A stretch of 64,000 nucleotides of DNA, taken from the NCBI GenBank assembly GCA_030038605.1, contig JASHSU010000152.1, positions 285 to 64,284 of the forward strand, read 5' to 3'. The notes beneath the pieces are model-generated. The model was not told the origin of the DNA. It did no database searches and worked only from the letters and a program-made list of their open reading frames with translations. Each line of letters opens with the position of its first letter. Position 1 is the stretch's first letter. The DNA comes from Thermoplasmata archaeon (GTDB lineage: Archaea > Thermoplasmatota > Thermoplasmata > Lutacidiplasmatales > UBA184). The translations under genes were made by a program, and so were the position numbers. Below are positions 1-64,000 of the stretch, piece by piece.

Positions 1-349
1 ACTCCCAGAGCGCCTTCTCGTCGAGCGCGGGGGCGACGAACCCTCGGGTGATGAAGTCCCCGAGACTCTTCTGGATGACATCCAGCGGCCGCTGGACGCC
101 GTCGTAGATCGACTTCAGCAGCCCCGGGCCGAGTTCGACGGAGAGCGCCTGGCCGGTGTTCTCGATCGGGTCCCCCGGGCGGATGCCCGTAGTGTCCTCG
201 TAGACCTGGATGGTGGCGGCGCCTCCGACGAGCCGGATGACCTCGCCGACCAGGCCGAGCGTGCCGACCCGGCAGACGTCGAACATCTTGGCGCCCTCAA
301 GTCCGTCCGCGATGACGACCGGCCCCGACACCCGCCCGACCACTGCCAT
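1..349 (-). CDS. atpA: A-type (A1A0/V-type) ATP synthase catalytic subunit A, N-terminal fragment. ATG at 349..347; the gene runs off the window start.
   Basis: Manual reverse translation gives MAVVGRVSGPVVIADGLEGAKMFDVCRVGTLGLVGEVIRLVGGAATIQVYEDTTGIRPGDPIENTGQALSVELGPGLLKSIYDGVQRPLDVIQ..., the conserved N-terminal beta-barrel of archaeal AtpA. It is absent from the ORF track because there is no in-window stop. Confidence 0.85.
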   Translation of the reverse strand, partial: MAVVGRVSGPVVIADGLEGAKMFDVCRVGTLGLVGEVIRLVGGAATIQVYEDTTGIRPGDPIENTGQALSVELGPGLLKSIYDGVQRPLDVIQKSLGDFITRGFVAPALDEKALWE

Positions 350-369
350 GGAAAACCTCCGAATTTTCG

Positions 370-708
370 TTAGTTGGGAACTGCGAGACTGACGCCCAGT
401 ACGCGCTTTGCCAGCTGGTTGATGCTCTCGACCTCGAAGTCGCCGGTCGGCGTCGGCACGAACACCACCAGCGGACGGATCGAGGCGTCCGCGTGGAGAC
501 GGGCGGATTCGCTCAGGCGGGCGCGGATCGACTGGCTGGCGATCACGAGGTTGAACTCGCCCGATGCCATCACGCGTTCGAACTCGGCCACACTGTTGGT
601 CGGCCCGACCTCGACGACGTCGGTCAAGCCGATCAGGCGGAAGCCGATGGCGAGCTCCCGCTCCCCGAGGACGACGGTCCGACGGGGCTCCGCGGTCTTC
701 TCGGCCAT
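370..708 (-). CDS. atpF: A-type ATP synthase subunit F
   Basis: 112-aa protein lying directly upstream of atpA on the same strand. Its size and sequence character (VVLGERELAIGFRLIGL...VIASQSI...PLVVFVPTPTG) match AtpF/V-type subunit F. Confidence 0.65.
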   Translation of the reverse strand: MAEKTAEPRRTVVLGERELAIGFRLIGLTDVVEVGPTNSVAEFERVMASGEFNLVIASQSIRARLSESARLHADASIRPLVVFVPTPTGDFEVESINQLAKRVLGVSLAVPN

Positions 709-801
709 GAGCGTCCACGGCGGGGTCCCGGCCTATTTAACGGCTGCTCCGGGGAGAGATGCGGAGGTGCCCGGTCGGCGAGAAATCGCGTCTTCGCGAC
801 G

Positions 802-1080
802 CTACTCGTAGACCGAGAAGTGGACGTGGTTCTCGTCGTCCGTGATGAGGATGCACTCCCCCTCGCACGAGAACAGGCACGCCTCGCAGACGATGCACTC
901 GGGGCCGTTCACCGCGAGTGACTTCTCCCCGCGGAACTGGAACTTCGCCCCGACCTCCGGGTTATCGACGACGTCCGGGACCTGGTCCCGGGGCTTGAGT
1001 TCGAAGACCTGGGTCGGGCAGACGTCCTTGCAGTGCGAGCAGCCGGTGCACCGCGCGAGGTCGATGTCGACCTGGACCAT
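802..1080 (-). CDS. 2x[4Fe-4S] ferredoxin
   Basis: Two cysteine clusters, CTGCSHCKDVCP and CIVCEACLFSCE, in 92 aa. Confidence 0.6.
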   Translation of the reverse strand: MVQVDIDLARCTGCSHCKDVCPTQVFELKPRDQVPDVVDNPEVGAKFQFRGEKSLAVNGPECIVCEACLFSCEGECILITDDENHVHFSVYE

Positions 1081-1128
1081 TCGGGAGGGTTCCGGCGCGG
1101 CGGCCTATTACGATTTTCCCGCGGGGAC

Positions 1129-1677
1129 CTACGCGGGCGGGGGGGGCGCCACGACCCGGCGTGACGCCCAGACCCCGACGATCGCGGTGACGAGGTAGGC
1201 GGCGAGCACGACGTCGTACAGGTACCGGATGTCGCCGCCGCTGTAGGTGATGCCGTAGAGATAGTCGGCGAACTGGGTGAGCGTGAAGGGGAACCCGAGC
1301 AACGAGTAGGTGAACACGATCGCCACGTCGGCGAGGAAGACGAGGAACGCGAACCCCGCCGCCCCAAGTCCGATCGCGCGTCCCAGGCGAGCGGACCCGC
1401 CGGTCCGCAGGCCGGCCCAGAGCACGGCCAGCGCGACCAGCAGCGTCAGGATACCCTGGGCGAGCAGGGCATACCAGTGGACGAAGTACTTCGGCACGGT
1501 CCCGAAGTCCGTCTGCAGATTCATGTCGGTGAACAGCATCACGACGACGAGGACGAAGTCCAGGAGCAGGAAGCCCGCCAGAATGGCGGTCCGCAATCGG
1601 CTGGCGCCCCACACGGTCGATGCACTCATGGTCCGACCATCGGAGACGGCGTATTTGGGCGCGGACCCGTCGAGCAA
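1129..1677 (-). CDS. Hypothetical integral membrane protein (about 4-5 predicted TM helices). The start may be internal.
   Basis: Hydrophobic helical segments (ILAGFLLLDFVLVVVMLF, LLAQGILTLLVALAVLWAGL, AIGLGAAGFAFLVFLADVAIVF) and no overlap with better ORFs. Confidence 0.4.
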   Translation of the reverse strand: MLDGSAPKYAVSDGRTMSASTVWGASRLRTAILAGFLLLDFVLVVVMLFTDMNLQTDFGTVPKYFVHWYALLAQGILTLLVALAVLWAGLRTGGSARLGRAIGLGAAGFAFLVFLADVAIVFTYSLLGFPFTLTQFADYLYGITYSGGDIRYLYDVVLAAYLVTAIVGVWASRRVVAPPPPA

Positions 1678-1690
1678 CTGTTAAAAGGTG
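1678..1690 (+). promoter_or_regulatory. TATA box for the Sm-L37e operon (likely leaderless transcript)
   Basis: TTAAAAGG lies 27 nt upstream of the Sm ATG, with no SD. Confidence 0.4.
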
Positions 1691-1714
1691 GGCCCCGTCT
1701 CGCGGGCTCCCTCG

Positions 1715-1927
1715 ATGCGGCCCCTCGACGTCCTGCAGCAGAGCCTGCACAAGCGCGTGCTGGTGGAGATGAAGGGCGGACGCTCGTACCGGGGCGTGCT
1801 GGACGCCTACGACCAGCACCTGAACCTCGTCCTGTCCGCCGCCGAGGAGGTCGTCAACGACCAGGTGACCCCCCGTGGGGGCGTCACCCTCTTGCGCGGC
1901 GACTCCATCGTCTACATCTCCCCCTAG
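1715..1927 (+). CDS. Sm-like (LSm) archaeal protein
   Basis: MRPLDVLQQSLHKRVLVEMKGGRSYRGVLDAYDQHLNLVLSAAEEV... carries Sm1/Sm2 motifs. ATG at 1715, with a TATA-like TTAAAAGG at 1681-1688 about 27 nt upstream (likely leaderless). It is followed immediately by L37e, the conserved archaeal Sm-L37e pair. Confidence 0.85.
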   Translation: MRPLDVLQQSLHKRVLVEMKGGRSYRGVLDAYDQHLNLVLSAAEEVVNDQVTPRGGVTLLRGDSIVYISP

Positions 1928-1939
1928 GAAGGTCCGACC

Positions 1940-2101
1940 ATGGGAAAGGGAACTCCGGCCCGTCGTGGCGGCAAGATCGTCCACGTCATCTGCCGGCGGT
2001 GCGGCCGCCACTCGTACCACCGCCAGAAGGCGGTCTGCGCCTCCTGCGGATTCGGCGAGACGGCGCGCCGCCGCGGCTACAGCTGGGCCAAACTCCACTA
2101 G
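1940..2101 (+). CDS. rpl37e: 50S ribosomal protein L37e
   Basis: Manual translation gives MGKGTPARRGGKIVHVICRRCGRHSYHRQKAVCASCGFGETARRRGYSWAKLH*, a C4 zinc ribbon of L37e. At 53 aa it falls below the ORF-track size cut-off. Confidence 0.85.
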   Translation: MGKGTPARRGGKIVHVICRRCGRHSYHRQKAVCASCGFGETARRRGYSWAKLH

Positions 2102-2670
2102 CCGGCGGAGGGCCGGGGTCGGGAGACCCATCGATTCCCACGGACACTGAACCGCAGCGGCCGTTCGACCGCGCGGGAGATCCCCACGCGGGGCCCTCGT
2201 ACGACGCGCGGGGCCGGTACTCGGGGGTTCGCCGAGGTCAGCGACATGCGTCGGCCGACGGTCATGTCGGCGCCGTCGTCCGTCATCGTCAGGCCCAGGA
2301 ATCGACACAGGCGTCCGGGGCCGGACGGGTTACCCTCCGTCGGGCGGATAGGAGTGCCCGCCCGGAGGAGCACTGCCTCGCCCGGCCGCGTCACCAGATT
2401 CGCGCAGACGACCTGGTGGATGCGGAACATGTAGAGCGTGCCGGGCGGCCCGTACATCGAGCGATTCCGTCGCGTCGGGCCCCGGAAGGCGTGACTCGCG
2501 GGGTCGCCGGTGAGATACGCTTCCACCTCGACCAGACGCACCGACCGGGCGCCGTCGGGTCCGCGAACGGTCAGTCGTGCACCGAGCAGGTCCCGCGCGA
2601 CCCGGGTCGTCGGGCGGTCAAAAAACGCGCGACCCCAGCGACGGGCCGGTGCCTCAGACGAGTTCGCCAC
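2098..2670 (-). CDS. DNA-3-methyladenine glycosylase (MPG/AAG family, Pur_DNA_glyco). The start is uncertain and may be a GTG near 2670; the track ORF extends to 2754.
   Basis: FFDRPTTRVARDLLGARL...VRLVEVEAYLTGDPASHAFRGPTRRNRSMYGPPGTLYMF matches conserved MPG-family blocks. Confidence 0.7.
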   Translation of the reverse strand: MANSSEAPARRWGRAFFDRPTTRVARDLLGARLTVRGPDGARSVRLVEVEAYLTGDPASHAFRGPTRRNRSMYGPPGTLYMFRIHQVVCANLVTRPGEAVLLRAGTPIRPTEGNPSGPGRLCRFLGLTMTDDGADMTVGRRMSLTSANPRVPAPRVVRGPRVGISRAVERPLRFSVRGNRWVSRPRPSAG

Positions 2671-3763
2671 GGTCCACGAGCGGCGTGCCGTCCACGGCCA
2701 CCGTCGCCTCCCCGAGGGTGATCCAGGAGAGGAACCGGCACGCGTTGGTCCCACCGTACGCCGTGTTCCCGCCGATGGCGAGCGTCACGGTCCCGGCCGG
2801 CGCGTCCTCCGCCTGGGGCAGCCCGGCCGGCACGGCGTGGTTGAGACCGATCCCGAGCAACCCGACGACCTCTCGGCCCCGGGGCGCGGCCGAGAACTCG
2901 CGCGCGAACCCGTCGCCACCGCTGGTGTACCAGAACTCGCGCAGCCGTCCCCGCTCGAGGTCCCACTGGCCGCCGTCGACCCGTCCGGAGGGAAGGAAGC
3001 TCGGTCGGTCGGCGATGGCGGTCCCTACCGCCGATCGCTCGTCCAGGGCCATGACGACGGTCCCGCCGGGTACGGTCAGCGCATGCCGTCGGGGATTCCG
3101 TCCCCGACGTTCGACCCGTCCGTGGTCGATCGTGGGCGGGCTCTTGCCGAGCCGCAGGGTGACGTCGGTTCCGTTCGGGGCCGTGACCCGGACCTCCCGG
3201 CCCCGAGTGAGCGAGCGCGCGACCGTGGCGCCGGTCGTGGCCATCGCCTCGGGGTCGGAGTCGACGACGGCGCGCACCATCTGACTGCGCCACAGCACGC
3301 CCGGCACCCGCCACCGCTCCCCCTGCGCGTCGGAGGCGTAGCCGAGCAGACACCGAACCCCGCGAACGTTCAGACGATGACAGAGCGTCATCCACGCATC
3401 GGACATCCCATGGAACGGGGCCTGCTGGGCGGCCGGCAGCCCGTGGAGGCGCGGCCGGTCCGCCGGACCGGCGAAGTAGACGAGGGCGTCCGCCTCGCGC
3501 AGCGCCGCCCGGACCCCGGTCGGGATCCCGGCCCACACCCGGGTCGCGGGCGCGACCTCGACCGACCGCCAGAAGGTCGCCTCATCCTCGAGCAGGAGGG
3601 TCGCTCGGCCCCCGAGACGTCGGGCCTCCGCGACGCAGGCCGAGGCCCACGGGAGCGTGTGCGTCCACGACGCGACGACCAGCTCCTCCCCCCGGGAGAA
3701 TCCGAGCGCCTCGTCCACCAGCGCGCGGCCCACGGCCGCCGGCGTCGGAGTCTCGGGCGCCAT
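2654..3763 (-). CDS. Aminopeptidase, probably M29 (AmpS/PepS-like) family
   Basis: 369-aa soluble protein with M29-like blocks (VTAPNGTDVTLRLG..., GIGLNHA..., TLAIGGNTAYGG). The family call is from memory only. Confidence 0.45.
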   Translation of the reverse strand: MAPETPTPAAVGRALVDEALGFSRGEELVVASWTHTLPWASACVAEARRLGGRATLLLEDEATFWRSVEVAPATRVWAGIPTGVRAALREADALVYFAGPADRPRLHGLPAAQQAPFHGMSDAWMTLCHRLNVRGVRCLLGYASDAQGERWRVPGVLWRSQMVRAVVDSDPEAMATTGATVARSLTRGREVRVTAPNGTDVTLRLGKSPPTIDHGRVERRGRNPRRHALTVPGGTVVMALDERSAVGTAIADRPSFLPSGRVDGGQWDLERGRLREFWYTSGGDGFAREFSAAPRGREVVGLLGIGLNHAVPAGLPQAEDAPAGTVTLAIGGNTAYGGTNACRFLSWITLGEATVAVDGTPLVDRGELV

Positions 3764-3811
3764 GCGCCGGCCCCAGCCGGCCCGGCGATTTATCGTCCGG
3801 GTGCCCCGGCC

Positions 3812-5053
3812 TCAGGGCGCGCGACCGGACCGGACCCGTGCCACGATCTCCGCCGCGGGCCGACCCGCCTCCAGCGCCCGGGCGACGTGAACGACGAGGT
3901 CGCCCGCGTTCCGGCGCGTCGGAGAAAACGGGCCCACCGGCCACCGCCGGGGGAACGCCGTCCACCCTCCGGACCGGCGGGCGGCCCGGCGCACCACGTC
4001 CCGCACTCGGCGGCCGGACGCGAAGTCGCTCAGATCCTTCCGGACGTCCGCCGTCATCCCTGCGTCCGTAGCGAAGGCGAGCAGCGACCGGAGCTTCTCC
4101 GGCCGGTGACGACGACGCCGAACGCCGGACCCGAGGACACCGTTGAAGTAGAGGAAGGGGCCGCCGAGTTCCATCGCCTCCAGGAGCGTGCGACTCCCCG
4201 TGACGATCCGTAGGGAGGCCCGACGGAAGCGGGCCTCCCACGCGGGGGACGCAAGCGAACCGACGATCAGGCGCCCCTGTTCGATCGGGAGTGGGACGGA
4301 CCAGGGTCGTGGGCTCACGACCGTCAGGTGCGGGATGGGATCGGCCGCCTGCAGCCCGGCGATCACTTCCAATAGCAAGCGCTCGGCGCTCGCAGGGCTC
4401 GCGTACCACAGCCACTCGGGTCGCCGGGGGCGATGGGGCGCCGGTCGCGAACGGTACCGTTCCGGCCAGAGCGGCCCGACCTGGACCGATGCGGGCCAGC
4501 TCCGGGCGAACCCTCGATCCGGCGCAAACGTGGCGAACACGTGGAGGACCCGCGGATGGTCGAACGCCCGAAACCGGCGGAACGCCTCGACGTAGGTCTC
4601 GGTCTCCTGACGCGTCCGGGCCTCCCGCACGGACCCGGCCAGCGCGCGGGACCGGATGCCTCCTTCCCGGAATCGCTCGCGTTGCTCGCGGCCCGGTGAC
4701 AGGGTCCGCGCGAACTCCTCGAGGCTCACGTGGAGGACGCGGTCGGGTCCGTACGCCGCCTCCAGGTCGGCGACTTCGGTCGACCAGGGACCCCCGCGGC
4801 CGTAGGGCCCGGGCCGGGAGGGAGCGCCGCTGAGACCCCACGCCGGGGTGACGGTGAGGGCGGAGCGACCGGCGCGCACCGGTCGATCCACGCGAGCCAA
4901 CGGGGGCCAGTCCCAGGGCCCGTCCACCGATTTCGGCAGCGGAGAGCCCGGGCGACGGTAGAGGGTGACCGGGAAACCGGCCCGCGCCAGGCGTCGGCCG
5001 GCCGCGAGCGTCTCCTCGATGTCGCCGAGCCCACCGCCGATCACCGCGGGCAT
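3812..5053 (-). CDS. Hypothetical protein (possible Rossmann/GT-like fold). The real start is taken as ATG at 5053; the track ORF extends to 5380 through low-complexity sequence.
   Basis: A non-repetitive globular-looking sequence begins at MPAVIGGGLGDIEETLAAGRRLARAGFPVTLY.... It lies 38 nt downstream of the GNAT gene in the same operon. Confidence 0.35.
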   Translation of the reverse strand: MPAVIGGGLGDIEETLAAGRRLARAGFPVTLYRRPGSPLPKSVDGPWDWPPLARVDRPVRAGRSALTVTPAWGLSGAPSRPGPYGRGGPWSTEVADLEAAYGPDRVLHVSLEEFARTLSPGREQRERFREGGIRSRALAGSVREARTRQETETYVEAFRRFRAFDHPRVLHVFATFAPDRGFARSWPASVQVGPLWPERYRSRPAPHRPRRPEWLWYASPASAERLLLEVIAGLQAADPIPHLTVVSPRPWSVPLPIEQGRLIVGSLASPAWEARFRRASLRIVTGSRTLLEAMELGGPFLYFNGVLGSGVRRRRHRPEKLRSLLAFATDAGMTADVRKDLSDFASGRRVRDVVRRAARRSGGWTAFPRRWPVGPFSPTRRNAGDLVVHVARALEAGRPAAEIVARVRSGRAP

Positions 5054-5090
5054 CAGGTAGACGTCGACGCCGCCGGCCCCCGGGCCGGGC

Positions 5091-6035
5091 TTACGCGACC
5101 GGCCGGTAGAGCGTCCAGAGCGCTTCGGCGGGATGGAATCCCTCCGGCTCGATCGCCGCACGGGTCCGGGTCTCGTAGACGGGCACGGAGACCACGACGC
5201 GGACGGCGCCCCGGGCCCCGCACCAGGCGCCCGCGACGCGGACCAACTCCCGTACGAGTGCCGGGTCGGCGTTCGGCCCGACGATCGGTCCGGCCACGTG
5301 GGCGGCGTCCATGCTCGGGTTCCGGGAGGCCCCGATGGCGGCCTCGACGCCATGGCCCCGGTCGACGACCCAGGCCGCACTCTCCGTCTCGAAGATCTTC
5401 TGGTCGAAGCCGTCGGGCGCGAGACCGGTCGTCCGGCGGGGCAGGACCTTCAGCACCTCGGCGGGAATCTCCGCCGTGGCCAGCGCGAGGAGCGGCTTCT
5501 CGTCCGACTTCCGATACGCCCGGATCCCGGCCGGCAAGGCCGTCCGCTCCGGCCCGAACTCGGCCAGGTGGTCGCGGGCGAAGTAGTGGACCTCGCGCAG
5601 CGGCACGTAGCCGAGACGGCCCTCGTAGAGCGTCCGCGCCGGGGTGTTCTCCGTGAGGACGTCGAGCACGAGGTACTGGCGACCCGCCCGCTGCGCGATC
5701 CGCCGGGTCTCCTCGAGGAGCGCGCGGGCAAACCCCCGTCGTCGGACGGACGGGTCGGTCGCCACGGAGCTGATGTACACCGAGCGGCCGGGGAACGAGA
5801 GCAGCGTCGTGCCGACGACCCGACCGCCCTCGTCCGCGATGAGGAAGCGGAAGACCGGTTTGCCCACCAGACGGAGCAACCCCAGCAGGATGCGCGTGTC
5901 CCACCGGTAGACCCGCTTCACCACTCGGAAGACGATCTCGGGTCGCATCCCGAGCAGGCGCTCCTCGGCGGGGAACTGCGAGGAAAGGAGGTGGGCGACA
6001 CCGGCGGTGTCGGCCGGTCGGAAGTTCCGGATCAT
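5091..6035 (-). CDS. GNAT-family N-acetyltransferase (two-domain)
   Basis: Acetyl-CoA binding motif region VATDPSVRRRGFARALLEE..., 314 aa. The start overlaps the stop of the upstream HEAT gene by 4 nt. Confidence 0.6.
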   Translation of the reverse strand: MIRNFRPADTAGVAHLLSSQFPAEERLLGMRPEIVFRVVKRVYRWDTRILLGLLRLVGKPVFRFLIADEGGRVVGTTLLSFPGRSVYISSVATDPSVRRRGFARALLEETRRIAQRAGRQYLVLDVLTENTPARTLYEGRLGYVPLREVHYFARDHLAEFGPERTALPAGIRAYRKSDEKPLLALATAEIPAEVLKVLPRRTTGLAPDGFDQKIFETESAAWVVDRGHGVEAAIGASRNPSMDAAHVAGPIVGPNADPALVRELVRVAGAWCGARGAVRVVVSVPVYETRTRAAIEPEGFHPAEALWTLYRPVA

Positions 6036-7576
6036 CCGCCGTCGTCCTCGAAAGTCGTGGCGATGGCGCTCTCGAAGAGGGTGCGGAGGGTCGGTGCCGG
6101 TCGGTCCTCGACGAGCTCGGGCAGCGGCAGCCGGGCCAGTCGGTCGAGTTCCTCGTCGGGCAGCCGGGCCCGGGCGGCCAGCAGCGCGCTCTGGACGACC
6201 GGGTCATCGGCGCCGTGCGGCAGGCGGCCCAGCGCCTGCACGATCGCATCGAACAGACGGCTCTCCGCGTCGGAGCGGAGCAGGTCCTCCTCGTCGGTCG
6301 GTACCGGCGCGCTCTCGAGACACGGACCGGTGCGGAGCAGGCGCACGAGCTCTTCCCGGGCCCCGTCGTCCCCGAGGCGGCCGAGGGCCCAGACCGCGGC
6401 CAGACGGACCTCCGGCGCGGGGTCCGCGAGCTCCTCGCGGATGCGCGGTGCCGCCGCCTCGAGACCGAGTTGACCGAGCGCGTACGTCGCGCCGCGACGG
6501 GGCCACGGGTGCTCGTCTTCCAACCGGTCGAGCAGGCGCGTCAGGTCGTCGGGGCTGCCGACCGCACCCAGGGCGACCGCCGCCGCCCCGCGGACCGGCC
6601 AGGCGGGGTCGGCGAGTCGCTCCCGCGCGGTCGCCCGGGCGTCGTCACCGCCGAGCTCCCCGAGCGCGTGCACGGCGCAGACCCGCAGCCAGTGCTGCGG
6701 GGACCGGGAGGCGTCGACCAGCGGTGCCACCGCCGTCGGGTCTCCGATCCGTCCCAGCGCGACCATCACGGAGGGTTTCTCCCAGGTCTCGGGTTGCGCG
6801 AGGATCTCGAGGAGGCGCGGCACGGCCTCGTCGTCGTGGAGGCGTCCGCAGATGACCGCGGCCGCGGCCCGCACGCGGCGCGAGGGGTCGTGGAGCATCG
6901 CACGGACGAGTCCGCGGACCTCGGGACGGCCCGCCCGCCCCAGACCGAGGACCGCCTCGCGGCGCACGCGGTCGGACGGGTCCGCGAGCAACGGTCCCAA
7001 GCCCGCGTGCGCGGCCTCGGTGCCGATCCGGCCCAAGGTACGGGCCACGGCCAGTCGGACGCCCGCGTCCGGGTCGACGGCAGCCCGGGTGAGGGCCGGT
7101 ACCGAGTCCGAAGGCGCGGCGGCGCCGAGCGCGTCGGCCGTCTTGCGACGGACCTCGGGCTCCGGGTCGTCGAGCATAGCTTCGAGGGCCTGTCGCGTAT
7201 CGGGGCGGCCCGCCGGGCCGAGGGCCTCGGCGACGGCGGCGCGAACGGCCGGGTCCGGATCGCTCAGCGCGGCCGCGAGGGTGGTGGCGGCCCGGGGGTC
7301 GGCGAGCAGGCCGAGGGCGACCGCCGCCGTCTGCCGGATCCCCGCCACCGGGTCGCTCAGGGCGACCAGGAGCGGCGTCAGGTCGTCGACCCGGCCCCGT
7401 CGGGCGGTCGCGCGGAGTTCCGCGGCGCGCTCGGAGGGGCGCAGCTCGGTCGGCGGTGTCCGTCGGGCGGCGGGGCGTCGGGCCGGTCGTCGTTCCGGCG
7501 CCGGGCGGCGCGCTCGCTGGGCCACGCCGGCTCCACGGCGGCTCGGGCTAAAACGTCCCCCCGCTCGCGGCGGCAC
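6032..7576 (-). CDS. HEAT/PBS-lyase repeat protein. The N-terminus is low-complexity, so the start may be internal.
   Basis: >10 repeats of the form DPdpxVRxxAaxALGxlG..., characteristic of PBS-lyase HEAT-like repeats. Confidence 0.65.
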   Translation of the reverse strand: MPPRAGGRFSPSRRGAGVAQRARRPAPERRPARRPAARRTPPTELRPSERAAELRATARRGRVDDLTPLLVALSDPVAGIRQTAAVALGLLADPRAATTLAAALSDPDPAVRAAVAEALGPAGRPDTRQALEAMLDDPEPEVRRKTADALGAAAPSDSVPALTRAAVDPDAGVRLAVARTLGRIGTEAAHAGLGPLLADPSDRVRREAVLGLGRAGRPEVRGLVRAMLHDPSRRVRAAAAVICGRLHDDEAVPRLLEILAQPETWEKPSVMVALGRIGDPTAVAPLVDASRSPQHWLRVCAVHALGELGGDDARATARERLADPAWPVRGAAAVALGAVGSPDDLTRLLDRLEDEHPWPRRGATYALGQLGLEAAAPRIREELADPAPEVRLAAVWALGRLGDDGAREELVRLLRTGPCLESAPVPTDEEDLLRSDAESRLFDAIVQALGRLPHGADDPVVQSALLAARARLPDEELDRLARLPLPELVEDRPAPTLRTLFESAIATTFEDDGG

Positions 7577-9887
7577 CGTCCAGCGCCGACTGCACGACCT
7601 GCTCCGGCGAGCGGTACGGTCCCCGTGCGACGGGTCCTCCGTACCCCCATCGGGCGAGCAGGTCGTCCCGGACGATGCCGAACGGCCCGAGCAGCGTCTC
7701 CGCGTCCCGGGCGAGGAGCTCCAGGTACGCGTCCGGGTCGTACCCCTCGTGGCCGTCCAGCAGTTCCTCCGGCCGGACCCGGTCCCGGTAGGAGCGGCTC
7801 GTCCGGTCGAGGATGACGTAGCGGACCGTCTGCCCCGCCTCCCGGCGCACGCCCTCCCGCTCGAGCTGGCGGAGGGCCGCCACCGAGTCGGTGAACGTGA
7901 CGAAGGCGTCGCTCGCCTGCCCGAGCCGGTGCGTGATGACGAGCTCGTCGACCGGCCAGGTCCCGGCGCGGACCTGCGCGGCGAAATCGTCGGCCCGCCG
8001 CAGCGCGACCGGCAGGAGCGCCCGGAACGCGTCCGGTCCCCCCGCCGGACCGAACAGGTTCAGCATCTCTCCCTCGAACCGGCGGACGAGCCCGGTCGTG
8101 TCGTGCCGGCGGCCCCCGATCCCCCGGAGCTTGAACTCGCCGCTCTCGTAGACGCCGTAGTAGCGGTTCGGGACGCCGAGCCCGTGGGTCACGGCTGGCA
8201 GGAAGACGATCCACCGGTACCGGCCCTCGTAGCCGAGCGGCAGCCCGGTCCGCGCGCTCACCGACCGCGCGAACCCCTCGGGGTCCGGCGGGTGCGTGGG
8301 GTCGGTCGGGGCGAGCCAGAGCGAGTCGACGATCCCGTGCACGACCCGGTACCCGGCCCGCTCCGCGGCCGGTACCAGGTCGGCCAGCAGCTCGCGGGCG
8401 TAGGCGTTGATCGCCTCGTGGCACTCGATCCGGCCGAACCGGGCGTTCCGGTACCCCTGGTAGCCGAACGCGGTCACGAGGATCCACTTGAGCATCTTGA
8501 CCCGGCCGACCAGGCGCGCCCGTTCCTCGGCCGGGAGGTGCGGGTCCTTGACCGCCGCCTTGTAGGCGAGCCGCCGGGCGAGCAGCGGCTCCAACGTGCG
8601 CGGGATGAGCCCGACCGTCCGGGTGCACGAGCGGTAGCCGAGCCCCGGCGCCCGGATCGGGCTGGTCGGGCAGCACCGGCACTCGAGCGTCTCCGCCGAG
8701 AGGTTCTTCCGGACCATGATGTGGGGAAAGAGGCTCGCGAAGTCGAACTCGTCCACCGGGCCGAAGACGCCGACCGGCGGGACGAAGATCACGCCGCCCC
8801 GGTCGGCGGCGACCAGGCGGTCCGCGCGGCGGAACGACTCGGGCCGGTTCTTCTTCCACGGCACGTGGAACCCGCGGCGGAGCGCCTCGGCCATCTCCAT
8901 CGCGGTGAAGCACGTCCCGGGCGACTGGCGCGCGACGGTCGAGAGGGAGAGACGGGAGAGCCGTGCCGCGTCCACGAGGCCGGCCAGGTCGGCGTCGTCG
9001 AACAGGAACGAGTTCTCGCGGTCCAGGTGGAACCGGCCCGGGACCGGGTAGGTCGCCGCCCGGTAGAGGATCCGGCCGTACGTCGCGAACGAGCGGGCCG
9101 CCCGCGCCGGACGGAACCCCACGGGTTCGCGTCCGAGGGCGAAGGCGTCGGGTCCGAGGCCCAGGGCGGCGGCGCGCCGGTAGAGCCACGGCACGTCCCG
9201 CGCGTCGCCCCCGCGGGTCAGCAGCACGTCCGGGTCGGCGCGGGCGAGCTCGCCGACGAGCGCGCGGAGCAGGTCCTCCTCCGGACCCTCCAGCGTGACG
9301 TCCCCGAGCCGGACGGCGGCGACCGTCCCCTCGTTCGGTGGCAGACGGCCGTGGTGCGGGCCGGTGAGCGTCACCTCGAGACGCGCCGTGACGAGCGGGG
9401 GGAACGTGTAGTCGACCGTCTCCGCCGGCTCGGTCGCGGTGAGCCGGGCGCCCCGGCCCACGACCGGGGCGAACGGGTAGAGTCCGTGGGCCAGGTAGTA
9501 GAGCTGCGGCGGCCCCAGGTCGACGTCGAAGAGCGTGAACCGCACGAAGCCGCCGAGCGTGTCGACCGTGCGGGCGAGGGCACGGCGCTGCGCGTTCCGG
9601 ACCGGCACGACCTCGAGCACGGTCCGCGGACGGTGGTCGAAGACCGACGGGCGGAGGACGACCGGGCGCACGCGCTCGACCGTCGGACGCCCCGCGAGGC
9701 GCGGGAGGAGGTCGGTGAGGTCGCGCCGCGACCCCGCGACGTAGAACGGCGGCCGGTACTCGACCGCGGTGCGCCGCACGCGGCCGGTCGTCCGCTCCTT
9801 CGTCCAGAGGACGACCGAGCGGCCGTCCGAGCTCTCCGTGATGTCGAGGAGCCAGGCGTCCGGGAGCGGCCCGGCGGCGCCGGTCAC
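7548..9887 (-). CDS. Family B DNA polymerase paralog with divergent catalytic motifs (possibly inactivated). GTG start at 9887.
   Basis: PolB-type N-terminus (LLDITESSDGRSVVLWTKE...YRPPFYVAG). Motif A-like DFASLFPHIM, motif B-like KWILVTAFGYQGY, and motif C region VVHGIVDSLWL in place of YGDTDS, followed by the KxY-region LPLGYEGRYRWIVF. Confidence 0.6.
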   Translation of the reverse strand: MTGAAGPLPDAWLLDITESSDGRSVVLWTKERTTGRVRRTAVEYRPPFYVAGSRRDLTDLLPRLAGRPTVERVRPVVLRPSVFDHRPRTVLEVVPVRNAQRRALARTVDTLGGFVRFTLFDVDLGPPQLYYLAHGLYPFAPVVGRGARLTATEPAETVDYTFPPLVTARLEVTLTGPHHGRLPPNEGTVAAVRLGDVTLEGPEEDLLRALVGELARADPDVLLTRGGDARDVPWLYRRAAALGLGPDAFALGREPVGFRPARAARSFATYGRILYRAATYPVPGRFHLDRENSFLFDDADLAGLVDAARLSRLSLSTVARQSPGTCFTAMEMAEALRRGFHVPWKKNRPESFRRADRLVAADRGGVIFVPPVGVFGPVDEFDFASLFPHIMVRKNLSAETLECRCCPTSPIRAPGLGYRSCTRTVGLIPRTLEPLLARRLAYKAAVKDPHLPAEERARLVGRVKMLKWILVTAFGYQGYRNARFGRIECHEAINAYARELLADLVPAAERAGYRVVHGIVDSLWLAPTDPTHPPDPEGFARSVSARTGLPLGYEGRYRWIVFLPAVTHGLGVPNRYYGVYESGEFKLRGIGGRRHDTTGLVRRFEGEMLNLFGPAGGPDAFRALLPVALRRADDFAAQVRAGTWPVDELVITHRLGQASDAFVTFTDSVAALRQLEREGVRREAGQTVRYVILDRTSRSYRDRVRPEELLDGHEGYDPDAYLELLARDAETLLGPFGIVRDDLLARWGYGGPVARGPYRSPEQVVQSALDGAAASGGTF

Positions 9888-10138
9888 CGGCGCGGCGCCG
9901 GGGCCGTCCCGTCCGCCGGCAGCCGGCGGGCCAGGTCCAGGAGGACGGAGAGGAGGATCGACTCCAGGAGGTCGGGGCTCCCCACGTACGTCGCCTGGGC
10001 GACGTAGCGCCGGGCGCCGAGGCGGAGCGTCTCGAACGCCGCCCGCTCCTCGGGCGTCGTCAGGAGGCGCGCGAACTCGTCCCAGCGCTTCAGCCGCTCC
10101 TCGAGGGCCTGCCGGTAGGTCGGGACGGTGCGTCCCAC
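9884..10138 (-). CDS. Small hypothetical protein (84 aa) with a GTG start preceded by a strong Shine-Dalgarno
   Basis: GGAGGTGA at 10150-10143, then 4 nt to GTG at 10138. Its stop overlaps the PolB-like GTG start (GTGA). It is the non-low-complexity C-terminal part of track ORF 9884..10777. Confidence 0.35.
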   Translation of the reverse strand: MGRTVPTYRQALEERLKRWDEFARLLTTPEERAAFETLRLGARRYVAQATYVGSPDLLESILLSVLLDLARRLPADGTAPAPRR

Positions 10139-10956
10139 GCGATCACCTCCCCGGCGGCTCCGCCGCCGAACTCCTCGATGCCCCGCTGGCCGGGCGGTCG
10201 CGCGACCAGCCGCAGGTGCGCGTCGTCCCGGAGGGCCCGGAGCGTGAGCGAGCCCGGGGCCCGGGCGAACGTCACCAGGTCGCACCAGAGCGGCCCGGCG
10301 TCCCCCAGGCCGGGAAAGCTGGCCGCCCCGGTCGGGTCGAGGGTCAGGAGGAGGGGAAGGCGCAGCGACTCGGCCAGCGTGCGGAGCGATCCCGCGACGT
10401 GGCGGAGGAGCGACGCGCGCTCGTCCGGCGGGACGTCGTCGATGGAGAAGGCGGCCGGCAGGTCGTGGCCGACGAGCAGGGTCGGCGGGTGGCGGCGGGC
10501 CTCGGCCGACCAGGCGTCCACGAGCGCGACCATCTGGTAGGCGGTGAACGAGCGGGCGAGGCGGATCCGTCGCAGGACCTCGGCGGCGTCCACGCCGAGC
10601 CCCCGGCCGACCTCGCCGAGCCGGTAGGGCAGGAAGTGGTTCGCCCCCTCGAGCAGCGAGATGCGGCCGCGACCGAGCGCGTTGCCGGCGTAGAGGAGCT
10701 CCAGGATGGGGTCGAGGGCGGCGCGCGGGCCGGTCCAGAGCGTGAGCTGGCCCGGCGCGAACCGACGGGCGAGCCACGGGAACAGCGCGGGCGCGGACGG
10801 CAGACCGGCGAGCGGACGGGCCTGGCGGGGCCGCGGCGCGAGCCGGATGCGGACGGGCAGTCGCGGCGGGCGGACCCGCGTCGTCTCGGGGACGAACGGG
10901 ACCGGCTCGCTCGTCTCCTCGAACAGCGGGGACGGAAGGGGGAACGTATCGAGCAT
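10090..10956 (-). CDS. Hypothetical protein (288 aa)
   Basis: Globular-looking sequence (RISLLEGANHFLPYRLGEVGRGLGVDAAEVLRRIRLARSFTAYQMVALVD...). It is co-directional with, and overlaps, the small ORF and the PolB-like gene. No family was recognised. Confidence 0.4.
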   Translation of the reverse strand: MLDTFPLPSPLFEETSEPVPFVPETTRVRPPRLPVRIRLAPRPRQARPLAGLPSAPALFPWLARRFAPGQLTLWTGPRAALDPILELLYAGNALGRGRISLLEGANHFLPYRLGEVGRGLGVDAAEVLRRIRLARSFTAYQMVALVDAWSAEARRHPPTLLVGHDLPAAFSIDDVPPDERASLLRHVAGSLRTLAESLRLPLLLTLDPTGAASFPGLGDAGPLWCDLVTFARAPGSLTLRALRDDAHLRLVARPPGQRGIEEFGGGAAGEVIAWDAPSRPTGRPSRSG

Positions 10957-11052
10957 CGCCGACCGGGACCGTTCGACGGCCGCGGCGGCTCTAAAGCGAC
11001 CGCTCGGGGGATGTTGAAACGGGTCGGGAACGGCCCGTTCCCGGGCGCCGCC

Positions 11053-11817
11053 TCAGTCCAGTCGGGACCGGCTCGCGGGTCGGGACAGCCCCAGCAGTTC
11101 GGAGAGCGATCGGGCGTTCACGGCCGCATCCCCGCGGAAATGGTTGTTGAAGAATCCGTAGACGACGTCGACCTTCTCGGCGAGCGTCCGGACCTGGGGC
11201 GCCCACGCCTCCAGTTGGGACGGCGTGTAGGTGTAGTCGTACCAGAGCGGGGCGCCGTGCCCGTGCCACCGCACGTAGGCGAACGGCGCCGTCACCTCGA
11301 GCTGCGCCGGCAGGTGGGGCTCGTCGGCGACGACGTAGGCGAACCCGAACTCCCGGAGCAACTCGAACGACGCCGGCACGACCCAGGACCGCTCCCGGAA
11401 CTCGACCGCGACCGGCAGGTCCCGCGGCAGGGAGGCGTAGAACGCCCGCACCGTGGCGGGCTCGAACGGGAGCGACGGCGGCAGCTGCAGGAGCGCCGCC
11501 ACGAACTTGCCGGCCCGGCGCATCGGGTCGAGCACGGCCAGGAACCGGCGGACCTCCTCGTCGGTCCCGACCAGGCGGAGGTCGTGCGTGATCGTCTGGG
11601 GAAACTTCGCCGCGAACCGGAACGAGGGCGGCGTCCTCCGTACCCACGACTCGGCGACGGCCGGGGGCGGCAGCCGGTAGAACGTCGAGTTGACCTCGAC
11701 GATTGGGAAGAGACCGGCATAGTACCGCAACCGGTCCGACGTCCCGTGCTTGGGGTAGACCCGCCCGACCCACTCCGGATAGTCCCAGCCACTCGTCCCG
11801 AGCCGGATGTCGCCCAC
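11053..11817 (-). CDS. DUF72 (UPF0759/YecE) family protein
   Basis: MGDIRLGTSGWDYPEWVGRVYP...FPIVEVNSTFYRLP...YVRWHG is the canonical DUF72 signature. Confidence 0.7.
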   Translation of the reverse strand: MGDIRLGTSGWDYPEWVGRVYPKHGTSDRLRYYAGLFPIVEVNSTFYRLPPPAVAESWVRRTPPSFRFAAKFPQTITHDLRLVGTDEEVRRFLAVLDPMRRAGKFVAALLQLPPSLPFEPATVRAFYASLPRDLPVAVEFRERSWVVPASFELLREFGFAYVVADEPHLPAQLEVTAPFAYVRWHGHGAPLWYDYTYTPSQLEAWAPQVRTLAEKVDVVYGFFNNHFRGDAAVNARSLSELLGLSRPASRSRLD

Positions 11818-11850
11818 GGTCCGTCCGTCCGCCGAACGGCCCGGACCGGG

Positions 11851-12592
11851 TTAACCTCTGTCGGGAGGTCGCGAAACGCCCGCCGACCGCTCCAGCGCGC
11901 GGAGGACCGGTCCGGGCCGAACGCGAACCGGCGCCGTCGGCATGCGCGGCAGGGCCCGGAGGATCCGGTCGACGACCCGCTGCGGTGACCCGCCGCCGGA
12001 CACCCACCGGAGTCGACCGCGTAGACGGGGGGCCAGGACCGTTCGGAAGATGCTCGCCTCCGTGACCGCCACGCGTTGATGCCGGCGCTGCAGCGAGGGC
12101 GGGTGGCCTCGAGGGTCGTCCCGGGCTCGTCGGCCCCGCTCCGTCTCGTGTACGCGGAGGACCAGGGTCACATCCGGCAATCCCCAGTGGTCGACCTCGA
12201 TATCCCGGCGGGCCGTCCGGAAGAGGGCGGTGAGCACGGGGGGGCTGGCCAGTCCGGCGTCCTGCAGTCCGGCGGTGTACGTCAGCGGGCCGAAGAGGCC
12301 CGTGTCGAGGACGACCCGGCGACCGGCTCGCGCGTGCCGACGGGCGAGGCGGTACCGGTGCGTCTCTTCCCAGAACAACCGCTGTTCCAGACGGAGGAGC
12401 TCGCGGTCGGACGTCCAACGCAGGGAGGGACGGGGCCGGACCCGCTCGTAGGCCTCGGCGACGTAGACGGCGCCGAGACGTTCGGCCAGGAGGCGGCTGA
12501 CCCGGGTCTTGCCGGCCGCGGAGGGGCCCTCGATCGCGATGACCTGTCCGGGCACAGGCGTCGTCCAACCGCCGGTCGGCTTTAGGGTGCGA
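11851..12592 (-). CDS. P-loop nucleoside/nucleotide kinase-like protein. The start is uncertain; no ATG is present and a GTG near 12592 is possible.
   Basis: Walker A in kinase context VIAIEGPSAAGKTRVSRLLAERLGAVYV. It lies divergently from folP. Confidence 0.45.
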
Positions 12593-12633
12593 GCCACGAC
12601 CCGACTTTTATCGCCTAGGTCGCTCGGGCGAGC

Positions 12634-13788
12634 GTGCCCCCCCGCACCGGACCCGACGGGTCCCCCCACCAGTTCGGCGCCCGAGTCGTCGGGCCCGACC
12701 GCCCCGACCCGTGGCCAGCCGTGGTGTCGGTCGCGCTGCGGCGCGTGCCCGAGGACGTGTATCCGTCCCTCCAGAGCGAGGTGGAGAACGCCGGTGGCGA
12801 GGTCCTGCCGGGCCCGTCTGACGGTTACCTGGTCGGCGGAGCGTTCGCGGTCTACGGCATCTGGGAGTCCGCGGCCGAGGAGCCCACCGTACGAGCCATC
12901 GCGGGTGAGGTGGGCCGCGCCTTGCGGGCCTACGTCCGCCACGGTACCCGCACGGTGCGTGCGGCCCATCGGACGTTCGTGGTCGGCGACCGGCCCCGGG
13001 TCCTCGGCGTCGTCAACGTGACGCCCGACTCGTTCTCCGACGGCGGGCAGTTCTTCGAGCCGGCCACCGCCGTGGCCCAGGCCCAGCGGCTGGTGGACGA
13101 GGGTGCCGACCTTCTCGACATTGGCGGCGAGTCGACGCGGCCCGGGGCGACTCCGGTCTCGCCCGAGGCCGAGTGGCGGCGCGTCGAGCCCGTGCTCCGG
13201 GGTCTGGCGGGACGAGTCGCCGTTCCGATCTCCATCGACACCCGGCATGCCGAGGTCGCCGAGCGGGCGGTGGACGCGGGGGCGGACGTCGTCAACGACG
13301 TGGAAGGTCTTCGGTCCGACGCGATGCGCGCTGCGGTCGCGCGGACTGGGGCGGCGGCGATCGTGATGCACATGCGGGGGACACCTGCCACGATGCAGGG
13401 CGACGTGACCTACGCCGACCTCCGCGGGGAGGTCTACGGCTGGCTGGCCGACCGCCTCGACGCGGCCCATGCGGACGGGATCGAGGCGGACCGCCTGCTC
13501 GTCGACCCGGGGCTGGGGTTTGGCAAGTCGCCCGAGCAGAGCCTGGAGCTCCTCGCCCACGCCCGAGAGTTCCGCGGCCTGGGCCCGCCGGTCGTGATCG
13601 GCGCCTCCCGCAAGTCGTTCCTCGGGAAGCTCACGGGCGGGACGACCCCTGGCGAACGGCTCGAGGCGGGTCTTGCGGCCGCGGTCCTCGCCGCCGCCCA
13701 GGGCGTCGAACTGGTCCGCGCGCACGACGTGCGTCCGACCGTGCGGGCGCTGTCGGTCGTCGCGGCGATGCGACCGCCGACCGACTGA
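12634..13788 (+). CDS. folP: Dihydropteroate synthase with a ~120-aa N-terminal extension. GTG start at 12634; the true start may be further downstream.
   Basis: Pterin-binding DHPS domain: VLGVVNVTPDSFSDGG...DIGGESTRPGA...ISIDT...VNDV...DPGLGFGKS...IGASRKSF. A TATA-like CTTTTATCGC at 12604-12613 lies upstream. Confidence 0.8.
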   Translation: MPPRTGPDGSPHQFGARVVGPDRPDPWPAVVSVALRRVPEDVYPSLQSEVENAGGEVLPGPSDGYLVGGAFAVYGIWESAAEEPTVRAIAGEVGRALRAYVRHGTRTVRAAHRTFVVGDRPRVLGVVNVTPDSFSDGGQFFEPATAVAQAQRLVDEGADLLDIGGESTRPGATPVSPEAEWRRVEPVLRGLAGRVAVPISIDTRHAEVAERAVDAGADVVNDVEGLRSDAMRAAVARTGAAAIVMHMRGTPATMQGDVTYADLRGEVYGWLADRLDAAHADGIEADRLLVDPGLGFGKSPEQSLELLAHAREFRGLGPPVVIGASRKSFLGKLTGGTTPGERLEAGLAAAVLAAAQGVELVRAHDVRPTVRALSVVAAMRPPTD

Positions 13789-13794
13789 GCCGGC

Positions 13795-13971
13795 TCAGCG
13801 CAGCGGCTCACCGTGCTCGTCGACCTCGATCTCGAGGACCAGCGCGCCGACATATCCGCACTTCTGACAGGTGTAGACGGCGCCGGTGATCCCCGCCGTC
13901 GCCTGGAAGATCGGCCCCGAGTTGCACTGGGGGCAGACGAGGATCCGCTTACCCCGCGTCCGGCGTCGCAT
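13795..13971 (-). CDS. Small C4 zinc-ribbon protein (58 aa)
   Basis: Manual translation gives [58 protein letters not shown]. Its start overlaps the last 23 nt of gyrA. It is below the track cut-off. Confidence 0.4.
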
Positions 13972-16591
13972 CGTCGTCGCCTCCCTCCGAGGTCGGGTCG
14001 GGCGCCGGCTCGGACTCCTCGTCCTCCTCGGAATCGGTCGGTTCTTCGCCCTCCGACTCCGTCGCCGGCTCGGGCGCGCCGGACTCCCCCGCGTCGTCGG
14101 GCCCGGCGGGCGGCGTCGTGGCGCCTCCGGTACCGCCCTCTTCGGGGGAAGGCAGGATAACGGCGTCGCGGACCTCGTCGCCCTCGTCCAGTCGGATGAC
14201 GCGGACCCCCATCGTGTCTCGGCCCTGGGAGCGGATCCCCTTGACCGCCATGCGGATCGTGATGCCGTTCTTGGTCGTCACCAGCATTTCGGAAGCGTCG
14301 GTCGTGGGCAGCACGGCGACGACGGAGCCGTTCCGGCCGCCGGTCTTGATCGTGCGGACCCCCTTGGCGCCGCGGGCGGTCTTGCGGTAGTCCTCGGTGG
14401 GGCTGCGCTTGCCGAACCCGCTGGACGTGAGCGTGAGCAGCGTCGGGAACTTCGCGTTCACCGGCGCCATCGCGACGACCTCGTCGCCCTTCTCCTCCGA
14501 GAGACGGACGCCGATGACGCCGTACGTCGCGCGGCCCATCGGCCGCACCTCGCCGAGCTCGAACCGGACCAACTGGCCCGCCCGGGTCGCCATGAGGATC
14601 TCGGTCGCCTCGTCGGCGACGAGCGCCACGTCGACCAGCTCGTCGCCCTCCTCGAGCAGGATCGCCTGGATGCCGTTGGTCCGGATGTTCTGGTACTGGT
14701 CGAGCGTCGTGCGTTTGACCAGGCCCCGCTTGGTCGCGAACAGGAGCGCCCCGTCACCGCCGAGGCCCCGGAGCGGCAGCAGCGTCTGGACCTTCTCGCC
14801 GGGCTTCAACTTCGGCAGGAGGTTGATGATCGCCTTGCCCTTGGACTGCCGGCTTCCCTCGGGCAGTTCGTAAGCGATGAGCCGGTAGACCCGGCCGAGC
14901 GTGGTCAAGAACAGGATGTCGTCGTGGGTCCGGGTGACGAAGGTGCGGATGACGAAGTCCTCTTCCTTCGTCTCGATCTGGCCGAGACCCCGGCCCCCGC
15001 GCCGCTGGCGCCGGTACTGTTCGAGCGGCAGGCGCTTCACGTACCCGTCGCGGGTGACGAGGACGACCACGTCCGAGTCCGGGATCAGGTCCTCGAGCGT
15101 GCGGGCGGTGAACGCCGGCACGATGCGGGTGCGCCGGGCATCGCCGTAGCGGGCCTTGAGGTCGTTCAGCTCCTCGACGATGAGGCCGTCCAGGAGCTTG
15201 GGGTCGGAGAGGATCGCCTGCAGGTGCTGGGCGAGCGCCTCTTTCTCGGCCTTCTCCGTCTCGACCGCCTCGCGCTCGAGCGCGGTCAGACGGGCGAGCC
15301 GCATGTCCAGGATCGCCTTCGCCTGCTCGGTGGAGAGCAGGAACCGGCCCATGAGGCTCGACTCGGCGGCGGGGACGTCCTTGGACCGCCGGATGATCTT
15401 GATCACTTCGTCGATGTGGTCGATGGCGGTGAGGAACCCTTCGAGCAGGTGCAGGCGCTCGGTCGTCTTTCGCAGGTCGAAGGTCGTCCGCCGCGTCAAG
15501 ATCCCGCGGCGGTGCGTCAGGTGGAGCTCGAGCAGGTCCTTGAGCGGCAGGACCCGGGGCCGGTTGTCGACCAGGCAGAGGTTGATGACACCGAAGCTGG
15601 TCTCGAGCGGCGTGTGCTCGTAGAGCCGGTTGAGGATGATCTCCGCCGGCACGTCGCGACGCAGTTCGAGGACGACGCGCGTCCCGTCGCGGTCGGATTC
15701 GTCCCGCAGCTCGGTGACGCCGTCCAGCCGCTTCGACTTCACCAGGTCGGCGATCAGCTGGAGCAGCGAGGACTTGTTGACCTCGTACGGGATCTCCGTG
15801 ATGACGATCTCGTCGCGCCCCTCGCGCTCGCGGATGTCGGCGGTGCCCCGGAGATGGACCGTGCCCCGCCCGGTCGCGTACGCCTCGCGGATCCCCTCGG
15901 AGGAGAGGTACCCGCCGCCGGGGAAATCCGGACCGGGCAGGACCTTCATGATCGCGTCCAGGTCCGACTCCGGGTGGTCGAGCAGCAGCAGCAGCGCGTC
16001 CGCGACCTCGTTGAGTCGGTGGGGTGGCATGTTGGTCGCCATGCCGACCGCGATACCGGCCGAGCCGTTCACCAGCAGGTTCGGGACCTTGGACGGAAGG
16101 ACCAGCGGCTCCTTGAGCGACCCGTCGAAGTTGTCGCCCCATTCGACCGTCTCCTTCTCCAAGTCGGCGAGGCTCTCCTCGGCGAGCGCCGAGAGCCGGG
16201 CCTCGGAGTACCGCATGGCGGCGGGCGCGTCGCCGTCGATCGAGCCGAAGTTCCCCTGCCCATCGATGAGCGGGTAGCGCAGGCTGAACGGCTGGGCCAT
16301 CCGGACCAGCGCCTCGTAAACGGCCTGGTCCCCGTGGGGATGGTACTTGCCGAGCACGTCGCCGACGGTGCGCGCGCTCTTGCGGTAGGGTCGGTCGTGG
16401 GTCGCTCCCGACTCCCACATCGACCAGAGGATGCGACGCTGGACCGGTTTCAACCCGTCCCGTCCGTCGGGCAGGGCCCGCCCGACGATGACGCTCATCG
16501 CGTAATCGATGTACGAGCGATGCATCTCGCCCTCGAGCGCGTGGTCGGTCACGCGGTCGATGGGCTTCGGAGCGGCGGGCGCCTCGCTCAT
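13949..16591 (-). CDS. gyrA: DNA gyrase subunit A
   Basis: N-terminal catalytic blocks ([32 protein letters not shown]), a GyrA-box QRRGGRG in the C-terminal beta-pinwheel domain, and an acidic tail. The ATG overlaps the upstream stop as ATGA. Confidence 0.9.
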
Positions 16592-17979
16592 GCGGCACCG
16601 CCGAGATGGAGTTGGGCGGCGACGATCCGGTCGGCCTCGTCGAGGAACCGGTCGCGCGAGCCGGCCGGGATGGTCGCGCCGCTCGCGACCTTGTGGCCGC
16701 CGCCCTCCCCGCCGACGGCCGCGGCGGCGCGCCGCAGGGCGTCGGCGAGGTCCAGGCCCTGGGCGACCAGGCGCAGCGTGCCCCGGCCGCTCAACTTGAT
16801 CGGGCCGTTCGTGCCGCCGGAAAAGACGACAACGGGCTTGTCCGGGGGCAGGAGGTAGTTCATCGCCATGCCGGCCTGAGTCCCCGCCAGGGGAGTCTCC
16901 TGGCTCTCGAACCAGCGCAGGGCCTTCCGCTCATTTACGCCCTGCTCTTCCAACCGCACCAGCGTTCGCAGGATGCCCTGGCGCCACCGGTCCTCCTCGG
17001 TCTCGGCGCGGGTGAACGCCGACGCGTCCCCGAGCGCCATCGCGACCCCGACGCCCGGGGTGCCGGCGCGGCCGGTCGCGCTCTGCAGGTTAGAGAGTTC
17101 CTCCGCGTCGCGCTCGAGACCCGGCAGGTACCACCGCTCCTGGTCGACCATCGCGACGAACTCGGGTAGCACCCCCGTCGATTCGAGCCGGTGACGCAGG
17201 GCGGCGACGAGACGGCCGCGGGCGTCCGAGGCGAGGGACGAGGGGGGCAGCGAGGGGTCGATCTCCAGTTCACGGAGAAAGGCGTCGACGGCCGGCCGAC
17301 GTCCCGAGAGGCCACGGTAGTACGGGTCGATGCTCGCCGTCACGGCGGCACCGACCGTGGGACCCAGGAGCGCGACGCCGGGGCGGCGGACGACCAACGA
17401 CCGGCGGACCGCTTCGTCCACCAGGATCCCGTTCAGCCCCCGAAACCCACCGACATGCTGGCGGTCCCCGATCCCGCCGGAGAGTCCCCAGGGCGCGTTG
17501 TCCCAGTTGAGCGGGTCCAAGAAGACGGTGAACAACCAGGTCAGGGTCGCGGCACACATCTCCTCCATCCCGTTGACGCCCCAGTCCAGCGGGTTGACGA
17601 ACGCGACGTGCGGGGGAAGGTCCGGAGGATGGGGGGCGGAGGGGTAGGTGTGGTGGTCGAGGACGACGACCGGGAACGGGTGGCCGGGGTACAGGTCCAG
17701 CCAGGCCGCGCCGGTGTCGACAATGAGCACGGGTCCCTTCGTGGCGCCGAGCAGCGACTGCATCTTTTCGCGCTCGACGCCGATGAGCGGGCTCAACTGG
17801 ACCGGATAGCCGAGACGGCCGAAGGCGCGGACCGCGCTCGAGGCACTGGCGATCCCGTCCGCGTCGTAATGGTAGATGACCCGCCAACGGCGGGGGTTCG
17901 CGAGTACGAGCCCACGGGCCCGCTCGAATTCTCGGCCGTACTGGGGGTCCGGGACGAACGCGTCCGGGCCCGAGGGCAT
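16588..17979 (-). CDS. RecJ-like DHH/DHHA1 phosphoesterase (archaeal RecJ/GAN/Cdc45-like family). The start is taken as the internal Met at 17979.
   Basis: DHH motifs [12 protein letters not shown] and VVLDHH, and DHHA1 GGGHKVASG. Its start shares a nucleotide with the S15 stop (TGATG). Confidence 0.75.
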
Positions 17980-18434
17980 CACTCCACCTGGAGGGCCGCG
18001 CCCGCGGCGGAGTACCGCCACGTCTCGGGCAAGCGGCGCCGCTGCCGGTAGTACCGGGCCAGGCGGCGGATCCTCGACTCCATCAGAGCGAGGCCCCGGC
18101 GGTTGGAGAGGTCCTTGGGGTGGGTCGTCAGGTGGCGCTGGAGGTGGACGACGCGCTTCAACAGCGCCTGCAGGTCATCGGGGATCTCGGGCTGGACGCC
18201 CTGCTCTTTCAGGATCGCGCCCAGGCGCTTGCCCGTCACCACGCGCGCGGACGGCACCCCGTGCTGGTCCCGGAGGACGAGGCCGATGTGGGCCGCCGAC
18301 TGGCCGGCCTTGGCCAGACCGACCGCCTGCTCGACGACCTCCTCACTCGTGGTGGTCACCCATTCCGGCTTGGTGAGGGGGTAGGGACGGTGCGAGCCGG
18401 CCCGGCCCTTCCGTCCGGAGTGGATGCGCGACAT
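17979..18434 (-). CDS. rps15: 30S ribosomal protein S15 (eukaryotic S13 homolog)
   Basis: MSRIHSGRKGRAGSHRPYPLTKPEWV...LVLRDQHGVPSARVVTGKRLGAILKEQGV...RGLALMESRIRRLARYY is the archaeal S15 pattern. Confidence 0.8.
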   Translation of the reverse strand: MSRIHSGRKGRAGSHRPYPLTKPEWVTTTSEEVVEQAVGLAKAGQSAAHIGLVLRDQHGVPSARVVTGKRLGAILKEQGVQPEIPDDLQALLKRVVHLQRHLTTHPKDLSNRRGLALMESRIRRLARYYRQRRRLPETWRYSAAGAALQVE

Positions 18435-18496
18435 GGCCCCGCGCCGACCCACGTGCCTTACTTAAGGTTCCCGGGCGCGAGGACTCGGATTCCCCG

Positions 18497-18835
18497 TCAG
18501 GGGATGCGGTCGCTCGACTTCTGGACATCGACGAGGAACGCCTTGCCTTCCGCGGTGATCTGGTAGACCGCCTTGGTGGGGGCGCCCTTGGCCGGGGCCC
18601 GTTCGGTCGGGACCCGGGCTTCGACCAGCCCGTTGCGCACGAGCAGTCCGAGCGCGAGCGGTACCTTCACGTGGCCCTGCTCGACCGCCCAGAACCGGGC
18701 CAGCAGTCGCTCCATCTCGTCCAGCTCGAGCGTCTGGTCGCGGGCCCGGCCCTCGTTGATCGACTCGGCCCGGTTGAGCTGCTGGAGGAGGGCCACCAGC
18801 GTCGAGCGTACGGGGTCGGCGGCGTCCTCGGCCAC
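18497..18835 (-). CDS. Small winged-helix-like hypothetical protein (GTG start)
   Basis: 112 aa. It is a paralog of the next gene, sharing the ALLQQLNRAE / VLRFLNRAE block and a helix-turn-wing pattern. Confidence 0.4.
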   Translation of the reverse strand: MAEDAADPVRSTLVALLQQLNRAESINEGRARDQTLELDEMERLLARFWAVEQGHVKVPLALGLLVRNGLVEARVPTERAPAKGAPTKAVYQITAEGKAFLVDVQKSSDRIP

Positions 18836-18886
18836 GCGACGTATAACGGCCCGTTCGGCTACATAAATCCCGAAGGCCCGTGCAGG

Positions 18887-19231
18887 TTACTCGATCCGTC
18901 CGCTGCGCTCGAGCTTCTGGAGCAGGTACTCCTTCCCCGTCAGGGAGAGGGCGTACCGCCGGCCCACCGTCCGGCCCCGGTCCCAGGCGAACTCGGGGTC
19001 GTCCAGCTCGATGATCATCCGGTTGCCGAGCAGGGTCGTGAGAGCCGTGTCGAGCTCGGCGCCGGTGGCTTCGGGATGGAGGCCCCGCCGCAAGTGGGTG
19101 AGCAGTTCACCGTGCTCGAGGCCCGCCACCTCCTCGCCCTCCACCTCGGCCCGGTTGAGGAACCGCAGCACCTCGAGCAGGATGGCACCCAGCTCGCCGG
19201 CGCGCTCGGAATCGGTGTCGGACGGAGTCAT
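18887..19231 (-). CDS. Small winged-helix-like hypothetical protein (paralog of 18497..18835)
   Basis: The start is taken at the internal ATG at 19231 (MTPSDTDSERAGELGAILLEVLRFLNRAEVEGEE...); the upstream part of the track ORF is Cys/Gly-rich junk-like. Confidence 0.4.
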   Translation of the reverse strand: MTPSDTDSERAGELGAILLEVLRFLNRAEVEGEEVAGLEHGELLTHLRRGLHPEATGAELDTALTTLLGNRMIIELDDPEFAWDRGRTVGRRYALSLTGKEYLLQKLERSGRIE

Positions 19232-19302
19232 GGTCCCTCGGCACCGGCACTTGACCCTTGACGCCGACTTAATAGGGAGGTCCGACCGATACCCCCCCTC
19301 CG

Positions 19303-19611
19303 ATGAGTTGTACCTGCCGGAATCCGGCCCGGTGCCCGGTTTGCAACACACCGGTGCGGGTGCCACTCACCAACCTGGAGAACGCCACGGGCGGGGCGTT
19401 CCTGGTCGACCGGTTCGCGCGGCGCGATTCGTCGTCCTCGCGGGAGGGCCTACGCCGCCTCATCCAGGGATGGGCGTCGTGCCCATCGTGCGGGCACACG
19501 GTCTACCACGACCACTCGCGTTCGTGCGTCGCCGAGGCCCTCAGTGCGGCGGGCGTGCCGCTGACCGAGCGGGAACAGATCCTCGCCAAGATATCGTTCC
19601 CGGAAGGATGA
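19303..19611 (+). CDS. Small Cys-rich (putative zinc-finger) protein
   Basis: CTCRNPARCPVCNTP...CPSCGHTVYHDHSRSC provides several CxxC-type ligand pairs. It ends 11 nt before trpS. Confidence 0.3.
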   Translation: MSCTCRNPARCPVCNTPVRVPLTNLENATGGAFLVDRFARRDSSSSREGLRRLIQGWASCPSCGHTVYHDHSRSCVAEALSAAGVPLTEREQILAKISFPEG

Positions 19612-19621
19612 GAGGGCGCCG

Positions 19622-20770
19622 ATGACCGCGCCCGACGAATTCGTCGTCACACCGTACGAAGTGAAGGGCCGCATCGACTACCAGCGGCTACGGGAACTGT
19701 TCGGCACCCAGGACCTGACACCGGACCTGCTGGCCCGACTCCACCAGCTCGCGGGCGGGGACCTGCCGCCGTCGATCGCCCGCGGGGTGTACTACTCGCA
19801 CCGGGACTTCGGCTGGCTGCTCGACCAGTACCAGAAGGGGTCGCCGTTCTTCCTCTACACCGGACGGGGGCCGTCCGGTCCGCTGCACACGTCCCACCTG
19901 CTCTCGTTCGACCTCTGCCGATGGTTCCAGAAGACGCTCGGCGTGCGGATGTTCATCCAGATCACGGACGACGAGAAGTTCTGGGCCCGGTCCGGGCTCA
20001 CCCGCGAGGAGACGGCCCACTGGGGGATGGAGAACCTCTACGACATCCTGGCCCTGGGGTTCGACCCCAAACGCACCCACGTCTTCTTCGACTCCAAGTC
20101 GATCGCCGCCCTGTATCCGCTCGCCATCCGGGTCGCCCGGAAGATCCCGTACTCGACCGTGAAGGCGGTCTTCGGCTTCGAGCCGAGCACGAACATCGGC
20201 CTCGTGTTCTACACGGCGCTGCAGACCGTCCCCTGCTTCTACCCGTCCTGGGCCGAGGGACGGAGCGTCCCGTGCTTGATCCCGTGCGGCATCGACCAGG
20301 ACCCGCACTTCCGCGTGACCCGCGACATCGCCGAAGGGCTCGGGTATCCCAAGCCCGCGCTCCTCCACAGCCAGATGCTCCCCGGCCTGCTCGGCGAGAA
20401 CGCGATGAGCACGACCGGCGACCGGGAGGACAACGCCCTGTTCCTCAACGACCCGCCCAAGGTCGTCGAGAAGAAGGTCCGCAACGCCTTCACGGGTGGC
20501 CGGGCCACGGTCGAGGAGCAGCGGCGCCTCGGCGCCACGCCCGAGATCTGTTCGGTCTGGGCGCTCTGGCGCACGCGGTTTGCCCAGGACGACCAGGAGT
20601 TCCAGGAGGTCACCCGGGACTGCCGGTCGGGCGCGATGCTGTGCGGTGAGTGCAAGGCCCGCATCCTGGAGCGGATCCACCCCTTCTTCGCGGAGCACGC
20701 CGTGGCCCGCGAGAAGGTCAAAGACTGGGCCGAGTCGACGATCGTCACGCAGGCGCCGAAGGCGCTCTAG
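19622..20770 (+). CDS. trpS: Tryptophanyl-tRNA synthetase (archaeal/eukaryotic type)
   Basis: Class I aaRS with HIGH-region analogue YTGRGPSGPLHTSHL and a KMSxS-like region, 382 aa. The TrpRS assignment is favoured over TyrRS from the GRGPSG block. Confidence 0.75.
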   Translation: MTAPDEFVVTPYEVKGRIDYQRLRELFGTQDLTPDLLARLHQLAGGDLPPSIARGVYYSHRDFGWLLDQYQKGSPFFLYTGRGPSGPLHTSHLLSFDLCRWFQKTLGVRMFIQITDDEKFWARSGLTREETAHWGMENLYDILALGFDPKRTHVFFDSKSIAALYPLAIRVARKIPYSTVKAVFGFEPSTNIGLVFYTALQTVPCFYPSWAEGRSVPCLIPCGIDQDPHFRVTRDIAEGLGYPKPALLHSQMLPGLLGENAMSTTGDREDNALFLNDPPKVVEKKVRNAFTGGRATVEEQRRLGATPEICSVWALWRTRFAQDDQEFQEVTRDCRSGAMLCGECKARILERIHPFFAEHAVAREKVKDWAESTIVTQAPKAL

Positions 20771-21497
20771 CGGACCTCGGGCCGTCCGTCGTCGCTCCGC
20801 CGGGGCACGCGGAACGGAGGCCCTCCCTCTTCGGGCGGCGGCTCCGGTCCCCCCTTCACCGCGGTGAGGAGACGGAGCATCGGTCGGAACAGGGAGCCCT
20901 GCGCCCGCTGGGGGTCGAGCGTGTAGGCGCGCTCGTAAGCGGCGATCGCGGCATCCTCGTCGCCCAGACTCAGGAGGGAGAGCGACAGGTCGAGCCAGCT
21001 CTTCGCCTCGCGCGACCCCTCCCGCGCGCCGGTCTCGTCCACGTGGTCGTCGAACCGGGGTCGGGGCACGGAGTCGTCGTCGTCGGAAACGGAGCGGGAG
21101 AGGACCAGGGCCCGCTCGAACGCGACGGAGGCGCCGGATTCCTCGCCGGACTCCGCAAGGGCCACGCCCAAACGGTGCCAGGCGACCATGTCGTCGGGCA
21201 CGAGAGCGACGGCGCGCCGGTAGGCGCTGGCGGCCTCGCTCCACTCCTCGCGCAGCGAGCGCGCGACCCCCAGATGGAACCAGGCCTCCCCGTTCGCGGG
21301 AGCGAGCTGGATCGCGCGGGCGAGCGCCGCCTCGGCTTCGAGCGCCCGGCCCGTGTGCGCGAGACTGATCCCGTAGTACGACCACGCGGACGCGTTCGTC
21401 GGGTCGTCCCGGATGACATCCAGGAACGCCCGCACGGCGCGGTCGTACTCCCCCCGAAGGAGATAGTGAACCCCTAGGTCAGCGCGCTGGTCCACAC
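20767..21497 (-). CDS. TPR-repeat protein. The start is uncertain; a GTG near 21497 is possible. Only the 3' part of track ORF 20767..22395 is used.
   Basis: Tandem TPR motifs (AWSYYGISLAHTGRALEAEAALARAIQLAPANGEAWFHLGVA...AYRRAVALVPDDMVAWHRLGVAL). Confidence 0.5.
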
Positions 21498-21777
21498 CCG
21501 GTCGGAGCTGTCGAGGGCGGGTCAGCCCAAAAGGATGATGCCGGACCGCCGCGTCCGGATAACCCGCGCGCGAGGGCCCCGGAGGGCCCGACCCGGGGCC
21601 CCCGCGTCCTTTATATGGCCCGAGATTCCATGCGGCGCCCGAGGAATCCGCGAGCCGGCCCGAATCGAGCGTCCCGCCCGTCCTGCTTTTTGCGACGAGT
21701 GTTCCGCGAGATGCGTATCGCCTCCCGATTCCCACCCAAACCCAACGCGAAACGCGAAAGCAGAGAAGGCGAGACCG

Positions 21778-22281
21778 ATGGTAGACAAACCCCTGACGAA
21801 AGTGCGCGACCTGACGCCGAACTCGAAGCAAGTGAACGTGCTGGCCAAAGTGATCAGCATCGGAGAGCCGAAGGAAGTCATGGGCAAGTTCGGCGACCCC
21901 CGGAAGGTGTGCGAGGCCGTGGTCGGCGACGACTCCGGCGTCATCACCCTGTCGCTCTGGAACGAGCAGATCGGCTCGATCCAGAAGGACGAGGTCATCC
22001 TGATCGACAACGGCTACGTCTCCCTCGTGCGGGGCCACATGCGCCTCAACGTGGGACGGTACGGCAACCTGTCGAAGTCGACCGAGTCGATCCCCGAGAT
22101 CAACCAGTCGCTCGACATGAGCCAGCAGGAGTTCGAGAGCGAGCGCCGGTCGTTCGGCGGCGGCTACCGTGACCGCGGTGGCGGCGGCGGCGGATACGGC
22201 GGCGGTGGCGGTGGCCGGTACGGTGGCGGCGGCGGTGGCGGCGGTGGCCGCGAGCGCTCCGACTCGTACAAGCGCTACTGA
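21778..22281 (+). CDS. OB-fold single-stranded DNA-binding protein (RPA/SSB-like) with a Gly/Tyr/Arg-rich C-terminal tail
   Basis: ATG at 21778. An OB-fold pattern (LTPNSKQVNVLAKVISIGEPKEV...VVGDDSGVITLSLWNEQ...VILIDNGYVSLVRGHMRLNVGRYG) is followed by GGGYRDRGGGGGGYGGGGGGRYGGGGGGGGGRERSDSYKRY. Confidence 0.65.
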   Translation: MVDKPLTKVRDLTPNSKQVNVLAKVISIGEPKEVMGKFGDPRKVCEAVVGDDSGVITLSLWNEQIGSIQKDEVILIDNGYVSLVRGHMRLNVGRYGNLSKSTESIPEINQSLDMSQQEFESERRSFGGGYRDRGGGGGGYGGGGGGRYGGGGGGGGGRERSDSYKRY

Positions 22282-22318
22282 TCCGACCTCCGGATCCCGA
22301 CGGACGAACCCTTTCCCT

Positions 22319-22342
22319 CCCCGCCTCCCTCGAGGGGCGGGG
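22319..22342 (+). other. GC-rich hairpin 38 nt downstream of the SSB gene (candidate terminator or structured element)
   Basis: ccccgcc-tccctcgagg-ggcgggg gives a 7-bp stem and 10-nt loop containing the cctcgagg palindrome. It is followed by AT-rich gatagttctaagtagg (a possible promoter for the Lrp-like gene), but no oligo-T tract. Confidence 0.25.
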
Positions 22343-22393
22343 GGTGACCCGAAGATAGTTCTAAGTAGGCTACCCCGCTCTCGCGCCTCGGCC

Positions 22394-23047
22394 ATGGCGG
22401 ACGACGCGCACGAGCTGGTCCTGTACGTTCAATCGAAGAAGGCGGTCACGACGGTCTATCGGCCCCCGACCACCGGGACGGGGATACCCGCCAGCACGGG
22501 CCGGGCGCCGGACGAGGCGTCGGTCGGCGACTCGCCGGTCTACTTCCTCTCGGACGACCAGGCCCGGTGCGTGGCGATGGTCGAGGAGACCGCCAATGCC
22601 CGCGGCTACCATGTCCGGGTCGTCGACGTCGAGAAGGCCGGGCGCCTCGAGCGCCTGGTCGCCGAGCGCCTCCGCGGGGTCCAGAACTTCCCGGTCCTCA
22701 TCTCGACCAAGGGCCCCCGGCTGGAGGGGGTCGCCTCGTTCAACGAGGACAGCCTCTGCGAGCTGATGCCGACCGAGCTCAAGAGTACCCGCGCGTTCAC
22801 GTACCTCAAGGTCAAGGGCGGCGACCTGGACCGGATCCGCACCCTGCTCGAGACCCTGCCTGAGGTCAAGGAGATGCACTTCCTGACCGGCGACTGGGAC
22901 ATCCTGGTCGTTCTCGACTTCCCGGGCGCCAGTTCGAACAAGCGGCAGGTCCTCGACTTCGTCACGGACCGGATCCGGGGCATCCCCGAGGTCCTCGACA
23001 CCTCGACCGTGCTGCCCGAGTACTCGGTCTCGAAGTTCCCGCTGTAG
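22394..23047 (+). CDS. Fusion protein: N-terminal thioredoxin-fold-like domain plus C-terminal Lrp/AsnC RAM (AsnC_trans_reg) domain
   Basis: The C-terminal half (TRAFTYLKVKGGDLDRIRTLLETLPEVKEMHFLTGDWDILVVLDFPGASSNKRQVLDFVTD...) matches the RAM domain. The N-terminal half lacks an HTH and instead looks thioredoxin-like. Confidence 0.5.
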   Translation: MADDAHELVLYVQSKKAVTTVYRPPTTGTGIPASTGRAPDEASVGDSPVYFLSDDQARCVAMVEETANARGYHVRVVDVEKAGRLERLVAERLRGVQNFPVLISTKGPRLEGVASFNEDSLCELMPTELKSTRAFTYLKVKGGDLDRIRTLLETLPEVKEMHFLTGDWDILVVLDFPGASSNKRQVLDFVTDRIRGIPEVLDTSTVLPEYSVSKFPL

Positions 23048-23062
23048 GGCGGGGACCCCGGC

Positions 23063-26000
23063 CTAGCGCCGGCGACCCGCCCGTCGGCGTCGTTTCGGTA
23101 TGACCGGGATCTCGCGCGGCCGCCGGCTGGGCCCGCCGTCCGCGGCCGGCTCTTCCGTCCCGTAGAGCGCGTCCACGGTGAGCGGGTGGTCTTCCAGGAA
23201 GGCGAACCCCTCGACGTAGGCGGCGAACGTCTCGAGGCTCGTGAACAGCGGGATCCCCAGCTCGACCGCACGTCGCCGGAGCACGTACTCGTCCTCGAGC
23301 ATCCGCTCGAACTTCTCCTGCGTCAACGAGAGCGGGACGTTGAGGAGGAGGTCGATGCCGCCCCGGTCCAGCTCCTCCAAGACGTTGGGGTGGCGGTCCG
23401 GCTCCGAGACCTTGTGGAGGATGCGGACCCCCCGGACCCCGCGGGAGCGCAGGAAGGCGCCCGTGTCCTCGGTCGCGGCGATGCGGAGCCCGAGGCTGCG
23501 GAGCCGTCGGGCCACGGGGAGCAGCTCCTCCTTGAGCTGCGGACCGCCGACGGAAAGGAACGCGGAGCCCCGGCGGACGACGAGCCGCACCCCGGTCGCG
23601 ACCAGCGCCTTCACGAGCGCGTCGGCGAACGTCGGTCCGAAGCAGGCGACCTCGCCCGTCGACTGCATCTCGACGCCCAGCAAGGGGTCCGAGCCGGTGA
23701 GCTGGAGGAAGGAGAACTGCGGCACCTTGACACCGAACCGGCCCGGCGGCAACGCGGCGAGGCCCTCGTGCGTCAGCGGGCGCCCGAGCATCGCCCGCGC
23801 CGCTTCCCGCAGGAGCGGCACCCCCGTCGCCTTCGTCAGGAACGGCAGGGAGCGGCTGGCCCTCAGGTTGAGCTCGATGACCTGGTAGGCCTGGTCCTTG
23901 ACCAGGAACTGGATGTTGAACGGACCGCGGATCGAGAGGGTGCGCGCGAGTTGGCGCGCGGCGTCCATGAGCTGGGCCTGGACTTCGGGCGGCGTGTGCC
24001 GGGGCGGGAGCGAAAAGATGGCGTCGCCGGAATGTACGCCGGCCCGCTCGACGTGCTCGAGGATGCCACCGACCAGCACCCGCTCGCCGTCGGAGATGGC
24101 GTCCAGCTCGACCTCGTCCGCCCCCTCGATGAATTTGGTGATGACGACCGGGTGTTCCGGCGAGATGCGCGTGGCCTCCGAGAGGAACCGACCCAGGTCG
24201 TGGCGGCCCCAGATGACCCGCATCGCCTGGCCGCTGAGGACGTACGACGGTCGGACCAATACGGGATACCCGACCTGGTCCGCGAAGGCGCTCGCCTCGT
24301 CCAGGGTCGTGAACGCCCGCCAGGCCGGTTGCGGGATCTGCAGCCGCTCGAGCAGGCTCGCGAACCGGGCGCGGTCTTCCGCGGAATCGATCGACTCGGG
24401 GGCGGTCCCGAGCACCGGGATACCGCACATCTGCAGCAACGGGGTGAGATTCTGGGCCAGCTGGCTGCCGACGCAGGTCACGACACCGGCGAACCGCTCG
24501 GCCTCGGTGATGTCGCGGACGCGCTCGAGGGTGATCTCCTCGAAGTAGAGACGGTCGGACCGGTCGTAGTCCGTGGAGACAGTCTCGGGGTTCGAGTTGA
24601 GGACCGCGACCCCGGGAACGCCCTCGGCCCGCAGCCCATCGGCCAGGTTCATCGTCGACCAGTCGAACTCGACGCTCGAGCCGATGCGGTACGGTCCCGC
24701 GCCGATGACGAGGATCGAGCCCGAGGGCATCGGTCGGACGTCGTCGGCGTCGGCCCGGTAGGTGAGGTAGAGGTAGTTGGTCCGGGCCGGCCATTCTCCG
24801 GCCAGGGTATCTATCATCCGGGTGCGGGGGCGGATCCCGGCGTCCAGGCGGAGCCGCCGCACGTCCTCCTCGTCGCGTCGAGCGGCCCGGCCGATGGCCC
24901 GGTCGGAGAGCCCGAGTTCCTTGGCCCGGCGCAGCAGGGTCGGGTCCAGGAGCGCATCCTTGGAGGCGCCCAGGGCCCGGTGGGTCGACTCGACCTCCGC
25001 CAGGCAATCGACGAACCAACGGTCGACCCACGCCGTCTTCGCGATCTCGGCGGACGGGAGGCCGGCGCGGAGCCCTTCGAGGATGCGGTAGAGGATCTCG
25101 GGGGTGGGGCTCGCGAGGTCCTTCAGGATCGCGGCCGGGGCCCGGGTCTCGCTCGGCGGGACCAGGTCCGCCCGGGGGTCGCTCATCCGGACCGCCTTCG
25201 AGACCGCCTCCGGGAACGAGGCGCCGATGCCCATCACCTCACCGACCGACTTCATCGCGGGGCCGAGCCGACGCTCGGCCCGCTCGAACTTGTCCAGGTC
25301 CCAGCGGGGCAGTTTCACGACGACGTAGTCGAGGGCCGGCTCGAAGCAGGCCGTCGTCACGCCGGTGATCCGGTTCTTGAGCTCGGGCAGGGTGTACCCG
25401 AGCGCCAGCTTGGCGGCCACGTAGGCGAGCGGATAGCCGGTCGCCTTGCTCGCAAGCGCGCTCGAACGGGAGAGCCGCGCGTTGATCTCGATCGCGTAGT
25501 ACTCGTCGGTCGCCGGGTTGAGGCAGAACTGGATGTTGCACTCGCCGACGATCCCGCACGCCTCGACCGCGCGGAGCGCCGCCTGGCGGAGCATCTGGTA
25601 CTCGGCGTCCGTGAGCGTCTGGCTGGGGGCGATGACGATGTTGTCGCCCGTGTGGACGCGCATGCTGAGCACGTTCTCCATGTTGCACACGGTGAGCGCG
25701 TTCCCCTTCGCGTCGCGGACGACCTCGTACTCGAGCTGCTTCCACGTGCCGACGTACCGCTCGAGCAGGACCTGGCCGACCGGGCTCCACCGGAGCCCGC
25801 GGCCGACGACCTCGGTGAGCTCGTCCCAGGTGCGGGCGACGCCCCCTCCCTTGCCACCGAGGGTGTAGGCGACCCGGACCATCACCGGAAACCCGAGTTC
25901 CTTGGCCGCCTCGCGGGCGGCCTCGATGGAATAGACGGCGCGACTCGGCAGGGTCGGAACGCGCGCCTTCTGCATGATGCGGACGAACTTCTGACGGTCC

Positions 26001-26377
26001 TCGGTCGCCCGGATCGCCCAGAGGGGCGTCCCGAGGACCCGGGTCCCCGCGGCCCGGAACGCCCCCTTCTCGGCGAGTTGGACGCCGCAGTTGAGGGCCG
26101 TCTGCCCGCCGAACGAGACGAGGATCCCGTCGGGGCGCTCCTCCTTCAGGATGGGAGCGACGAACTCGGGCGTCAGGGGCTGGAAGTAGACCCGGCCCAA
26201 CCGGGGCGGGTCGGTCTGGAGCGTCGCGATGTTCGGGTTGACGACGATCGTGTACACGCCCTCCTCTTCGAGCGCCTTCAAGCACTGGCTGCCGGAGTAG
26301 TCGAACTCGCCGGCCTCCCCGATCTTGAGGGCGCCGCTGCCGAGGAGCACCACCTTGCGGGGGAGCGTGACACTCAT
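23063..26377 (-). CDS. carB: Carbamoyl-phosphate synthase large subunit
   Basis: 1104 aa with duplicated ATP-grasp halves and the full set of CarB conserved blocks. Its start overlaps the carA stop by 4 nt. Confidence 0.9.
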   Translation of the reverse strand: MSVTLPRKVVLLGSGALKIGEAGEFDYSGSQCLKALEEEGVYTIVVNPNIATLQTDPPRLGRVYFQPLTPEFVAPILKEERPDGILVSFGGQTALNCGVQLAEKGAFRAAGTRVLGTPLWAIRATEDRQKFVRIMQKARVPTLPSRAVYSIEAAREAAKELGFPVMVRVAYTLGGKGGGVARTWDELTEVVGRGLRWSPVGQVLLERYVGTWKQLEYEVVRDAKGNALTVCNMENVLSMRVHTGDNIVIAPSQTLTDAEYQMLRQAALRAVEACGIVGECNIQFCLNPATDEYYAIEINARLSRSSALASKATGYPLAYVAAKLALGYTLPELKNRITGVTTACFEPALDYVVVKLPRWDLDKFERAERRLGPAMKSVGEVMGIGASFPEAVSKAVRMSDPRADLVPPSETRAPAAILKDLASPTPEILYRILEGLRAGLPSAEIAKTAWVDRWFVDCLAEVESTHRALGASKDALLDPTLLRRAKELGLSDRAIGRAARRDEEDVRRLRLDAGIRPRTRMIDTLAGEWPARTNYLYLTYRADADDVRPMPSGSILVIGAGPYRIGSSVEFDWSTMNLADGLRAEGVPGVAVLNSNPETVSTDYDRSDRLYFEEITLERVRDITEAERFAGVVTCVGSQLAQNLTPLLQMCGIPVLGTAPESIDSAEDRARFASLLERLQIPQPAWRAFTTLDEASAFADQVGYPVLVRPSYVLSGQAMRVIWGRHDLGRFLSEATRISPEHPVVITKFIEGADEVELDAISDGERVLVGGILEHVERAGVHSGDAIFSLPPRHTPPEVQAQLMDAARQLARTLSIRGPFNIQFLVKDQAYQVIELNLRASRSLPFLTKATGVPLLREAARAMLGRPLTHEGLAALPPGRFGVKVPQFSFLQLTGSDPLLGVEMQSTGEVACFGPTFADALVKALVATGVRLVVRRGSAFLSVGGPQLKEELLPVARRLRSLGLRIAATEDTGAFLRSRGVRGVRILHKVSEPDRHPNVLEELDRGGIDLLLNVPLSLTQEKFERMLEDEYVLRRRAVELGIPLFTSLETFAAYVEGFAFLEDHPLTVDALYGTEEPAADGGPSRRPREIPVIPKRRRRAGRRR

Positions 26378-27519
26378 GCGCGCCGCTTCACCCGCTCCAC
26401 GAATCGGTCGAAGACGAACCCGGCTTCCTGGGGGCCGGGATGTCCTTCGGGGTGGCCCTGGAGCGCGAGGATCCGGCCGCTCGGGTCGCGGAGGCCCTCG
26501 AGGGTCTGGTCGTCCGGGTTGGTCGCCCAGGGTTGGAGCCGGGATCCGGCGAGGGAGGCCGGGTCGACCGCGAAGCCGTGGTTCTCGCTCATGATGAGCG
26601 CCCGGCCGTCCGGGAACAGGATGGTCTTGTTCTGCCCCCGGTGCCCGTACTTGAGCTTGAACGTCGAGCCCCCGTGGGCGAGAGCGAGCAACTGGTGGCC
26701 GAGACAGATGCCCAGGGTGGGCAGACCCCGGTTGGCCGGTCGCCCGAGTTCCTCGATGGTCGGTCGCAGCTCGACCGGGTCACCGGGTCCATTGCCGACG
26801 AGCAGCCCGTGCACCCGGCGGCCGTCCCATCGCGCGGGCACCTCGTGGTCGTACGGAAGTCGTAGGACCGAGAGCCCGCGGTCGAGCAGCGCCCGAAGGA
26901 TGCTCGTCTTGATCCCGCAATCGAGGACCGCAACGAGCGGACCGATCTGACCCGGAATGACCGTCGGGGCCCGGGGGGCGACGTCCGTCATGAACCGTTC
27001 CTCCGCATACGTCGGCGCGGACCGGAGGGTCGCGCGCAGTTCCTCGTCGGTCGGCCGGTCGTCCCGGCGACGCACGTCGAGGACGCCGCGCACCACGCCC
27101 TGGGCGCGGAGGTGCTCGGTGAGCCGGCGTGTGTCGACGCCTTCGACACCCGGAATCCCCTCCTCCCGCATCCACTCACCCAGCGAGCGGCCGCTCGCCC
27201 AGTGGTGGGGTCGCGTCGTCCCCCGGACCACGACGCCCCGCACCTGAACCTCGCCGCTCTCCAGCAACGGTAGACCGTACAGGTCGACCGCATGCGCCGG
27301 CGGCACGCCGTAGTTGCCGAGGAGCGGGTAGGTGAACGTCAGGATCTGTCCGCGGAACGACGGGTCGGTGAGCGATTCCGGATAGCCGGCCATACCGGTC
27401 GTGAACACGACCTCGCCGACCCGCCGGCCCTCGGCGCCGAGGCCGGGCCCGTCGAATCGGGTCCCGTCTTCGAGAAATAGGGTCCCCCGCAGCTCGACCT
27501 CAGCCGCGGACGCCGGCAC
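26374..27519 (-). CDS. carA: Carbamoyl-phosphate synthase small (glutaminase) subunit
   Basis: Class I glutamine amidotransferase with catalytic Cys in GICLGHQLL, plus the CarA N-domain. Confidence 0.9.
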   Translation of the reverse strand: MPASAAEVELRGTLFLEDGTRFDGPGLGAEGRRVGEVVFTTGMAGYPESLTDPSFRGQILTFTYPLLGNYGVPPAHAVDLYGLPLLESGEVQVRGVVVRGTTRPHHWASGRSLGEWMREEGIPGVEGVDTRRLTEHLRAQGVVRGVLDVRRRDDRPTDEELRATLRSAPTYAEERFMTDVAPRAPTVIPGQIGPLVAVLDCGIKTSILRALLDRGLSVLRLPYDHEVPARWDGRRVHGLLVGNGPGDPVELRPTIEELGRPANRGLPTLGICLGHQLLALAHGGSTFKLKYGHRGQNKTILFPDGRALIMSENHGFAVDPASLAGSRLQPWATNPDDQTLEGLRDPSGRILALQGHPEGHPGPQEAGFVFDRFVERVKRRA

Positions 27520-27688
27520 GGGCGTGACGAACCCTGAGGTCCCAGAGCACGAAGGGTCCGTCTTAAGATTTGCCCGACGCCGGGGAGAAATCGTGCGTCA
27601 CCACGACGCGCCACGCCTCCCGGACGAAACTGAGCCGCGTTTTCCGCGGGCGCCAACTCTTTACCCGGCGTCGGCTCGAGAGGGTTCG

Positions 27689-28666
27689 ATGCTGGTCGAC
27701 GCCTACGGCCGCGAGGTCACCGACCTGCGCATCAGCGTGACCAAGCGCTGCAACTTCTCCTGCATCTACTGCCACGACGAGGGTCTGGGTCCCATCGACC
27801 GGCCCCGAACGCCTCACGGCGAAGAGATGACGCCGCTCGAGATCGAGCGGATCGTACGCGCCGCCCGGGAGTTCGACATCCACTCCGTCAAGTTCACCGG
27901 GGGCGAGCCCCTCGTGCGGACCGACCTGGTGGAGATCATCGCACGGACGGTCCGGCACGTCGAGGACGTCTCGCTGACCACCAACGGCTCGATGCTGGCC
28001 GGGCGCGCGGAGTCGCTCCGTAACGCGGGCCTCAAGCGGGTGAACGTCTCGGTCGATTCGCTCGACCCCACTGCCTTCCGAGAGATCCGGGGCGGCGCGC
28101 TGGCCCCGGTCCTCGCCGGCGTGAGGGCGGCCCTTCGGGTTGGCCTCAAACCGGTGAAGCTCAACCTGGTCGTCTTCCGACCCACGCTGCCGCACATCCC
28201 CGAACTCATCCGGTTCGCGAGCGAGACCGACGGGTTGCGCGTCCAGCTGATCGAATACATGCCCGAGTTGGTGGGACACCGGGACTGGGCCGTCGACATC
28301 GACGGGGTGAAATCCTGGCTCGAGTCGCGCGCCGACCGGGTCCTGGTGCGCGAGATGCACCACCGCCGGATCTACCTGTTCCAGGGGGCCGAGGTTGAGG
28401 TGGTCGACCCGGTCGGGAACGCCGAGTTCTGCAACCACTGCCACCGGGTTCGGGTGACGCACAAGGGCGAGCTCAAGGGCTGCCTGAACCGGAACGACGA
28501 CCTCGTCCCCACCCGAGGGCTCGACGACGCCGCCTTGCGGAACGCCTTCCGTACCGTGGTGGCCCAGCGCGTCCCGTACTACGGGGCCTACGTTCGCGAC
28601 TACACTCCGCGCGGGAGCGAGACGCCCCTCATCCAGCTGCAGCCCTTCGTTCCGGATTCCCCCTGA
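27689..28666 (+). CDS. moaA: GTP 3',8-cyclase MoaA (radical SAM)
   Basis: ATG at 27689. CNFSCIYCH radical-SAM cluster motif, a C-terminal CNHCHRVRVTHKGELKGCL second-cluster motif and the GGEP block. Confidence 0.85.
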   Translation: MLVDAYGREVTDLRISVTKRCNFSCIYCHDEGLGPIDRPRTPHGEEMTPLEIERIVRAAREFDIHSVKFTGGEPLVRTDLVEIIARTVRHVEDVSLTTNGSMLAGRAESLRNAGLKRVNVSVDSLDPTAFREIRGGALAPVLAGVRAALRVGLKPVKLNLVVFRPTLPHIPELIRFASETDGLRVQLIEYMPELVGHRDWAVDIDGVKSWLESRADRVLVREMHHRRIYLFQGAEVEVVDPVGNAEFCNHCHRVRVTHKGELKGCLNRNDDLVPTRGLDDAALRNAFRTVVAQRVPYYGAYVRDYTPRGSETPLIQLQPFVPDSP

Positions 28667-28696
28667 GTCCATCGGGCGGACGGGCGAACGGTAGGA

Positions 28697-28771
28697 TGCT
28701 CCCGGCGGGATTCGAACCCGCGTTACGGCGTCGAAGGCGCCGAATCCTTGACCGGACTAGACTACGGGAGC
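28697..28771 (-). tRNA. tRNA, anticodon read as UUC (tRNA-Glu). It has unusual residues: C at position 33 and two G-U pairs in the D stem.
   Basis: Manual fold: acceptor GCTCCCG/CGGGAGC, T arm GCGGG-TTCGAAT-CCCGC, anticodon stem CGGCG/CGCCG with loop CCTTCGA, discriminator A, no encoded CCA. Confidence 0.55.
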
Positions 28772-28834
28772 GCGCGTCGTCCGTCCCCGGACGGATTCTC
28801 GGACCCGGCTAATGAGCTTTGGCGTACCGGCGCC

Positions 28835-29560
28835 TCAGGACGGGGGCGACTTCGCATCGGTCCACCCGTGACGGTGGACGACTTCGGGAAAGTACTCGGG
28901 TCGCCGTTCGCCGGTGATGGCGTAGACCGCCTTCTCCGCGATCTTGCACGCGTTGTCGCCCACCCGTTCCAGGTGGCGGCCGGCGAGCAGGGCGAGGGCC
29001 AGTCGCTCGGTGGAAAGTCCGCCCTTCCGGAGTAGCTCGATGAGGAGTTTCTGCAGCTCCTGATGGATCGCATCGACGTCGTCGTCCATCGCGAAGATCG
29101 ACTTTGCCACGGTGGCGTCGCCCCGGAGGAAGGCGGCGACCGCCTGCTCGACCATCGCCCGGGTCTGGCGGTCCATCTCCCGGAGCAACTCGGCCGGCTT
29201 CGGGTCGGGAATGGGGGGTGAGTCGCGGAGGTTGAGCGCGAGGTCGTAGCCGAGCCGACCGACCCGGTCGATGCAGTTGGCGATCTTGAGGACGGCACCG
29301 AGGGTGCGGAGGTCGCCTCCCTCGGGCTGATACTTCGCGATCAGGTGCATCGTCTCCGTCTCGATCTCGTTGTCGAACCGGTCGAGCTGGGGGTCCTCGG
29401 CGACCACGGTCTCCATCCGGGCCCGGTCGGAGTCGAGCATGGCGACGGTCCCGTCCCGGACCATGCTGACCGCCAACGCGGACATCGCCGACACGTGGGC
29501 CTTGAGCCGTGCGATCGCCTTGTCCGACATGCTCTGCTCGCCGCTGGTACCGCTCGTCAT
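28835..29560 (-). CDS. phoU: Phosphate transport system regulator PhoU
   Basis: Two PhoU repeats with the conserved D(x)xxRxGD pattern (e.g. LALALLAGRHLERVGDNACKIAEKAVY). ATG at 29560 overlaps the pstB stop. Confidence 0.8.
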   Translation of the reverse strand: MTSGTSGEQSMSDKAIARLKAHVSAMSALAVSMVRDGTVAMLDSDRARMETVVAEDPQLDRFDNEIETETMHLIAKYQPEGGDLRTLGAVLKIANCIDRVGRLGYDLALNLRDSPPIPDPKPAELLREMDRQTRAMVEQAVAAFLRGDATVAKSIFAMDDDVDAIHQELQKLLIELLRKGGLSTERLALALLAGRHLERVGDNACKIAEKAVYAITGERRPEYFPEVVHRHGWTDAKSPPS

Positions 29561-30333
29561 CCGAACCTCCCCGTGATGAACTGCTGGGTGAGCGGGTCCT
29601 TGGGCCGCTCGAGGATGTCGTCGGTGGGACCGACCTCCACGAGATGACCGGAGTGCAAGAATGCGACGCGGTCCGATACGCGGGCCGCCTGGCCGACGTT
29701 GTGCGTCACGAGGACCATGACGATCTCCTCGCTCAACCGTTCCATCGTCGCTTCGACCCGCTGGGTGGCGGCCGGGTCCAGCGCGGAGGTCGGTTCGTCC
29801 AGCAGCAGGACCTTGGGCCGCACCGCGAGCGCCCGGGCGATGCACAGACGCTGCTGCTGACCCCCCGAGAGGGAGAGGGCCGACCGGTCCAGGTCGTCCT
29901 TCACTTCGTCCCAGAGTCCGGACCGTTGCAGCGCCTCCGTCACCGCGCTGTCGACGGCGTCCTCCGCCTCGTGGACGATGCGCAGGCCGAACGCCGCGTT
30001 CTCGAAGATCGACATCGGAAACACCGTCGGGCGCTGGAAGACCATCCCGATCCTCCGCCGGACGAGGACGGGGTTGACGCCCCGGCCGTAGATGTCCTGC
30101 CCCAGGTAGAGGACGGACCCTTCGACCCGGATCCCGGGCGTGAGCTCGCTCATCCGGTTGAGCGTCCGGACGAACGTCGTCTTCCCGCACCCGGAGGGAC
30201 CGACCACCGCCGTGAGGCTCCGCGGAGGGAACTCGAGCGAGACGTCGCTCAGGATCTTCTTCTCCTTCGCCACGACGCTCAGGTGCTGGACCGACAGGAC
30301 GGTGCCGTCCGCGGCCGGTGCGGGGCTGCTCAC
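29557..30333 (-). CDS. pstB: Phosphate ABC transporter ATP-binding protein
   Basis: Walker A GPSGCGKTT, signature LSGGQQQRLCIARAL, Walker B LLLDEPTSALD and a PstB-type C-terminus. Confidence 0.9.
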   Translation of the reverse strand: MSSPAPAADGTVLSVQHLSVVAKEKKILSDVSLEFPPRSLTAVVGPSGCGKTTFVRTLNRMSELTPGIRVEGSVLYLGQDIYGRGVNPVLVRRRIGMVFQRPTVFPMSIFENAAFGLRIVHEAEDAVDSAVTEALQRSGLWDEVKDDLDRSALSLSGGQQQRLCIARALAVRPKVLLLDEPTSALDPAATQRVEATMERLSEEIVMVLVTHNVGQAARVSDRVAFLHSGHLVEVGPTDDILERPKDPLTQQFITGRFG

Positions 30334-31241
30334 TGGAACAACCCCTCCAACCGGCGCTGATACCGCGCCGCGATGACGCGTACCACGACGTTGAGAGCGA
30401 TCACGACCACCAACAGGACGAACGCTGCCTGGAATGCGAGGACGAAGAACGGAGAGCCATTGCCCTGATTAAAGCCCGCCCAGATGAGGGACGTCATGAA
30501 CGTCACGGGCGAGGTCAGACTGTCGGGCGCCAGCCGCCCGGCGGTCGTCGTCATGACGATCGGTGCCGTCTCGCCGACCCCGATCGCCATCGCCAGGAAG
30601 ATGCCCGTGAGCACCTGCGGCAGCGCGATGGGCGTGGCGATCCGCAGGATGTACTGGGACGGCCCGGCTCCCGACCCCAGGGCCGCCTCCCGGATATGGC
30701 GGGGGATGGAGGTGAACGCGAGGTCGGCGGTCCGGAAGATGTACGGCGTCATGAAGATCGACAGGGTCACCGCGCCCGCGATGAGCGAGAGGCCCCAGCC
30801 GAACGTGATGACGAAGACGAAGAACCCGAAGAATCCGATGATGACGGACGGGGTGCCGACGAGCATGTTCGCCGTCATCCGGATGTAGCTGGCCACGCGG
30901 TCCGGCAGGAGTTCGGCGGTCGCGATGCCCCCGAACAGGCCGAGGGCGACCGAGAAGACGGTCGCCAGCGCCATCAGTTCGAACGTCCCGATGATCGGTA
31001 CGCCGAGCTGGTCGGTGGCGTAGGGACTCGTCCCCGTGAGGATCGTCCAGCTGAGGGTGGGCAGGGCCTTGGTGGAGACCCAGTAGACCATCCCCAGGAT
31101 CGGGATGATCGCCACGAGGAAGAGCAACGGGAGAAGGCGTCCGATCCACTGGTCGAAGCCGATCCGCCACCGGGTGCGGATCGACCGGTCGAACAGGATG
31201 TTGTCGTCCGTGCCCGCGATGGACGGAAGGGGATGCGCCAT
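30330..31241 (-). CDS. pstA: Phosphate ABC transporter permease PstA
   Basis: Six-TM ABC permease with the EAA-like loop, 4-nt overlap with pstB, and the usual pstCAB order. Confidence 0.8.
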   Translation of the reverse strand: MAHPLPSIAGTDDNILFDRSIRTRWRIGFDQWIGRLLPLLFLVAIIPILGMVYWVSTKALPTLSWTILTGTSPYATDQLGVPIIGTFELMALATVFSVALGLFGGIATAELLPDRVASYIRMTANMLVGTPSVIIGFFGFFVFVITFGWGLSLIAGAVTLSIFMTPYIFRTADLAFTSIPRHIREAALGSGAGPSQYILRIATPIALPQVLTGIFLAMAIGVGETAPIVMTTTAGRLAPDSLTSPVTFMTSLIWAGFNQGNGSPFFVLAFQAAFVLLVVVIALNVVVRVIAARYQRRLEGLFQ

Positions 31242-31247
31242 GACCGC

Positions 31248-32249
31248 CTACAACCCCGAGATCTGTTCGGTCAGCAACGACGAGATCAGGCGGCGTCCCA
31301 GGATGTTGACGATGAGGCTGATGGCCAGCAGCAACAGCGCGATCTCGGCGAGCGCCTCGAGCAGGCCCGGCGTGACGAGGGCCGCGTCCGAGTTCTGGAA
31401 GATGATCGCCGACATCGTGTCGGTCGTGTCGAAGACGCTGGTCGGGAAGCTCGCGACCGAGCCGATCACCATCGCGACGGCGACCGTCTCGCCGAAGGCA
31501 CGGCCGAAGCCGAGGAAACCGGCGCTCAGGATGCCTCGGTGGCTGTAGGGGATCGCCACGCGACGCATCACCTCCCACCGGGTCGCCCCCAGGGCGAGCC
31601 CGCTTTCCCAGAGGTCCTTCGGGACGGAGTGGAGGGCGTCCCGGATCAGCAGCGTCGTGATCGGGAGCGCCATCAGCGTCAGGAGGATCACGGCGAGCGG
31701 CAGGCCCTGTCCGGTCTGGAGAATGCGGGCGCCGCTGAAGCCGGGGAGGAATCCCAGGTGCTGGGCGACCCACGGGTTGAGCGTCAACCCCAGGTACGGT
31801 CCGACGACGACGAAGCCCCAGATGCCGTAGACAACGCTCGGGATCCCTGCGAGCAGGTCGACGAACGGGTCCAGGAAGCGGGTCGCGAGCTTCGGCAGGT
31901 ACGTCGTGGAGGCGATCCCGATGCCGAGCCCGATCAGGATGGCCAGGATGATCGCCGGCAGCGCCGTGAGGAACGAGCCGACGACGAACACGCCGATCCC
32001 CCATTGAGGCGGGGAGGCGGTGTAGTCCCAGTTCGAGCCGAAGAATCCGGGGAAGGCGGTCAGGTTGCTCGCCTTGAGGAGCTCGATCACGATGGCGACG
32101 ACGATGGCCGCCGGTACCAGCGCCGGCAGGTAGGAGAAGAACCGGACCACCCAGGTCCGCGCGGGTACGCGGCCGCGGTCCGGGGAGGGAGAAGTGGGAG
32201 GAAGTGGTTCCCGGCCCCCGTCACTCCCGGGGGCCGGTTCGGGGCTCAC
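31248..32249 (-). CDS. pstC: Phosphate ABC transporter permease PstC
   Basis: Six-TM ABC permease directly upstream of pstA. Confidence 0.8.
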   Translation of the reverse strand: MSPEPAPGSDGGREPLPPTSPSPDRGRVPARTWVVRFFSYLPALVPAAIVVAIVIELLKASNLTAFPGFFGSNWDYTASPPQWGIGVFVVGSFLTALPAIILAILIGLGIGIASTTYLPKLATRFLDPFVDLLAGIPSVVYGIWGFVVVGPYLGLTLNPWVAQHLGFLPGFSGARILQTGQGLPLAVILLTLMALPITTLLIRDALHSVPKDLWESGLALGATRWEVMRRVAIPYSHRGILSAGFLGFGRAFGETVAVAMVIGSVASFPTSVFDTTDTMSAIIFQNSDAALVTPGLLEALAEIALLLLAISLIVNILGRRLISSLLTEQISGL

Positions 32250-32280
32250 GGTACTCTCTGAGGTTCCCGAGGAGGTCCGC

Positions 32281-33549
32281 CTAGGTGGCGACCGTCCCGA
32301 GCTCCTGCATGTCGTACCCGGCGACCTCGGGGGTCAGGGGCACGAACCCGATCGGGTTGAGGTAGGCCGCGGCGTTACCGTACGAGATCGCCCACTGGAG
32401 GAACTGGACGATGGCCTTCGAGTTCGTCTGGGCCGTCGTCTTGATCAGCGTGTACTCCAGGTTGGAGATCGGGTAGGGCGTGGTGCCCGCGAGCGGGGTC
32501 GTTCCGCCGCCGCCGGTCTTCAAGGTGATCGCCCCGTACGGGCTGCCGCCCAGGATGAGGCTCACCGCGAGGCCGTAGGTGGCGAAGTTGAGGTGCGTCA
32601 GTCCCAGGTTCGCATCCGCCGAGACGTTGGCGGCGCTCCACAGGACGTAGTTCGAGGGGTTGACGCCGCCCGACGCGCTCAGCGAGTTGTTGTCGCCGAG
32701 AGCCGCGTAGTTGAGGCCGGTCCCCGAGACCTTGCTCATGTAGCTGATCCCGATGTAGGCGATCGCGCCGACCTGTCCCTCGACGCCGGTGACCATGCCC
32801 GAGTTGCCCGTGTCGAAGGCGATGTGGGGCGGGGCCTTGTCGGTCGAGAGGTTGGCGTTGCCGACACCGAACGTCCAGCCGGACCAGGACATGTCGCAGT
32901 ACGAGGTGAACAGGAACGTGTCACCGCTCGAGTCACCGCGCGCCAGGACGTAGATCGACTGGCTGGAGAGGGCGTTCAGGGCCGACTGCTGGGCGGACGT
33001 CTGGGCCGCCAGGATCAGCGGGTTGTTCCACGAGGTGATGACGCCACTGTAGATCATCGCGAGGATCGTGCCGTTCAGGTTCAGGTGGCCCGGCACGCCG
33101 GGCAGGTTGTACCAGATCAGCTGCGAGGAGATCGCGACCGGGACGTTCACCAGGCTGGAGGCGCTGGCGTTCGCCAGGTAGCCGTCCGACGCCCCGATGT
33201 TGATGAGTCCCTGCTCCGCGTACGACTGTCCCGTGCCGCTGCCCGTGGAGGCCGGCGACAGGACGACGTTGGGCTGGTAGCTCGTGTAGTTGGGGCCCCA
33301 CGATTCCATGAGCGGGTAGAGCAGGCTCGACCCGGTCTCGGTGATCGTGGTCGTCGAGGTCGAGGTCGTGCTCTTGTTGAGGTACGTCCCGAGGAGGTAC
33401 CCGCCGCCGAGACCGACCAGGAGCAGGACGATCGCCACGGCGATCGCCACACCCGAGCTCATCGTCCCCGAGCGCTTCCGGCTCGGGGTCGAGATCGACT
33501 CGTTCGAAGGGGTTGAGGTCGTCGTTCCGCTAGGGTTCTGTGTGCTCAT
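32281..33549 (-). CDS. pstS: Phosphate-binding protein PstS with N-terminal membrane anchor and Thr/Ser-rich linker
   Basis: TM anchor AIAVAIVLLLVGLGGGYLLG followed by a Ser/Thr-rich linker; periplasmic-binding-protein type II fold blocks with PstS-like residues; sits at the head of pstSCAB-phoU. Confidence 0.75.
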   Translation of the reverse strand: MSTQNPSGTTTSTPSNESISTPSRKRSGTMSSGVAIAVAIVLLLVGLGGGYLLGTYLNKSTTSTSTTTITETGSSLLYPLMESWGPNYTSYQPNVVLSPASTGSGTGQSYAEQGLINIGASDGYLANASASSLVNVPVAISSQLIWYNLPGVPGHLNLNGTILAMIYSGVITSWNNPLILAAQTSAQQSALNALSSQSIYVLARGDSSGDTFLFTSYCDMSWSGWTFGVGNANLSTDKAPPHIAFDTGNSGMVTGVEGQVGAIAYIGISYMSKVSGTGLNYAALGDNNSLSASGGVNPSNYVLWSAANVSADANLGLTHLNFATYGLAVSLILGGSPYGAITLKTGGGGTTPLAGTTPYPISNLEYTLIKTTAQTNSKAIVQFLQWAISYGNAAAYLNPIGFVPLTPEVAGYDMQELGTVAT

Positions 33550-33639
33550 TTCGCTTCACCGCGTCCGTTCGTTCTACGACGACGCACCCACTTCGAGGTC
33601 GACCCTCGAGGTCGGGGCCATCATCGGTGCGCGGACCCG

Positions 33640-33695
33640 GGCGACGGAGATATAGGAAACGAAGGTAGAATCTATAGTGCGCTATAGGGGCCTCA
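33640..33695. promoter_or_regulatory. AT-rich divergent promoter region between pstS (minus) and truA (plus), with TATA-like boxes and a CTATAG-N4-CTATAG element
   Basis: gagatataggaaacgaaggtagaatctatagtgcgctataggg is a sharp AT-rich island in a 70% GC background. It contains ATATAGG, CTATAG(TGCG)CTATAG and a palindromic hexamer repeat. Confidence 0.35.
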
Positions 33696-33735
33696 TAGCG
33701 GCCCATATGCGACCGAGTCGCACGCACGCACCGAG

Positions 33736-34596
33736 GTGACCTTCTCGGGGTGCGTCCGTCAAGAACCGAGGAGGCGTGGTGCGATCACGACGCGATACCT
33801 GATCCGGTTCGGCTACGACGGCCAGGGATTTTCCGGGTGGGCCCGACAACCAGGACACCGAACGGTCGAGGGTGAGCTCCGGCGGGGTCTCACCCGGCTC
33901 GGAGTGGCCCGCCCCCCGACCCACGGCGCGCTGGAGGTCGCGAGCCGGACGGACCGCGGCGTGAGCGCTCGCGCGAACGCGCTGGGGCTGACCAGCGACC
34001 TGGCCGGCCCGGCCCTGCTCCGCGCCCTCAACGGCATCGACCCGTCGCTCTGGTTCACGGCGCTCCGGTCCGTCCCGGAGGGGTTCCCGGTCCGGCGTGC
34101 GGTCCGCCGCGTCTACCGGTATTTCGAACCGCCCGACCAACGCTCGCACGAGGCCTCCCGTGCGGCGGCGCGCCTCTTCCTCGGGGAGGTCGATGTCGGT
34201 TCCTTCGGTCGCGGTCTACCTCGGTCCGGCCCGGTCCTCCGCACGCTCGAGTCGGTCGAGATCGCCACCGAGCCCGACGGGGGACGGACGATCGAGGTGC
34301 GAGCTCCGGGGTTCGTCTGGGGCGAGGTGCGCAAGATCGTCGCCGCGCTCCGGGAGGTCGACGCGGGCCGGCTCACCGAGCGGCAGCTGCGCCAAAGCCT
34401 GGCGGGGGACGTTCGCCTGACCCTGCCGATGGCCGAACCGGAAGCGCTCGTGCTCTGGGAGGTCGAGTACGCCGACCCGTGGGTCCACTTCTGGACCGGG
34501 CCCAACCGGCGACAGGCGGCGCGGGTCGCCGAGGAGCGGGGGCGCTGGTGGGGCCGCTCCCGATGGCTGGGCGAGTTCGGTGGCGGGGCCGACTAG
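33736..34596 (+). CDS. truA: tRNA pseudouridine(38-40) synthase TruA
   Basis: LIRFGYDGQGFSGWARQPG...RTVEGEL...GVSARANALGL is the TruA catalytic region (Asp in the RTD-like block). The start may be an internal alternative. Confidence 0.7.
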   Translation: MTFSGCVRQEPRRRGAITTRYLIRFGYDGQGFSGWARQPGHRTVEGELRRGLTRLGVARPPTHGALEVASRTDRGVSARANALGLTSDLAGPALLRALNGIDPSLWFTALRSVPEGFPVRRAVRRVYRYFEPPDQRSHEASRAAARLFLGEVDVGSFGRGLPRSGPVLRTLESVEIATEPDGGRTIEVRAPGFVWGEVRKIVAALREVDAGRLTERQLRQSLAGDVRLTLPMAEPEALVLWEVEYADPWVHFWTGPNRRQAARVAEERGRWWGRSRWLGEFGGGAD

Positions 34597-35897
34597 CCGA
34601 CCCGTTCCCAGCGCTCGAGCTTCTGAACGGTCCCGAGCGTGGACCCCCGCTGGATCTCCTCGCGGACACGGTTCTCGTGTTCCAAGACGTCCAGCGCTCG
34701 GTTCGCGATCTCCGCGGCCCGTTCCCGCGGCACGACGACCACGCCGCTCAGGTCGCCGACGACCCAGTCGCCGGGCCGGACCCGCTGACCGCCGACGACG
34801 ACCTCGACGCCGATCTCCCCGTGGCCCTTCGGCTCGCCCGCGTCGGAGCTCACGTTGCGGCTGAAGAGCGGGAAGCCGAGCTCGAGGATCGCGTCCACGT
34901 CGCGGGCGGCCCCATCGATGACAACGCCGGCGATGCCGCGTCCGTGGGCGCTCCAACTGGCCAGCTCGCCCCAGATGGCGGTCGGGCCGCCCCCCGCATC
35001 GACCACGATCACGTCGCCCGGGCCGGCCCGGTCGATCGCCTCCACGGGCTTGGCCCAGTCCCCGTCCCGGGTCACGACGGTGACGGCCGGGCCCGCGATG
35101 CGGACGGTCGGGCTCTTCAATCGAGCGACGATCCCGTGCATCGCGCCGCGGCGCTGGAGGGCGTCGGTCACGTTCGGGCTAGAGACCTTGAGGAACGCCT
35201 CCCGAATCTCCGCCCCCGCGTACCGCCGGAAGTGCTCGGTCGTGACCTCGCGTCCCGTGTCGATCGCCTGACGGATCGCCCGGGTGGCTTCCGTGACCTT
35301 GGGGCTCTTGGTGATCGCCCCACCCACGATGAGGATCCGGGCCCCGGCTCGAACCGCCGCGGCGGCCGTCTCGGAGTTGAGGCCCCCGGCGACCGCGACC
35401 GGGATCGGGGAGGCCTTCACGAGGTCGGCGAGCACGTCGAACGGGGTCCGACCCTGCATCTGCATGTCGATGCCGATGTGCCAGCAGACCGCGGCGGCGC
35501 CCAGCTCCGCCACGCGGCGCGCGCGGGCGATCGGGTCGGCCACGCCGAGCAGGTCGACGACGACTTCCGCCCCGTAGAGTTCTCCGCCCCGTACCCCGTC
35601 CGCGATGGTGTCGTCGTCCGCGGCGCCCAGGATCGTGACCAGGTCCGCCCCGGCCTTCGCGGCGATCTCGACCTCGAAGGCCCCGGTATCCATCACCTTC
35701 AGGTCGGCGACGATCCGGTGCGCCGGGAACGCTTTCTTGAGCTCGCGGACCGCGTCCAGCCCTTCGCTCTTGATGAGCGGCGTACCGGCTTCGACCCAGT
35801 CCGCGCCGCCCTCGACCGCCTCCCGGGCCGCCAGGAGCGCCCGGGACAGGTTCTCGAAGTCCAGGGCGACCTGCAGGACCGGCTGATCCAGCCGCAT
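34593..35897 (-). CDS. Bifunctional fusion of a 3-hexulose-6-phosphate synthase (HPS; OMP-decarboxylase-like fold) domain with an RraA-like (MenG/RraA family) domain
   Basis: The N-terminal ~210 aa is an HPS-type TIM barrel (VLQVALDFENLSRAL...ADLKVMDTG...GGLNSETA...ILIVGGAITKS). The C-terminal ~210 aa is RraA-like (GPAVTVVTRDGDWAKPVEAIDRAGPGDVIVVDAGGGP...IDGAARD). Confidence 0.6.
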   Translation of the reverse strand: MRLDQPVLQVALDFENLSRALLAAREAVEGGADWVEAGTPLIKSEGLDAVRELKKAFPAHRIVADLKVMDTGAFEVEIAAKAGADLVTILGAADDDTIADGVRGGELYGAEVVVDLLGVADPIARARRVAELGAAAVCWHIGIDMQMQGRTPFDVLADLVKASPIPVAVAGGLNSETAAAAVRAGARILIVGGAITKSPKVTEATRAIRQAIDTGREVTTEHFRRYAGAEIREAFLKVSSPNVTDALQRRGAMHGIVARLKSPTVRIAGPAVTVVTRDGDWAKPVEAIDRAGPGDVIVVDAGGGPTAIWGELASWSAHGRGIAGVVIDGAARDVDAILELGFPLFSRNVSSDAGEPKGHGEIGVEVVVGGQRVRPGDWVVGDLSGVVVVPRERAAEIANRALDVLEHENRVREEIQRGSTLGTVQKLERWERVG

Positions 35898-35946
35898 CGC
35901 CGCAACGAGGGGGGTCCGCTATTAACGGGTTCCCGGTCGGCGGCCC

Positions 35947-36831
35947 GTGCCGGCGCGCCGGGCGACGCAGGTCCGCCTCATTTACGGCGATGCCCGCTCG
36001 ATGCCGACCGTCCCGGACCGGTCGGTCCACCTGGTCGTCACGTCCCCGCCGTACCCTATGATCCCTCAGTGGGACCACCTCTGGAAGGAACTGGGCGCCA
36101 CGGAGTACGCGGGCATGCACGACGTCCTCGAGCTCGCTTGGGCCGAGTGCCGCCGGGTCCTCGTGGACGGGGGCCTCCTGGCGGTCGTCATCGGCGATGC
36201 CCTGCGCTCCGACCGGTCCGGCTTCGCCCTGTGGCCGAACCACGCCGAGACCCTGGTCCGCGTCGCACGACAGGGGCTCCGACCCCTGCCGTACATTCTC
36301 TGGAAAAAGCCGACCAACAAACCGAACGCGTTCCTGGGGAGCGGCTTCCTTCCTCCCAACGCCTACGTCACGCTGGACTGCGAGTACATCCTGCTGTTCC
36401 GGAACGGCCGCCTGCGCCGCTTCCCGCCGCACGACCCGGCCCGGTCGGCCAGCCGGTTCACGCGGGACGAACGCGACCACTGGTTCAGCCAGGTCTGGGA
36501 GGACGTCCGGGGAGCACCCCAGCGGCGCGGCTCAGGCCGGTCGGGCGCCTTTCCGGCGGAGATCCCGCGTCGGCTCATCCGCATGTTCTCGGTGATCGGG
36601 GACACGGTCCTCGACCCGTTCGCCGGCACGGGGACGACCGTGCGGACGGCATGGGAGCTCGGCCGCAGCGCGGTCGGCGTGGAGATCGACCGTGCGGTCT
36701 ACGACGACCTGGTCCGAACGTCGTGGCGACTCGGGCCGTCGCCCGGACGGGCCGACGGCGTCAGGGGTCCGGCGCGACGGTCCGGCGCGGGTCGGTCGCC
36801 GGGGTCGGCGGCCGTTCGGTCCGGTGCGTGA
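35947..36831 (+). CDS. Beta-class DNA methyltransferase, probably N4-cytosine (SPPY motif)
   Basis: Motif IV VVTSPPYPM precedes motif I DPFAGTGTT, the order typical of the beta class. SPPY is typical of N4mC enzymes. A TATA-like GCTATTAACGG lies at ~35918. Confidence 0.7.
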   Translation: MPARRATQVRLIYGDARSMPTVPDRSVHLVVTSPPYPMIPQWDHLWKELGATEYAGMHDVLELAWAECRRVLVDGGLLAVVIGDALRSDRSGFALWPNHAETLVRVARQGLRPLPYILWKKPTNKPNAFLGSGFLPPNAYVTLDCEYILLFRNGRLRRFPPHDPARSASRFTRDERDHWFSQVWEDVRGAPQRRGSGRSGAFPAEIPRRLIRMFSVIGDTVLDPFAGTGTTVRTAWELGRSAVGVEIDRAVYDDLVRTSWRLGPSPGRADGVRGPARRSGAGRSPGSAAVRSGA

Positions 36832-37270
36832 GCTCCTCGTCGATCGCGGTCCGAAGGTACCGGAGGGCCGAGTCGCCGAGCCGGTCCATGTGCAGGAGGA
36901 GATAGTGGAGGTAGATCCGTTCCGGACGGTGGAGCGGACTCATCGAGGGTACCGCCGTGGGCGTCGCGTGCCGCGCGAGGGTCTCCTGATGGTGCTCGTA
37001 CCGCCGCCCGTGGACCTCGCGACCCGTCGGGCCGACCAGGGGCGGAGAGAATCGGTCGACCGGGTCGTACGGAGGGTCGGTCGCGGTGCCCGCGGTCGGG
37101 CGAGGCCCGGGGGATCGCGGCGCGAGGCGCCCGGCGAGGTACGGGTGGACGGGCTTCTCCGGATCCTGGAGGTCCTCGACCGGCCGGCCGGCGACGTCCT
37201 CCACGATCGTCTTGAGGCTCCAGCTCGTGCGCCGACGAGCGGGCCCTTCGGCCGTTGCTTCCGCGGCCAC
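36761..37270 (-). CDS. Possible small protein downstream of the ATPase (doubtful)
   Basis: An ORF 25 nt downstream of the ATPase stop. The sequence is partly Pro/Arg/Thr-rich, and its C-terminal 60 aa (MSPLHRPERIYLHYLLLHMDRLGDSALRYLRTAIDEELTH...) overlaps the 3' end of the MTase on the opposite strand. Confidence 0.2.
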   Translation of the reverse strand: MAAEATAEGPARRRTSWSLKTIVEDVAGRPVEDLQDPEKPVHPYLAGRLAPRSPGPRPTAGTATDPPYDPVDRFSPPLVGPTGREVHGRRYEHHQETLARHATPTAVPSMSPLHRPERIYLHYLLLHMDRLGDSALRYLRTAIDEELTHRTERPPTPATDPRRTVAPDP

Positions 37271-37294
37271 GCCGGGACCCCGGCGGACCGGGCC

Positions 37295-38962
37295 TCATAA
37301 ACCATCCTCTGGACCCGAACCGGCCGGACGGACCGCCAGAGCGCTGCTCAGAAACTCGTACTCCGGCGTGGATGCCACGAGAGCCAGCGGGAGGTGGAGT
37401 TCCCCGACCCGCCACAGCGACTCCGAGTACCCGACCGCTCGCGGCAATCTCGCCCGAGGCAGCCAGGCCGCTTCGGCGGCCGTGAGGCCGAAGAAGGTCC
37501 GCGCTGCCTCGGAGACCTCGCCCAGATGGAGAAACCCGGTGGCGTACAGATTCCGAAGGGTGGACCGACCGCTGGGCGTGGTCAGGAAGTCGTCCGGGTT
37601 CTGGCTGAGCAGGAGAAGGCCGGCGCGGAAATGGCGGATGTGGCGGACCGTCCGGTCCAGAAACTCCGCGGCCGCGGGGTGGCGCGCCAGAAGGTGGGCT
37701 TCGTCCAGCAGGACCAGGGTCGGTCCTCCGTGGTCCCGAATTCTCCCGTACACCCAGTCGAGCAAGTACGTGAGGTGGAACCCCAGGTGCTCGTCCGGGA
37801 CGCCCGACAGGTCGAAACAGAGCGGGCTCGCGTCGGTCCGCACCGTCGTCGGGCCGTTCGCCCCCGCCAACGAGCCCGACCGGAACACGTCGAGCAGCAC
37901 CCGCAATCGGTCGGACGACCCCCCACCCGGTGGGAGGGCCGCCATCAGGTCGTCGAACGTCGGGACGGCGGGCCCGTCCTCGTACAGGCGCCGAACGGCC
38001 GCATCGAGGACCGCCCCCTCCTCGTCCCGGAGGGAGGGGTAGAGGGCCCGCAACGCCGTCACGACCCGGGCCGACTTCTCGACGCGGTCGCCGGAGGTGG
38101 TCACCGGGTCGAGGGGGTTGACCCGACCCGCGGTGGGATCGGCCAACCGGAGGACCCGTCCCCCCATCCGCTCGACGAGGGAACCGAACTCCCCCAACGG
38201 GTCGAGGACGACGAGGTCGAGGTCCGGCGTCGTCCACCGGGTACGGAGGGCGAACAGGGCCGCGGCGAACGATTTTCCGGAGCCCGTGGTGCCGAACAGC
38301 CCCCAGGAATGGCTGGCGTGGTCCCATCGGTTCAGGAACACAGGGCTCGCGTCGGCCAGGGCGAGGCCGATCAAGATCCCGTTCGGTTCCAGCAGGGACT
38401 CGTCGCCGAACGGAAAGAAGGCGGCCACGGCGTCGGTGGGTAGGGTGTGCCAGAAGCTTCGAGGCCGAGATTCGGATCCGTCGAACTCCGGAGGCCGAAC
38501 GGCGTCCGACACCTCGTACGTCGGGACCCGAGGACGGAAACCGAGGGACGTGAGTCGGTCCGCGAGCCGCGAGCGGGCGCGGGCCACGCGAGCCCGTCCG
38601 GCGGTGCGCGCCTCGAACACGATGCCGACCCTCCACAACTCCTGGACCCTTCGCGCGACGGCCCGGGCGAGGTCGTGTGCCGACTCCTGCTCCGCTTCCA
38701 GTCGGGACGTCTCCGCGCCGGGCGCGGGCGCGGTCATCTCGGCCGCCGCCACCGTCCGGGCTCGCTCGAGCAACTCAACGGCCCGGTCGGTCGGCACCGG
38801 AAGGAGCTGCAGCACGAGTTCCACGGGCTCGGTCGTCGGGAGGACCTTCTCCAGGAATCCGAACGCGACCTCCGACGGGAGTCGTTCGACCAGCAACGGG
38901 GCCCGGCACCCCGCACCGCGGACTTGGAGGGTCGGTTCGACCCGGATCTCTCGGTCGGTCAC
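37295..38962 (-). CDS. VirB4/TrbE-like (HerA-FtsK superfamily, CedB/TedB-like) DNA-transfer ATPase
   Basis: GTG start at 38962 preceded by GGAGGAGAGGA. Walker A FGTTGSGKS, Walker B LVLLDEAHLL and an SQNPDD sensor-like motif. About 555 aa. Confidence 0.65.
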   Translation of the reverse strand: MTDREIRVEPTLQVRGAGCRAPLLVERLPSEVAFGFLEKVLPTTEPVELVLQLLPVPTDRAVELLERARTVAAAEMTAPAPGAETSRLEAEQESAHDLARAVARRVQELWRVGIVFEARTAGRARVARARSRLADRLTSLGFRPRVPTYEVSDAVRPPEFDGSESRPRSFWHTLPTDAVAAFFPFGDESLLEPNGILIGLALADASPVFLNRWDHASHSWGLFGTTGSGKSFAAALFALRTRWTTPDLDLVVLDPLGEFGSLVERMGGRVLRLADPTAGRVNPLDPVTTSGDRVEKSARVVTALRALYPSLRDEEGAVLDAAVRRLYEDGPAVPTFDDLMAALPPGGGSSDRLRVLLDVFRSGSLAGANGPTTVRTDASPLCFDLSGVPDEHLGFHLTYLLDWVYGRIRDHGGPTLVLLDEAHLLARHPAAAEFLDRTVRHIRHFRAGLLLLSQNPDDFLTTPSGRSTLRNLYATGFLHLGEVSEAARTFFGLTAAEAAWLPRARLPRAVGYSESLWRVGELHLPLALVASTPEYEFLSSALAVRPAGSGPEDGL

Positions 38963-39306
38963 TCCTCTCCTCCACGGGCCCCGCCCCTCTCCGCGAAGGC
39001 GAGGGGCAAAGTGCAGGCCCCCAGGATGGCTCCTCTCCAGACGTCGATCGGCGCGGCCCGAGCGAAGAAGACCACTGCCCCCAACGCGAGAGCGCCGAGG
39101 GCACCGACCGCCGACCGGGTCATCCTGGCCGTGGCTCCACCGTGTCGGGAACGGGCGGCCAGCCAACCCACCAAGGCCAGGACGGCGAGCGTCGCGGTCA
39201 GATCGGCGAGCGCCGGGTCGAGGACGGAGAGGAGGCCGCTCAGAAAGCCCCCTCCGGACGTCCACCGCAGGACGCTGAACCCCCCGAAGAGCTCGCCCGC
39301 GGTCAT
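38959..39306 (-). CDS. Small 3-TM membrane protein (VirB3-like candidate)
   Basis: 115 aa with three hydrophobic helices. ATG at 39306. Start and stop overlap both neighbours. Confidence 0.45.
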   Translation of the reverse strand: MTAGELFGGFSVLRWTSGGGFLSGLLSVLDPALADLTATLAVLALVGWLAARSRHGGATARMTRSAVGALGALALGAVVFFARAAPIDVWRGAILGACTLPLAFAERGGARGGEE

Positions 39307-40082
39307 GGATCCGGCGGGGTGAGGTTCCAGCCCGCGGCGGAGACGGCGGCCCCGAGCGCCCGCCCCTCGAGCACGGTAGGGCCCACGGCCAGGGTCGCCA
39401 AGCCGTCCGCGAGGGCCCTCGCCCGCTCGCGGACCCGTCGCCCGCCCTCGGCGGTCGCGTTCTCCGAGAGGAGGAAAAGGTCGACGCGCCGAGCCCGTCG
39501 CCGGAGGCACAACACCCGCACCAGCTCCGTGTACCCCGCCCGGGCCGGCGCGAGCGACGGCGCGCCGTCGGCCGTGCGGGGGAGCATCGGCGCCGCGTCG
39601 ACGGGCACGGAGTAGGCCCGGAGGACCAGTGCTCCGGACACGCCCCGAAGCACGTCACGGAACCGGTCGAAGAGGCCGGCCAGGTCGTCGGGCGGCCGAT
39701 AGGCGAGCGGCACCCCGTCGGTGCGTACGGCCGCCAGATAGCGACCGTCGCTCCGACGGGCGATCGGCCCTTGAACCCGCGGCACCGCGCGGGGGCTCAC
39801 GCCGACCCCCGGCCGAAGGCGGATCCACCGAAACCGTACCCAGCGCACCATCCGTTCGTCCGCGCTCTCTCCGTCCACTCGGCCGACCGCGACGGCGAAG
39901 CCCACGATCGGAAAGGGAAGCCAGAATCCCAGCGGCAGCCACGTCGCGAGTACGGCACCCGCGGCCGCCCAGCAGAGGAACTTGAGCGCGTCCCGCACGC
40001 TGGGGAAGGGCCCGAGTCGCATCCGTCGGTCGACGCGCTCCGGCAGGTAGACCACCGGGGCGCCTTCGGCGGGATCCGGCAT
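39303..40082 (-). CDS. Membrane-anchored protein (N-terminal TM hairpin plus ~190-aa soluble domain)
   Basis: TM segments FLCWAAAGAVLATWLPLGFWLPFPIVGFAVAV. The stop overlaps the downstream start. Confidence 0.45.
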   Translation of the reverse strand: MPDPAEGAPVVYLPERVDRRMRLGPFPSVRDALKFLCWAAAGAVLATWLPLGFWLPFPIVGFAVAVGRVDGESADERMVRWVRFRWIRLRPGVGVSPRAVPRVQGPIARRSDGRYLAAVRTDGVPLAYRPPDDLAGLFDRFRDVLRGVSGALVLRAYSVPVDAAPMLPRTADGAPSLAPARAGYTELVRVLCLRRRARRVDLFLLSENATAEGGRRVRERARALADGLATLAVGPTVLEGRALGAAVSAAGWNLTPPDP

Positions 40083-40083
40083 C

Positions 40084-41214
40084 TCACCGGCCGACTCCGG
40101 ACCTCATCGGGGGGAAATCGGACGTGCGGGGGCCCCCGGCGGAGCGAACATGTCGAACCAGATGCGTCGCGGCGTGCCCGAGAGCCGTCCCGATCGCGAG
40201 CGGGGCCGACACGGGAACCGCCGACGAACCCGCCGCTCGGACGGTGGCGGCGACCGACGGCCCTGCTCCACCTCGGGTGGGCAAGGCGGAGGTCGGCCCA
40301 CTGGCGACCGAGGCGGCCGCCGACGAGGGAGCCGACAGGCCGCGTTGAACGCCGGCGGACGCGATGCCGCCCCCGGACGGGAACCCGAAGGCGGCCAGAT
40401 GGGTACCGGCAACGGAGATGAGATACGGCGAGGCGAGGGCGGCTCCGAGGTATCCGAGCAGCAACACCGGGCTGGTCGTATCCACGGCCAGCTGCAGGGG
40501 AACGACCATGACGCAGGGCATGAACGCCAGTTCCCCGAACAGGAGCCAGGCCCGTCGGGGGATGGTCGAAAGGGGCTGCAGAGGCCACAGCAGCGAGAAC
40601 AAGGGAAGCAGGACCAGGAGGACCGAGAGCAGGGCGTCCCGCACTCCGACCGCGAGGATCAGCCCGATGACCGCGAGAAACTCGGCGACCGAGAGGACCA
40701 GAGCCAAGGCCCCGTTATCCCAGGAGAACGACAGCTCGCCCCAGCCGGCGAGGTTCGACCAGTGTTGCCAGGCCCCTCCGTTCCACCCGGACAGCACCGG
40801 GTAGAGTGAGCCCGCCACGTCCAGGAGCCCGGTTGAAATCGGGACGGTGAAATTCGCGACCAGCACCGCCACCACCAGTCGGGGAAGAAGGGCATCCAGC
40901 CGTGCGCCCCACCGTTCGACCGTGGCCCGAACGAGGTAGAGCAGCCCGACCCCCGCGGCGACGAGCGCGATGACGGGGTCCACCGCGCTCGTAACCACGT
41001 CGGTCGAGAACTGGGTCGCGGTGGACAGGAAGTCACCGTTCGACTCCAGACCCGCCCGAACCGGAGGAAAGAGGGCGGACGGCTGGAGGAGCGGCACGAG
41101 CAGATTGTCGTACGTGGGCCCGGTGACCGCCGCGACGATCGCCGTGAACACCGAAAACAGCGCGAAGAGGATCGCCTGGACGATGGCCGACCAATCGATG
41201 GAGAGGGCGAACAA
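40084..41214 (-). CDS. Polytopic membrane protein (>=6 TM) with Ser/Ala/Gly-rich C-terminal tail. Candidate VirB6/TrbL/CedA-like channel component.
   Basis: Hydropathy read manually. It lies 10 nt after the pilin-like gene. Confidence 0.45.
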   Translation of the reverse strand: MFALSIDWSAIVQAILFALFSVFTAIVAAVTGPTYDNLLVPLLQPSALFPPVRAGLESNGDFLSTATQFSTDVVTSAVDPVIALVAAGVGLLYLVRATVERWGARLDALLPRLVVAVLVANFTVPISTGLLDVAGSLYPVLSGWNGGAWQHWSNLAGWGELSFSWDNGALALVLSVAEFLAVIGLILAVGVRDALLSVLLVLLPLFSLLWPLQPLSTIPRRAWLLFGELAFMPCVMVVPLQLAVDTTSPVLLLGYLGAALASPYLISVAGTHLAAFGFPSGGGIASAGVQRGLSAPSSAAASVASGPTSALPTRGGAGPSVAATVRAAGSSAVPVSAPLAIGTALGHAATHLVRHVRSAGGPRTSDFPPMRSGVGR

Positions 41215-41224
41215 CGACCCCTCC

Positions 41225-41617
41225 TCACGTCCCCGTCAACACCCAGTGCGCGAGACCCCAGAACAGCCCGGTGATCGCGGCGACGAACAGCAGGGTCCCG
41301 ATGAGAGCATCCCGCGCCCGGTCCTTGGCCTGGACCTTCTTGGTGATGTCGTTGGAGAACCAGCTGAGGGCGACGCGGGCCCAGACGAGGGACAGCAGCC
41401 CCGAGCCGGCCAGTCCGAGCAGCTCGACCAGGCGATTCACGGAGGCCGTGAAGTTGTCCACGGCCGGTGACTGCGCCACCCTGCCCCCCTCGAACTCCAC
41501 CGGGGCGACTCCGGTGGCAGAGGCCGGCGGGACCGCGGGGGGATGGACCGAGGAGATCGACCCGGCCGTCGCGATGGCGACGACCAGGAGGCAGCCGAGC
41601 CAGAGTCCGACGTTCAT
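41225..41617 (-). CDS. VirB2/TrbC-like pilin candidate (signal peptide plus two hydrophobic helices)
   Basis: MNVGLWLGCLLVVAIATAGSISS signal peptide, then helix 1 (LVELLGLAGSGLLSLVWARVALSWF), a charged loop (SNDITKKVQAKDRARD), then helix 2 (ALIGTLLFVAAITGLFWGLAHWVL). ATG at 41617 overlaps the upstream stop (ATGA). Confidence 0.45.
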   Translation of the reverse strand: MNVGLWLGCLLVVAIATAGSISSVHPPAVPPASATGVAPVEFEGGRVAQSPAVDNFTASVNRLVELLGLAGSGLLSLVWARVALSWFSNDITKKVQAKDRARDALIGTLLFVAAITGLFWGLAHWVLTGT

Positions 41618-43800
41618 TCGAGCTCCCACGCCAGGATTTCGCCGCCGTCTGGTTCTCGCTCGGATCGTACGCGCCCTTCCGCGATCAGGCGGTCGAGCGT
41701 CTGCCGCGCCCGCTCGAGCGGCACACCGCGCTCCTCCGCCAGCAGCTCGACGGTCACCCGGTCCGCACCGTCCGCCGGGCGCAGGAGGTCCTCGAGCACT
41801 CGCTCCGCGTCGGGTCCCGGTGCGGGCACGGAAGGCGCGCGTCGCCGACGTAAGATCCAGACGGAACCGGCCGCGACCGCGACCAGCGCGGCCACGAGGG
41901 CCGCCAACCCCAGCGCGTCGGCCGAGGGAGCGCTCGGCGGCGGAGGACCCGGTGGCGAAGGCGCCGCGGCCGGGAGGTCGAGCGTAAGGTTGGCCTGGGC
42001 GTCCACTCCTCGCGCGTCGCGCAGCGCCACGGCGAGCGTCAGGTTTCCTGATCCGGTCACCCTCGCGGACGCGGCGGTGGCCCCTGCGCCGAAGCGCGCG
42101 CTCCACTCCGTGGCGTTGGAGACGTTGACCCAGCCCTGGTAGGGAGGTACCCCTCCGGTCGGGTCGAGGGTGAAGTTCACCCACGAAGGGCTCGCCCCGG
42201 CCACGCTGACATTCGAGATACGAACGGTCGGGGCCGCGGGAAGAGCCACGGACTCCGTGACGTCGGTCCAGGCACCGGCGTCGTCGAAAACGCCGAGCGT
42301 GACATTGACGACCCCTTCCTCGCTGCGCGACGCACTCCAGGACCAGGACGTGACCCCCGTTAGAGCCGTCATCGACGACGAGTTGGCGAAGCCCACGCCG
42401 GGACTGAGTGTCCACAGGTACGGTGCCGATCCACCCGAGACGGAACCCCGGAGGCCCACGCCGGACGATGCAGCGCCGATCCACACGGAGGCCTGAGCCT
42501 CCAGTGCCAGCTTCGGGGCCACGGCCAAAGTAAGGTTGGCCGCCCGCGCCTCCACGCCGAGGCCATCGGTCACCGAACCGGTCCAGACCGCGAGACCGTT
42601 CGCCGACGGAGTCCATGGGAGGAGGAGATCCCCGTCGACCGGTTCGGGACCGAGGATGCGCCCTACGCCGTCCGGTCCAGTCAGCGTAATCCAGAAGGGG
42701 GCAACCCCCCCGGTCACGGTCACACGCAGGACCGATGCGACCCCGACGTCCGTGACCGGTGGGGTCGCCCGGAGTCCCAATGCGAGCGCACCCGCCACCG
42801 GCTCCAGGTACGTCGATCGAAAGGTCTGGGAGGCCACTAGGCCCTCGACGACGACCGACACGGGGAACGGTCCCGAGAGACTCGGCGTGCAGACAACGTC
42901 CGAGACGTTGCCCGAGCCACCCGAGTCGACCGACGAGCCGCACGCGACGATGTGGTGGGAGGGGCCCACGGGGTGGACGACGGTCGTCGCAAAGCTCACC
43001 GGCTGACCGGCCTCGGCCTCCGGTACCGAGGCAGCGATCCAGGCTGTGGTACCGTTGGAGACCGCCACCGGCTCGGGGGCGACCGCCTCCGTCGTCGCAC
43101 CCTGCTGGTCCGTGACCTGAACCGAGGGGATGTACACTCCGGCCCCGTAGGTGTGGAGGAACCGGACCGTACCCGGCGCGCCTACCGTCTGCTCACCAAA
43201 GGTTCCGTCGCCCCAACTCACATTGAGTTCATACGGGGCCAGACCGCCCTCGAGGGTGGTCGTCAACGTAACCCAGTCCGAAACGACCTGCGACCCCGGG
43301 CGGACGGAGAGGTTGGTCAGCGTGAGGGGTGCGTAGTCGGTCCCGCGGGCGAGCGCGATCTGGTCTTCCGTAGTGTTCCCGGAGGAACAATCGATGGCGA
43401 CCGCCGCACGGGCGCCCACTTCGTACGGCCCCGACTCGAGCGGGGAGAGTGCCACCGTCGTCGACGACGCATTCGGGTCGTCGAAAGTGCCGGCGACCGA
43501 GCTGTTCGCGGGCCAGAACCAACGCGTCCACACGGGGTCGAGCGTGCAATTGGCCGGCGCCGAGCCCCAGCGGGCACTCGCCGTGACGGTCATCGCGCTC
43601 ACGTTCGCCCCAGTCAGGTCGACGGAGAGGGCGACGGGGACACCCGTCGAGCTCGAACCGGAGAACTGCGGGACGGCGGACAGTGGGTGGCTGGGGGCCG
43701 TCGGAGAAACGGACGGTAGAACACTCAGCAGGGCCAAGAACCCCACCAGCCACCAAGCACGTCGGACGTACTCTCCCTCCGGGCCTCGGATCGTCGTCAT
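41614..43800 (-). CDS. Secreted PKD/Ig-like-repeat surface protein with C-terminal TM anchor and a cytoplasmic helix-turn-helix-like tail
   Basis: Signal peptide starts at the internal ATG at 43800 (MTTIRGPEGEYVRRAWWLVGFLALLSVLPSVS). PKD hallmark VSWGDGTFGE and many N-x-S/T sequons. TM anchor LGLAALVAALVAVAAGSVWIL. A cytoplasmic ~60-aa tail (ERVLEDLL...RARQTLDRLIAEGRV) follows. Confidence 0.55.
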   Translation of the reverse strand: MTTIRGPEGEYVRRAWWLVGFLALLSVLPSVSPTAPSHPLSAVPQFSGSSSTGVPVALSVDLTGANVSAMTVTASARWGSAPANCTLDPVWTRWFWPANSSVAGTFDDPNASSTTVALSPLESGPYEVGARAAVAIDCSSGNTTEDQIALARGTDYAPLTLTNLSVRPGSQVVSDWVTLTTTLEGGLAPYELNVSWGDGTFGEQTVGAPGTVRFLHTYGAGVYIPSVQVTDQQGATTEAVAPEPVAVSNGTTAWIAASVPEAEAGQPVSFATTVVHPVGPSHHIVACGSSVDSGGSGNVSDVVCTPSLSGPFPVSVVVEGLVASQTFRSTYLEPVAGALALGLRATPPVTDVGVASVLRVTVTGGVAPFWITLTGPDGVGRILGPEPVDGDLLLPWTPSANGLAVWTGSVTDGLGVEARAANLTLAVAPKLALEAQASVWIGAASSGVGLRGSVSGGSAPYLWTLSPGVGFANSSSMTALTGVTSWSWSASRSEEGVVNVTLGVFDDAGAWTDVTESVALPAAPTVRISNVSVAGASPSWVNFTLDPTGGVPPYQGWVNVSNATEWSARFGAGATAASARVTGSGNLTLAVALRDARGVDAQANLTLDLPAAAPSPPGPPPPSAPSADALGLAALVAALVAVAAGSVWILRRRRAPSVPAPGPDAERVLEDLLRPADGADRVTVELLAEERGVPLERARQTLDRLIAEGRVRSEREPDGGEILAWELE

Positions 43801-43882
43801 GACCCCCTGGAGCGCGACGACGTCCGGGCTTTCTGCCCGGCAAATCCCACTGGTCGCTGAACGATGGGGGCCGGAGTGCGCC

Positions 43883-44554
43883 CTACCGACGGGGCGCGGG
43901 GCGGACGAACAGCGCGACGTGGTCACGAGCGAATGGCGCGAGCGGGATCTCGGAAGTCACGCGAAGTCCGGCCGACTCGATCTCGTCCCGCGCCTCCCGA
44001 ACGATCGCACCCGCCGGGCGGGATTGCGTGACCGAGCGGATCTTCAGCATGAAGAGGCCCCGTCCGCCGGGCCCCAGGGCCACCCGGGCATTCTCGGCAA
44101 AGATCGCGGCCTGGTTCCGCTGCGCGACGTCCTGGTAGAGCAAGTCTACCAGCCCTGTATCCGCCCGGTACCGCTCGGGCAGCTGGGCGTCGGCGAGGAT
44201 CGGGAAGATGTTGGCGCGACGACGGGCGAGCGCCAGGAGCGGGGCGAACGCCGTCGGGCTCTTCTCGACCACGAACAGGTCCGCCTCCGGCACCACGTCC
44301 GACAGATGGCTCACGGTCGTCCCGTGCGCGCCTCCGAGGTAGAGGACCGACCCCACGCCCGCGAACAGATCGTTCGGGGCTCCGCGCGTCAGGACCGCCG
44401 CGAGCTTCGACCGGAACGGGTCCCACATCCGGTACTCGGTCGCGCCGTCACGGCGCAATCGCTCCCCGTAGACCCGGTCCCCCGGTGGGCCCCGATTGAC
44501 CGTGTAGAGGTCCCGACCGTCGCGATAGACGCCCGCCCAGGCCGTCGCCTCCAC
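43883..44554 (-). CDS. flpA: Fibrillarin-like rRNA/tRNA 2'-O-methyltransferase
   Basis: VYGERL...EYRMWDPFRSKLAA...VLYLGGAHGTTVSHLSDVV...NIFPILADAQLPERY...DLLYQDVAQ are the fibrillarin SAM-MTase blocks. Confidence 0.85.
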   Translation of the reverse strand: MEATAWAGVYRDGRDLYTVNRGPPGDRVYGERLRRDGATEYRMWDPFRSKLAAVLTRGAPNDLFAGVGSVLYLGGAHGTTVSHLSDVVPEADLFVVEKSPTAFAPLLALARRRANIFPILADAQLPERYRADTGLVDLLYQDVAQRNQAAIFAENARVALGPGGRGLFMLKIRSVTQSRPAGAIVREARDEIESAGLRVTSEIPLAPFARDHVALFVRPAPRR

Positions 44555-44560
44555 GGCCGC

Positions 44561-45001
44561 TCACTCGACGGCGACGACCATCTCGACCTCGACCGGTGCA
44601 CCGAGCGGTAACGAGGTCACGCCGACGGCCGCCCGCGCCGGGCGGCCGACCTCTCCGAAGAGGTCCACGAGGATGTCGGTCGCCCCGTTCGCCACCTCAT
44701 GTTGCTTCACGAACCCCGGGGAGGACGCGACGTACACCGTGACCCGGACGACCCTCGCCACGCGGTCGAGCGAGCCGAGCGCGTGCGCGAGGGCGCTCAA
44801 CGCCTGGAGGGTCGCCTGTTGAGCGATCTCCTTAGCGGTCTCGATACGGACATCCTGGTCGACGAGCCCCGGGGCGACGATGCGCCCCTCCTGGGTCACG
44901 ATCTGTCCGGAAACGTAGGCGAATCCACCCGCGACCGACACCGGCGCGTACGTCCCCTTCGGCGTCGGCGGCGGGGGCAATCGGACCCCCAGCCCGGCCA
45001 A
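44561..45001 (-). CDS. RidA/YjgF/TdcF-family reactive-intermediate deaminase. The start is uncertain: TTG at ~45001 or at 44980.
   Basis: PKGTYAPVSVAGGFAYVSGQI...ETAKEIAQQATLQALSALA...VRVTVYV...AVGVTSLPLGAPVEVEMVVAV is the RidA fold pattern. It is the 3' part of track ORF 44561..47242. Confidence 0.6.
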   Translation of the reverse strand: MAGLGVRLPPPPTPKGTYAPVSVAGGFAYVSGQIVTQEGRIVAPGLVDQDVRIETAKEIAQQATLQALSALAHALGSLDRVARVVRVTVYVASSPGFVKQHEVANGATDILVDLFGEVGRPARAAVGVTSLPLGAPVEVEMVVAVE

Positions 45002-45108
45002 TCGGGCGGTCGTTCCGGACGGCACGTCCTCCCGAAGCGTTTCGGTAGAAAACGCCGCGGTCCGATGGAGCCACAGCCCTAAAAACGAGGTCCGACCATC
45101 GTAGGGCG

Positions 45109-45621
45109 ATGTCCTTCCTGCGAAGGCTCCGTCGGGACAAGGAGGACGCCGCTCCGGCGAAGTCCGAGCCCGCCCCGCCCGACTCGTCCCCACCGGGGAA
45201 GGGTGAGGGGTCCGAGGAGGACGTCCGGGTCTACGGCGCCGACGACCGGCCGGCCGCCGCCGCCAAGACCTCGCCCCGGGCGCGGGCCCCAAAACCCGCG
45301 CAGCCCGAGCCCGAGGTCGAGAGCCTCCCCGAGCCGGCCCCGGAATCGCCGTCGCCCTCCGCGCCCGCAGCGGACGCCGCCCCAGCGGCGCCGACGCCCG
45401 TGCCGGCTCCTCGCATCGAGCTGCCTCGACCCGTGGCTCCCGCCCCCGACCTGTCGCCGACCGCCGAGCTTCCGCCGAGCCCCCCGCCACCTCTGCCCGA
45501 GAAGGGACCCCTCCCCACGCAGGCCACGGCGGTGGCCGCACCCGAGACCGTGTGCTTCGTCTGCGGGACCCCGCTCGAGGGAAAGTACTGTCCGACCTGC
45601 CGGATGACCTGGGTCGAGTGA
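45109..45621 (+). CDS. Proline-rich low-complexity protein with a C-terminal C4 zinc ribbon
   Basis: A ~120-aa Pro/Ala/Glu-rich segment, then CFVCGTPLEGKYCPTCRMTW. A TATA-like CCTAAAAACG lies ~30 nt upstream. Confidence 0.35.
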   Translation: MSFLRRLRRDKEDAAPAKSEPAPPDSSPPGKGEGSEEDVRVYGADDRPAAAAKTSPRARAPKPAQPEPEVESLPEPAPESPSPSAPAADAAPAAPTPVPAPRIELPRPVAPAPDLSPTAELPPSPPPPLPEKGPLPTQATAVAAPETVCFVCGTPLEGKYCPTCRMTWVE

Positions 45622-45682
45622 ACGACGGTGCCGGCGCTCGTCTAAGGTTTTGAGCCCCGTCCGCTAGGGAACCCGACTTCGC

Positions 45683-47311
45683 ATGCCTACGAGCGACGCA
45701 GCCGGCGCCGATTTCGACGCGCTCGAACGCGCGATCGTCGACCACGTCTTCGTGGTCCAGCCCGGCTTCGCCGTCTCCCTGGGTCTGCACGACTACGACG
45801 GCCGGATACCGGACCTGGCGACGTCGGCGACCGAGCGGTGGGCTACGGAGACCGACCGCCTGCTGGGCCGTCTGGCGGCCACCGAATCGGGACGGCTGAC
45901 ACCGTCGCGAAGGATCGACGCCACCCTGCTGCGCCTGCTGCTGGAGAGCCCGCTGTTCGACTTCCGGGAAGGTCACGATTTCGAGCGTAACCCGATGTCG
46001 TACGTCGGAGGCATCTCGCTCACCCCGTACCTGGTCCGGGAGTACGCTCCGTTGCCGGTGCGCGTGGACGCGATGCGACGCACCCTGGACGCGGTCCCCC
46101 GGTTGCTGGAGCAGGGACGGCGACGGCTTCGCGGCCCCTTCCCCCGACCGTTCGTCGAGCTCAGCCTCGCCATCGGCGGCGCCCTCGCGCCCCACTTCGA
46201 CGAAGCGGAGGCGTTCGCCGCCCGCGCCCATCTCGAACATGAAGTGCGAGCCGCCCGACCGGCGGCCGAGGCGGCGATCGGCTCCTTCCTCACCTGGCTG
46301 AAGGAGGACGAGCTGCCCCGGTCGACGCCCGACTTCGCCCTGGGACCCGAGCGCTACCAACGTCTCCTGTTCGTCCGCGAGGGCCTGGAGACGCCGTTCG
46401 CTGAGGTCCAGCGCCGCGGCGCCGCGGACCTCGCCCGCAACCAGGCCCGGCTGGACGCGATCGCGCGCGAGGAAGGGGTGGCCGTGGCCGAATTGTTCCA
46501 CCGGATGGTCCTGGACCATCCCGCCGCCCCGGAGGTCGTCCCGACGGCGAGCCGGTACGTCGAAGAGACCCGGGCGTTCGTCCGGTCGAAAGACCTGGTG
46601 ACGATCCCGGAACCCGTCGAGGTCCGGGTCGAGGAGACGCCCGTGTGGGGACGCGCCCTCTCCACCGCGAGCATGAATTCCCCCGGTCCGTTCGACTCGG
46701 GGACCGACGGGGTCTACTACGTGACGCCCGTCGACCCCGCCTGGACGCCGATCCAGCAGGAGGAGTGGCTGCGCTCCCTCAACCGGACGATGCTGCGCAA
46801 CATCACCGTCCATGAGGTCTATCCCGGTCACTACCTGCAGTTCCTGCACTGGCGCACGAACGGCGGAAGTCTCGCCCGGCGGGTGTTCATCTCGCAGTCG
46901 TTCGTCGAGGGATGGGCGCACTACACCGAACAGCTCGCCATCGAGGCGGGGATCGGCGGCGGGCGCCTCTTGGCCGAGGTCGCCCAGATCCACGATGCAC
47001 TGCTCCGGGACTGCCGACTGCTGGCGTCCGTCGGGCTGCACACCGGAGGGTGGACCCTGGAACGCGCCACGGAGCTGTTCCAGAAGCAGGCCTACCTCGA
47101 GCGGTTGCCGGCGGAGCGCGAGGCGATCCGCGGGACGTTCAACCCCGAGTACTTCTGCTACACCCTGGGTAAGTTGGCCATCCTCGACGTCCGCGAGCAG
47201 CTCCTCGCCCCGCGGTTCGGCGGCAGCCTGCGGCGGTTCCACGACGCGCTCCTGAAGAACGGGAACCCTCCGATCGGGTTGCTGCCCGCGCTGCTCACCG
47301 CCGCGGCGTGA
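45683..47311 (+). CDS. DUF885-family protein (putative zinc metallopeptidase-like)
   Basis: HEVYPGHY (HExxPGH) motif and the overall DUF885 block pattern, 542 aa. Confidence 0.6.
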   Translation: MPTSDAAGADFDALERAIVDHVFVVQPGFAVSLGLHDYDGRIPDLATSATERWATETDRLLGRLAATESGRLTPSRRIDATLLRLLLESPLFDFREGHDFERNPMSYVGGISLTPYLVREYAPLPVRVDAMRRTLDAVPRLLEQGRRRLRGPFPRPFVELSLAIGGALAPHFDEAEAFAARAHLEHEVRAARPAAEAAIGSFLTWLKEDELPRSTPDFALGPERYQRLLFVREGLETPFAEVQRRGAADLARNQARLDAIAREEGVAVAELFHRMVLDHPAAPEVVPTASRYVEETRAFVRSKDLVTIPEPVEVRVEETPVWGRALSTASMNSPGPFDSGTDGVYYVTPVDPAWTPIQQEEWLRSLNRTMLRNITVHEVYPGHYLQFLHWRTNGGSLARRVFISQSFVEGWAHYTEQLAIEAGIGGGRLLAEVAQIHDALLRDCRLLASVGLHTGGWTLERATELFQKQAYLERLPAEREAIRGTFNPEYFCYTLGKLAILDVREQLLAPRFGGSLRRFHDALLKNGNPPIGLLPALLTAAA

Positions 47312-47373
47312 GCCCGCGTCCCGGGGGCCCGGGTTAAGGACCCCTCCCGTCTCGGTCCGCCGGTCCCGGTTCG

Positions 47374-48531
47374 ATGCCGCACGTCGCGGGCGCCCGTTTG
47401 ACCGTCGAACTCCCTCAGCCGCCGGCGGCGGCGTTCGCTCAGGTGGTGGACGAGCTCGTCGAGACGCTCGAACGGGCCGGACTGGAATTCGCGACCGGGC
47501 CCCGCGGGTCGGTCACGGACTTGGGCGCGCCGGTCGCTCGGGTGACCGCCTGGTCGCCGGGACGGGAGTTCGCCCTGCGCTGGAACTCGACCCCGTGGGG
47601 CGCCGAAACGCCGGTCGACTTCGCCGCCCGTTTCGACGCGACGCCGGACGGATCCCGGCTGACCGTCACCGTGGACGGAGCGCCTCGACTGGTGAACGAG
47701 GACCCGACCGAGTGGACCGGCTGGGTGGTCACGGCCCTCGGAGGGCCGGTCGCCCGGGCGCTCACGCCCCGCGGCTTCGGGGACTGGCTCACCGACCGCC
47801 GCGCCCGGCGGCCGTCCGGCCCGTCCGCCCGGTCCATCTACGGGGATCCGGTCTTCCACCGCCCGAACTTCCGCCTCCTGCTCGACACGCTGCACCCCGG
47901 CCCGTCCGACCGTGTGCTCGAGGTCGGGTGTGGCGGGGGTGCGCTTCTCGCCGAGATGTTGGCCCGGGGGGCACGGGCGGTGGGCCTCGACCACAGCCCG
48001 GAGATGGTCCGCCTCGCCCGAAGCGCCAACGCCGCGGCCGTGGGGGACGGCCGTCTCACGGTAAAGGTCGCCGACGCCGGCCGTCTCCCGGTCCCCGATG
48101 CCGCGTTCACCCTCGCCGTCTCCACGGGCGTCTTCGGTTTCCTGCCCGAGCCGGGCGCGACGCTCCGGGAGATGCATCGCGCGCTGGCGCCCGGGGGTCG
48201 GTTGGCGGTCTTCGCGGGCACCGCCGAGCTGCGGGGCACGCCCGCCTGCCCGGAGCCGATGGCGTCGCGGATCCATTTCTTCGAGGACGAGGAGCTGGCT
48301 CGGCTCGCGGAAGCCGCAGGGTTCGTCGACGTGGCCGTCACCCACCCGTCGCTCTACGAGTACGCGATCGCCTCCGGCGTGCCGAAGGACGCTCTCGGTC
48401 TGTTCGAGGGGACCGGCGGCAGCCAGTTGTTGACGGCCCGACGGGCGGGCCCCCGCACGCAGCCTACGCGGCCGGCGCGGGGACGGCCGTCCCGGAAAGC
48501 CACCCCTGGCGGTCGAGCTCGCCGAGGATGA
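47374..48531 (+). CDS. Two-domain protein: N-terminal SRPBCC/AHSA1-like domain plus class I SAM-dependent methyltransferase
   Basis: MTase motif I VLEVGCGGGAL and a post-I acidic LD. The family assignment for the N-domain is tentative. Confidence 0.45.
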   Translation: MPHVAGARLTVELPQPPAAAFAQVVDELVETLERAGLEFATGPRGSVTDLGAPVARVTAWSPGREFALRWNSTPWGAETPVDFAARFDATPDGSRLTVTVDGAPRLVNEDPTEWTGWVVTALGGPVARALTPRGFGDWLTDRRARRPSGPSARSIYGDPVFHRPNFRLLLDTLHPGPSDRVLEVGCGGGALLAEMLARGARAVGLDHSPEMVRLARSANAAAVGDGRLTVKVADAGRLPVPDAAFTLAVSTGVFGFLPEPGATLREMHRALAPGGRLAVFAGTAELRGTPACPEPMASRIHFFEDEELARLAEAAGFVDVAVTHPSLYEYAIASGVPKDALGLFEGTGGSQLLTARRAGPRTQPTRPARGRPSRKATPGGRARRG

Positions 48532-49027
48532 ACTCGGCCGACTGCGCGGGCGTCGCGTTCTGGGTCTCGACCACGATCTCGGCGTGCTCGGGCGGCTCGT
48601 AGGGGTCGTCCACGCCCGTCATCTCCTTGATCTGGCCGGCGCGGGCCTTCTTGTAGAGCCCCTTCACGTCCCGGTCCTCGCAGACGGTGAGCGGGGTGTT
48701 GACGTAGACCTCGACGAAGCGGCCGATGGTGGCCCGGGCCTGGGCCCGGGACGACCGGTACGGCGAGATGAGCGTGACGACCGGGATGGCGCCGTTCCGG
48801 GCCAGGAGTTTGGCGCAGAAGGCGACGCGGGAGGCGTGCGTCTCCCGGGACTTGCGGTCGAAGCCCAGGTCGGCCGAGAGCCCCAACCGGATCTCGTCCC
48901 CGTCCAGGAGGTCGGCGTACCAGCCGCGCGCCACCAGTCGGGGGATGAGCTCCTTCCCGATGGTCGTCTTACCCGCGCTCGGCAGTCCGGTCAGCCAGAG
49001 GCAGAATCCCGGCGGTCCCCGTGTCAT
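48464..49027 (-). CDS. cysC: Adenylyl-sulfate (APS) kinase
   Basis: GFCLWLTGLPSAGKTTIG...LDGDEIR...PVVTLISPYRSSR are the APS kinase blocks. Confidence 0.85.
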   Translation of the reverse strand: MTRGPPGFCLWLTGLPSAGKTTIGKELIPRLVARGWYADLLDGDEIRLGLSADLGFDRKSRETHASRVAFCAKLLARNGAIPVVTLISPYRSSRAQARATIGRFVEVYVNTPLTVCEDRDVKGLYKKARAGQIKEMTGVDDPYEPPEHAEIVVETQNATPAQSAEFILGELDRQGWLSGTAVPAPAA

Positions 49028-49039
49028 CGTCCTACGCTC

Positions 49040-50194
49040 CTAGTTCGTCACTTCTCCGCCGGGGCGTCCCAGGATCGCCGCGACCTCCGGCCGGAGGATG
49101 TCCGCCGGCAGGGGCGTCCCCGAGGCGAGCGCCTCGCGGATGCGGGTCTGGCTGGTGGCGCCGTGCTCCGAGGCCGGGTGGGAGCACGTGCGCGCGCTCG
49201 CCATCCAGCCGCAGTGGCGGCAGAAGAACGATTCGTCGTACCGGAGCGGCTGCACCCCGATGTTGAACTCGTCGAAGATCCGGTGGCAGGCGAAGGGATC
49301 GTAGTACTTCCCGACCCCGGCCTGGTCCCGCCCGACGATGTAGGCGGCGCATCCGTAGTTCCGCCGCACGATGGCGAGGAACAGCGCCGCCTTGGGTCCG
49401 CCGTACCGCATCGTGATCGTGAGCGGGCTCATCATCACGTGGGACGGAGGATAGTAGTGGGAGACGAGCGCGTCGTACGCCGCGAGGATGACCTCGGGCT
49501 TGTAATCGCCCTTCTTGAGACGGCCGACCACCGGGTGGATGAACAGCGCGTCGATGTCCTCGCGCTCGAGGGTCAGGCGCTGGATGTACTCGTGGGCGGT
49601 GTGGGGCGGGTTGCGGCACTGGTAGGCGGCGACGCGGCGCCAGCCCCGGCGGGCGAACTCGGCCCGGGTCTCGGCCGGCGTGGGTTCCTCCCGCGGCCAC
49701 GGCGGCGTGAGCCGGTGGAGGAGGTCGACCCGGCCCGCCCAGGCGGTGTCCGAGCCGGCGAGGATGTCCGCGACGTTCGGGTGCTTCGGGTCGTCGGTGC
49801 CGTACGCGCCCTTCGCCAGGGCGGCCCGGTCGAATCGGAACTGTTCCTCGATGTGCAGGAGAGCGATGAGCCGGCCCGTGCCGTCGTCGAGTCCGACCGC
49901 ATCGCCCGGTTTGAGTCCCAGCCGTTCCGCGCCCGCTGGGAGGGGAAAATGGATCGGGATCGACCACGGCAGCCCGTTCGGGAGCCGGCCCGTGGTCCGG
50001 ACCTCCTCGAGGGCGGCGGAGCCCATGAACCCGTCCAGCGGACTGTATGCCCCGATGCCCAGCTTCTCCACGTCGTAGAGCTGGTCGATGAACGGCGTGA
50101 CCCGCGGCAGGTCCTTCGCCTCGGCGTCGCGCCGGGCGCGCTCGGATTCGCCGACCTGCCGGTCGACGAGACGACCTCCGTACGGTTCGATCAT
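49040..50194 (-). CDS. sat: Sulfate adenylyltransferase (ATP sulfurylase)
   Basis: QCRNPPHTAHEYIQ (QTRN/HxxH region) and GRD-loop context, 384 aa. Confidence 0.85.
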   Translation of the reverse strand: MIEPYGGRLVDRQVGESERARRDAEAKDLPRVTPFIDQLYDVEKLGIGAYSPLDGFMGSAALEEVRTTGRLPNGLPWSIPIHFPLPAGAERLGLKPGDAVGLDDGTGRLIALLHIEEQFRFDRAALAKGAYGTDDPKHPNVADILAGSDTAWAGRVDLLHRLTPPWPREEPTPAETRAEFARRGWRRVAAYQCRNPPHTAHEYIQRLTLEREDIDALFIHPVVGRLKKGDYKPEVILAAYDALVSHYYPPSHVMMSPLTITMRYGGPKAALFLAIVRRNYGCAAYIVGRDQAGVGKYYDPFACHRIFDEFNIGVQPLRYDESFFCRHCGWMASARTCSHPASEHGATSQTRIREALASGTPLPADILRPEVAAILGRPGGEVTN

Positions 50195-50232
50195 GGCGTC
50201 CGAGCGACGGGCGAGCGGAGAGTCGGGAGTTC

Positions 50233-50997
50233 TTAAGCCCGTTCGAGTCCGGCCGTCTCAATTTCCGGCGCCAACGCGCGCCGGACCCCCGCCACGTGGA
50301 TGCCGCACTCGATCTTGCCCTGGCCCTTCCAGCGGCCCGCGCGCTCGCCTTCGGCGAGGCCGGCCGGCGCCGTGCACGGCGCGCACCCGATGCTCGGGTA
50401 CCCCTTCGCCCAGAGCGGGTGCCGGGGCAGCTGATGGTCGTCGAGGTAGCCGTCGACGTCGGCGAGCGACCAGGCGACGAGCGGGTTGATCTTGTAGACC
50501 CCGCGGGCGCCGTGGGGCAGTTCCTGCCACTCGACGACCGGGGTCGCGGCGCGCTGGGGATGCTGACTGCGGCGAACGCCGGTCATCCACGCCGAGCGGC
50601 CCGCGAGCGCGCGCTGCAACGGTTCGACCTTGCGCATCTGGCAGCACTGGTCCGGCGCTCGCGCATACAGGTGCGCGCCGAACTCTGCGTCCTGCTGCGC
50701 GACCGAACGGTCCGGTCGGACGTCCACGACATTCCACCCCTCCTGGGTGCGCAACTGGTCCCGGAACTGGAGGGTCTCGGCGAAGTGGTATCCGGTCTCC
50801 AGGAAGAGTACCGGGATCCCCGGGCGCAGCGTGCGCGCGAGGTCCATGATGACGAGCGAGTCCTTGCCGAAGCTCGAGCCGAGCACGAGCCCGTCCCCGA
50901 ACTGCTCGACCGCCCAGCGGATGATCTCGCCGGCCGGTCGGCCCTCGAGCTCCCGCGACCACTCCGCGGCTTGAGCGGCGCCGTCTGCTGGCTGCAA
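50233..50997 (-). CDS. cysH: Phosphoadenosine-phosphosulfate/APS reductase (CysH family, Fe-S type)
   Basis: PAPS_reduct fold with C-terminal SIGCAPCT...KIECGIH cysteine pairs, typical of [4Fe-4S]-containing APS/PAPS reductases. A TATA-like TCTAATAGG lies ~25 nt upstream. Confidence 0.75.
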   Translation of the reverse strand: MQPADGAAQAAEWSRELEGRPAGEIIRWAVEQFGDGLVLGSSFGKDSLVIMDLARTLRPGIPVLFLETGYHFAETLQFRDQLRTQEGWNVVDVRPDRSVAQQDAEFGAHLYARAPDQCCQMRKVEPLQRALAGRSAWMTGVRRSQHPQRAATPVVEWQELPHGARGVYKINPLVAWSLADVDGYLDDHQLPRHPLWAKGYPSIGCAPCTAPAGLAEGERAGRWKGQGKIECGIHVAGVRRALAPEIETAGLERA

Positions 50998-51136
50998 GGC
51001 ACGCTGCTATCGGGGTGAACCCTATTAGAGTCGGAGCGCCGGCGCCGAATTCCGGGTCGTGCGCAGAATCCGCACGTCGCCGGCGATACCGCCGCAATTC
51101 TGTCGCATCTGGCCGGCCGAACTGCGAACCCGCCGT

Positions 51137-54100
51137 TCACGCGGACGGGGGCGCCGGAGGGGTTGCGGCCGGGTCGGTCGTCCCCCCCGACGTCGGCGGC
51201 GTGTACTCCTGCACGGGTCCCTTGCGTTGCGGGGGGGTCCGGTGGGTCGCGACCCACACCAGTGCGACGACGACGACGATGACCGCCAGGAGCCCGACCG
51301 TCTCCAGGACCGGGACGCCGAGGATCTCGTTCGCGGAGTTCGTGTTCGCCTTGGAGGTGAATTGGACGGTGACGAGGACCGACGCGCCGTTGACCGTGAC
51401 CGAGCCGCCCGAAGGACTCACCGTGTATCCGGAGACCGAACCGACCGAGAAGGTGTAGGCCCGGTTCGCCTCCTCGAAGACGATCGAGGTTCCGGTGCCA
51501 GCGACGGTGGACCCGTTGAGCGTCACGGACCAGCTGGTCCCTCCGGGCAGGCCGACTTCCGTGAACGTGACGGAGTAGATGGGCCTCGACCACGCGAGCG
51601 AGACCGTGACGTCATGACCCGCGACCAGGACCGTGCCGGTCGCGTTGGGCGTGACCCATCCTTCGGGACCGTTGACCACGTACGTCCAGTTCCCGTTGGG
51701 CAGGGAGAGGCTCAGGGAACTCACGTGGGCGGTGTCGGTCTGGTTGCCGACCGCCACGGACCAGGCCGAGCCCGCGGGCAGGCCGGTCTCGTTGAACGTG
51801 ACCGTGTAGGTGGTCAGCGAGCAGGTGAGCGCGACACCGACCGCCGCGCCGTTGACCGTGAGAGTACCCGACGCCGGCACGCAACCCCAGTTGGCCGGAG
51901 GGCTGACCGCGTAGCGGTAATGCCCGTCGAGTTCCGAGAAATTCAGCGTGGTCGTAGTGCTCGAGAGCGGCGTGCCGTTGACGGTCACCGACCAGGTCGC
52001 GCCGGTCGCGAGCCCGGTCTCGGTGAAGGTCACCACGTAGGCGGACGTCCAAACGATCGTCGTGAGGAGATCCCCCCCGTCCACGTACTCGGTGCCCATC
52101 CTCGGCGAGGCGGCCAGTCCGGTCAGCGGGCTCACCGTGAACGGATAGCTTCCGTTCGGGACAAAGAACTCGATCGGGCCTCCGGTTGCATTCCATCCCA
52201 GCGTGCCGTTGAGCACGACCGACCAGTTCTGACCGGCTGTCGCGTTGTCCGCCGCCGTAAAGGTGACCGTGTAGAGTTGGAGGGCCCAGGCGATGGCGAC
52301 GTTCGTGGCCGCTGCATCGACGGTCACCGAGCCGTTCCGGGGTGCCGCGTACCAGCCTCCCAGGTACCCGACGACGAAGTGGTACGTTCCGTTCTGTACC
52401 TGGAACGTGATCGCGCCTCCGACCGAGTAGTTGAACAGCGGCTCCCCGAGGTTGCCCCCCGTGAGGAGGACGCTCCAGTTCTTGTCCGCCGGCAGTCCGG
52501 TCGGGGCGAAGCGGAGCGTGTAGGTGAACGGGGCGAACTGGACGGACTCCGAGACCGACCCGCCCGCCACGTCCACCGTTCCGGTACCATTCTCCGACGC
52601 CGTAAAGTTCCGGATGCTCCCGACCTGGTACGTGTACGACCCATCCAGCACGGTGAAGACGATCGAGGAACCGGCCTTCGCGCTGCCGTTCGCCCAGAGC
52701 GCGGGGTCGCTGACCCCATGCAAGGTGACCGCCCACGTGAGACCGAGGTTCAGGCCACTTTCGGAGAACGTCACCGCATAGAGCGTCCCCACCCAGTAGA
52801 CCGAGTACGACTCGTTCTTCCCCTGCACGCTAAAGGTCACGCTGCTCGGATTGGGAGTCCACCCGAGTACGGCTCCGTAGGTGGCGACATAGCGCGAGCC
52901 GTTGGGGAGCCAGACCGTCAAGTTGGCCGTCATCCCACTCACTTGCGTGCTGTAGGAGCTGTTGGCGACGTCGTCGACGCTCACACTCCACGCTTCGCCG
53001 CTCGTCAAGTTGGTCTCGCGGAAGGTGATGGCGTACCGCGCGACCGTGAAGTCGATCGGGACGGTCCGGCCCGGACCGGCGACCGTGAACGACCCGGACT
53101 GCGTGGTGACGAATCCCGGGACAATACCCACCGTATACGAGTAGGTCCCGTTGGGGAGGAAGAAGCCGACATCGGGCGTCGTGGCCCAGTTGCTGGACTC
53201 GTTGGCCACGGAGACGGTCCAGTTCGTTCCCGAGGTCAAGTTGGTCTCGACGAACGTAACGTTGTACCCGAACCCGAAGGTCAGGGTGATGTTGAGGGGT
53301 CCCCCCGCGACCGTGAAAACCCCCATCCTCGGGAACGCCACGTAGCTGCGGGCCGCGGCGGCGATCAGGAACGTGTAGGTCCCGTTGTAGATTCGGATCA
53401 CATCGGTCGTCGAGTAGCTCGTCTGACCCTCGCGGGACGTGAAGTTGACCCACCACTGACCTCCCTTCGGAAGTCCTGACTCGATGAACGTGACGGAGTA
53501 GAACACTCGGTTGAAGTAGGGCGATACGACCTGGCCGGTCCCGTTCACGGTCAGGCAACCGCTGGCGGGGGTGGCGACCCACCCGTCCGTGGCGGACACG
53601 GCGAAGCAGTAGGTGCCGTTCGGCAACCAGAACGTGAGGTAGGTTCCCAGGTGGGTGGTCAGGGTCTTCCCGTCGATCGTGGCCGACCAGTTACCGGTCC
53701 AGGAGAGGTTCTTCAGGGGCAGGTTCGATTCCAGGAACGTCACGTTGTAGACGTCCTGGGTCCAGTCGATCCGAACGGTGGTGGCGCCACTGACCGCGAC
53801 TGAGCTCGCGTAGGGTGACGTCGTCCAGCCCGCCACCGGGCCGATCGTGTATCGATAGGAACCCGTCGACTCGTTGTAGCTCAGATTGCCTGTTCCCCGC
53901 TGAGGCGTCCCGTTCAGGTCGACCGACCACGGGAGGGAACTGGGCAGACCTACCGGTTCGAAGATCACGGGATTCGGGGAGTCGGTCCAACTGATGTTGA
54001 CCGCGAGCGGGGCACCGCTGACCGAGAGGCTTCCGGAGGGTGCGGACGGAGTTTCTAGGGATGAGGAATTCACCGCGTAGCTGAAGGTCCCATTGGGGAC

Positions 54101-56164
54101 CGCGAAGGCCAGCACGTAGCCGGTCGTGTTCTGAGTTTGACCGTCGAACGTCACCGACCAATTCGTGCCGAGGGGAAGTCCGCCCTCGGTGAAAGTCACG
54201 GGGTACGTTGCCTGCGACCAGAGAATGGTCACAGACACCGACGTGCCGTTGACCGTGACGTTCCCCATCGTCGGCACAGCCGACCACCCCGGCGCGGCGC
54301 CGACCGCGTAGGGGTAGGTACCGTTTGCCAACGGAACGCTGAGGGAACCGGCTGTCGAACGGGTCGTCGTGCCGCCGATGGTCACGGACCACGGAGTGCC
54401 GACGGAAAGATTCAGGGCCGTGAAATTGACCGGATAAGTTACGGCCGTCCAGGGGACCTCGACCGACGCGTTGTACCCGTGGACCGTCACCGAGCCGGCG
54501 GGCGGTGGGGCGCGCCAGCCCGCCACTGGACCGACCGTGTAGGAGTACGTGCCGTTGGGCTCCAGGAAGGAGATCGTGGACCCCGTCGAGCTCTGCAGGA
54601 TCCCGCCCAAGGTCACACTCCAGGTCGTTCCGGCGGGCAGCCCGGACTCGCAGAACGTGGCCGAGTACGTGGAGCCGCCCACTCCGGACGTATCGGGGCG
54701 GCACACCGAGACCAGTACTACCGCCTGCGGTGGGAGGCTCCAACTGGTCGTCGAGCCGAACCCGCTGCTCGAGGTGAACGTTCCGTTGGTCGAGTTGGTC
54801 GCCTCCCACGTGGCGTAGGAGCCGTAGCCCGGGAAGAGAGGGCCCCCCAGATCGAGAGTGACAGTGTTCGTCGTCCCGGTGTTGACCGCGAGAACCGAGA
54901 CGGTGGTGTTCTCGTCCGACTCCGAAGCCGCAACGTACACCCCGCTGGCCGCTTTCGTCACGCTCGTGTTCAGGAGCGTCGGACCGAAGTGCGAGAGGAC
55001 CTGCGAGAACAGGGAGTCGACCGGACGGGCCTGCCCCGTCGCGTTGAACAGCGAGCCATTGTAGGCGGACTCTAGGTTGTAGAGTTCCGCGTTGTAGACG
55101 CTGCTGGTCATCATGATGATGTCCTCCGCTGCGACGTAAGGCACCTGAGGGTAGGTCTGCATGTACGGCTGCCAGGCCCCCGTCGTACCGGTCCCGCTCC
55201 CGTACTCATCCACAAAGAGTGGGATGTGGCAGCTGGAGCACGTCGCGTTGATCGCCTGCTCGTCGGCTACGAGGCGGGCTCGGAGCCCGTTCGTACCGCC
55301 CAGCGTACCGTAGAATTGGGCTACCGTTCCTGTGCCCTTGTTCTCGGCGGGGTACTCGTGGACGGCGACCCCCGCCAACCGGGGACCATTCAGGGCCACC
55401 GTCGCGTTGATCCAGGGTACATCCGAGGCGCTCCCCGCCCCGACGCCGGGGAGTCCGAGGATCCGGATCGACGAGTCAACCCCGCGCATGGCGGTGATGT
55501 ACTGACCCACGACCGCCGCGTACTGGGTCGCATTGACATGCGACGCGTCGGTCCCCTTCCAATTCGGCCACGAGATGTTGAAGTGCGTCCATCCGAACGG
55601 TTCGTCGCCGATCTCCCAGTACGCGGGGTGGAAGTGGAGGACATTTTCGGTGTAGCTGACCTCGTACGCGGCGAAACCGGGCTCGTCGATCTCGCCGGGG
55701 ACCGACAGGATCGCTTGGCAGTGGATGGAATTACACCAGTTGACGAAGTCGGATTCGTTCGAGCCTTCGGGCGTCGCATACCCGAAGGTCCACACGCTGC
55801 CGTTGACCATGTTGAAGGAATCGGAGAGCTTGCCCGCTGGATACTCTACCCAATCGAGGGAGGTGCCGTTGAGCTGAGTCGCGGCGCTGCCGTTCGGTGT
55901 CGATGCATCGACCCCGACGCCCCAGAACGACGAGAGGTTCGCCTCGGTTCGGTTGAGCACCGTGACCGCCTCGGTCGGCGCGGCGGGCGGGGCCGGTCGA
56001 TGACTCGTCGGCAGGGACGAGGGCGTGACGAGGGCCGGAGTGCTCGGGGCGGCCGGAGAGGTGCCGGGAATCTGCGGCACGAGAAGCATCGTAAGCACCA
56101 GGGCGAGCAGACCGAACTGCAGGGCCGAGGGCCGGACGAGGCCCCGGAACGATAGGTTACCCAT
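51137..56164 (-). CDS. Giant membrane-anchored surface protein: signal peptide, an N-terminal domain resembling clan GH-A glycoside hydrolases, ~14 tandem ~95-aa repeats, and a C-terminal TM anchor
   Basis: AYWEIGDEPFGW (clan GH-A acid/base-like) and VDEYGSG (nucleophile-like) motifs. Repeats of the consensus Y.VTF.E.GLP.GT.WSV.LNG......T..F..PNGTY.Y.V....GY....SGSV.V.GA.V...V.F. C-terminal LLAVIVVVVALVWVA followed by a short tail. Very many N-x-S/T sequons. Confidence 0.6.
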   Translation of the reverse strand: MGNLSFRGLVRPSALQFGLLALVLTMLLVPQIPGTSPAAPSTPALVTPSSLPTSHRPAPPAAPTEAVTVLNRTEANLSSFWGVGVDASTPNGSAATQLNGTSLDWVEYPAGKLSDSFNMVNGSVWTFGYATPEGSNESDFVNWCNSIHCQAILSVPGEIDEPGFAAYEVSYTENVLHFHPAYWEIGDEPFGWTHFNISWPNWKGTDASHVNATQYAAVVGQYITAMRGVDSSIRILGLPGVGAGSASDVPWINATVALNGPRLAGVAVHEYPAENKGTGTVAQFYGTLGGTNGLRARLVADEQAINATCSSCHIPLFVDEYGSGTGTTGAWQPYMQTYPQVPYVAAEDIIMMTSSVYNAELYNLESAYNGSLFNATGQARPVDSLFSQVLSHFGPTLLNTSVTKAASGVYVAASESDENTTVSVLAVNTGTTNTVTLDLGGPLFPGYGSYATWEATNSTNGTFTSSSGFGSTTSWSLPPQAVVLVSVCRPDTSGVGGSTYSATFCESGLPAGTTWSVTLGGILQSSTGSTISFLEPNGTYSYTVGPVAGWRAPPPAGSVTVHGYNASVEVPWTAVTYPVNFTALNLSVGTPWSVTIGGTTTRSTAGSLSVPLANGTYPYAVGAAPGWSAVPTMGNVTVNGTSVSVTILWSQATYPVTFTEGGLPLGTNWSVTFDGQTQNTTGYVLAFAVPNGTFSYAVNSSSLETPSAPSGSLSVSGAPLAVNISWTDSPNPVIFEPVGLPSSLPWSVDLNGTPQRGTGNLSYNESTGSYRYTIGPVAGWTTSPYASSVAVSGATTVRIDWTQDVYNVTFLESNLPLKNLSWTGNWSATIDGKTLTTHLGTYLTFWLPNGTYCFAVSATDGWVATPASGCLTVNGTGQVVSPYFNRVFYSVTFIESGLPKGGQWWVNFTSREGQTSYSTTDVIRIYNGTYTFLIAAAARSYVAFPRMGVFTVAGGPLNITLTFGFGYNVTFVETNLTSGTNWTVSVANESSNWATTPDVGFFLPNGTYSYTVGIVPGFVTTQSGSFTVAGPGRTVPIDFTVARYAITFRETNLTSGEAWSVSVDDVANSSYSTQVSGMTANLTVWLPNGSRYVATYGAVLGWTPNPSSVTFSVQGKNESYSVYWVGTLYAVTFSESGLNLGLTWAVTLHGVSDPALWANGSAKAGSSIVFTVLDGSYTYQVGSIRNFTASENGTGTVDVAGGSVSESVQFAPFTYTLRFAPTGLPADKNWSVLLTGGNLGEPLFNYSVGGAITFQVQNGTYHFVVGYLGGWYAAPRNGSVTVDAAATNVAIAWALQLYTVTFTAADNATAGQNWSVVLNGTLGWNATGGPIEFFVPNGSYPFTVSPLTGLAASPRMGTEYVDGGDLLTTIVWTSAYVVTFTETGLATGATWSVTVNGTPLSSTTTTLNFSELDGHYRYAVSPPANWGCVPASGTLTVNGAAVGVALTCSLTTYTVTFNETGLPAGSAWSVAVGNQTDTAHVSSLSLSLPNGNWTYVVNGPEGWVTPNATGTVLVAGHDVTVSLAWSRPIYSVTFTEVGLPGGTSWSVTLNGSTVAGTGTSIVFEEANRAYTFSVGSVSGYTVSPSGGSVTVNGASVLVTVQFTSKANTNSANEILGVPVLETVGLLAVIVVVVALVWVATHRTPPQRKGPVQEYTPPTSGGTTDPAATPPAPPSA

Positions 56165-56346
56165 GGGGTGCAGTCAAACCGGAATTCTCCCCCCTCGTTA
56201 AACTGACGGTCGCACGGTCCATCTCGGACTCCGCGGGAACCCGAGACGTGCGCGGGCGTCGCGCCGCCTAACGAAGGCTCGCCGAGGTGCTGGTCGAGAA
56301 CGGCGAATTTCGCCAGCGTGAAGTAGTCGCGCTCGGTCGCGCACGC

Positions 56347-59346
56347 ATGTCCGGAAAGGTTCTGGGCTCGATCGCCCTGGTTGTGATCCTAGCACTCAGC
56401 TCATTGGCGGTCATCGGCTCGGGCGCTGTAGCATCGAGCTCTCCGGCCGGGGGCGATTCTCCATCCACGACTTCGGCCCTGTCCACCACCGGTAGTGCCG
56501 GGGCGGGGTCCGTGGACGCCCCGATTTCGCAGACGGTCCCGGCGTATTGTGCCGCCTTGACCACCTCGAGCAACGATCCGGGGTACGCCACATTCCTTCA
56601 GCACGTGCACTCGATCGCCCGGGGGGCTATGTCCGCAGGCCTCCCGGCCTCGGACCTGCATCTACCGTACGCGGGACCGATTCCCGACCAGACCGTGGGC
56701 GGGGTCGCCATGGCGGGTAGCCAACTGAGCCAGGACTGCAGCCGCAACGCGCCATCGGCACCCCAGACCGACCCCACGGGTGTGGCCTACGATGGCCAGA
56801 CCGACGTGAACGGGGTCCATGACCTAACCCTCGAGTCGAACAGCGTCGCCGGCATACTGACCGTCAACAACCAACCCGAGAACTTCTACCCGGGCAGTGC
56901 CACCCCGACCACCTGGGGAGCCCAGGAGAACGTCGTCCTGGCGAACGTGACCCTCCGCGGTTCGGAGTGTCCGACGGATCCCTGCTCGCCCGTGGGCGAC
57001 GGGAACTACGCCTTCTGGGTCCAGAACGTCGTCTCCTACGACTCCCACAACGACACGATCTACTTCGTGGACGACACGTGGAACTTCACGAGCTACTCGT
57101 CCGAGATGTTCAACTCGTCCCTGGTGCGCTGGTCGCCGGACGGCGGGAACTACACCGGCGTCTGGGTCGCGTACTCGCCGTACTTCCATGTGGCTCCCCC
57201 GTTCACCGTCACGACCTACGTCAACACGTCGGTCGACTCCGCGGGGGATCAGATCCTGTGGTACAACTACAGCATCCAATCGCCGACGGTGTCGGTGGCC
57301 CACGGCAACTACGACTACCTGGTCTTCGAGTCGCAGCGGCCGCACCACGCCCGAACGGCCGTCGCCCCGCCCGACTTCGAGGCGAGCGCGGTCACCAATC
57401 ACGTCGTGACGGACGGCTACGAGTTCGACGCGTTCATCGGGGCGGACGACGGGTCGAACCAGCTGATGCTGAGCGCCAACGCGACCATGCAGGTCCAGTA
57501 CTGCGACCGCACGCCGTACTGTACACCGACCCACTTCCACTACGCCAACGTCCCGGCGGCCGTCAACTACGGCAGTCAGACCGGCGAGCAAACGGTCGGG
57601 ATCGCCGTCAACTACGTCGGGGCGACCGCGTATCTGTCGGGCGGACCGTTGATCCTGCACGGACTCTGGAACTTCACGGGTCAGACGGGCGTGGCGGCCG
57701 GCGCGACGCCCGTCCGGAATGCCATCACGGTGACCGGCGACCCCGAGGGGTCCCTCACCGCGCAACCCTACGTCTTCCTCTTCCTCAAGGACCAGGCGTT
57801 CGTCTCGGAAGGGTACCAGTGGGCGCCCGACGTTCCGACCTGGTACCTCATGCCCGGGACGTACCACTACAAGGTGGAGCTGGCCGACTACGCCATCGCC
57901 CGCGGGGTCCTTCACGTCGGCTCGGGGGCGGCCACGCTCAAGGTCACGCTCCACTACGACGCGTTCATGGGCGTCTACACGCCCCTCTGGGCGTTCGACA
58001 ACGGGCAGCTCGCGGGCATCTCCTCGTCCGGCGACGGGACGTTGGCCGACCAGTATGTGCCGTTCAACAATCCCACCACCGCATCCTCCGGTTTTCCCGT
58101 GGGCAACCTGAGCCCGGAGTTCCTGAGCTACAACGACTACGCGTACCCCTCGTTCCCGGGCGTGCTGTTGGACGGCACGAGCGCGTACGTCGATCTCAAC
58201 GCACCGCCGACGTTCGGGGTCGGGACCGAGTTCGGCCTTCCGTTCTACCTCGGGATCGAGTTCTTCGACACGTCCCACGTCTCGCTGGTGCACGACGCGT
58301 TCGTCCAAGGCTGGCCGGCCTGGGGGGAGATCTCGTTCTACTATGACGTCCCCGCGTCGCAGAACCCCGCTCCCCAGGCGGAGGTGTTCGTGTGGAACTC
58401 GACCCACGACCTGATCGCCCAGAACAACTTCGTCGGGACCACGAGCTTCTACGGCTCGACCCCTCCGGACGCCCTGGTCCTCTATGGGGGTACCGACAAC
58501 GTCGTCTGGGGCAACGTCTTCTCCGACGCTCCCGGCGCGGCCCTCAACGTCACGGGCCAGTACGCGGGCGTCGGTCTCGGAGAGTCCGGCGACCTGCTGT
58601 ACAACAACAACTTCAGCGTCGACAACCCGATCGTCTACCTCCCGTACAATTGGCCGAACGTCGCGGACTGCCTCCCCCAGTCCCTGGGCGGTTGCGCGGA
58701 CCGCGCCCATCACAACGGCTGGTTCTACAACGACCCGGCGAACGTCGTCGGCAACACCTGGAACGTGACGCTCCAGCCCGCCAGCAACGTCGCCACCACG
58801 GTCAACGGGTTCCCGTTGAGCGGTAACGTCCTCGGGCCGTGGGAGACGACCCAGGGTGGCAACTATTACTGGAACTACGGGACGACGCCGAACGGCTTCG
58901 CGCGCTACCCGTACGTCGACCGGTTTTTCTACAGCGACTGGTCGGAGATCTTCCCGCTCGGCTGCGGGTCGATCGAGGCGGCCAACGCGCCGTGCGGCAC
59001 GCCGCCGCCCGTCGTCGGGTCGTACCACGATGGCATCGCCACCGGGGGCGACTACGCGCCATACGGCCCGACCCTGCGCTTCGCCGAGTCCGGATTGCCG
59101 TCCGGAACGGTCTGGCACGTGGACGTGAACGGGCACTGGTACTCGACGACCGGAACGGTGCTGTTCGTGCGGCTCGCTTACGGCAACGCCACGTTCGACG
59201 CGGGGGCCCACGGATGGGTCGCCCACGGTGGGAGCGGAACGGTCGTGGCCGACGGCCTCATCAGCATCCATCTCCACTTCACCCGATCCGGCGCCGCCCC
59301 CTCGTCCGGCCCGACGGTCGAGCTCATCGCGCGGACGCCGGCGTAA
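56347..59346 (+). CDS. Secreted thermopsin-like (peptidase A5-like) protein with beta-helix region and one C-terminal copy of the GLPxGTxW repeat
   Basis: Signal peptide MSGKVLGSIALVVILALSSLAVIG. YAFWVQNVVSYDSHNDTIYFVDDTWNFTSY block. Parallel-beta-helix-like repeats (NVVWGNVFSDAPGAALNVTGQY...). C-terminal LRFAESGLPSGTVWHVDVNGHWYSTTGTVLF. The thermopsin family call is from memory, not a search. Confidence 0.45.
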   Translation: MSGKVLGSIALVVILALSSLAVIGSGAVASSSPAGGDSPSTTSALSTTGSAGAGSVDAPISQTVPAYCAALTTSSNDPGYATFLQHVHSIARGAMSAGLPASDLHLPYAGPIPDQTVGGVAMAGSQLSQDCSRNAPSAPQTDPTGVAYDGQTDVNGVHDLTLESNSVAGILTVNNQPENFYPGSATPTTWGAQENVVLANVTLRGSECPTDPCSPVGDGNYAFWVQNVVSYDSHNDTIYFVDDTWNFTSYSSEMFNSSLVRWSPDGGNYTGVWVAYSPYFHVAPPFTVTTYVNTSVDSAGDQILWYNYSIQSPTVSVAHGNYDYLVFESQRPHHARTAVAPPDFEASAVTNHVVTDGYEFDAFIGADDGSNQLMLSANATMQVQYCDRTPYCTPTHFHYANVPAAVNYGSQTGEQTVGIAVNYVGATAYLSGGPLILHGLWNFTGQTGVAAGATPVRNAITVTGDPEGSLTAQPYVFLFLKDQAFVSEGYQWAPDVPTWYLMPGTYHYKVELADYAIARGVLHVGSGAATLKVTLHYDAFMGVYTPLWAFDNGQLAGISSSGDGTLADQYVPFNNPTTASSGFPVGNLSPEFLSYNDYAYPSFPGVLLDGTSAYVDLNAPPTFGVGTEFGLPFYLGIEFFDTSHVSLVHDAFVQGWPAWGEISFYYDVPASQNPAPQAEVFVWNSTHDLIAQNNFVGTTSFYGSTPPDALVLYGGTDNVVWGNVFSDAPGAALNVTGQYAGVGLGESGDLLYNNNFSVDNPIVYLPYNWPNVADCLPQSLGGCADRAHHNGWFYNDPANVVGNTWNVTLQPASNVATTVNGFPLSGNVLGPWETTQGGNYYWNYGTTPNGFARYPYVDRFFYSDWSEIFPLGCGSIEAANAPCGTPPPVVGSYHDGIATGGDYAPYGPTLRFAESGLPSGTVWHVDVNGHWYSTTGTVLFVRLAYGNATFDAGAHGWVAHGGSGTVVADGLISIHLHFTRSGAAPSSGPTVELIARTPA

Positions 59347-59433
59347 CCTCGAGGGCCCCAACGTACCCCCCGTCGGGCCTTGCTCGGCCGAGGGGCCGAA
59401 GATTTGCAGGCCGACGGCTGGAGGCGGGCGTGA

Positions 59434-60723
59434 GTGGCTCGCTCACCGCCCCCCACGAGGGCCCCTGAGACCGTGACCAGCCCTCCTTCGGGGCCCCCGT
59501 TCGGGCCGAGTCGCTGGCCGTTCCGCTGGGTCGCTTTCGTGCTCGCGGTCACGGCCTTCGGGGCCGGGGTCCCCACGCCGCTCTACGCCCTCTATCAGCA
59601 ACAGTACCACTTCTCCTCCCTGGTCCTGACAGCGATTTTCGCGGCCTACGCCGCCGGGGTCCTGGCGACGATGCTCTTGATCGGGCCGCTGGCCGACTTC
59701 GTGGGTCGCAAGCCGGTCCTGTACGCCGGCATGGCACTCACGGCCGCGAGCGGGGTCGTCTTCCTCCTGGCCTCCGGCGTCCTCCTCCTGGCCCTCGCGC
59801 GGGTCGTCTCGGGGCTGGCCGTCGGTGCCACGACCAGCACGTCGAACGCGGCGATGTCCAGCCTGGAGCCCCGTCGAGACCAACACCACGTAGCCCGCGT
59901 CTCTGTGGCGGCGAACTTCGGCGGCGTCGCGTCGGGGGTGCTCCTGAGCGGATTCCTCGTCGCCGACGCTCCCCAGCCGACGCACCTGGTGTTCGGTGTG
60001 CTCATCCTGGCCAGTCTGGTGGGCATGGTGGCGGTGGCGTCGACGCCCGAGACCGGGGTCCGTTCCGCCGCCGAGGGACGTCCCCGTCTGCAGCGGCCCA
60101 CCGTCCCCTCCGGCCTCCGGGGGCCCTTCTGGGTCGCCGCCGGGTCGCTGGCCGCCTGCTACGCGATCTACGGCTACTTCGGCGCGATGGCGCCGACCTT
60201 TCTTCGCCACGACCTGGGCGTACCGAACCCCACCAGTGCCGCCCTGGTGGCGACCATGTTCGGCCTCGCCGCGATCGTCCAGCTGTGGCTCGGCCAGGTC
60301 CGGGACCGGCGGGCTCTTCTGATCGGTCTCCCGACCATCCTGGGGGCGACGCTCCTGCTGACGGTCGCCTGGCCGATCCCGTCGTACCCGCTGTTCGTCG
60401 TCGGGGACGCCGCCCTCGGGATCGGCATCGGGTTCGCGTACATGGGCAGTGTGACCCTGATCGACCGGGTCTCCCCGGCGACCTCGCGGGGCGACATCCT
60501 GTCCGCGTTCTTCACCGTCGGATACGTTTCCCTCGCGATCCCCACGATCGGGGTCGGGGCCGTCGCCAGCGCGTTCGGCTTGGTCGTCGCCGCGAGCTCG
60601 TTCGGAGTCGTCCTCGCCGTCGCGGTCGCACTGCTCTACCGGGCCACCCGGGCCACCCCTACGCCTCCCGGCGGCGAGGGTCGCCCACGCGGCGCGGATG
60701 GACAAGCCCGCCCTCCCGGGTGA
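59434..60723 (+). CDS. MFS transporter
   Basis: 12 predicted TM helices and an MFS motif A-like GPLADFVGRKPVL between TM2 and TM3. Confidence 0.7.
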   Translation: MARSPPPTRAPETVTSPPSGPPFGPSRWPFRWVAFVLAVTAFGAGVPTPLYALYQQQYHFSSLVLTAIFAAYAAGVLATMLLIGPLADFVGRKPVLYAGMALTAASGVVFLLASGVLLLALARVVSGLAVGATTSTSNAAMSSLEPRRDQHHVARVSVAANFGGVASGVLLSGFLVADAPQPTHLVFGVLILASLVGMVAVASTPETGVRSAAEGRPRLQRPTVPSGLRGPFWVAAGSLAACYAIYGYFGAMAPTFLRHDLGVPNPTSAALVATMFGLAAIVQLWLGQVRDRRALLIGLPTILGATLLLTVAWPIPSYPLFVVGDAALGIGIGFAYMGSVTLIDRVSPATSRGDILSAFFTVGYVSLAIPTIGVGAVASAFGLVVAASSFGVVLAVAVALLYRATRATPTPPGGEGRPRGADGQARPPG

Positions 60724-60744
60724 CCCCCGTCCGCCCGCGGTGGG

Positions 60745-61893
60745 TCAGGGAGAGGGTCGACCCCACGCCGGCAGCTCGATCCCGAGGTCCGCAAACCGGA
60801 GCGCCCCCGCCGGAGAGAGGACCTTCTCGGTCTTCCCGCTGATGACGGTCACGGTGTTCGAAACGTGGTTGACGACGTAGACGTCCCGGTTCGAACTGTC
60901 GAAGGTGATGCCGTCCGGATGGGTGCCCACGGCGACGGTCGTGACGACCGTCGCGTTCGACCCGTTGATCACCGTCACACTGTCCGAGTCCCGGTCGGTG
61001 ACGTAGACGTACCGGTTCGAGCTGTCGTACGCGACGCCCTGCGGGTACTTCCCGACCGGAACGGAGGTGACGACCCGGTCGCTCGTGCCGTTGACGACGG
61101 TGACGTTGTTCGAGAGGGTGTTGGCCACGAACAGGTCGCCGCTCGCCCGGTCGTACGCCACCAGACGGGGCGCGTCGCCCACCGGGACCGACCCGACCAC
61201 CTTGTCGTTCTTGGCGTTGATCACCGTCAGGTTGTTCGTGCCCTCGTCGGCCACGAACAGGCGCTTGGCGGCGCTGTCGTACGCGATACCGTCGGGAAGC
61301 CCTCCGACCGGGATCGCGCCGACGACCGCGTCGGTGGCCCCATTGATGACGGTGACGTTGTTCGAGTCGTGGTTGGTGACATACACGTACCGGTTCGAGC
61401 TGTCGAAGGCGCCCACACGGGGCCCGCTCCCAACCGCGATCGAACCGACGACGGCGTTGGTCGCCCCGTCGATCACGGTGACGTTGTTCGAGTTCGCGTC
61501 GCCGACGTAGAGGTCGTTGTTCGCGCTGTCGAACGCGATTCCGTCCGGAGCCGCCCCGACCGGGATCGAGCGCACGACCGAGTCGGTCACGCCGCTGATC
61601 ACCGAGACGTTGTCGGTCCCGGCGTTGTCGACGTACACGTCCTGGTTCGAGCTGTCGAAGGTCGCGCCCTCGGGTCCGTTGCCCACCGGGACGGGGAGGG
61701 TGGCCGGGGACAGTCCCGTTCGAGCGGATGCGAGCAGCTCCACGCTTAACCCGGGACCGCCGCCCGCCACCTCGTGGTTTGAGAGCGGAAGGGCGATGCA
61801 GAGCGAGGAGAACAGCAGGACAGTGCCCAACCCGACGAGGACGAGTCGCCACCGGGCGGTAACCATCGAGCCCCGGACGGCGGGCCCGTTCAT
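60745..61893 (-). CDS. Secreted YVTN-family beta-propeller repeat protein
   Basis: Signal peptide plus ~7 repeats of the form GxxPxGIAYDSxNxxVYVTNxxSNNVTVIDGATxxVV. Confidence 0.7.
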   Translation of the reverse strand: MNGPAVRGSMVTARWRLVLVGLGTVLLFSSLCIALPLSNHEVAGGGPGLSVELLASARTGLSPATLPVPVGNGPEGATFDSSNQDVYVDNAGTDNVSVISGVTDSVVRSIPVGAAPDGIAFDSANNDLYVGDANSNNVTVIDGATNAVVGSIAVGSGPRVGAFDSSNRYVYVTNHDSNNVTVINGATDAVVGAIPVGGLPDGIAYDSAAKRLFVADEGTNNLTVINAKNDKVVGSVPVGDAPRLVAYDRASGDLFVANTLSNNVTVVNGTSDRVVTSVPVGKYPQGVAYDSSNRYVYVTDRDSDSVTVINGSNATVVTTVAVGTHPDGITFDSSNRDVYVVNHVSNTVTVISGKTEKVLSPAGALRFADLGIELPAWGRPSP

Positions 61894-62061
61894 CAGGCCT
61901 CCGCGATCCCGCGTATGCGGGAATCCGTGCGTTTGCTCTCGAAGAATTCGCGATTGCGTCGGACGCTCACCGAAAGCGAGACGAGTCCGTACGGTGCGCG
62001 CGGACTCCGTTTCGACGCAGCTCGCTCGGCGCAGCGAAACCTCGCGAGTCCGAATTCGAAG

Positions 62062-62163
62062 TGTCGGAGGGGGGATTTGAACCCCCGGCCCCAGGATCTC
62101 TCCCGGGACGCGGTCCGCGTCCCGCTATGAGTCCCGTGCTCTACCGGGCTGAGCCACTCCGAC
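62062..62163 (-). tRNA. tRNA with anticodon CAU (Met or Ile2). It carries a ~16-nt intron in the anticodon loop and an unusually long (17-nt) variable region, which may indicate a second intron.
   Basis: Manual fold of the reverse complement: acceptor GTCGGAG/CTCCGAC, D arm GCTC-AGCCCGGTA-GAGC, anticodon stem CGGGA...TCCCG with loop CTCATA+G interrupted by GCGGGACGCGGACCGC, T arm GGGGG-TTCAAAT-CCCCC, discriminator A. Confidence 0.55.
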
Positions 62164-62188
62164 AGCGAACCGGGGCCCCACGTCCGAC

Positions 62189-62911
62189 CTAGGCCGTCGG
62201 GGCATCGGCACCGGCCGCGACCGCCTCGGGCTCCGTCGGTCCCGACGGGGCCTCGGGCTCGGCCGGGGATGGGCTGGTAGGAATCTCGTCCGCGATCACG
62301 CCGAGCACGTCCGACGTGCGCAGCTCGATCTTCTTGAGCGGGTACAGGGTCTTCACGCCGTACGCCAAGGCCTTAGCGAGGTCCCCGCCGAGCATCTCGC
62401 GGACGAACTCGACCGCGGTGTGCGACGCGGCCTGCTCCGTCAGCACCTGGACCATCTGGTGGCGGAGCTCGGCCCGAAGGCGGGTCTGAAGCCGCTGCTC
62501 GCCCACCGCGACGGGCTTGACCACGATCTGAACGCCATCCTTGGTCGTGACGACCACGGACAGGTCGATCTTGGAGCGCTTGCGGCGGGCCAATCGCCGA
62601 ACGTAATCGGACGTCAGGTCGTGGCCGATGAACCGCGTTTCGGCGACTCCGTCCCCGGAGATCCGGTCGACTTGGAATCGGAGCTTCACGTGCGCCTTCC
62701 CTGCGTCGGCAACGCCCGAGATCTCTGGGAGGGTCGTCTCGAGGGTACGCCCGATGAGCTGCTCGGGCTCGGTCGCCACCGTCTCGCCCAGCTCGGCATG
62801 CTGGAACAGCCCGGGGGCGCGGATCTTGTACGAGTGCTTGGAGCGCCACTTGTCCTTGACCGTCCGGGCCAAGGTCGCCTTCTTCGCTCCGGTCGCCTCT
62901 TTCTCGGCCAT
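62189..62911 (-). CDS. rps3ae: 30S ribosomal protein S3Ae (eS1) with low-complexity acidic/Pro C-terminal extension
   Basis: ATG at 62911. MAEKEATGAKKATLARTVKDKWRSKHSYKIRAPGLF... matches the conserved S3Ae N-terminus. Confidence 0.8.
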   Translation of the reverse strand: MAEKEATGAKKATLARTVKDKWRSKHSYKIRAPGLFQHAELGETVATEPEQLIGRTLETTLPEISGVADAGKAHVKLRFQVDRISGDGVAETRFIGHDLTSDYVRRLARRKRSKIDLSVVVTTKDGVQIVVKPVAVGEQRLQTRLRAELRHQMVQVLTEQAASHTAVEFVREMLGGDLAKALAYGVKTLYPLKKIELRTSDVLGVIADEIPTSPSPAEPEAPSGPTEPEAVAAGADAPTA

Positions 62912-63067
62912 GGCGCGGCGCGCCGAGCAGGGTACCCTACTTAACCGTTCCTCGGATTCGCCATCACTCTCTCCCCGAGAACCGCGCGGACGAGGTCGTC
63001 CGACACCCGGGAACCTCCGCGCGCAGGGCACGGGGACAATAGGGAGCGTCGGTTGGGCCCTTGGCCC

Positions 63068-64000
63068 GTGAAGAGCCGATGTCTCCGCCGGGTGGCCATC
63101 GCGGCGCTGGTCGTCCTTCTCGCACTCCCTGGCCTTTCGGTGACCTCCGGCTGGGGACCCTCTTCGGCGCCCGGGGGTGCGACCGGGTCGTTAGCGCCCC
63201 CCCACGGGTCGACCGCTTCGGCCTCCTCTGCCGTTCGGGTCGCTCCGGGGCCGGGACCCAACGCCCTCCTACCCCGCGGCTTTGCCGCCGGACCGGGACC
63301 ATCGCCGCCGTACCCGCTGCAGTACCCGCCGCCCACCGCGTCGTCACCGGCGGTGGTCGGGGCCCTCTTGCCGAACGCGCTGGCACTGGACGGCTTCGGC
63401 GCGAACGGAGCGCCCGCGCGGTACTCGTCCGTCCCGGTGCCGGTCGGACTCGCAGACCTGGGACGCGGGACTGGAGGCGACTACGCGTACACGACGTCCA
63501 GCTTCTTCGGCAATCTCACGGTCTCCTCGCTCGCCGCCTACTCGCCCGGGTATGCCCCGTGGTACGAGTCACCCGACGCACTGACCGTGAGCCTCAACAC
63601 GGTCGCCGAAGGCTTGACGCCGGGCGCCCCGGGCGGGGGTCTCTTCTGGGCCGAGAATGCGGTCCGGATCAACGGCAGTTCGCTCCAGTTCGAGGACAAC
63701 ATCTGGAACCTGTCTGGACCGGCGGCGGAGATGAACCCGTCCGACTTTGCCAACAACTCGGCCGCGGGCCTGCGCGCCTCGAACCTGCTGGGGTATGAGT
63801 TCTACGAGCACACCGGCCCGAGCCGGGCGCTCGCGTTCCCGCTCACGATCAACCTGTTCAACACGCTCGTGAACGAGGACGGGACTCCCGTCCTGTTCTT
63901 CAACTACAGTCTGGCGACGCCCGGAAGCGTCACGAACGGTACCTACGACCAGGTCGCGTTCAGCGGCAACTACTCGACCGCCCCGCTGCCGGCGTTCGTC
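63068..64000 (+). CDS. Secreted thermopsin-like protein (paralog of 56347..59346), 5' partial. It runs off the window end.
   Basis: Manual translation from GTG 63068 gives signal peptide VKSRCLRRVAIAALVVLLALPGLSVTSG, then ...LFWAENAVRINGSSLQFEDNIWNLSGP..., parallel to FWVQNVV...YFVDDTWNFTSY in the other copy. It is not in the track because there is no stop in the window. The overlapping track ORF 63061..63798 (+2 frame) is rejected. Confidence 0.45.
   Translation, partial: MKSRCLRRVAIAALVVLLALPGLSVTSGWGPSSAPGGATGSLAPPHGSTASASSAVRVAPGPGPNALLPRGFAAGPGPSPPYPLQYPPPTASSPAVVGALLPNALALDGFGANGAPARYSSVPVPVGLADLGRGTGGDYAYTTSSFFGNLTVSSLAAYSPGYAPWYESPDALTVSLNTVAEGLTPGAPGGGLFWAENAVRINGSSLQFEDNIWNLSGPAAEMNPSDFANNSAAGLRASNLLGYEFYEHTGPSRALAFPLTINLFNTLVNEDGTPVLFFNYSLATPGSVTNGTYDQVAFSGNYSTAPLPAFV

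What the first reader, a model, noticed from the sequence alone, without database searches (positions are those of the whole stretch)
7548..10956. Divergent family-B DNA polymerase paralog with altered motif C, co-operonic with two small proteins and a HEAT/GNAT module
The 779-aa protein has a PolB N-terminal domain and recognisable motifs A (DFASLFPHIM, Asp kept) and B (KWILVTAFGYQGY, partly degenerate). The invariant motif C YGDTDS is replaced by HGIVDS, so the first catalytic Asp is lost. The Exo I-like region reads FDVDL rather than FDIE. This fits the inactivated or divergent PolB paralogs reported in several Euryarchaeota, and its function is unknown. It is translationally coupled upstream to an 84-aa protein (strong SD GGAGGTGA, GTGA overlap) and a 288-aa uncharacterised protein. 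Downstream, with overlapping stops and starts, lie a HEAT-repeat protein and a GNAT acetyltransferase. This is a conserved-looking module of unknown role.
Basis: partly seen in the sequence, partly recalled or inferred. Interest (0 to 1): 0.6.

Follow-up and report, generated by a model that had tools for sequence, protein, structure and literature searches.

The report
Archaeal PolB2 translesion polymerase operon
This is an ordinary copy of an already described archaeal three-gene operon (inactive RadA-like protein, small PPB2 protein, PolB2 polymerase) thought to copy past DNA damage, here in an uncultured Thermoplasmata archaeon; only its HEAT and acetyltransferase neighbours are unreported.

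Summary
They are not an orphan "inactivated PolB of unknown role". The run 10956-7548 (minus strand) is the published PolB2 operon in its commonest order: iRadA (288 aa), PPB2 (84 aa), PolB2 (779 aa). iRadA is a RadA/Rad51 core without a P-loop. PPB2 carries the diagnostic N-terminal MGRTVPTYR arm. HGIVDS is the PolB2 family consensus (HxxxD), not a private lesion. The motif A Asp and the second motif C Asp are invariant in 79 of 79 relatives. Sulfolobus PolB2 enzymes have the same substitution and are published as robust, exonuclease-free extender polymerases. The window also has the FxxA and D(K/R) motifs, a PCNA-box-like tail on iRadA, and an upstream DUF72 gene, which is a reported neighbour. 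The HEAT and GNAT genes are probably co-transcribed but occur only in a narrow Thermoplasmata subclade, so they are not part of the conserved module. Whether the genome also has PolB3 or PolD could not be tested. Interest is low: this is a new member of a known kind.

The parts
11053..11817 (-). DUF72 gene (254 aa), directly upstream and in the same direction. DUF72 is a reported enriched neighbour of PolB2 operons.
   Evidence: Pfam DUF72 at 2e-65. A DUF72 gene lies within 10 kb of PolB2 in 29 of 83 loci from several lineages. The enrichment is reported in PMC11791011.
10957..11052 (-). Operon promoter region. It holds the palindrome GGGAACG-N3-CGTTCCC (11026-11042), a GTTTC box (CCGTTTCAAC, 11013-11022) and a TATA-like GCTTTAGAGC (10988-10997). 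The iRadA ATG lies 39 nt after the first T of TTTAGA.
   Evidence: Alignments of 19 Thermoplasmata loci show GTTTC invariant and the TATA-like box conserved. Both are also present where DUF72 is not adjacent. The exact palindrome and the GTTTC-plus-TATA arrangement each occur once in the window. Function is inferred, not shown.
10090..10956 (-). iRadA (288 aa): a RadA/Rad51 ATPase-core homologue without a Walker A P-loop. It has a disordered Pro/Arg-rich N-terminus and a C-terminal PCNA-box-like QRGIEEF (10168-10188).
   Evidence: Pfam Rad51 at 6e-4, below the cut-off. A family profile matches P. furiosus RadA at 2.4e-20, starting just after the P-loop. The AF2 core has pLDDT about 90, and Foldseek matches RAD51/DMC1/RadA at about 1e-11. 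GPRAALD stands where GxxGxGKT should be, and 69 of 72 relatives lack GK[ST].
10143..10150 (-). Shine-Dalgarno GGAGGTGA for PPB2, located inside the 3' end of iRadA.
   Evidence: Read directly from the sequence. The same 49-nt iRadA/PPB2 overlap is seen in L001, L002, L083 and L085.
9884..10138 (-). PPB2 (84 aa; formerly arCOG07300; Pfam DUF8156 in orthologues). The N-terminus reads MGRTVPTYR, with Arg3 and Arg9.
   Evidence: Sequence. The [MVLI]G[RK]T start is found in 55 loci, and the window protein matches 54 of them at E <= 3e-6. Orthologues carry PF26485. The MGRT arm is described in PMC11791011.
7548..9887 (-). PolB2 (779 aa). Motif A is at 8715-8744 (Asp382), motif B at 8451-8489 (Lys467), motif C HGIVDS at 8322-8339 (Asp521), and FRRA...DR (FxxA plus the D(K/R) motif, residues 352-363) at 8799-8834.
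   Evidence: The AF2 model has pLDDT 93.2 and pTM 0.91. The best Foldseek match is archaeal PolB at E 2e-43 and TM 0.72.
6032..7525 (-). HEAT-repeat protein (about 497 aa; the ORF is open back to 7576). It has an Arg-rich N-terminal tail. It is a clade-specific downstream gene and probably co-transcribed.
   Evidence: Pfam HEAT_2 at 2e-70. The start is inferred from orthologues. It is present downstream of PolB2 in all 19 loci whose PolB2 is >= 63% identical (window included) and in L083-L086, and absent from the rest.
5091..6035 (-). GNAT acetyltransferase (314 aa). Its start overlaps the HEAT stop as ATGA. It travels with the HEAT gene.
   Evidence: Pfam Acetyltransf_1 at 1e-13. The HEAT-GNAT pair is seen.

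Best explanation
The locus is the PolB2 "mutasome" operon of a Thermoplasmata archaeon, read from its own promoter in the order iRadA, PPB2, PolB2.

PolB2 is most likely an active, proofreading-deficient family-B polymerase. It keeps both metal-binding aspartates (Asp382 in motif A and Asp521 in motif C) and the motif B lysine. It has the family-typical HxxxD in place of YxDTD. No intact exonuclease site could be identified.

By analogy with Sulfolobus Dpo2, it would extend primer ends that are mismatched or lie opposite a lesion after another polymerase has inserted a base. It would therefore serve damage tolerance and damage-induced mutagenesis rather than bulk replication.

Following the published AlphaFold models, it is inferred to work as PolB2 : iRadA : 3 PPB2. 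In that model:
- iRadA, an ATPase-dead RadA core, is held by the FxxA-type motif of PolB2 (FRRA, residues 352-355).
- The MGRT arm of one PPB2 subunit inserts between PolB2 and iRadA, next to the D362-R363 motif and the DNA.
- The QRGIEEF tail of iRadA would recruit PCNA.

Shown here: the identity of the three proteins, their diagnostic motifs, and the conservation of the gene order. Inferred from the literature: activity, complex formation and damage induction. DUF72, upstream, is a recurrent accessory neighbour. HEAT and GNAT, downstream, are lineage-specific passengers or add-ons.
For: Family and fold:
- The closest relatives are Thermoplasmata proteins at 70-86% identity. There are 1544 representatives at E <= 1e-10.
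- NCBIfam scores the short PolB subfamilies NF004418 and NF004416 at 1e-122 and 1e-107, against 1e-31 or weaker for the other PolB models.
- The AF2 model has pLDDT 93 and matches archaeal PolB at TM 0.72.

Motifs in 79 relatives:
- Asp382, Asp521 and Phe474 are in 79 of 79. Lys467 is in 78, His517 in 76, and Ile/Leu/Val/Met at the first-Asp position in 77.
- Asp362 is in 79 of 79, followed by Arg or Lys in 75.
- Phe352 is in 54 and Ala355 in 53.
- The window segment around motifs B and C is close to PolB2 entries listed in the published supplement, which carry the same HGIVDS / IVD.

Partners:
- iRadA is supported.
- PPB2 is supported, and by DUF8156 hits in orthologues.

Gene order:
- iRadA, then PPB2, then PolB2 is found in 72-73 of 83 loci, covering archaea and bacteria.

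Literature:
- The operon is described in PMC4104785.
- The complex model, its motifs and the DUF72 enrichment are in PMC11791011.
- Dpo2 activity, absence of exonuclease and the extender role are in PMC8764526.
- Damage-induced, Orc1-2-dependent expression is in PMC6061795.
Against: - There is no biochemistry for any Thermoplasmata PolB2. Activity is extrapolated from Sulfolobales enzymes, which are much shorter.
- Motif B departs from the canonical KxxxNSxYG: the Asn position is Val and the Tyr position is Phe, across the whole family.
- The complex is known only from AlphaFold models, and I did not model it here.
- No orc1/cdc6 or SRAP gene was found among the window genes I scanned, so damage induction is unsupported here.
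- The presence of PolB3 or PolD elsewhere in this genome could not be checked.
Confidence: 0.85

Rival explanations
1. PolB2 here is a catalytically dead polymerase homologue that acts only as a DNA-binding or regulatory scaffold with iRadA and PPB2. This is the original 2008/2014 reading and the first reader's.
For: - The first Asp of motif C is lost and the motif Tyr is His.
- Motif B Asn and Tyr are replaced.
- No intact exonuclease site could be identified.
- This was the view of PMC4104785.
Against: - Sulfolobus Dpo2 enzymes carry the same HxxxD (IID) and are reported to be as active as the replicase Dpo1. Structures of other family-B polymerases show that the second Asp, not the first, binds the metal (PMC8764526).
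- Asp382, Asp521 and Lys467 are invariant or nearly so across relatives at 30-86% identity. That is the pattern expected for a working active site.
Confidence: 0.1
2. HEAT and GNAT are real additional components or regulators of the mutasome in this subclade. Examples would be a scaffold plus acetylation of PCNA, iRadA or chromatin proteins. On this reading the functional module has five or six genes.
For: - HEAT follows PolB2 on the same strand in 19 of 19 loci of the subclade. In 17 of them no other gene lies between.
- Orthologues at only 44-51% identity keep the same position.
- The gap is 22 nt with a GGAG, and HEAT and GNAT overlap as ATGA.
Against: - Both genes are absent from sister Thermoplasmata loci (PolB2 51-61% identical) and from all other lineages.
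- Neither family appears in the text or held supplement files (two were cut when stored) of PMC11791011.
- The whole block is syntenic in this clade, including the unknown and M29-like genes further downstream and folP and gyrA nearby. Adjacency may therefore be inherited gene order.
- Other genes are inserted between PolB2 and HEAT in L001 and L059.
- HEAT evolves much faster than PolB2.
Confidence: 0.15
3. The polymerase belongs to an integrated mobile element or virus (a casposon or provirus type PolB) rather than to the host repair machinery.
For: Archaeal genomes do carry PolB genes borne on mobile elements (PMC4104785). GC content in 2-14 kb is slightly higher than in the rest of the window.
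Against: - The flanks are housekeeping genes: gyrA, folP and DUF72, with fibrillarin and S3Ae further along.
- The locus is syntenic across many MAGs.
- No Cas1, integrase or capsid families were found in the neighbours I scanned.
- The protein scores far better against the short cellular PolB subfamily models (NF004418, NF004416) than against any other PolB model.
Confidence: 0.02

Closest known systems
PolB2 mutasome operon, iRadA-PPB2-PolB2, group 1a (Makarova, Krupovic and Koonin 2014, PMC4104785; Timinskas, Timinskas and Venclovas 2025, PMC11791011)
   Same: - The three families are the same, in the same order and orientation.
- Motif C is HxxxD.
- The D(K/R) and FxxA-type motifs are present.
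- PPB2 has the MGRT arm.
- iRadA has no P-loop and carries a C-terminal PCNA-box-like motif.
- DUF72 lies upstream.
- Thermoplasmata operons of this type are already listed in that paper's supplement.
   Different: - No orc1/cdc6 or SRAP gene was found among the window genes I scanned.
- A HEAT-GNAT pair lies directly downstream, which that paper does not report.
- iRadA overlaps PPB2 by 49 nt.
Sulfolobus islandicus / S. solfataricus Dpo2 (PolB2): translesion extender polymerase (PMC7390963, PMC8764526)
   Same: It belongs to the same PolB2 group. The first motif C Asp is replaced by Ile (IID there, IVD here). No intact exonuclease site is recognisable here, and none is detectable there.
   Different: - The Sulfolobus enzymes are described as the smallest PolB2 and have a much more eroded exonuclease domain.
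- The window protein is 779 aa with a largely complete fold.
- Activity, damage induction and Orc1-2 control are shown only for Sulfolobus.
Archaeal replicative PolB3 (KOD, Tgo, Pfu, 9N polymerases)
   Same: The overall fold is shared (Foldseek E 2e-43, TM 0.72). The motif A Asp, the motif B Lys and the second motif C Asp are kept.
   Different: - YxDTD is HGIVD.
- Motif B Asn and Tyr are Val and Phe.
- The Exo I pair is incomplete.
- The Exo III region is about 45 residues shorter and does not align.
- Sequence identity is only about 20%.
Eukaryotic Pol zeta (Rev3-Rev7) and the E. coli Pol V mutasome (UmuD'2C-RecA); the bacterial ImuA-ImuB-DnaE2 cassette (the last from my own knowledge)
   Same: The logic is analogous: a proofreading-free or error-prone polymerase, small accessory subunits and a RecA/Rad51-family partner, used for lesion bypass (the comparison is made in PMC11791011).
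   Different: Apart from the family-B catalytic core shared with Rev3, the subunits are not homologous. These are analogies, not membership.

Membership tests
PolB2 group of family-B polymerases | Family-B polymerase fold and sequence, closer to the short PolB subfamilies than to PolB3/PolB1 | tested here: met
   Pfam DNA_pol_B at 1e-15. NF004418 and NF004416 score 1e-122 and 1e-107, against <= 1e-31 for the other PolB models, although both are below NCBI's curated cut-offs. AF2 pLDDT is 93, and Foldseek matches archaeal PolB at TM 0.72.
PolB2 group of family-B polymerases | Motif C is HxxxD (Tyr replaced by His, first Asp replaced), with the second Asp and the motif A Asp kept | tested here: met
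   HGIVDS aligns to YSDTDG of KOD. In the family columns His is 76/79, Ile/Leu/Val/Met 77/79, Asp521 79/79 and Asp382 79/79.
PolB2 group of family-B polymerases | The 3'-5' exonuclease active site is lost | tested here: inconclusive
   No DxE pair appears in either plausible register. Only one conserved acid (residue 153) is present, and the positions two residues before and after it (151, 155) are almost never acidic. The Exo II Asp position is Asp in the window but in only 11 of 79 relatives. The Exo III region is about 45 residues shorter and does not align. I made no residue-level structural superposition and ran no assay.
PolB2 group of family-B polymerases | Conserved D(K/R) motif preceded by an FxxA-type segment that binds iRadA | tested here: met
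   The window has F352-R-R-A355 and D362-R363. In the family, Asp is 79/79, Arg/Lys 75/79, Phe 54/79 and Ala 53/79. The binding role is taken from PMC11791011 and was not tested.
PolB2 group of family-B polymerases | Encoded next to iRadA and PPB2 | tested here: met
   The window order is iRadA, PPB2, PolB2 with overlapping genes. The same order is found in 72-73 of 83 loci.
PolB2 group of family-B polymerases | Polymerase activity with mismatch or lesion extension, and damage-induced expression | not testable with these tools
   Known only for Sulfolobus Dpo2 (PMC8764526, PMC6061795).
iRadA (inactivated RadA) | RadA/Rad51 ATPase-core fold | tested here: met
   A profile of 32 sequences matches P. 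furiosus RadA at 2.4e-20. The AF2 core has pLDDT about 90. Foldseek matches RAD51/DMC1/RadA at about 1e-11, with about 205 residues at 3.3 A.
iRadA (inactivated RadA) | Walker A (GxxxxGK[ST]) is lost, and the N-terminal helical domain of RadA is absent | tested here: met
   The window reads TGPRAALD at the P-loop position. 69 of 72 relatives lack GK[ST]. Residues 1-35 are predicted disordered, with little regular structure before the core begins near residue 58, and no helical domain is present.
iRadA (inactivated RadA) | C-terminal PCNA-binding motif (an optional feature of the family) | tested here: met
   The window has QRGIEEF. Qxx[LIMV]xx[FYW] is found in 42 of 72 relatives. Binding to PCNA was not tested.
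PPB2 (arCOG07300 / DUF8156) | Protein of about 80-100 aa with the conserved N-terminal MGRT arm and Arg3 and Arg9 | tested here: met
   The window protein starts MGRTVPTYR. In 55 loci Gly2 and Thr4 are 55/55, Arg3 50/55 and Arg9 48/55, and 54 of them match the window protein at <= 3e-6. PF26485 hits are on record for orthologues, but that model is not in the local Pfam copy.
PPB2 (arCOG07300 / DUF8156) | Three-helix fold, homotrimer, insertion into the PolB2/iRadA cleft | not tested
Replicative PolB3 | Intact YxDTD and Exo I-III motifs | tested here: not met
Mobile-element PolB (casposon / provirus) | Association with Cas1, an integrase or virion genes, and element borders | tested here: not met
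   The neighbours are housekeeping or unknown genes. The locus is syntenic across MAGs. I did not search for terminal repeats.

The most novel reading that the evidence does not exclude
In one Thermoplasmata subclade the PolB2 operon may have been extended by a fast-evolving HEAT-repeat protein with an Arg-rich tail and a GNAT-domain acetyltransferase of about 310 aa that act on or with the mutasome. The operon may also be switched by a conserved GTTTC box and palindrome upstream of its TATA box, resembling the Orc1-2 damage-response element (ANTTTC) of Sulfolobales. That would be a lineage-specific regulatory layer on archaeal translesion synthesis.
Probability: 0.12. Interest if true: 0.5.

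Novelty: new member of a known kind. Interest (0 to 1): 0.2.

Why it matters
The result matters mainly as a correction. Loss of one motif C aspartate does not mean a dead polymerase, and this module already has a name, a proposed architecture and a biochemical precedent.

The locus is one more well-preserved Thermoplasmata example of the PolB2 mutasome, which still lacks an experimental structure. It is full length, with a confident fold model (pLDDT 93) and all the interaction motifs present. It could therefore serve as a construct for biochemical work.

The only possibly new points are minor. One is the clade-restricted HEAT-GNAT pair downstream. The other is a conserved promoter element that could be tested as a damage-response operator.

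Tried and rejected
- **Exact-sequence look-up.** The window PolB2 is not on record in the contig collection. I used neighbours of close homologues instead.
- **Pfam on PPB2.** The local Pfam copy gives nothing for PPB2, even for orthologues that carry a precomputed PF26485 hit. The model is evidently not in the local copy, so membership rests on the MGRT motif and on homology.
- **PPB2 HMM.** My iterative PPB2 HMM on stop-to-stop ORFs was contaminated by long alternative-frame ORFs in the high-GC loci. I redid the analysis anchored on the N-terminal motif.
- **Second polymerase or regulator in the window.** I looked for a second PolB, PolD or orc1/cdc6. The PolB2 HMM hits only this gene. Pfam on 37 further window proteins found none.
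- **GTTTC box and palindrome elsewhere.** I found no other promoter-like copy in the window, so there is no evidence of a regulon here.
- **FDVDL as Exo I.** Rejected on the profile alignment.
- **HEAT as a DNA-alkylation-repair (AlkD-like) protein.** Only generic HEAT, PBS-lyase and Arm families matched.
Full report
**What is there**

The minus strand carries a tight run of genes in one direction.

| Gene | Coordinates | Size |
|---|---|---|
| DUF72 | 11053-11817 | 254 aa |
| 288-aa gene | 10090-10956 | 288 aa |
| 84-aa gene | 9884-10138 | 84 aa |
| PolB-like gene | 7548-9887 | 779 aa |
| HEAT-repeat gene | 6032-7525 (ORF open to 7576) | about 497 aa |
| GNAT gene | 5091-6035 | 314 aa |

- The 84-aa gene starts at a GTG four bases after GGAGGTGA, inside the end of the 288-aa gene, giving a 49-nt overlap.
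- The TGA of the 84-aa gene overlaps the polymerase GTG as GTGA.
- HEAT and GNAT overlap as ATGA.
- The HEAT start is most likely the GTG at 7525, 22 nt after the polymerase TAG and preceded by GGAG. That is where orthologues begin.

The window is archaeal chromosome. It carries fibrillarin, ribosomal protein S3Ae and gyrA. All close homologues of the polymerase are labelled Thermoplasmata archaeon and are 70-86% identical.

**The polymerase**

It is a family-B polymerase. Pfam gives 1e-15. Thermococcus and Pyrococcus PolB structures match at about 1e-33 with the single sequence and at 1e-109 with a family profile. An AlphaFold2 model built on 79 relatives is confident (pLDDT 93.2, pTM 0.91). 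It superposes on 9N, KOD and Tgo polymerases (Foldseek E 2e-43, TM 0.72, about 20% identity).

It is not a private degeneration, however. Counts in 79 relatives at 30-86% identity:

| Position | Count |
|---|---|
| His at the motif C Tyr position | 76/79 |
| Ile/Leu/Val/Met at the first-Asp position | 77/79 (Asp 0/79) |
| Second Asp (D521) | 79/79 |
| Motif A Asp (D382) | 79/79 |
| Motif B Lys (K467) | 78/79 |
| Motif B Phe (F474) | 79/79 |

This is the HxxxD signature of the PolB2 group.

- FDVDL (residues 120-124) aligns with the N-terminal-domain motif EYDIPF of the P. abyssi enzyme, not with Exo I.
- In the true Exo I region there is no DxE pair in either plausible register.
- The Exo II Asp position happens to be Asp in the window but is Asp in only 11 of 79 relatives.
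- The stretch that should hold Exo III is about 45 residues shorter and does not align.

**The two upstream genes**

*The 288-aa protein.* On its own it gives only a sub-threshold Rad51 hit (6e-4). Further evidence is stronger.

- A profile of 32 orthologues taken from related loci matches the P. furiosus RadA ATPase core at 2.4e-20. The match begins just after the P-loop.
- Where RadA has GxxGxGKT, the window has TGPRAALD. 69 of 72 relatives lack GK[ST].
- An AlphaFold2 model has a core pLDDT of about 90 and a disordered N-terminus. It matches RAD51, DMC1 and RadA cores at about 1e-11.
- The C-terminus carries QRGIEEF, and a Qxx[LIMV]xx[FYW] motif is present in 42 of 72 relatives.

*The 84-aa protein.* It starts MGRTVPTYR.

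- The same [MVLI]G[RK]T start with Arg3 and Arg9 is found in 55 related loci. The window protein matches 54 of them.
- Orthologues carry Pfam DUF8156.

**Comparison with the literature**

Makarova, Krupovic and Koonin (2014, PMC4104785) described PolB2 in a predicted operon with an inactivated RadA and the small helical arCOG07300 protein.

Timinskas, Timinskas and Venclovas (2025, PMC11791011) named the partners iRadA and PPB2. Their main points were:
- iRadA-PPB2-PolB2 is the main gene order.
- A PolB2 : iRadA : 3 PPB2 complex can be modelled.
- The PPB2 MGRT arm, the PolB2 D(K/R) motif and a preceding Rad51-oligomerisation-like segment mediate the contacts.
- iRadA tails carry clamp-binding motifs.
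- orc1/cdc6, lexA, SRAP and DUF72 genes are enriched nearby.

The window has each of these protein features. It has F352-R-R-A355 and D362-R363, with Asp invariant and Arg or Lys in 75 of 79 relatives. It has the MGRT arm and the QRGIEEF tail, and DUF72 lies directly upstream. Their supplement already lists Thermoplasmata operons of this type, with IVD/IID and an iRadA motif such as QSHLEAFG.

Feng et al. (2022, PMC8764526) showed that the S. islandicus and S. solfataricus PolB2 enzymes, which have IID at this position, are robust polymerases without exonuclease. They insert poorly opposite lesions but extend mismatched and lesion-paired termini efficiently. The same paper states that dpo2 is the only polymerase gene essential for damage-induced mutagenesis. 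It also notes that in family-B structures the second Asp, not the first, binds the metal. In Sulfolobus the gene is induced by DNA damage through Orc1-2 (PMC6061795).

**Gene neighbourhoods**

I fetched 80 loci from GTDB species genomes using a family alignment, and six more through protein look-ups. Of these, the window plus 82 loci (83 in all) were scanned with HMMs built from the window proteins.

- iRadA then PPB2 then PolB2 occurs in 72-73 of the 83. These include Methanomassiliicoccales, Bathyarchaeia, Hadarchaeota, Methanoperedens and several bacteria. Most exceptions are loci cut at the contig end.
- DUF72 lies within 10 kb in 29 loci from several lineages.
- HEAT, usually followed by GNAT, lies downstream of PolB2 in all 19 loci whose PolB2 is at least 63% identical (window included). 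It also does so in four loci reached from HEAT orthologues that are only 49-50% identical.
- HEAT is absent from sister Thermoplasmata loci (PolB2 51-61% identical) and from everything more distant.
- Two loci have other genes inserted between PolB2 and HEAT.
- The wider block is syntenic in this clade. It includes an unknown gene of about 350-400 aa and an M29-like gene of about 369 aa downstream, with LSM, folP and gyrA nearby.

HEAT and GNAT are therefore probably co-transcribed with PolB2 here, but they are not part of the conserved module. Neither is mentioned in the 2025 paper or in its held supplements.

**Mechanism**

The best-supported reading is a specialised, proofreading-free family-B polymerase working in a complex with an ATPase-dead RadA and a PPB2 trimer. 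iRadA would recruit it to PCNA, and it would extend distorted primer ends during lesion bypass.

- *Shown here:* family membership, the diagnostic residues, the partner identities and the conservation of the gene order.
- *Inferred from other organisms or from published models:* activity, stoichiometry, clamp binding and damage induction.

The "dead scaffold" reading remains possible but is disfavoured by the Sulfolobus biochemistry and by the invariance of the metal-binding residues. A mobile-element origin is very unlikely.

**Limits**

I could not test whether PolB3 or PolD exists elsewhere in this genome. The window contains no second PolB, and no PolD or orc1/cdc6 was found among the genes I scanned. 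[quoted passage not shown]

**Verdict**

The locus is a new member of a known kind, and interest is low.

Noticed in passing
window 10957-11052 (minus strand): palindrome 11026-11042, CCGTTTCAAC 11013-11022, GCTTTAGAGC 10988-10997: The intergenic region upstream of iRadA is conserved at the DNA level. GTTTC is invariant in 19 Thermoplasmata loci and lies about 18 nt upstream of a TATA-like box. In the closest loci it is preceded by the perfect palindrome GGGAACG-N3-CGTTCCC; in others by GAAAC, which forms an inverted repeat with GTTTC. It resembles the Orc1-2 damage-response element ANTTTC (AGTTTCR) of Sulfolobus, but its function is untested.
   Followed up: partly
window 10090-10138; also L001, L002, L083 and L085: The 3' end of iRadA overlaps the 5' end of PPB2 by exactly 49 nt in the window and in four relatives. 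The last 19 or so residues of iRadA (EVIAW...S..G) are nearly invariant. This is probably because that DNA also encodes the conserved MGRT arm of PPB2 in another frame.
   Followed up: partly
L044 (606-1715), L045 (513-1475), L046 (3861-4862): Some Bathyarchaeia PolB2 loci carry an extra RadA-like gene with an intact Walker A (GEFGSGKSQ or GDYGVGKTQ) beside the P-loop-less iRadA. L044 appears to hold two PolB2 modules.
   Followed up: no
L083 12890-13510: In one relative, a 3-methyladenine DNA glycosylase (Pur_DNA_glyco) lies three genes downstream of the GNAT gene on the same strand. It is one more repair gene in the block.
   Followed up: no
window 35947-43926: An N6/N4 DNA methylase (35947-36831, plus strand) sits beside a 787-aa HerA-like ATPase (DUF87; 37295-39658, minus strand). 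Two large proteins with no significant family match follow, of 376 aa (40084-41214) and 770 aa (41614-43926). This may be a defence or DNA-processing island.
   Followed up: no
window 51137-59346: This region has lower GC (0.64-0.66, against about 0.70 elsewhere). It encodes a 1675-aa protein with only a weak beta-sandwich hit and a 1019-aa thermopsin-like protease. Both are probably surface or secreted proteins.
   Followed up: no
window 34593-35897 (minus strand): A single 434-aa protein fuses an OMP-decarboxylase/HUMPS-family domain to an RraA-like aldolase domain.
   Followed up: no
window 6032-7525 and orthologues (alignment A4): The HEAT proteins share a variable Arg-rich N-terminal tail. 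They also share a conserved C-terminal segment (SDAESRLFD...EELDR.ARLP.PE...PTLR.LF) followed by an acidic end. The meaning is unknown.
   Followed up: partly

What the first reader, a model, noticed from the sequence alone, without database searches (positions are those of the whole stretch)
37295..43800. Conjugation-derived (T4SS-like, Ced/Ted-type) DNA-transfer gene cluster in a high-GC euryarchaeon-like genome
Six co-directional minus-strand genes are chained by overlapping start/stop codons, so they are almost certainly one operon:
- (1) a signal-peptide PKD-repeat surface protein (41614..43800);
- (2) a 130-aa protein with signal peptide plus two hydrophobic helices, the VirB2/TrbC pilin topology shared by CedA1/TedC;
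- (3) a 376-aa polytopic protein with >=6 TM helices and a Ser/Ala/Gly-rich tail (VirB6/TrbL/CedA-like);
- (4) a 259-aa protein with an N-terminal TM hairpin;
- (5) a 115-aa 3-TM protein (VirB3-like);
- (6) a 555-aa ATPase with Walker A GTTGSGKS, Walker B LVLLDEAHLL and an SQNPDD motif (VirB4/TrbE, HerA-FtsK superfamily).
No relaxase, VirD4 coupling protein, VirB11, integrase or plasmid replication gene is present anywhere in the window. That composition is what is described for the archaeal DNA-import systems Ced (Sulfolobales) and Ted (Thermoproteales), which are homologous to bacterial conjugation machinery. Those systems are characterised only in Crenarchaeota. A chromosomal homolog in this thermopsin- and gyrase-encoding ~70% GC genome would be uncharacterised, and the fused surface-adhesin-like first gene is not part of described Ced/Ted loci.
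Basis: partly seen in the sequence, partly recalled or inferred. Interest (0 to 1): 0.85.

Follow-up and report, generated by a model that had tools for sequence, protein, structure and literature searches.

The report
Chromosomal conjugation-like machine in Thermoplasmata archaea
A soil archaeon of the class Thermoplasmata carries, fixed in its chromosome between housekeeping genes, a stripped-down version of the bacterial conjugation (type IV secretion) machine with a pilin, a channel, a membrane anchor and a motor ATPase but no plasmid-processing genes; relatives occur across the phylum and its function has never been studied.

Summary
Window 36761-43800 (minus strand) carries a tightly chained operon, but with seven genes rather than six.

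Gene assignments:
- F is a VirB4-type ATPase (NCBIfam VirB4 CD1110 family E=2e-36; PDB VirB4 4ag5 E=1.5e-26; HerA only weakly).
- B belongs to the VirB2/T4SS-pilin superfamily through a sequence bridge. The fold search was uninformative.
- D, not E, is the PrgI/VirB3-like protein.
- A is an Ig-repeat surface protein with a transmembrane helix and a cytoplasmic winged-helix tail. It is dispensable in some relatives.
- E and G remain unknown.

The cluster sits at the same chromosomal site (fibrillarin | cluster | DNA methylase, HPS) in about 60 species of soil and peat Thermoplasmata. It diverges in step with the housekeeping genes. No integrase, relaxase or VirD4 lies nearby. Distant homologous clusters exist in Aciduliprofundum boonei and in Thermoplasmataceae.

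It resembles Ced/Ted in principle, as a domesticated T4SS without a relaxase. It is not a sequence member of either system. Its gene order and ATPase are closest to the monoderm (MPF-FATA) T4SS. DNA exchange between cells is the most likely function, but this is inferred, not shown.

The parts
41614..43800 (-). Gene A: a type I membrane surface protein of 728 aa. It has an N-terminal signal or anchor segment, then about 600 aa of glycosylation-sequon-rich Ig-like repeats and a Pro-rich linker. These are followed by a transmembrane helix (41851-41907), an RRRR stretch and a cytoplasmic winged-helix domain (41626-41808). It is an accessory component.
   Evidence: ORF and start codon. Weak SprB and PamR (Ig-like) hits, and EutK_C, DUF5817_CT, Rrf2 and MarR hits at residues 670-726. 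The ectodomain is 12-46% conserved and the cytoplasmic tail 60-65% conserved. The profile of the tail hits the HTH regions of PdhR, NsrR, DtxR and Lrp regulators weakly. In L044 the tail is a standalone 103-aa ORF, and A is absent in L045 and L056.
41225..41617 (-). Gene B: VirB2/T4SS-pilin-like protein of 130 aa. It has a signal peptide, a variable linker, an invariant N-F-[ST] sequon and two hydrophobic helices joined by a basic loop (SNDITKKVQAKDRARD).
   Evidence: Alignment showing a nearly invariant C-terminal 75 aa. AF2 model with helices 51-94 and 100-128. 18 of 43 orthologs hit PF18895 T4SS_pilin (best E=0.0027; residues 59-122 against profile positions 4-63 of 71). The profile finds only 33 clusters among 1.84 billion representatives. 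23 of the profile's hits (17 distant, 6 closer) were scanned: 17 hit PF18895 (3.4e-8), 3 hit CagC and 1 hits TrbC/VirB2. Fold searches were non-discriminating.
40084..41214 (-). Gene C: VirB6/TrbL-like polytopic membrane channel protein of 376 aa, with at least 6 transmembrane helices and a disordered Ser/Ala/Gly-rich C-terminal tail.
39303..40082 (-). Gene D: PrgI/VirB3-like membrane protein of 259 aa. It has an N-terminal transmembrane hairpin followed by a cytoplasmic domain of about 170 aa, as in the actinobacterial 'PrgI family'/SCO6880 type.
   Evidence: 9 of 48 orthologs hit PF12666 PrgI (0.008) and 2 of 48 hit TraC_F_IV. 15 of 48 hit NF042935 SCO6880 family (5.5e-7). hhalign against the Embleya plasmid 'PrgI family protein', which sits two genes upstream of VirB4 (one small gene between them), gives E=3.7e-4 over 234 colinear columns. 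The A. boonei ortholog gives E=4e-9.
38959..39306 (-). Gene E: small membrane protein of 115 aa with 2-3 transmembrane helices. It is poorly conserved in sequence but always present between D and F. Its function is unknown.
   Evidence: It is present in 59 loci at 105-130 aa. Alignment with identity to the window protein of about 19-42% (mean column identity 42%). Hydropathy. It shows no similarity to the positional analogues in Embleya or A. boonei.
37295..38962 (-). Gene F: VirB4-family ATPase of 555 aa containing the VirB4 N-terminal and C-terminal domains. Walker A is at 38270-38293 and Walker B at 37694-37717. It has no transmembrane helix.
   Evidence: NCBIfam: VirB4 CD1110 family 2e-36, Mbov_0397 VirB4 2e-26, VirB4_CagE 6e-13, CedD 1e-9, HerA 6e-3. 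hhalign against haloarchaeal and Firmicutes VirB4 gives E=5.7e-37 over F residues 9-543. PDB: 4ag5 VirB4 at 1.5e-26 against HerA-like proteins at >=8.6e-8. It is 27.8% identical over 583 aa to the Embleya plasmid VirB4.
36761..37270 (-). Gene G: conserved cytoplasmic protein of 169 aa and unknown function. It has a His-rich motif and the motif PERLYLHYLLLHMDRL. It is the last gene of the operon in this lineage and is absent from the A. boonei and Thermoplasmataceae clusters.
   Evidence: It is conserved at 42-73% identity in about 50 loci directly after F. No Pfam or PDB match. There is no counterpart in L085, L088 or L089.
35947..36831 (+). N6/N4 DNA methyltransferase, convergent with G, with the two 3' ends overlapping by 71 bp. 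It is a conserved neighbour, and any functional link to the cluster is unproven.
   Evidence: PF01555 at 8.5e-33. It occupies the same position in nearly all related loci. A large N6_N4 methyltransferase also lies convergent to the homologous cluster in A. boonei.

Best explanation
This is a chromosomally fixed, vertically inherited, minimal monoderm-type type IV secretion apparatus of Thermoplasmata.

Proposed assembly:
- B is exported by its signal peptide, probably N-glycosylated at the conserved NFT sequon, and held in the membrane as a two-helix hairpin.
- C (VirB6-like) forms the membrane channel and the platform from which B is extracted and polymerised.
- D (PrgI/VirB3-like hairpin plus cytoplasmic domain), probably together with E, docks the soluble VirB4 ATPase F to the channel.
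- F supplies the energy for pilus assembly and substrate translocation.
- A, where present, adds an Ig-repeat surface adhesin or recognition module whose cytoplasmic winged-helix tail sits next to the machine.
- The roles of G and the neighbouring DNA methylase are unknown.

The machine has lost (or never had) a coupling protein, a relaxase and a cell-wall hydrolase. It is inherited with the chromosome, so it serves the cell rather than a mobile element. The most likely service is exchange or uptake of DNA between neighbouring cells, as in Ced/Ted. The direction of transfer is unknown.

What is shown: the gene set, the homology or fold of F, C, D and (by a sequence bridge) B, the chromosomal fixation and the co-divergence with housekeeping genes.

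What is inferred: the assembly order, pilus formation, and DNA as the substrate.
For: Identity of the parts:
- F is VirB4-type.
- D is PrgI/SCO6880-like.
- B is a T4SS pilin by direct weak hits and by a bridge through distant relatives.
- The gene order B6-B3-x-B4 matches an actinobacterial conjugative plasmid locus and pCF10 prgH-prgI-prgJ (PMC12857230).

Domestication:
- The cluster has the same flanks (DUF885, YjgF, fibrillarin | cluster | methylase, HPS/RraA, pseudouridine synthase) in about 60 species.
- Pairwise divergence of F tracks HPS and DUF885 with r of about 0.82. This is as good as housekeeping genes against each other.
- GC content equals that of the surroundings.
- There is no tRNA at the borders.
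- No VirD4, relaxase or hydrolase was found.
- No relatives were found among viral contigs.

Phylum-wide spread: homologous clusters occur in the Aciduliprofundum boonei chromosome and in Thermoplasmataceae, the latter flanked by housekeeping genes.

DNA as substrate (indirect evidence only):
- VirB4/VirB6/VirB2 sets without a relaxase import DNA in Ced/Ted (PMC9905601, PMC11868833).
- A carries a membrane-tethered winged-helix domain.
- A DNA methylase is adjacent in two distant lineages.
Against: - No experiment or expression data exist for this system.
- The fold search for B returned only generic helical hairpins. No VirB2, TraA, TedC or CedA1 pilin appeared in the top 60.
- Most individual Pfam hits for B and D in this lineage are below the curated cut-offs.
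- No VirB8-like component and no DNA-processing gene (nuclease, HerA, Rad50, ParA, as in Ted loci) lies in the operon.
- The methylase may simply be a syntenic neighbour.
- The winged-helix domain could be a regulator or a protein-protein module.
- A is missing in some relatives.
- The closest non-mobile bacterial analogue, the Patescibacteria T4SS, is thought to serve epibiotic growth, not necessarily DNA transfer (PMC12857230).
Confidence: 0.6

Rival explanations
1. The machine is the same T4SS-derived apparatus, but its job is not DNA transfer. It builds a surface pilus for adhesion or cell-cell contact, or it moves proteins or other molecules between cells. This would resemble the chromosomal, relaxase-less T4SS of Patescibacteria.
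For: - No DNA-processing genes lie in the operon.
- The first gene is an Ig-repeat surface protein with a weak match to the CPR pilus protein PamR.
- B's family is PF18895 T4SS_pilin.
- The A. boonei-type clusters have 5 pilin paralogs, four of them (308-405 aa) with large extracellular N-domains, suggesting an elaborate filament.
- The Patescibacteria T4SS has a multi-pilin cluster and is essential for epibiotic growth (PMC12857230, PMC12102498).
Against: - These Thermoplasmata are not known epibionts.
- The only characterised archaeal chromosomal VirB2/B6/B4 sets (Ced, Ted) move DNA (PMC9905601).
- A winged-helix domain and a DNA methylase are associated with the cluster.
Confidence: 0.3
2. 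The cluster is part of an integrated conjugative element or plasmid remnant that is, or recently was, mobile.
For: - Its closest non-Thermoplasmata ATPase relatives are on conjugative plasmids and ICEs.
- Guglielmini et al. reported one ICE in A. boonei (PMC3158045).
- An orphan DNA methylase is adjacent.
- Small accessory insertions occur within the cluster in some genomes.
Against: - The insertion site and housekeeping flanks are identical in about 60 species.
- The cluster co-diverges with housekeeping genes.
- Its composition matches the genome.
- No integrase, relaxase or VirD4 lies within +-10 kb in any locus.
- There are no IMG/VR relatives.
- Identity to any plasmid VirB4 is below 31%.
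Confidence: 0.05
3. The ATPase is a HerA/FtsK-type repair or segregation motor, and the neighbouring membrane proteins are unrelated to T4SS.
For: Pfam calls only DUF87 ('HerA central domain') at 8e-8. Many database records name the protein 'Helicase HerA, central domain'.
Against: - VirB4 models score far higher than HerA: 125 against 15 bits in NCBIfam, and 96 against at most 34 bits in PDB.
- The alignment to VirB4 is full-length and includes the N-terminal domain.
- The partners are VirB6-, PrgI- and pilin-like.
- No NurA, Mre11 or Rad50 lies nearby.
Confidence: 0.02

Closest known systems
Ted system of Thermoproteales (TedA/TedB/TedC; Beltran et al. 2023, PMC9905601)
   Same: It is chromosomal and lacks a relaxase. 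It consists of a VirB2-like pilin with a cleavable signal peptide, a VirB6-like polytopic protein and a true VirB4-type ATPase. It is conserved within an archaeal order.
   Different: - It occurs in a different phylum.
- No sequence similarity was detectable for B or C against PDB pilins.
- The cluster here is one tight operon with an additional PrgI/VirB3-like protein (D), E, G and an Ig-repeat/wHTH protein.
- Ted loci carry HerA, ParA/VirC1 and Rad50 neighbours, which are absent here.
- No function has been tested for this cluster.
Ced system of Sulfolobales (CedA, CedA1, CedA2, CedB, CedD, CedE; PMC9905601, PMC11868833)
   Same: It has the same logic: a domesticated T4SS derivative (pilin, VirB6-like channel and VirB4/HerA-like motor) used by the cell itself for DNA import or exchange.
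   Different: - The Ced motors are two diverged paralogs (CedB and CedD), each carrying part of the VirB4 N-terminal domain. F is a single complete VirB4 and scores 37 bits against the CedD model (cut-off 600).
- The CedA1 pilin has no cleaved signal peptide.
- Ced depends on Ups type IV pili and is UV-induced, which could not be tested here.
- PMC11868833 states that VirB3 homologs are absent from archaea, whereas D is PrgI/VirB3-like.
Monoderm (MPF-FATA) conjugative T4SS, e.g. pCF10 PrgH-PrgI-PrgJ and actinobacterial plasmid loci (Embleya plasmid NZ_CP108778)
   Same: - It gives the best ATPase family match, the CD1110 VirB4 family.
- It has the same gene order: VirB6-like, PrgI-family, a small protein, then VirB4.
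- D aligns over its full length with the actinobacterial PrgI-family protein.
   Different: - Those systems sit on plasmids or ICEs and continue with VirD4, a relaxase, a VirB8-like protein and a cell-wall hydrolase, all absent here.
- They lack a VirB2-type pilin (PMC12857230), which is present here.
- ATPase identity is only 22-31%.
Chromosomal T4SS of Patescibacteria/CPR (PMC12102498; PMC12857230)
   Same: - It is derived from the monoderm T4SS.
- It is chromosomal, widespread in the phylum and mostly without a relaxase.
- It has VirB2-like pilins, and in the A. boonei-type clusters there are several pilin paralogs.
- A shows a weak PamR-like match.
   Different: - It is bacterial.
- It retains VirB1-, VirB8- and VirD4-like components.
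- It is linked to an epibiotic lifestyle.
- Sequence relationships to the Thermoplasmata proteins are remote.
VirB4 gene cluster annotated in Thermoplasmatales genomes (Cuniculiplasma CSP5_1185-1189: arCOG05340, arCOG04034 VirB4, arCOG05369; PMC5155288)
   Same: It is probably the same system in its minimal form: a membrane protein, a multipass protein, a further membrane protein and VirB4. This matches the pilin-353-250-VirB4 cluster found here in a Thermoplasmataceae MAG.
   Different: It is only listed as 'type IV secretion components' in that paper, with no assignment of pilin, VirB6 or VirB3 and no evolutionary or functional analysis.

Membership tests
Type IV secretion system, monoderm/MPF-FATA type | VirB4-family ATPase (the only ubiquitous T4SS marker) | tested here: met
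   NCBIfam VirB4 CD1110 family E=2e-36 (below that equivalog's own cut-off of 325 bits, so it is a relative and not a member of that subfamily). hhalign to VirB4 gives E=5.7e-37 over residues 9-543. PDB 4ag5 VirB4 gives E=1.5e-26.
Type IV secretion system, monoderm/MPF-FATA type | VirB6/TrbL/PrgH-like polytopic channel protein encoded next to VirB3 and VirB4 | tested here: met
Type IV secretion system, monoderm/MPF-FATA type | VirB3/PrgI-like two-transmembrane-helix protein adjacent to VirB4 | tested here: met
   For D: PrgI hits in 9 of 48 orthologs (0.008), SCO6880 family hits in 15 of 48 (5.5e-7), and hhalign to an actinobacterial PrgI-family protein at E=3.7e-4 over the full length. The support is moderate, and a small gene (E) lies between D and VirB4.
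Type IV secretion system, monoderm/MPF-FATA type | VirD4 coupling protein and relaxase (needed for conjugation of an element) | tested here: not met
   None was found by Pfam on the neighbouring genes. None was found by tblastn with an actinobacterial VirD4 or relaxase against the window and 62 related loci. The rest of the genome could not be examined.
Type IV secretion system, monoderm/MPF-FATA type | VirB8-like (NTF2-fold) protein and VirB1-like cell-wall hydrolase | tested here: inconclusive
   No Pfam or NCBIfam hit of any cluster protein to VirB8/TcpC, and no NlpC/P60 homolog. E and G remain unassigned and their structures were not predicted.
VirB2/TrbC/T4SS_pilin superfamily (protein B) | Sequence membership in a curated pilin family | tested here: inconclusive
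   The window protein itself gives no hit. 18 of 43 orthologs hit PF18895 below the cut-off (best 17-22 bits against 26.6). Of 23 relatives found with the B profile (most of them distant), 17 hit PF18895 (best 3.4e-8), 3 hit CagC and 1 hits TrbC. The bridge is convincing but indirect.
VirB2/TrbC/T4SS_pilin superfamily (protein B) | Signal peptide followed by a two-helix hydrophobic hairpin with a short basic loop | tested here: met
   The AF2 model has helices 3-21 (signal peptide), 51-94 and 100-128, with loop residues 95-99 inside SNDITKKVQAKDRARD.
VirB2/TrbC/T4SS_pilin superfamily (protein B) | Structural similarity to solved conjugative pilins ranking above unrelated folds | tested here: not met
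Ced system (Sulfolobales) | CedB/CedD-type ATPases and CedA/CedA1 proteins recognisable by sequence | tested here: not met
   The CedD model scores 37 bits against a cut-off of 600, and no CedB model hit appears at E<=1. The B and C profiles hit nothing in PDB sequences at E<=10.
Ced system (Sulfolobales) | Induction by UV or DNA damage, and dependence on Ups pili for DNA import | not testable with these tools
   No expression or genetic data are available.
Ted system (Thermoproteales) | TedA/TedB/TedC orthology and association with HerA, ParA/VirC1 and Rad50 genes | tested here: not met
   No HerA, ParA or Rad50 lies within about 10 kb. No sequence hit of B to any PDB pilin. Direct comparison with the TedA, TedB and TedC sequences was not possible because the sequences were not held.
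Integrative conjugative element | Integrase, att repeats or a tRNA target, variable presence, and atypical composition | tested here: not met
   The site is the same in about 60 species. The cluster co-diverges with housekeeping genes. GC content is 0.69-0.73, as in the flanks. The only tRNA in the window is 8 kb away. No integrase was found among the neighbouring genes scanned.

The most novel reading that the evidence does not exclude
Thermoplasmatota as a phylum carry their own anciently domesticated conjugation machine, a third archaeal lineage beside Ced and Ted. It would derive from the monoderm (FATA) T4SS and retain VirB2-, VirB6-, VirB3- and VirB4-like parts. It would build a conjugative-type pilus and mediate chromosomal DNA exchange between cells without a relaxase or a coupling protein. 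The membrane-tethered winged-helix tail of protein A, possibly with G or the adjacent methylase, would take over recognition or marking of the DNA substrate.
Probability: 0.3. Interest if true: 0.8.

Novelty: new variant of a known kind. Interest (0 to 1): 0.66.

Why it matters
Domesticated conjugation machines that move chromosomal DNA are so far documented experimentally only in two crenarchaeal orders (Ced, Ted). Euryarchaeal conjugation is known only from a Thermococcus plasmid.

This cluster shows that a whole, ecologically abundant phylum keeps a complete minimal T4SS as a core chromosomal operon. The phylum includes soil and peat Thermoplasmata, acidophilic Thermoplasmatales and the vent archaeon Aciduliprofundum.

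The cluster includes a VirB3/PrgI-like protein, although such homologs were stated to be absent from archaea. It also includes a VirB2-type pilin, which typical monoderm T4SS lack. It therefore bears on how pilus-forming T4SS evolved.

Carriers such as A. boonei, Cuniculiplasma and Thermoplasma are cultivable. Whether these archaea exchange DNA, and how a T4SS works without a relaxase or coupling protein, becomes directly testable.

Tried and rejected
1. I hypothesised that D is the detached N-terminal domain of VirB4. hhalign of D against haloarchaeal and Firmicutes VirB4 found nothing. Against a Blautia VirB4 it gave only E=0.48. F itself already contains the VirB4 N-terminal domain. The idea is kept only as a faint possibility for the extreme N-terminal subdomain, because 2 of 48 orthologs give weak TraC_F_IV hits.

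2. Profile searches of B, C, D and G against PDB sequences gave no meaningful hits.

4. hhalign of B against the N-terminus of C tested the VirB2-VirB6 relationship reported for CedA1 and CedA. It was not significant, with only a short shared 'RDAL' motif.

5. 6 of 47 C orthologs hit the T2SS platform protein XpsF (5e-6) over about 60 residues. I judged this a compositional match in high-GC hydrophobic helices, because the whole-protein fold search points to VirB6.

6. E was compared with its positional analogues in Embleya and A. boonei. No similarity was found.

7. The exact-sequence lookup of the window's own ATPase returned nothing. The source contig was therefore not retrieved, and the rest of this genome could not be checked for VirD4 or a relaxase.

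8. The promoter and terminator scan of the operon showed nothing above chance, and the sigma-70 model is not appropriate for archaea.

9. The viral-contig scan returned no relatives.

Full report
**1. What is in the sequence**

The window is about 70% GC throughout, so raw ORF lists are full of spurious frames. Two filters were applied: codon-position GC and start-codon context. Together they give one consistent minus-strand gene chain.

| Gene | Coordinates | Length |
|---|---|---|
| A | 41614-43800 | 728 aa |
| B | 41225-41617 | 130 aa |
| C | 40084-41214 | 376 aa |
| D | 39303-40082 | 259 aa |
| E | 38959-39306 | 115 aa |
| F | 37295-38962 | 555 aa |
| G | 36761-37270 | 169 aa |

- The junctions are ATGA (A/B, D/E), GTGA (E/F), a 1-nt gap (C/D), a 10-nt gap with GGAGG (B/C) and about 24 nt (F/G).

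**2. Surroundings**

- The flanks are ordinary archaeal housekeeping genes.
- Upstream lie fibrillarin (43883-44554), a YjgF/RidA protein and a DUF885 protein.
- Downstream lie a convergent N6/N4 DNA methyltransferase (35947-36831), a hexulose-phosphate synthase/RraA fusion, a pseudouridine synthase and a phosphate ABC transporter.
- The only tRNA in the window is 8 kb away.
- No integrase, relaxase, VirD4 or VirB11 was seen among the neighbours.
- tblastn with an actinobacterial VirD4, relaxase and NlpC/P60 finds nothing in the window.

**3. Distribution and mode of inheritance**

- The ATPase has hundreds of homologs at 60-68% identity, all from 'Thermoplasmata archaeon' metagenome bins, on contigs up to 2.3 Mb.
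- A scan of one genome per species found about 60 Thermoplasmata species at 53-69% identity, from soil, peat and acid sulfate soil and including UBA184.
- Identity then drops abruptly to 22-27% for Firmicutes ICEs, haloarchaeal plasmids and Nitrososphaerota.
- In essentially every locus long enough to judge, the cluster lies at the same place between the same housekeeping genes: DUF885, YjgF, fibrillarin | A..G | methylase, HPS/RraA.
- Gene lengths are nearly constant.
- Pairwise divergence of F correlates with that of HPS and DUF885 at r of about 0.82. Housekeeping genes correlate with one another at 0.78-0.80. Mean divergence of F (0.38) is like that of DUF885 (0.36) and fibrillarin (0.33).
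- No relative occurs in IMG/VR viral contigs.

The cluster is therefore a vertically inherited chromosomal operon under purifying selection. It is not a recent mobile-element insertion.

**4. Identity of each protein**

*F.*
- Pfam sees only DUF87.
- NCBIfam ranks the VirB4 CD1110 family (2e-36), the Mycoplasma ICE VirB4 (2e-26), VirB4_CagE (6e-13) and TraC (9e-11) far above CedD (1e-9) and HerA (6e-3).
- Profile-profile alignment to haloarchaeal and Firmicutes VirB4 gives E=5.7e-37 over F residues 9-543, so both VirB4 domains are present.
- The best solved relative is the Thermoanaerobacter VirB4 (4ag5, 1.5e-26). HerA-like proteins score 8.6e-8 or worse.
- The nearest plasmid genes are below 31% identical. 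Most lie on conjugative plasmids of haloarchaea, Actinobacteria and Firmicutes.

*C.*
- There is no curated family hit for the window protein.
- About 30 of 120 homologs carry a precomputed weak PF19590 TrbL_3 hit.

*B.*
- The last 75 residues are almost invariant across species: two hydrophobic helices and a basic loop. They are preceded by an invariant N-F-[ST] glycosylation sequon, a variable linker and a signal peptide.
- 18 of 43 orthologs hit PF18895 T4SS_pilin below the cut-off.
- A profile search of 1.84 billion representative proteins found only 33 clusters.
- 23 of these hits (17 distant, 6 closer) were scanned against Pfam: 17 hit PF18895 (best 3.4e-8), 3 hit CagC and 1 hits TrbC/VirB2.
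- Fold searches returned nothing specific. For a bare helical hairpin this is expected, and I count it as uninformative rather than negative.

*D.*
- 9 of 48 orthologs hit PrgI, the VirB3 equivalent of pCF10.
- 15 of 48 hit the actinobacterial SCO6880 family, best 5.5e-7.
- D aligns over its full length with a 'PrgI family protein' that lies two genes upstream of VirB4, with one small gene between them, on an Embleya plasmid (E=3.7e-4).
- That plasmid locus reads membrane protein, PrgI family, small protein, VirB4, VirD4, relaxase, NlpC/P60. This is the order C-D-E-F seen here, followed by exactly the genes that are missing here.

*E and G.*
- Neither has a detectable relative outside the lineage.

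*A.*
- It is a glycosylation-sequon-rich Ig-repeat ectodomain followed by a transmembrane helix, RRRR and a cytoplasmic domain of about 60 aa.
- The cytoplasmic domain matches the HTH regions of winged-helix regulators weakly but consistently.
- This tail is the best conserved part of A.
- In one lineage it survives as a standalone 103-aa gene (L044).
- In two others A is absent altogether.
- A is therefore accessory.

**5. A wider family**

The distant B relatives led to homologous clusters in other Thermoplasmatota.

- In the Aciduliprofundum boonei T469 chromosome, the cluster comprises a Big-domain surface protein, a bona fide PF18895 pilin and four more pilin-like paralogs with extracellular N-domains. 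These are followed by a 422-aa C homolog (E=3e-16), a 246-aa D homolog (E=4e-9), a 135-aa protein and a 566-aa VirB4 (28% identity to F, E=2e-61). A convergent N6/N4 methylase lies next to it.
- In a Thermoplasmataceae MAG, the cluster is a minimal set of pilin, 353-aa, 250-aa and VirB4 genes between housekeeping genes.
- The Thermoplasmataceae form matches the 'type IV secretion components' listed without analysis for Cuniculiplasma (PMC5155288).
- The conserved core is thus pilin, VirB6-like, PrgI-like and VirB4.
- A, E and G, and the multiplication of pilins, are lineage-specific.

**6. Mechanism**

The assembly model follows from what is established for T4SS (PMC9259494; PMC12857230).
- VirB6 forms the inner-membrane channel and pilin platform.
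- VirB3 tethers VirB4 to that channel.
- VirB4 drives pilin extraction and substrate transfer.

There is no outer membrane or murein here, so no outer complex or hydrolase is needed.

The substrate is inferred, not shown. Three points favour DNA: the Ced/Ted precedent (PMC9905601, PMC11868833), the winged-helix tail of A, and the recurrent adjacent DNA methylase. Two points weigh against it: the operon contains no DNA-processing gene, and the Patescibacteria precedent suggests other roles for a chromosomal T4SS.

**7. Comparison with known systems and novelty**

- The system works like Ced/Ted in principle but is not a member of either by any test I could run.
- Its ATPase and gene order are nearest to the monoderm MPF-FATA T4SS.
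- Unlike typical monoderm systems it has a VirB2-type pilin, a trait shared with the Patescibacteria T4SS.
- Contrary to a recent statement that VirB3 homologs are absent from archaea (PMC11868833), D is PrgI/VirB3-like.
- Searches of the open-access literature found no paper describing this Thermoplasmatota system beyond a gene list. Subscription journals are not covered.
- I rate it a new variant of a known kind.

**8. Limits**

- Only 64 kb of this genome was available, so a VirD4 or relaxase elsewhere cannot be excluded.
- The family assignments of B and D rest on sub-threshold or bridged hits.
- No TedA, TedB, TedC or CedA, CedA1, CedB sequences were available for direct comparison or for a tree.
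- E and G were not modelled.
- Function is entirely inferred.

Noticed in passing
window 41626-41808 (-); L044:6960-7271: The cytoplasmic tail of surface protein A is a winged-helix-like domain and is the best conserved part of the protein. In one related genome it exists as a standalone 103-aa gene in front of the pilin gene, with no ectodomain. A membrane-tethered HTH next to a T4SS channel is unusual and could act as a DNA or partner receptor.
   Followed up: partly
window 35947-36831 (+) and 36761-36831 overlap; L088:18382-20927: An N6/N4 DNA methyltransferase lies convergent to the cluster, with a 71-bp 3' overlap with gene G, in nearly all related genomes. A much larger N6_N4 methylase is also convergent to the distantly homologous cluster in Aciduliprofundum boonei. 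Whether this is functional linkage or coincidence is open.
   Followed up: partly
L088:9273-14132 (A. boonei CP001941); L085:6451-10203: The Aciduliprofundum-type clusters carry five pilin-like genes. Four of them (308-405 aa) have an N-terminal beta-rich extracellular domain of about 230 aa joined by a Gly/Trp-rich linker (GGGSWWGNGG...) to the C-terminal two-helix pilin module. These are possible minor or tip pilins.
   Followed up: no
L087:4739-8342: One distant cluster (GCA_014874235.1) has two tandem DUF87 ATPases (527 and 679 aa) after the pilin and VirB6-like genes. This is reminiscent of the CedB/CedD pair of Sulfolobales.
   Followed up: no
L029:11753-12785: In some relatives (L024, L029, L048) about 1.1-1.4 kb is inserted between F and G. 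In L029 the insert encodes a 153-aa winged-helix protein and a 195-aa protein with an SGDVDIV motif that I read, without running a search, as nucleotidyltransferase-like. I guess it is a toxin-antitoxin or abortive-infection-like pair.
   Followed up: no
window 41447-41455 (-) (B residues 55-57): The sequon N-F-[ST], immediately before the first pilin helix, is invariant in all 43-81 B orthologs. This suggests conserved N-glycosylation of the mature pilin N-terminus.
   Followed up: no
window 51137-56173 (-) and 56272-59346 (+): A 1,678-aa surface protein with only weak beta-sandwich matches lies back-to-back with a 1,024-aa thermopsin-domain protease. Next to them is a sulfate assimilation operon (48464-51006).
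   Followed up: no
window 43883-45100 (-): Fibrillarin is preceded by a YjgF/RidA gene rather than by the Nop5 (Nop56/58) gene that I recall usually accompanies it in archaea. This arrangement is conserved across the related genomes.
   Followed up: no

Follow-up and report, generated by a model that had tools for sequence, protein, structure and literature searches.

The candidate pilin gene lies on the reverse strand of the window, the 64,000-nucleotide stretch of Thermoplasmata DNA analysed here, in a run of genes that share its orientation and overlap or abut one another from an upstream surface-protein gene to a VirB4-like ATPase gene (Table 1). Its translation and its junction with the upstream gene are exactly as the original prediction described them: the ATG (41617-41615) overlaps the TGA of the surface-protein gene (41616-41614) in an ATGA arrangement. 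A GGGAG motif precedes the start by 5 nt, and the stop codon occupies 41227-41225. An alternative in-frame GTG at 41629 is possible; it would prepend MGAR and thereby supply a positively charged n-region, as found in 107 of 114 homologues. A sigma-70 promoter and terminator scan revealed no promoter of the gene's own, although the sigma-70 model is uninformative for an archaeon. The product, which is identical to a protein database entry (P0001), is annotated as hypothetical, and default Pfam thresholds miss it. Because it has 835 database relatives, because 69% of the codon differences in its mature domain across 80 loci are synonymous and because its alignment contains 43 invariant columns, all within residues 55-129, the reading frame is real and not a chance ORF of 70% GC DNA. 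The relatives are spread over 136 species-level genomes, and at the sequence level the gene is evidently under purifying selection.

Table 1 Features of the candidate pilin gene and its neighbours (window coordinates; residues refer to the 130-aa precursor)
Feature	Position	Strand	Basis or remark
Candidate pilin gene, 130 aa	41225..41617	-	Translation; NCBI call likewise 130 aa
Signal-peptide-like N-terminus, residues 1-23	41549..41617	-	h-region LWLGCLLVVAIATA, read from sequence
Pro/Ala/Ser/Gly-rich variable linker, residues 24-51	41465..41548	-	0 conserved columns; predicted disordered
Conserved mature pilin-like domain (two-helix hairpin), residues 52-130	41228..41464	-	Conservation and PF18895 match
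N-glycosylation sequon N55-F56-T57, outer end of helix 1	41447..41455	-	Conserved columns
Helix 1, residues 51-92	41342..41467	-	AlphaFold2; hydrophobic core LVELLGLAGSGLLSLVWARVALSWF
Charged loop SNDITKKVQAKDRARD, residues 88-103	41309..41356	-	Conserved columns and AlphaFold2 turn 93-97
Helix 2, residues 98-128	41234..41326	-	AlphaFold2; hydrophobic core ALIGTLLFVAAITGLFWGLAHWVL
Upstream surface protein, 728 aa	41614..43800	-	Likely start ATG 43800; mechanical ORF to 43926
Polytopic membrane protein, 376 aa, at least 6 hydrophobic segments	40084..41214	-	Hydropathy
p259, membrane-anchored, N-terminal hydrophobic hairpin	39303..40082	-	Synteny and hydropathy
p115, small two-TM protein	38959..39306	-	Start mapping
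VirB4-like ATPase, 555 aa	37295..38962	-	GTG start 38962; NCBIfam and Pfam matches
p169, soluble, last cluster gene	36761..37270	-	65 loci, 59% median identity
N6/N4 DNA methyltransferase, convergent	35947..36831	+	Pfam N6_N4_Mtase 8.5e-33

We noted that the precursor begins with what looks like a Sec/signal peptidase I signal and not a class III signal, with cleavage as a prediction. A hydrophobic N-terminal stretch is present in 110 of the 114 close homologues, although its sequence varies, and 104 of them carry a small-x-small motif behind it, consistent with the cleavable-looking signal peptide first proposed; in the window protein, candidate sites fall after A18 (A-T-A) or S22. One reading named in the original prediction as refuting it is that the protein is a type IV pilin- or archaellin-like subunit with a class III signal peptide, assembled by a type IV filament machine. 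That idea draws on the N-terminal hydrophobic segment only, which is the least conserved part of the protein, and its chance of being correct is negligible. A [KR]-G/A cleavage motif before a conserved hydrophobic helix occurs in 0 of 219 relatives, the conserved part is a two-helix hairpin rather than a helix with a beta-domain, and the cluster contains no gene for a type IV filament ATPase or platform. Missing motif, fold and non-conserved N-terminus together effectively refute a class III prepilin.

AlphaFold2 predicts helices at residues 3-18, 51-92 and 98-128, with disorder from 19 to 50 and a loop at 93-97. Confidence across most of the hairpin is good (pLDDT 80-87) and drops in the loop, and the linker (pLDDT 53-57) has no secondary structure, so that structure prediction, suggested at the outset as a check, returns the helical hairpin. 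Conservation sets in near residue 52 and not before it, which makes the 79-aa hairpin, preceded by a non-conserved linker, the functional module. Thus the mature region of about 105 aa initially described does hold two hydrophobic helices (hydropathy segments at residues 66-84 and 101-119) but is not uniform. The charged loop expected between the helices is nearly invariant, with five basic and three acidic residues and an invariant KK.QAK.RAR pattern. By the positive-inside rule and by analogy with VirB2, this loop would be cytoplasmic in the membrane form and would face the lumen in any pilus. In the sequon, N55 and F56 never vary, and residue 57 is T or S throughout. All 114 close homologues have it, and among the matches listed it is mostly missing from Thermoplasmatales forms that lack a signal peptide. 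N55 may be glycosylated, and retention of the sequon together with the signal peptide fits an external, Sec-exposed N-terminus.

Full-length searches against Pfam (E up to 1) and a search of NCBIfam gave no match. The mature domain alone has a sole Pfam match, PF18895 (T4SS_pilin; E 0.037), in which its positions 2-63 align with model positions 2-64 of 71 at 14.5 bits, under the gathering score of 26.6. A profile search of 1.8 billion proteins (A1) recovered P0126 (3.7e-30), P0138 (2.3e-9) and P0140 (1.7e-8), and these proteins match PF18895 at 1e-4 (22.7 bits), 3.4e-8 (33.9 bits) and 2.3e-6 (28.0 bits), respectively, the latter two above the cut-off, with model positions 3-71 covered. A 177-aa paralogue at locus L005 scores 31.3 bits. 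PF18895 is the top family in 17 of 26 family members, three of which exceed the gathering score; lesser matches are to T4SS_CagC (three members) and TrbC (one, E 0.056). Precomputed PF18895 annotation is found on about half of 98 Thermoplasmatales relatives. As a control, p115, the operon's other small two-TM protein, does not match the model. Matches among hydrophobic hairpins can be compositional. On these profile matches, the window pilin appears to belong to PF18895 transitively, through demonstrable homologues.

Solved pilins were not reached from the window protein. Profile searches of PDB sequences (A1, A2 and A3; E up to 10) found none of VirB2, CedA1 and TedC, in a chain set that should include the CedA1 and TedC chains (entries 8DFU and 8DFT). 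An ABC permease, the top PDB profile match (E 0.03-0.14), was judged spurious as a relative. The T-pilus structures are PDB 8CUE and 8EXH. Aligned by hhalign with Agrobacterium tumefaciens VirB2 (the 8CUE sequence), the pilin gives a probability below 1%, and the sole local match, which pairs RVALSWF with AIGISWM where helix 1 ends, lacks significance. The power of this sequence test is low, since a phmmer search with VirB2 itself retrieves none of the other solved pilins. Foldseek, which handles helical hairpins poorly, returned 0 matches (E up to 10) for the AlphaFold2 model against the PDB. Nor do the Ced and Ted pilins resemble each other in sequence (PMC9905601), and sequence similarity is therefore not strictly defining. 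The proposed likeness to VirB2, CedA1 and TedC thus stands in architecture and context, with no sequence similarity detectable.

The genes of the cluster run from the surface protein through the pilin gene, the polytopic gene, p259, p115 and the VirB4-like ATPase to p169. The surface protein carries a signal sequence, and its Ig/FnIII-like repeats contain numerous N-x-S/T sites. A single C-terminal TM helix (residues 674-692 in the 770-aa ORF) is accompanied by a short, winged-helix-like tail in the cytoplasm, and the C-terminus gives weak Pfam matches to EutK_C, DUF5817_CT and Rrf2. With a median identity of 32%, the surface protein is conserved less than any other member of the cluster. Its NCBIfam match to the FnIII-like PamR (9.1e-10) reflects a common FnIII/Ig-like domain, and a PamR-related pilus system was rejected. 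The polytopic gene starts at a TTG (41214) behind a GGAGG motif, 11 nt past the pilin stop codon, and immediately follows the pilin gene in 85 of 86 loci. The position of the putative VirB6-like gene was thus predicted correctly, but its assignment as a VirB6/TrbL/CedA/TedA-like channel is only partly supported. The assignment draws on topology, position and precomputed matches to PF19590 (TrbL_3) on about 30% of homologues, and these matches were not reproduced with hmmscan. The AlphaFold2 model of the polytopic protein (pLDDT 51) is too poor for use.

The VirB4-like ATPase gene is the fourth after the pilin gene in this operon and lies about 2.3 kb downstream of it. Its product matches the NCBIfam models conju_CD1110 (6.8e-36), VirB4_plasma (8.8e-26), VirB4_CagE (1.3e-12) and CedD (3.1e-9) and Pfam DUF87 (8.1e-8), and the gene is near the pilin gene in 68 of 86 loci, the remainder being truncated contigs. 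Between it and the polytopic gene lie p259, for which neither Pfam nor NCBIfam has a match, and p115, which has no Pfam match; p115 overlaps both of its neighbours, the p259 stop with its ATG and the VirB4 start with its stop. The p115 equivalent in L001-L003 is a called gene of 118 aa. Ferroplasma VirB4 (680 aa) has an N-terminal TM hairpin, and by analogy p259 may be a separately encoded VirB3-like or VirB4 N-terminal module. The last gene, p169, has no TM segment by hydropathy and no match in Pfam or NCBIfam. The methyltransferase keeps its position beside the cluster in 62 loci and may be a component of the pilin system. The Ferroplasma version has a D12-class methyltransferase two genes upstream. 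Homologues of VirB5, VirB7-11 and VirD4 were not seen in the cluster.

This setting bears on the proposal that the hairpin is a small membrane protein other than a pilin (for instance a VirB3-like ATPase anchor, a holin-like protein, or a protein that chaperones or anchors the surface protein) and that its PF18895 matches are compositional. We consider this improbable. It would account for the weakness of the protein's own Pfam match, the lack of similarity to solved pilins and the overlap with the surface-protein gene, and some distant relatives are secreted proteins of about 300 aa with the hairpin as their C-terminal part, where it can be read as a membrane anchor. However, PF18895 is consistently the top family with the full model covered and the cut-off exceeded in three relatives, while p115 remains unmatched, and the hairpin gene is retained at loci with a short surface protein or none (L082-L086 among them) as well as in the Ferroplasma locus of three genes. 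The VirB3 reading was rejected, as VirB3-like features (no signal peptide, fusion or adjacency to VirB4) suit p259, p115 and the Ferroplasma VirB4 N-terminus better. Hairpin, synteny and the matches of relatives support the VirB2/CedA1-like pilin originally predicted.

The arrangement is also stable across genomes. Synteny of the cluster is fixed in all 80 related genome loci recovered (pilin relatives were matched in 136 species), and every homologous locus of sufficient length keeps the pilin gene together with its neighbours, in contrast to the lack of conservation that the original prediction named as refuting it. The flanks, fibrillarin and a methylase-OMP-decarboxylase gene, hold the same position in about 70 species-level genomes with visible flanks. 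The system occurs on contigs of up to 2.3 Mb and on one complete chromosome. The trio of pilin, polytopic protein and VirB4 is further found in distant Thermoplasmata, in L005 and L006 and, as a three-gene version, in Ferroplasma (L087 and L088), whose pilin relative P0236 is among the 85-97-aa Thermoplasmatales forms without a signal peptide. Homologous clusters are present in Ferroplasma acidiphilum/acidarmanus and in Cuniculiplasma divulgatum.

An integrated conjugative element whose pilin serves its own transfer would be consistent with a VirB4 that is nearest to conjugal-transfer ATPase models (conju_CD1110), and, since archaeal relaxases are unknown, their absence proves little (PMC3548315). 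Such an element is nonetheless very hard to reconcile with the single chromosomal position in those genomes, with a cluster divergence that tracks that of its housekeeping neighbours and with the lack of any tRNA-adjacent boundary or compositional shift. Neither an integrase nor a relaxase was present among the genes scanned, and no VirD4-like coupling protein was present among the window genes scanned. A mobile element was rejected on the fixed chromosomal position and the missing integrase among scanned genes. Because of its housekeeping flanks and the absence of integrase and relaxase among those genes, the cluster has the look of a domesticated, minimal Ced/Ted-type system and not of a mobile element.

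In archaea, the only documented conjugation-derived machines that exchange chromosomal DNA and use VirB2-like pili are Ced (Sulfolobales and Desulfurococcales) and Ted (Thermoproteales). The features they share with the cluster are a polytopic neighbour gene, a VirB4/CedB/TedB-like ATPase and a chromosomal, lineage-wide, non-mobile system. The closest parallels are with TedC (Pcal_0765), the Ted pilin of Pyrobaculum calidifontis (Beltran et al. 2023, PMC9905601). Like the window protein, TedC combines a signal peptide of the Sec type and a predicted SPase I site with a disordered stretch (residues 23-37; PMC9905601) that the pilin linker parallels and a two-helix hydrophobic hairpin, and its gene is directly upstream of a polytopic gene (the 7-TM TedA) in a chromosomal locus with a VirB4-like ATPase. 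Both systems are lineage-wide and vertically inherited, and neither has a relaxase, for the Thermoplasmata cluster among the genes scanned. In contrast to Ted, the Thermoplasmata system has a Thermoplasmatota host, an invariant N-x-S/T sequon at the start of helix 1 of its pilin, and its own accessory genes (the large Ig-like surface protein, p259, p115, p169 and the neighbouring DNA methylase), and the ParA, Rad50 and HerA neighbours of Ted are missing; no similarity to TedC was detectable in the PDB profile search. TedC pili have been observed; those of the Thermoplasmata pilin are predicted.

CedA1 and CedA2 of the Ced DNA-import system likewise pair a small two-TM hairpin with a polytopic CedA-like gene and a VirB4-like ATPase on the chromosome, and the 85-97-aa Thermoplasmatales relatives resemble CedA1 in having no signal peptide. 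The window pilin differs from CedA1 in its signal peptide and linker and shows no sequence similarity to it. The reported homology between CedA1 and the CedA N-terminus has no counterpart here: hhalign of the pilin and polytopic alignments, which are of low diversity (Neff 2.4), gives a probability of 1.5%. PF18895 is a VirB2-like family used for annotating type IV secretion pilins of Patescibacteria (PMC12102498). Members of the present family match its whole 71-position model and have a VirB4 of the monoderm (FATA-like) kind nearby, but the host is an archaeon, the gene is single-copy where pilin arrays are common in Patescibacteria, and the window pilin adds a long variable linker and a glycosylation sequon and falls short of the model's score. 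With VirB2, TrbC and TraA (PF04956) it shares a long leader with cleavage predicted here, a mature domain of about 70-80 aa with two hydrophobic helices and a basic loop, a predicted N-out/C-out topology and VirB4 and VirB6-type partners. It differs from them in a monoderm or wall-less host with ether or tetraether lipids and in the lack of any significant sequence relationship, the TrbC match being confined to one of 26 members and the VirB2 alignment negligible.

Collectively, these observations suggest that the gene probably encodes the precursor of a VirB2-type pilin (T4SS_pilin superfamily). The pilin would belong to a minimal apparatus resembling type IV secretion systems, fixed in the chromosome and vertically inherited in a soil and peat lineage of Thermoplasmata to which the MAGs UBA184 and UBA61 belong. 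For this system, the formation of a pilus and the transfer of DNA are suggested by analogy. The precursor would be inserted by Sec with both termini on the outside and the basic loop cytoplasmic, cut by signal peptidase I and N-glycosylated on the outer face at the N55-F-T sequon. It would be held in the membrane until the VirB4 ATPase extracts it at the VirB6-like platform, and would then polymerize with membrane lipids into a hollow pilus or short pseudopilus with a lumen lined by the KKxQAKDRARD loop. The apparatus may move DNA between cells of the same species, as Ced and Ted do, and the fast-evolving Ig-like surface protein could provide partner recognition.

The median identity of the mature domain is 78%, compared with 67% for fibrillarin (80 genomes), which is unusual for an exposed filament subunit and also fits a buried membrane subunit. 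Translational coupling to the gene of a 728-aa protein is likewise odd for a subunit needed in thousands of copies. A homologue of type IV secretion pilins that builds no extended pilus, and stays within or close above the membrane to make up a short pseudopilus or to form a structural ring in the translocation channel, would agree with this extreme conservation and with a single-copy gene that is translationally coupled to its neighbour without sign of separate high expression. We regard it as a fairly unlikely alternative, albeit one with more to recommend it than the other alternatives weighed above. F-type pilins are likewise highly conserved, and the conserved external glycosylation sequon suggests a solvent-exposed surface. 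Pseudo-pili have been proposed for CedA1 and CedA2 of Sulfolobales, where Ced pili have never been seen (PMC11823120), and pilus formation by PF18895 pilins has not been demonstrated (PMC12857230). However, Aeropyrum pernix CedA1 and P. calidifontis TedC, of like architecture and context, form long pili (PMC9905601).

A VirB2-type pilin is compatible with a broader and more tentative proposal, possible but short of probable, that Ced and Ted have a third archaeal counterpart for chromosomal DNA exchange in this unnamed system, the first outside Thermoproteota and class-wide in Thermoplasmata. On this proposal it would exist as a seven-gene form in high-GC soil lineages and a three-gene form in wall-less acidophiles such as Ferroplasma, and its product would be a conjugative-type pilus that contains lipid and is glycosylated. 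Mating specificity would come from the hypervariable Ig-like surface protein, the neighbouring orphan DNA methylase would mark self DNA, and the system could be the long-missing mechanism of the very high homologous recombination in natural Ferroplasma populations. No euryarchaeal or Thermoplasmata counterpart of Ced or Ted appears in reviews up to the end of 2025.

The product of 41225-41617 is most likely a pilin-type subunit of a conjugation-derived machine undescribed in this Thermoplasmata lineage, belonging to a subfamily that curated models miss. The trio is a fixed core locus in at least 136 species of the soil and peat lineage and is also present in cultured Ferroplasma, and the gene set is a testable candidate for how these archaea exchange DNA. 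Extensive recombination has been reported in Ferroplasma populations (PMC2704941), and the trio offers concrete genes for testing its route. If the reading is true, it would provide a new pilus for structural study, in cells with tetraether membranes and, in Thermoplasmatales, no cell wall.

The pilin candidate, which encodes the 130-aa protein originally described, begins with an ATG (41617-41615) that overlaps the TGA (41616-41614) of an upstream 770-aa ORF in the way described, and the downstream gene starts at 41214, preceded by a GGAGG motif. Because chance ORFs are plentiful in this archaeal DNA of ~70% GC, we used conservation as a test of reality. Searches at E values up to 0.01 recovered 835 relatives, 136 species-level genomes contain relatives, and across 80 loci 69% of differing mature-domain codons are synonymous, which together show that the gene is real. 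An in-frame GTG four codons upstream would yield 134 aa (MGARMNV...), adding MGAR and hence the basic n-region that is typical of the family and missing from the window copy with the ATG start; its 16-nt overlap with the upstream gene would equal that in three loci (L001-L003). We keep the ATG, owing to an SD-like GGGAG upstream and agreement with the NCBI call, and flag GTG 41629 as an alternative.

In an alignment of 29 close homologues, conservation sets in abruptly: up to residue 51 both sequence and length vary, and from residue 52 to 130 the sequence is nearly frozen, with all 43 invariant columns falling within residues 55-129. With this alignment, AlphaFold2 (mean pLDDT 72.9) predicts three helices (3-18, 51-92 and 98-128) and a disordered stretch (19-50). 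In the model the last two helices form the proposed hairpin, most of which reaches a pLDDT of 80-87, with lower values in the loop. A strongly hydrophobic N-terminal stretch is present in 110 of 114 close homologues, with K/R ahead of it in 107 and a small-x-small motif after it in 104, and a class III motif occurs in none of the 114. The N terminus thus behaves as a Sec signal, consistent with the cleavable-looking signal peptide first noted. All 114 homologues carry an N-x-S/T sequon, which in the window protein is N55-F56-T57 and marks the outer end of helix 1. By the positive-inside rule, the net basic, nearly invariant loop between the helices, SNDITKKVQAKDRARD, would face the cytoplasm with both termini outside, the membrane topology of VirB2-type propilins.

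The full-length protein matches nothing in Pfam or NCBIfam, and a profile of close homologues retrieves no more than 33 clusters from a set of 1.8 billion representative proteins. PF18895 (T4SS_pilin), a model of 71 positions with a cut-off of 26.6 bits, is matched over almost its full length by more distant relatives in these clusters: 33.9 bits for P0138 (3.4e-8), 28.0 bits for P0140 (2.3e-6) and 31.3 bits for a 177-aa gene of a low-GC relative (L005; 2.1e-7). P0126, which shares 44% identity with the window protein, also matches it, at 1e-4. PF18895 was matched by 17 of 26 aligned family members, with weak T4SS_CagC matches in three and a weak TrbC match in one. Once signal peptide and linker are removed, the sole Pfam match of the window mature domain is PF18895 (E = 0.037); p115, the cluster's other small two-TM protein, has none. 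Annotation of VirB2-like pilins in Patescibacteria relies on PF18895 among other models (PMC12102498). Profile searches of PDB sequences matched no solved pilin, a search of low power because VirB2 itself finds no other solved pilin, and hhalign against VirB2 was negative.

The candidate is the second of seven co-oriented genes that overlap or abut. The ATPase matches the VirB4 models conju_CD1110 (6.8e-36), VirB4_plasma (8.8e-26) and VirB4_CagE (1.3e-12). The "VirB6-like" label of the downstream gene held in part: the protein has at least six hydrophobic segments and invariably adjoins the pilin, and ~30% of its homologues (P0248-P0363) carry precomputed PF19590 (TrbL_3) annotations, which were not reproduced: hmmscan with current Pfam found no TrbL_3 in six of them even at E up to 10. 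A weak C-terminal DUF7427 match (E ~0.006) appeared instead; the AlphaFold2 model was too poor to use. Pilin-to-channel homology of the CedA1/CedA type is absent between the window pilin and this protein.

Features of the pilin locus, related loci and the wider window (median identity to the window protein)
Feature	Position	Strand	Median identity	Remark
N6_N4_Mtase	35947-36831	+	68%	convergent with p169 in high-GC lineage, 62 loci
p169	36761-37270	-	59%	seventh gene
VirB4-like ATPase	37295-38962	-	61%	sixth gene
p115	38959-39306	-	37%	fifth gene
p259	39303-40082	-	41%	fourth gene
Polytopic membrane protein, 376 aa	40084-41214	-	57%	third gene
Pilin candidate	41225-41617	-		second gene
Pilin stop codon	41227-41225	-
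Pilin mature domain	41228-41464	-	78%
Alternative GTG start	41627-41629	-
Surface protein	41614-43800	-	32%	first gene; fastest-evolving of cluster
Fibrillarin	43883-44554	-	67%	Pfam 1.1e-55
1675-aa protein	51137-56164	-		sole match NOMO1-like beta-sandwich domain
Thermopsin-family protease, 1019 aa	56287-59346	+		adjoins 1675-aa protein
tRNA	62062-62163	-		Rfam, 102 nt, 56.9 bits
D12-class methyltransferase	L087 6342-7115			Ferroplasma, two genes upstream of pilin
Ferroplasma VirB4	L087 9162-11204			680 aa
Tandem pilin-domain genes	L005 6451-10203; L006 2374-6126			low-GC relative

The flanks encode housekeeping functions (fibrillarin, YjgF-like, DUF885, OMP decarboxylase/RraA, pseudouridine synthase, carbamoyl-phosphate synthase, gyrase A and PolB), and no integrase, relaxase or VirD4-like gene was seen among the genes scanned. 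The 80 loci compared come from different species that all bear the label Thermoplasmata archaeon, UBA184 and UBA61 among them. Wherever contigs are long enough, these loci share one gene order (fibrillarin, surface protein, pilin, polytopic protein, p259, VirB4, p169 and the convergent methylase), showing the conservation whose absence would have told against the original reading. Flanks, order and identities argue for a vertically inherited core locus and against a mobile element. None of the other neighbourhood genes, the adjacent fibrillarin included, is as conserved across the 80 species as the mature pilin domain. An orphan DNA methyltransferase always adjoins the cluster; because the neighbourhood is the same though the methyltransferase families differ, a functional link, for example DNA marking, is possible.

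The surface protein, short or missing in some genomes (L082-L086), combines a signal sequence with Ig/FnIII-like repeats that contain many N-x-S/T sites and a single TM helix near the C terminus, followed by a ~75-aa cytoplasmic tail with weak winged-helix matches (EutK_C 6e-4, DUF5817_CT, Rrf2), an unusual layout with an adhesin outside and a DNA-binding-like domain inside. The window VirB4 (555 aa) lacks a TM segment and is preceded by p259, with an N-terminal hydrophobic hairpin, and p115, with two TM segments, whereas the Ferroplasma VirB4 carries an N-terminal TM hairpin; this suggests a VirB3-like anchor that is encoded separately in one lineage and forms part of VirB4 in the other.

A profile of low-GC relatives recovered 98 Thermoplasmatales proteins, including some from cultured Ferroplasma, about half with precomputed PF18895 annotation. 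The Ferroplasma locus is reduced to three genes: an 85-aa pilin without signal peptide, a 307-aa polytopic protein and VirB4. Thermoplasmatales members (P0153-P0245) take two forms, one of ~114 aa with signal peptide and sequon, the other of 85-97 aa in which the signal peptide is absent and the sequon usually is too, mirroring processed TedC and unprocessed CedA1, but inside one homologous family. In the low-GC relative of another lineage (L005/L006), three or four tandem pilin-domain genes lie upstream of VirB4. Besides a plain pilin of 177 aa, they encode proteins of ~330-400 aa that combine a signal peptide, an N-terminal ~200-aa beta-rich domain, a Gly/Trp-rich linker (GGGSWWGGG repeats) and a C-terminal pilin hairpin; these may be pilins that present a globular domain, or else minor or tip pilins.

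Elsewhere in the window, the Rfam tRNA, at which ARAGORN reported none, is probably an intron-containing archaeal tRNA. The 1675-aa protein and the thermopsin-family protease are both large and either secreted or surface-located, and the stretch encoding them has locally lower GC (64-66%).

The best-supported reading is a VirB2-type pilin precursor. The precursor would be inserted by Sec, cleaved by signal peptidase I and glycosylated at N55. VirB4 would then extract it at a platform provided by the polytopic protein, and together with lipids it would form a pilus or pseudopilus, its basic loop lining the lumen. Three observations fit a short pseudopilus or membrane-resident role equally well: conservation is very high, the gene is translationally coupled to that of a large protein, and no PF18895 protein is proven to form a pilus. 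The machine would move DNA between cells, by analogy with Ced and Ted (PMC9905601, PMC11823120), with the fast-evolving Ig-like surface protein a candidate recognition factor.

As a VirB2-like pilin of a minimal, domesticated T4SS, the candidate is of a kind already known. The archaeal systems named in papers and reviews up to 2025-2026 are limited to Ced, Ted and conjugative plasmids; for Thermoplasmata, the only earlier traces found are automatic PF18895 tags and a single sentence on Cuniculiplasma, which lists a cluster of VirB4 and membrane proteins (PMC5155288). Should the system prove to build a pilus and to explain the extensive recombination in Ferroplasma populations (PMC2704941), its interest would rise.
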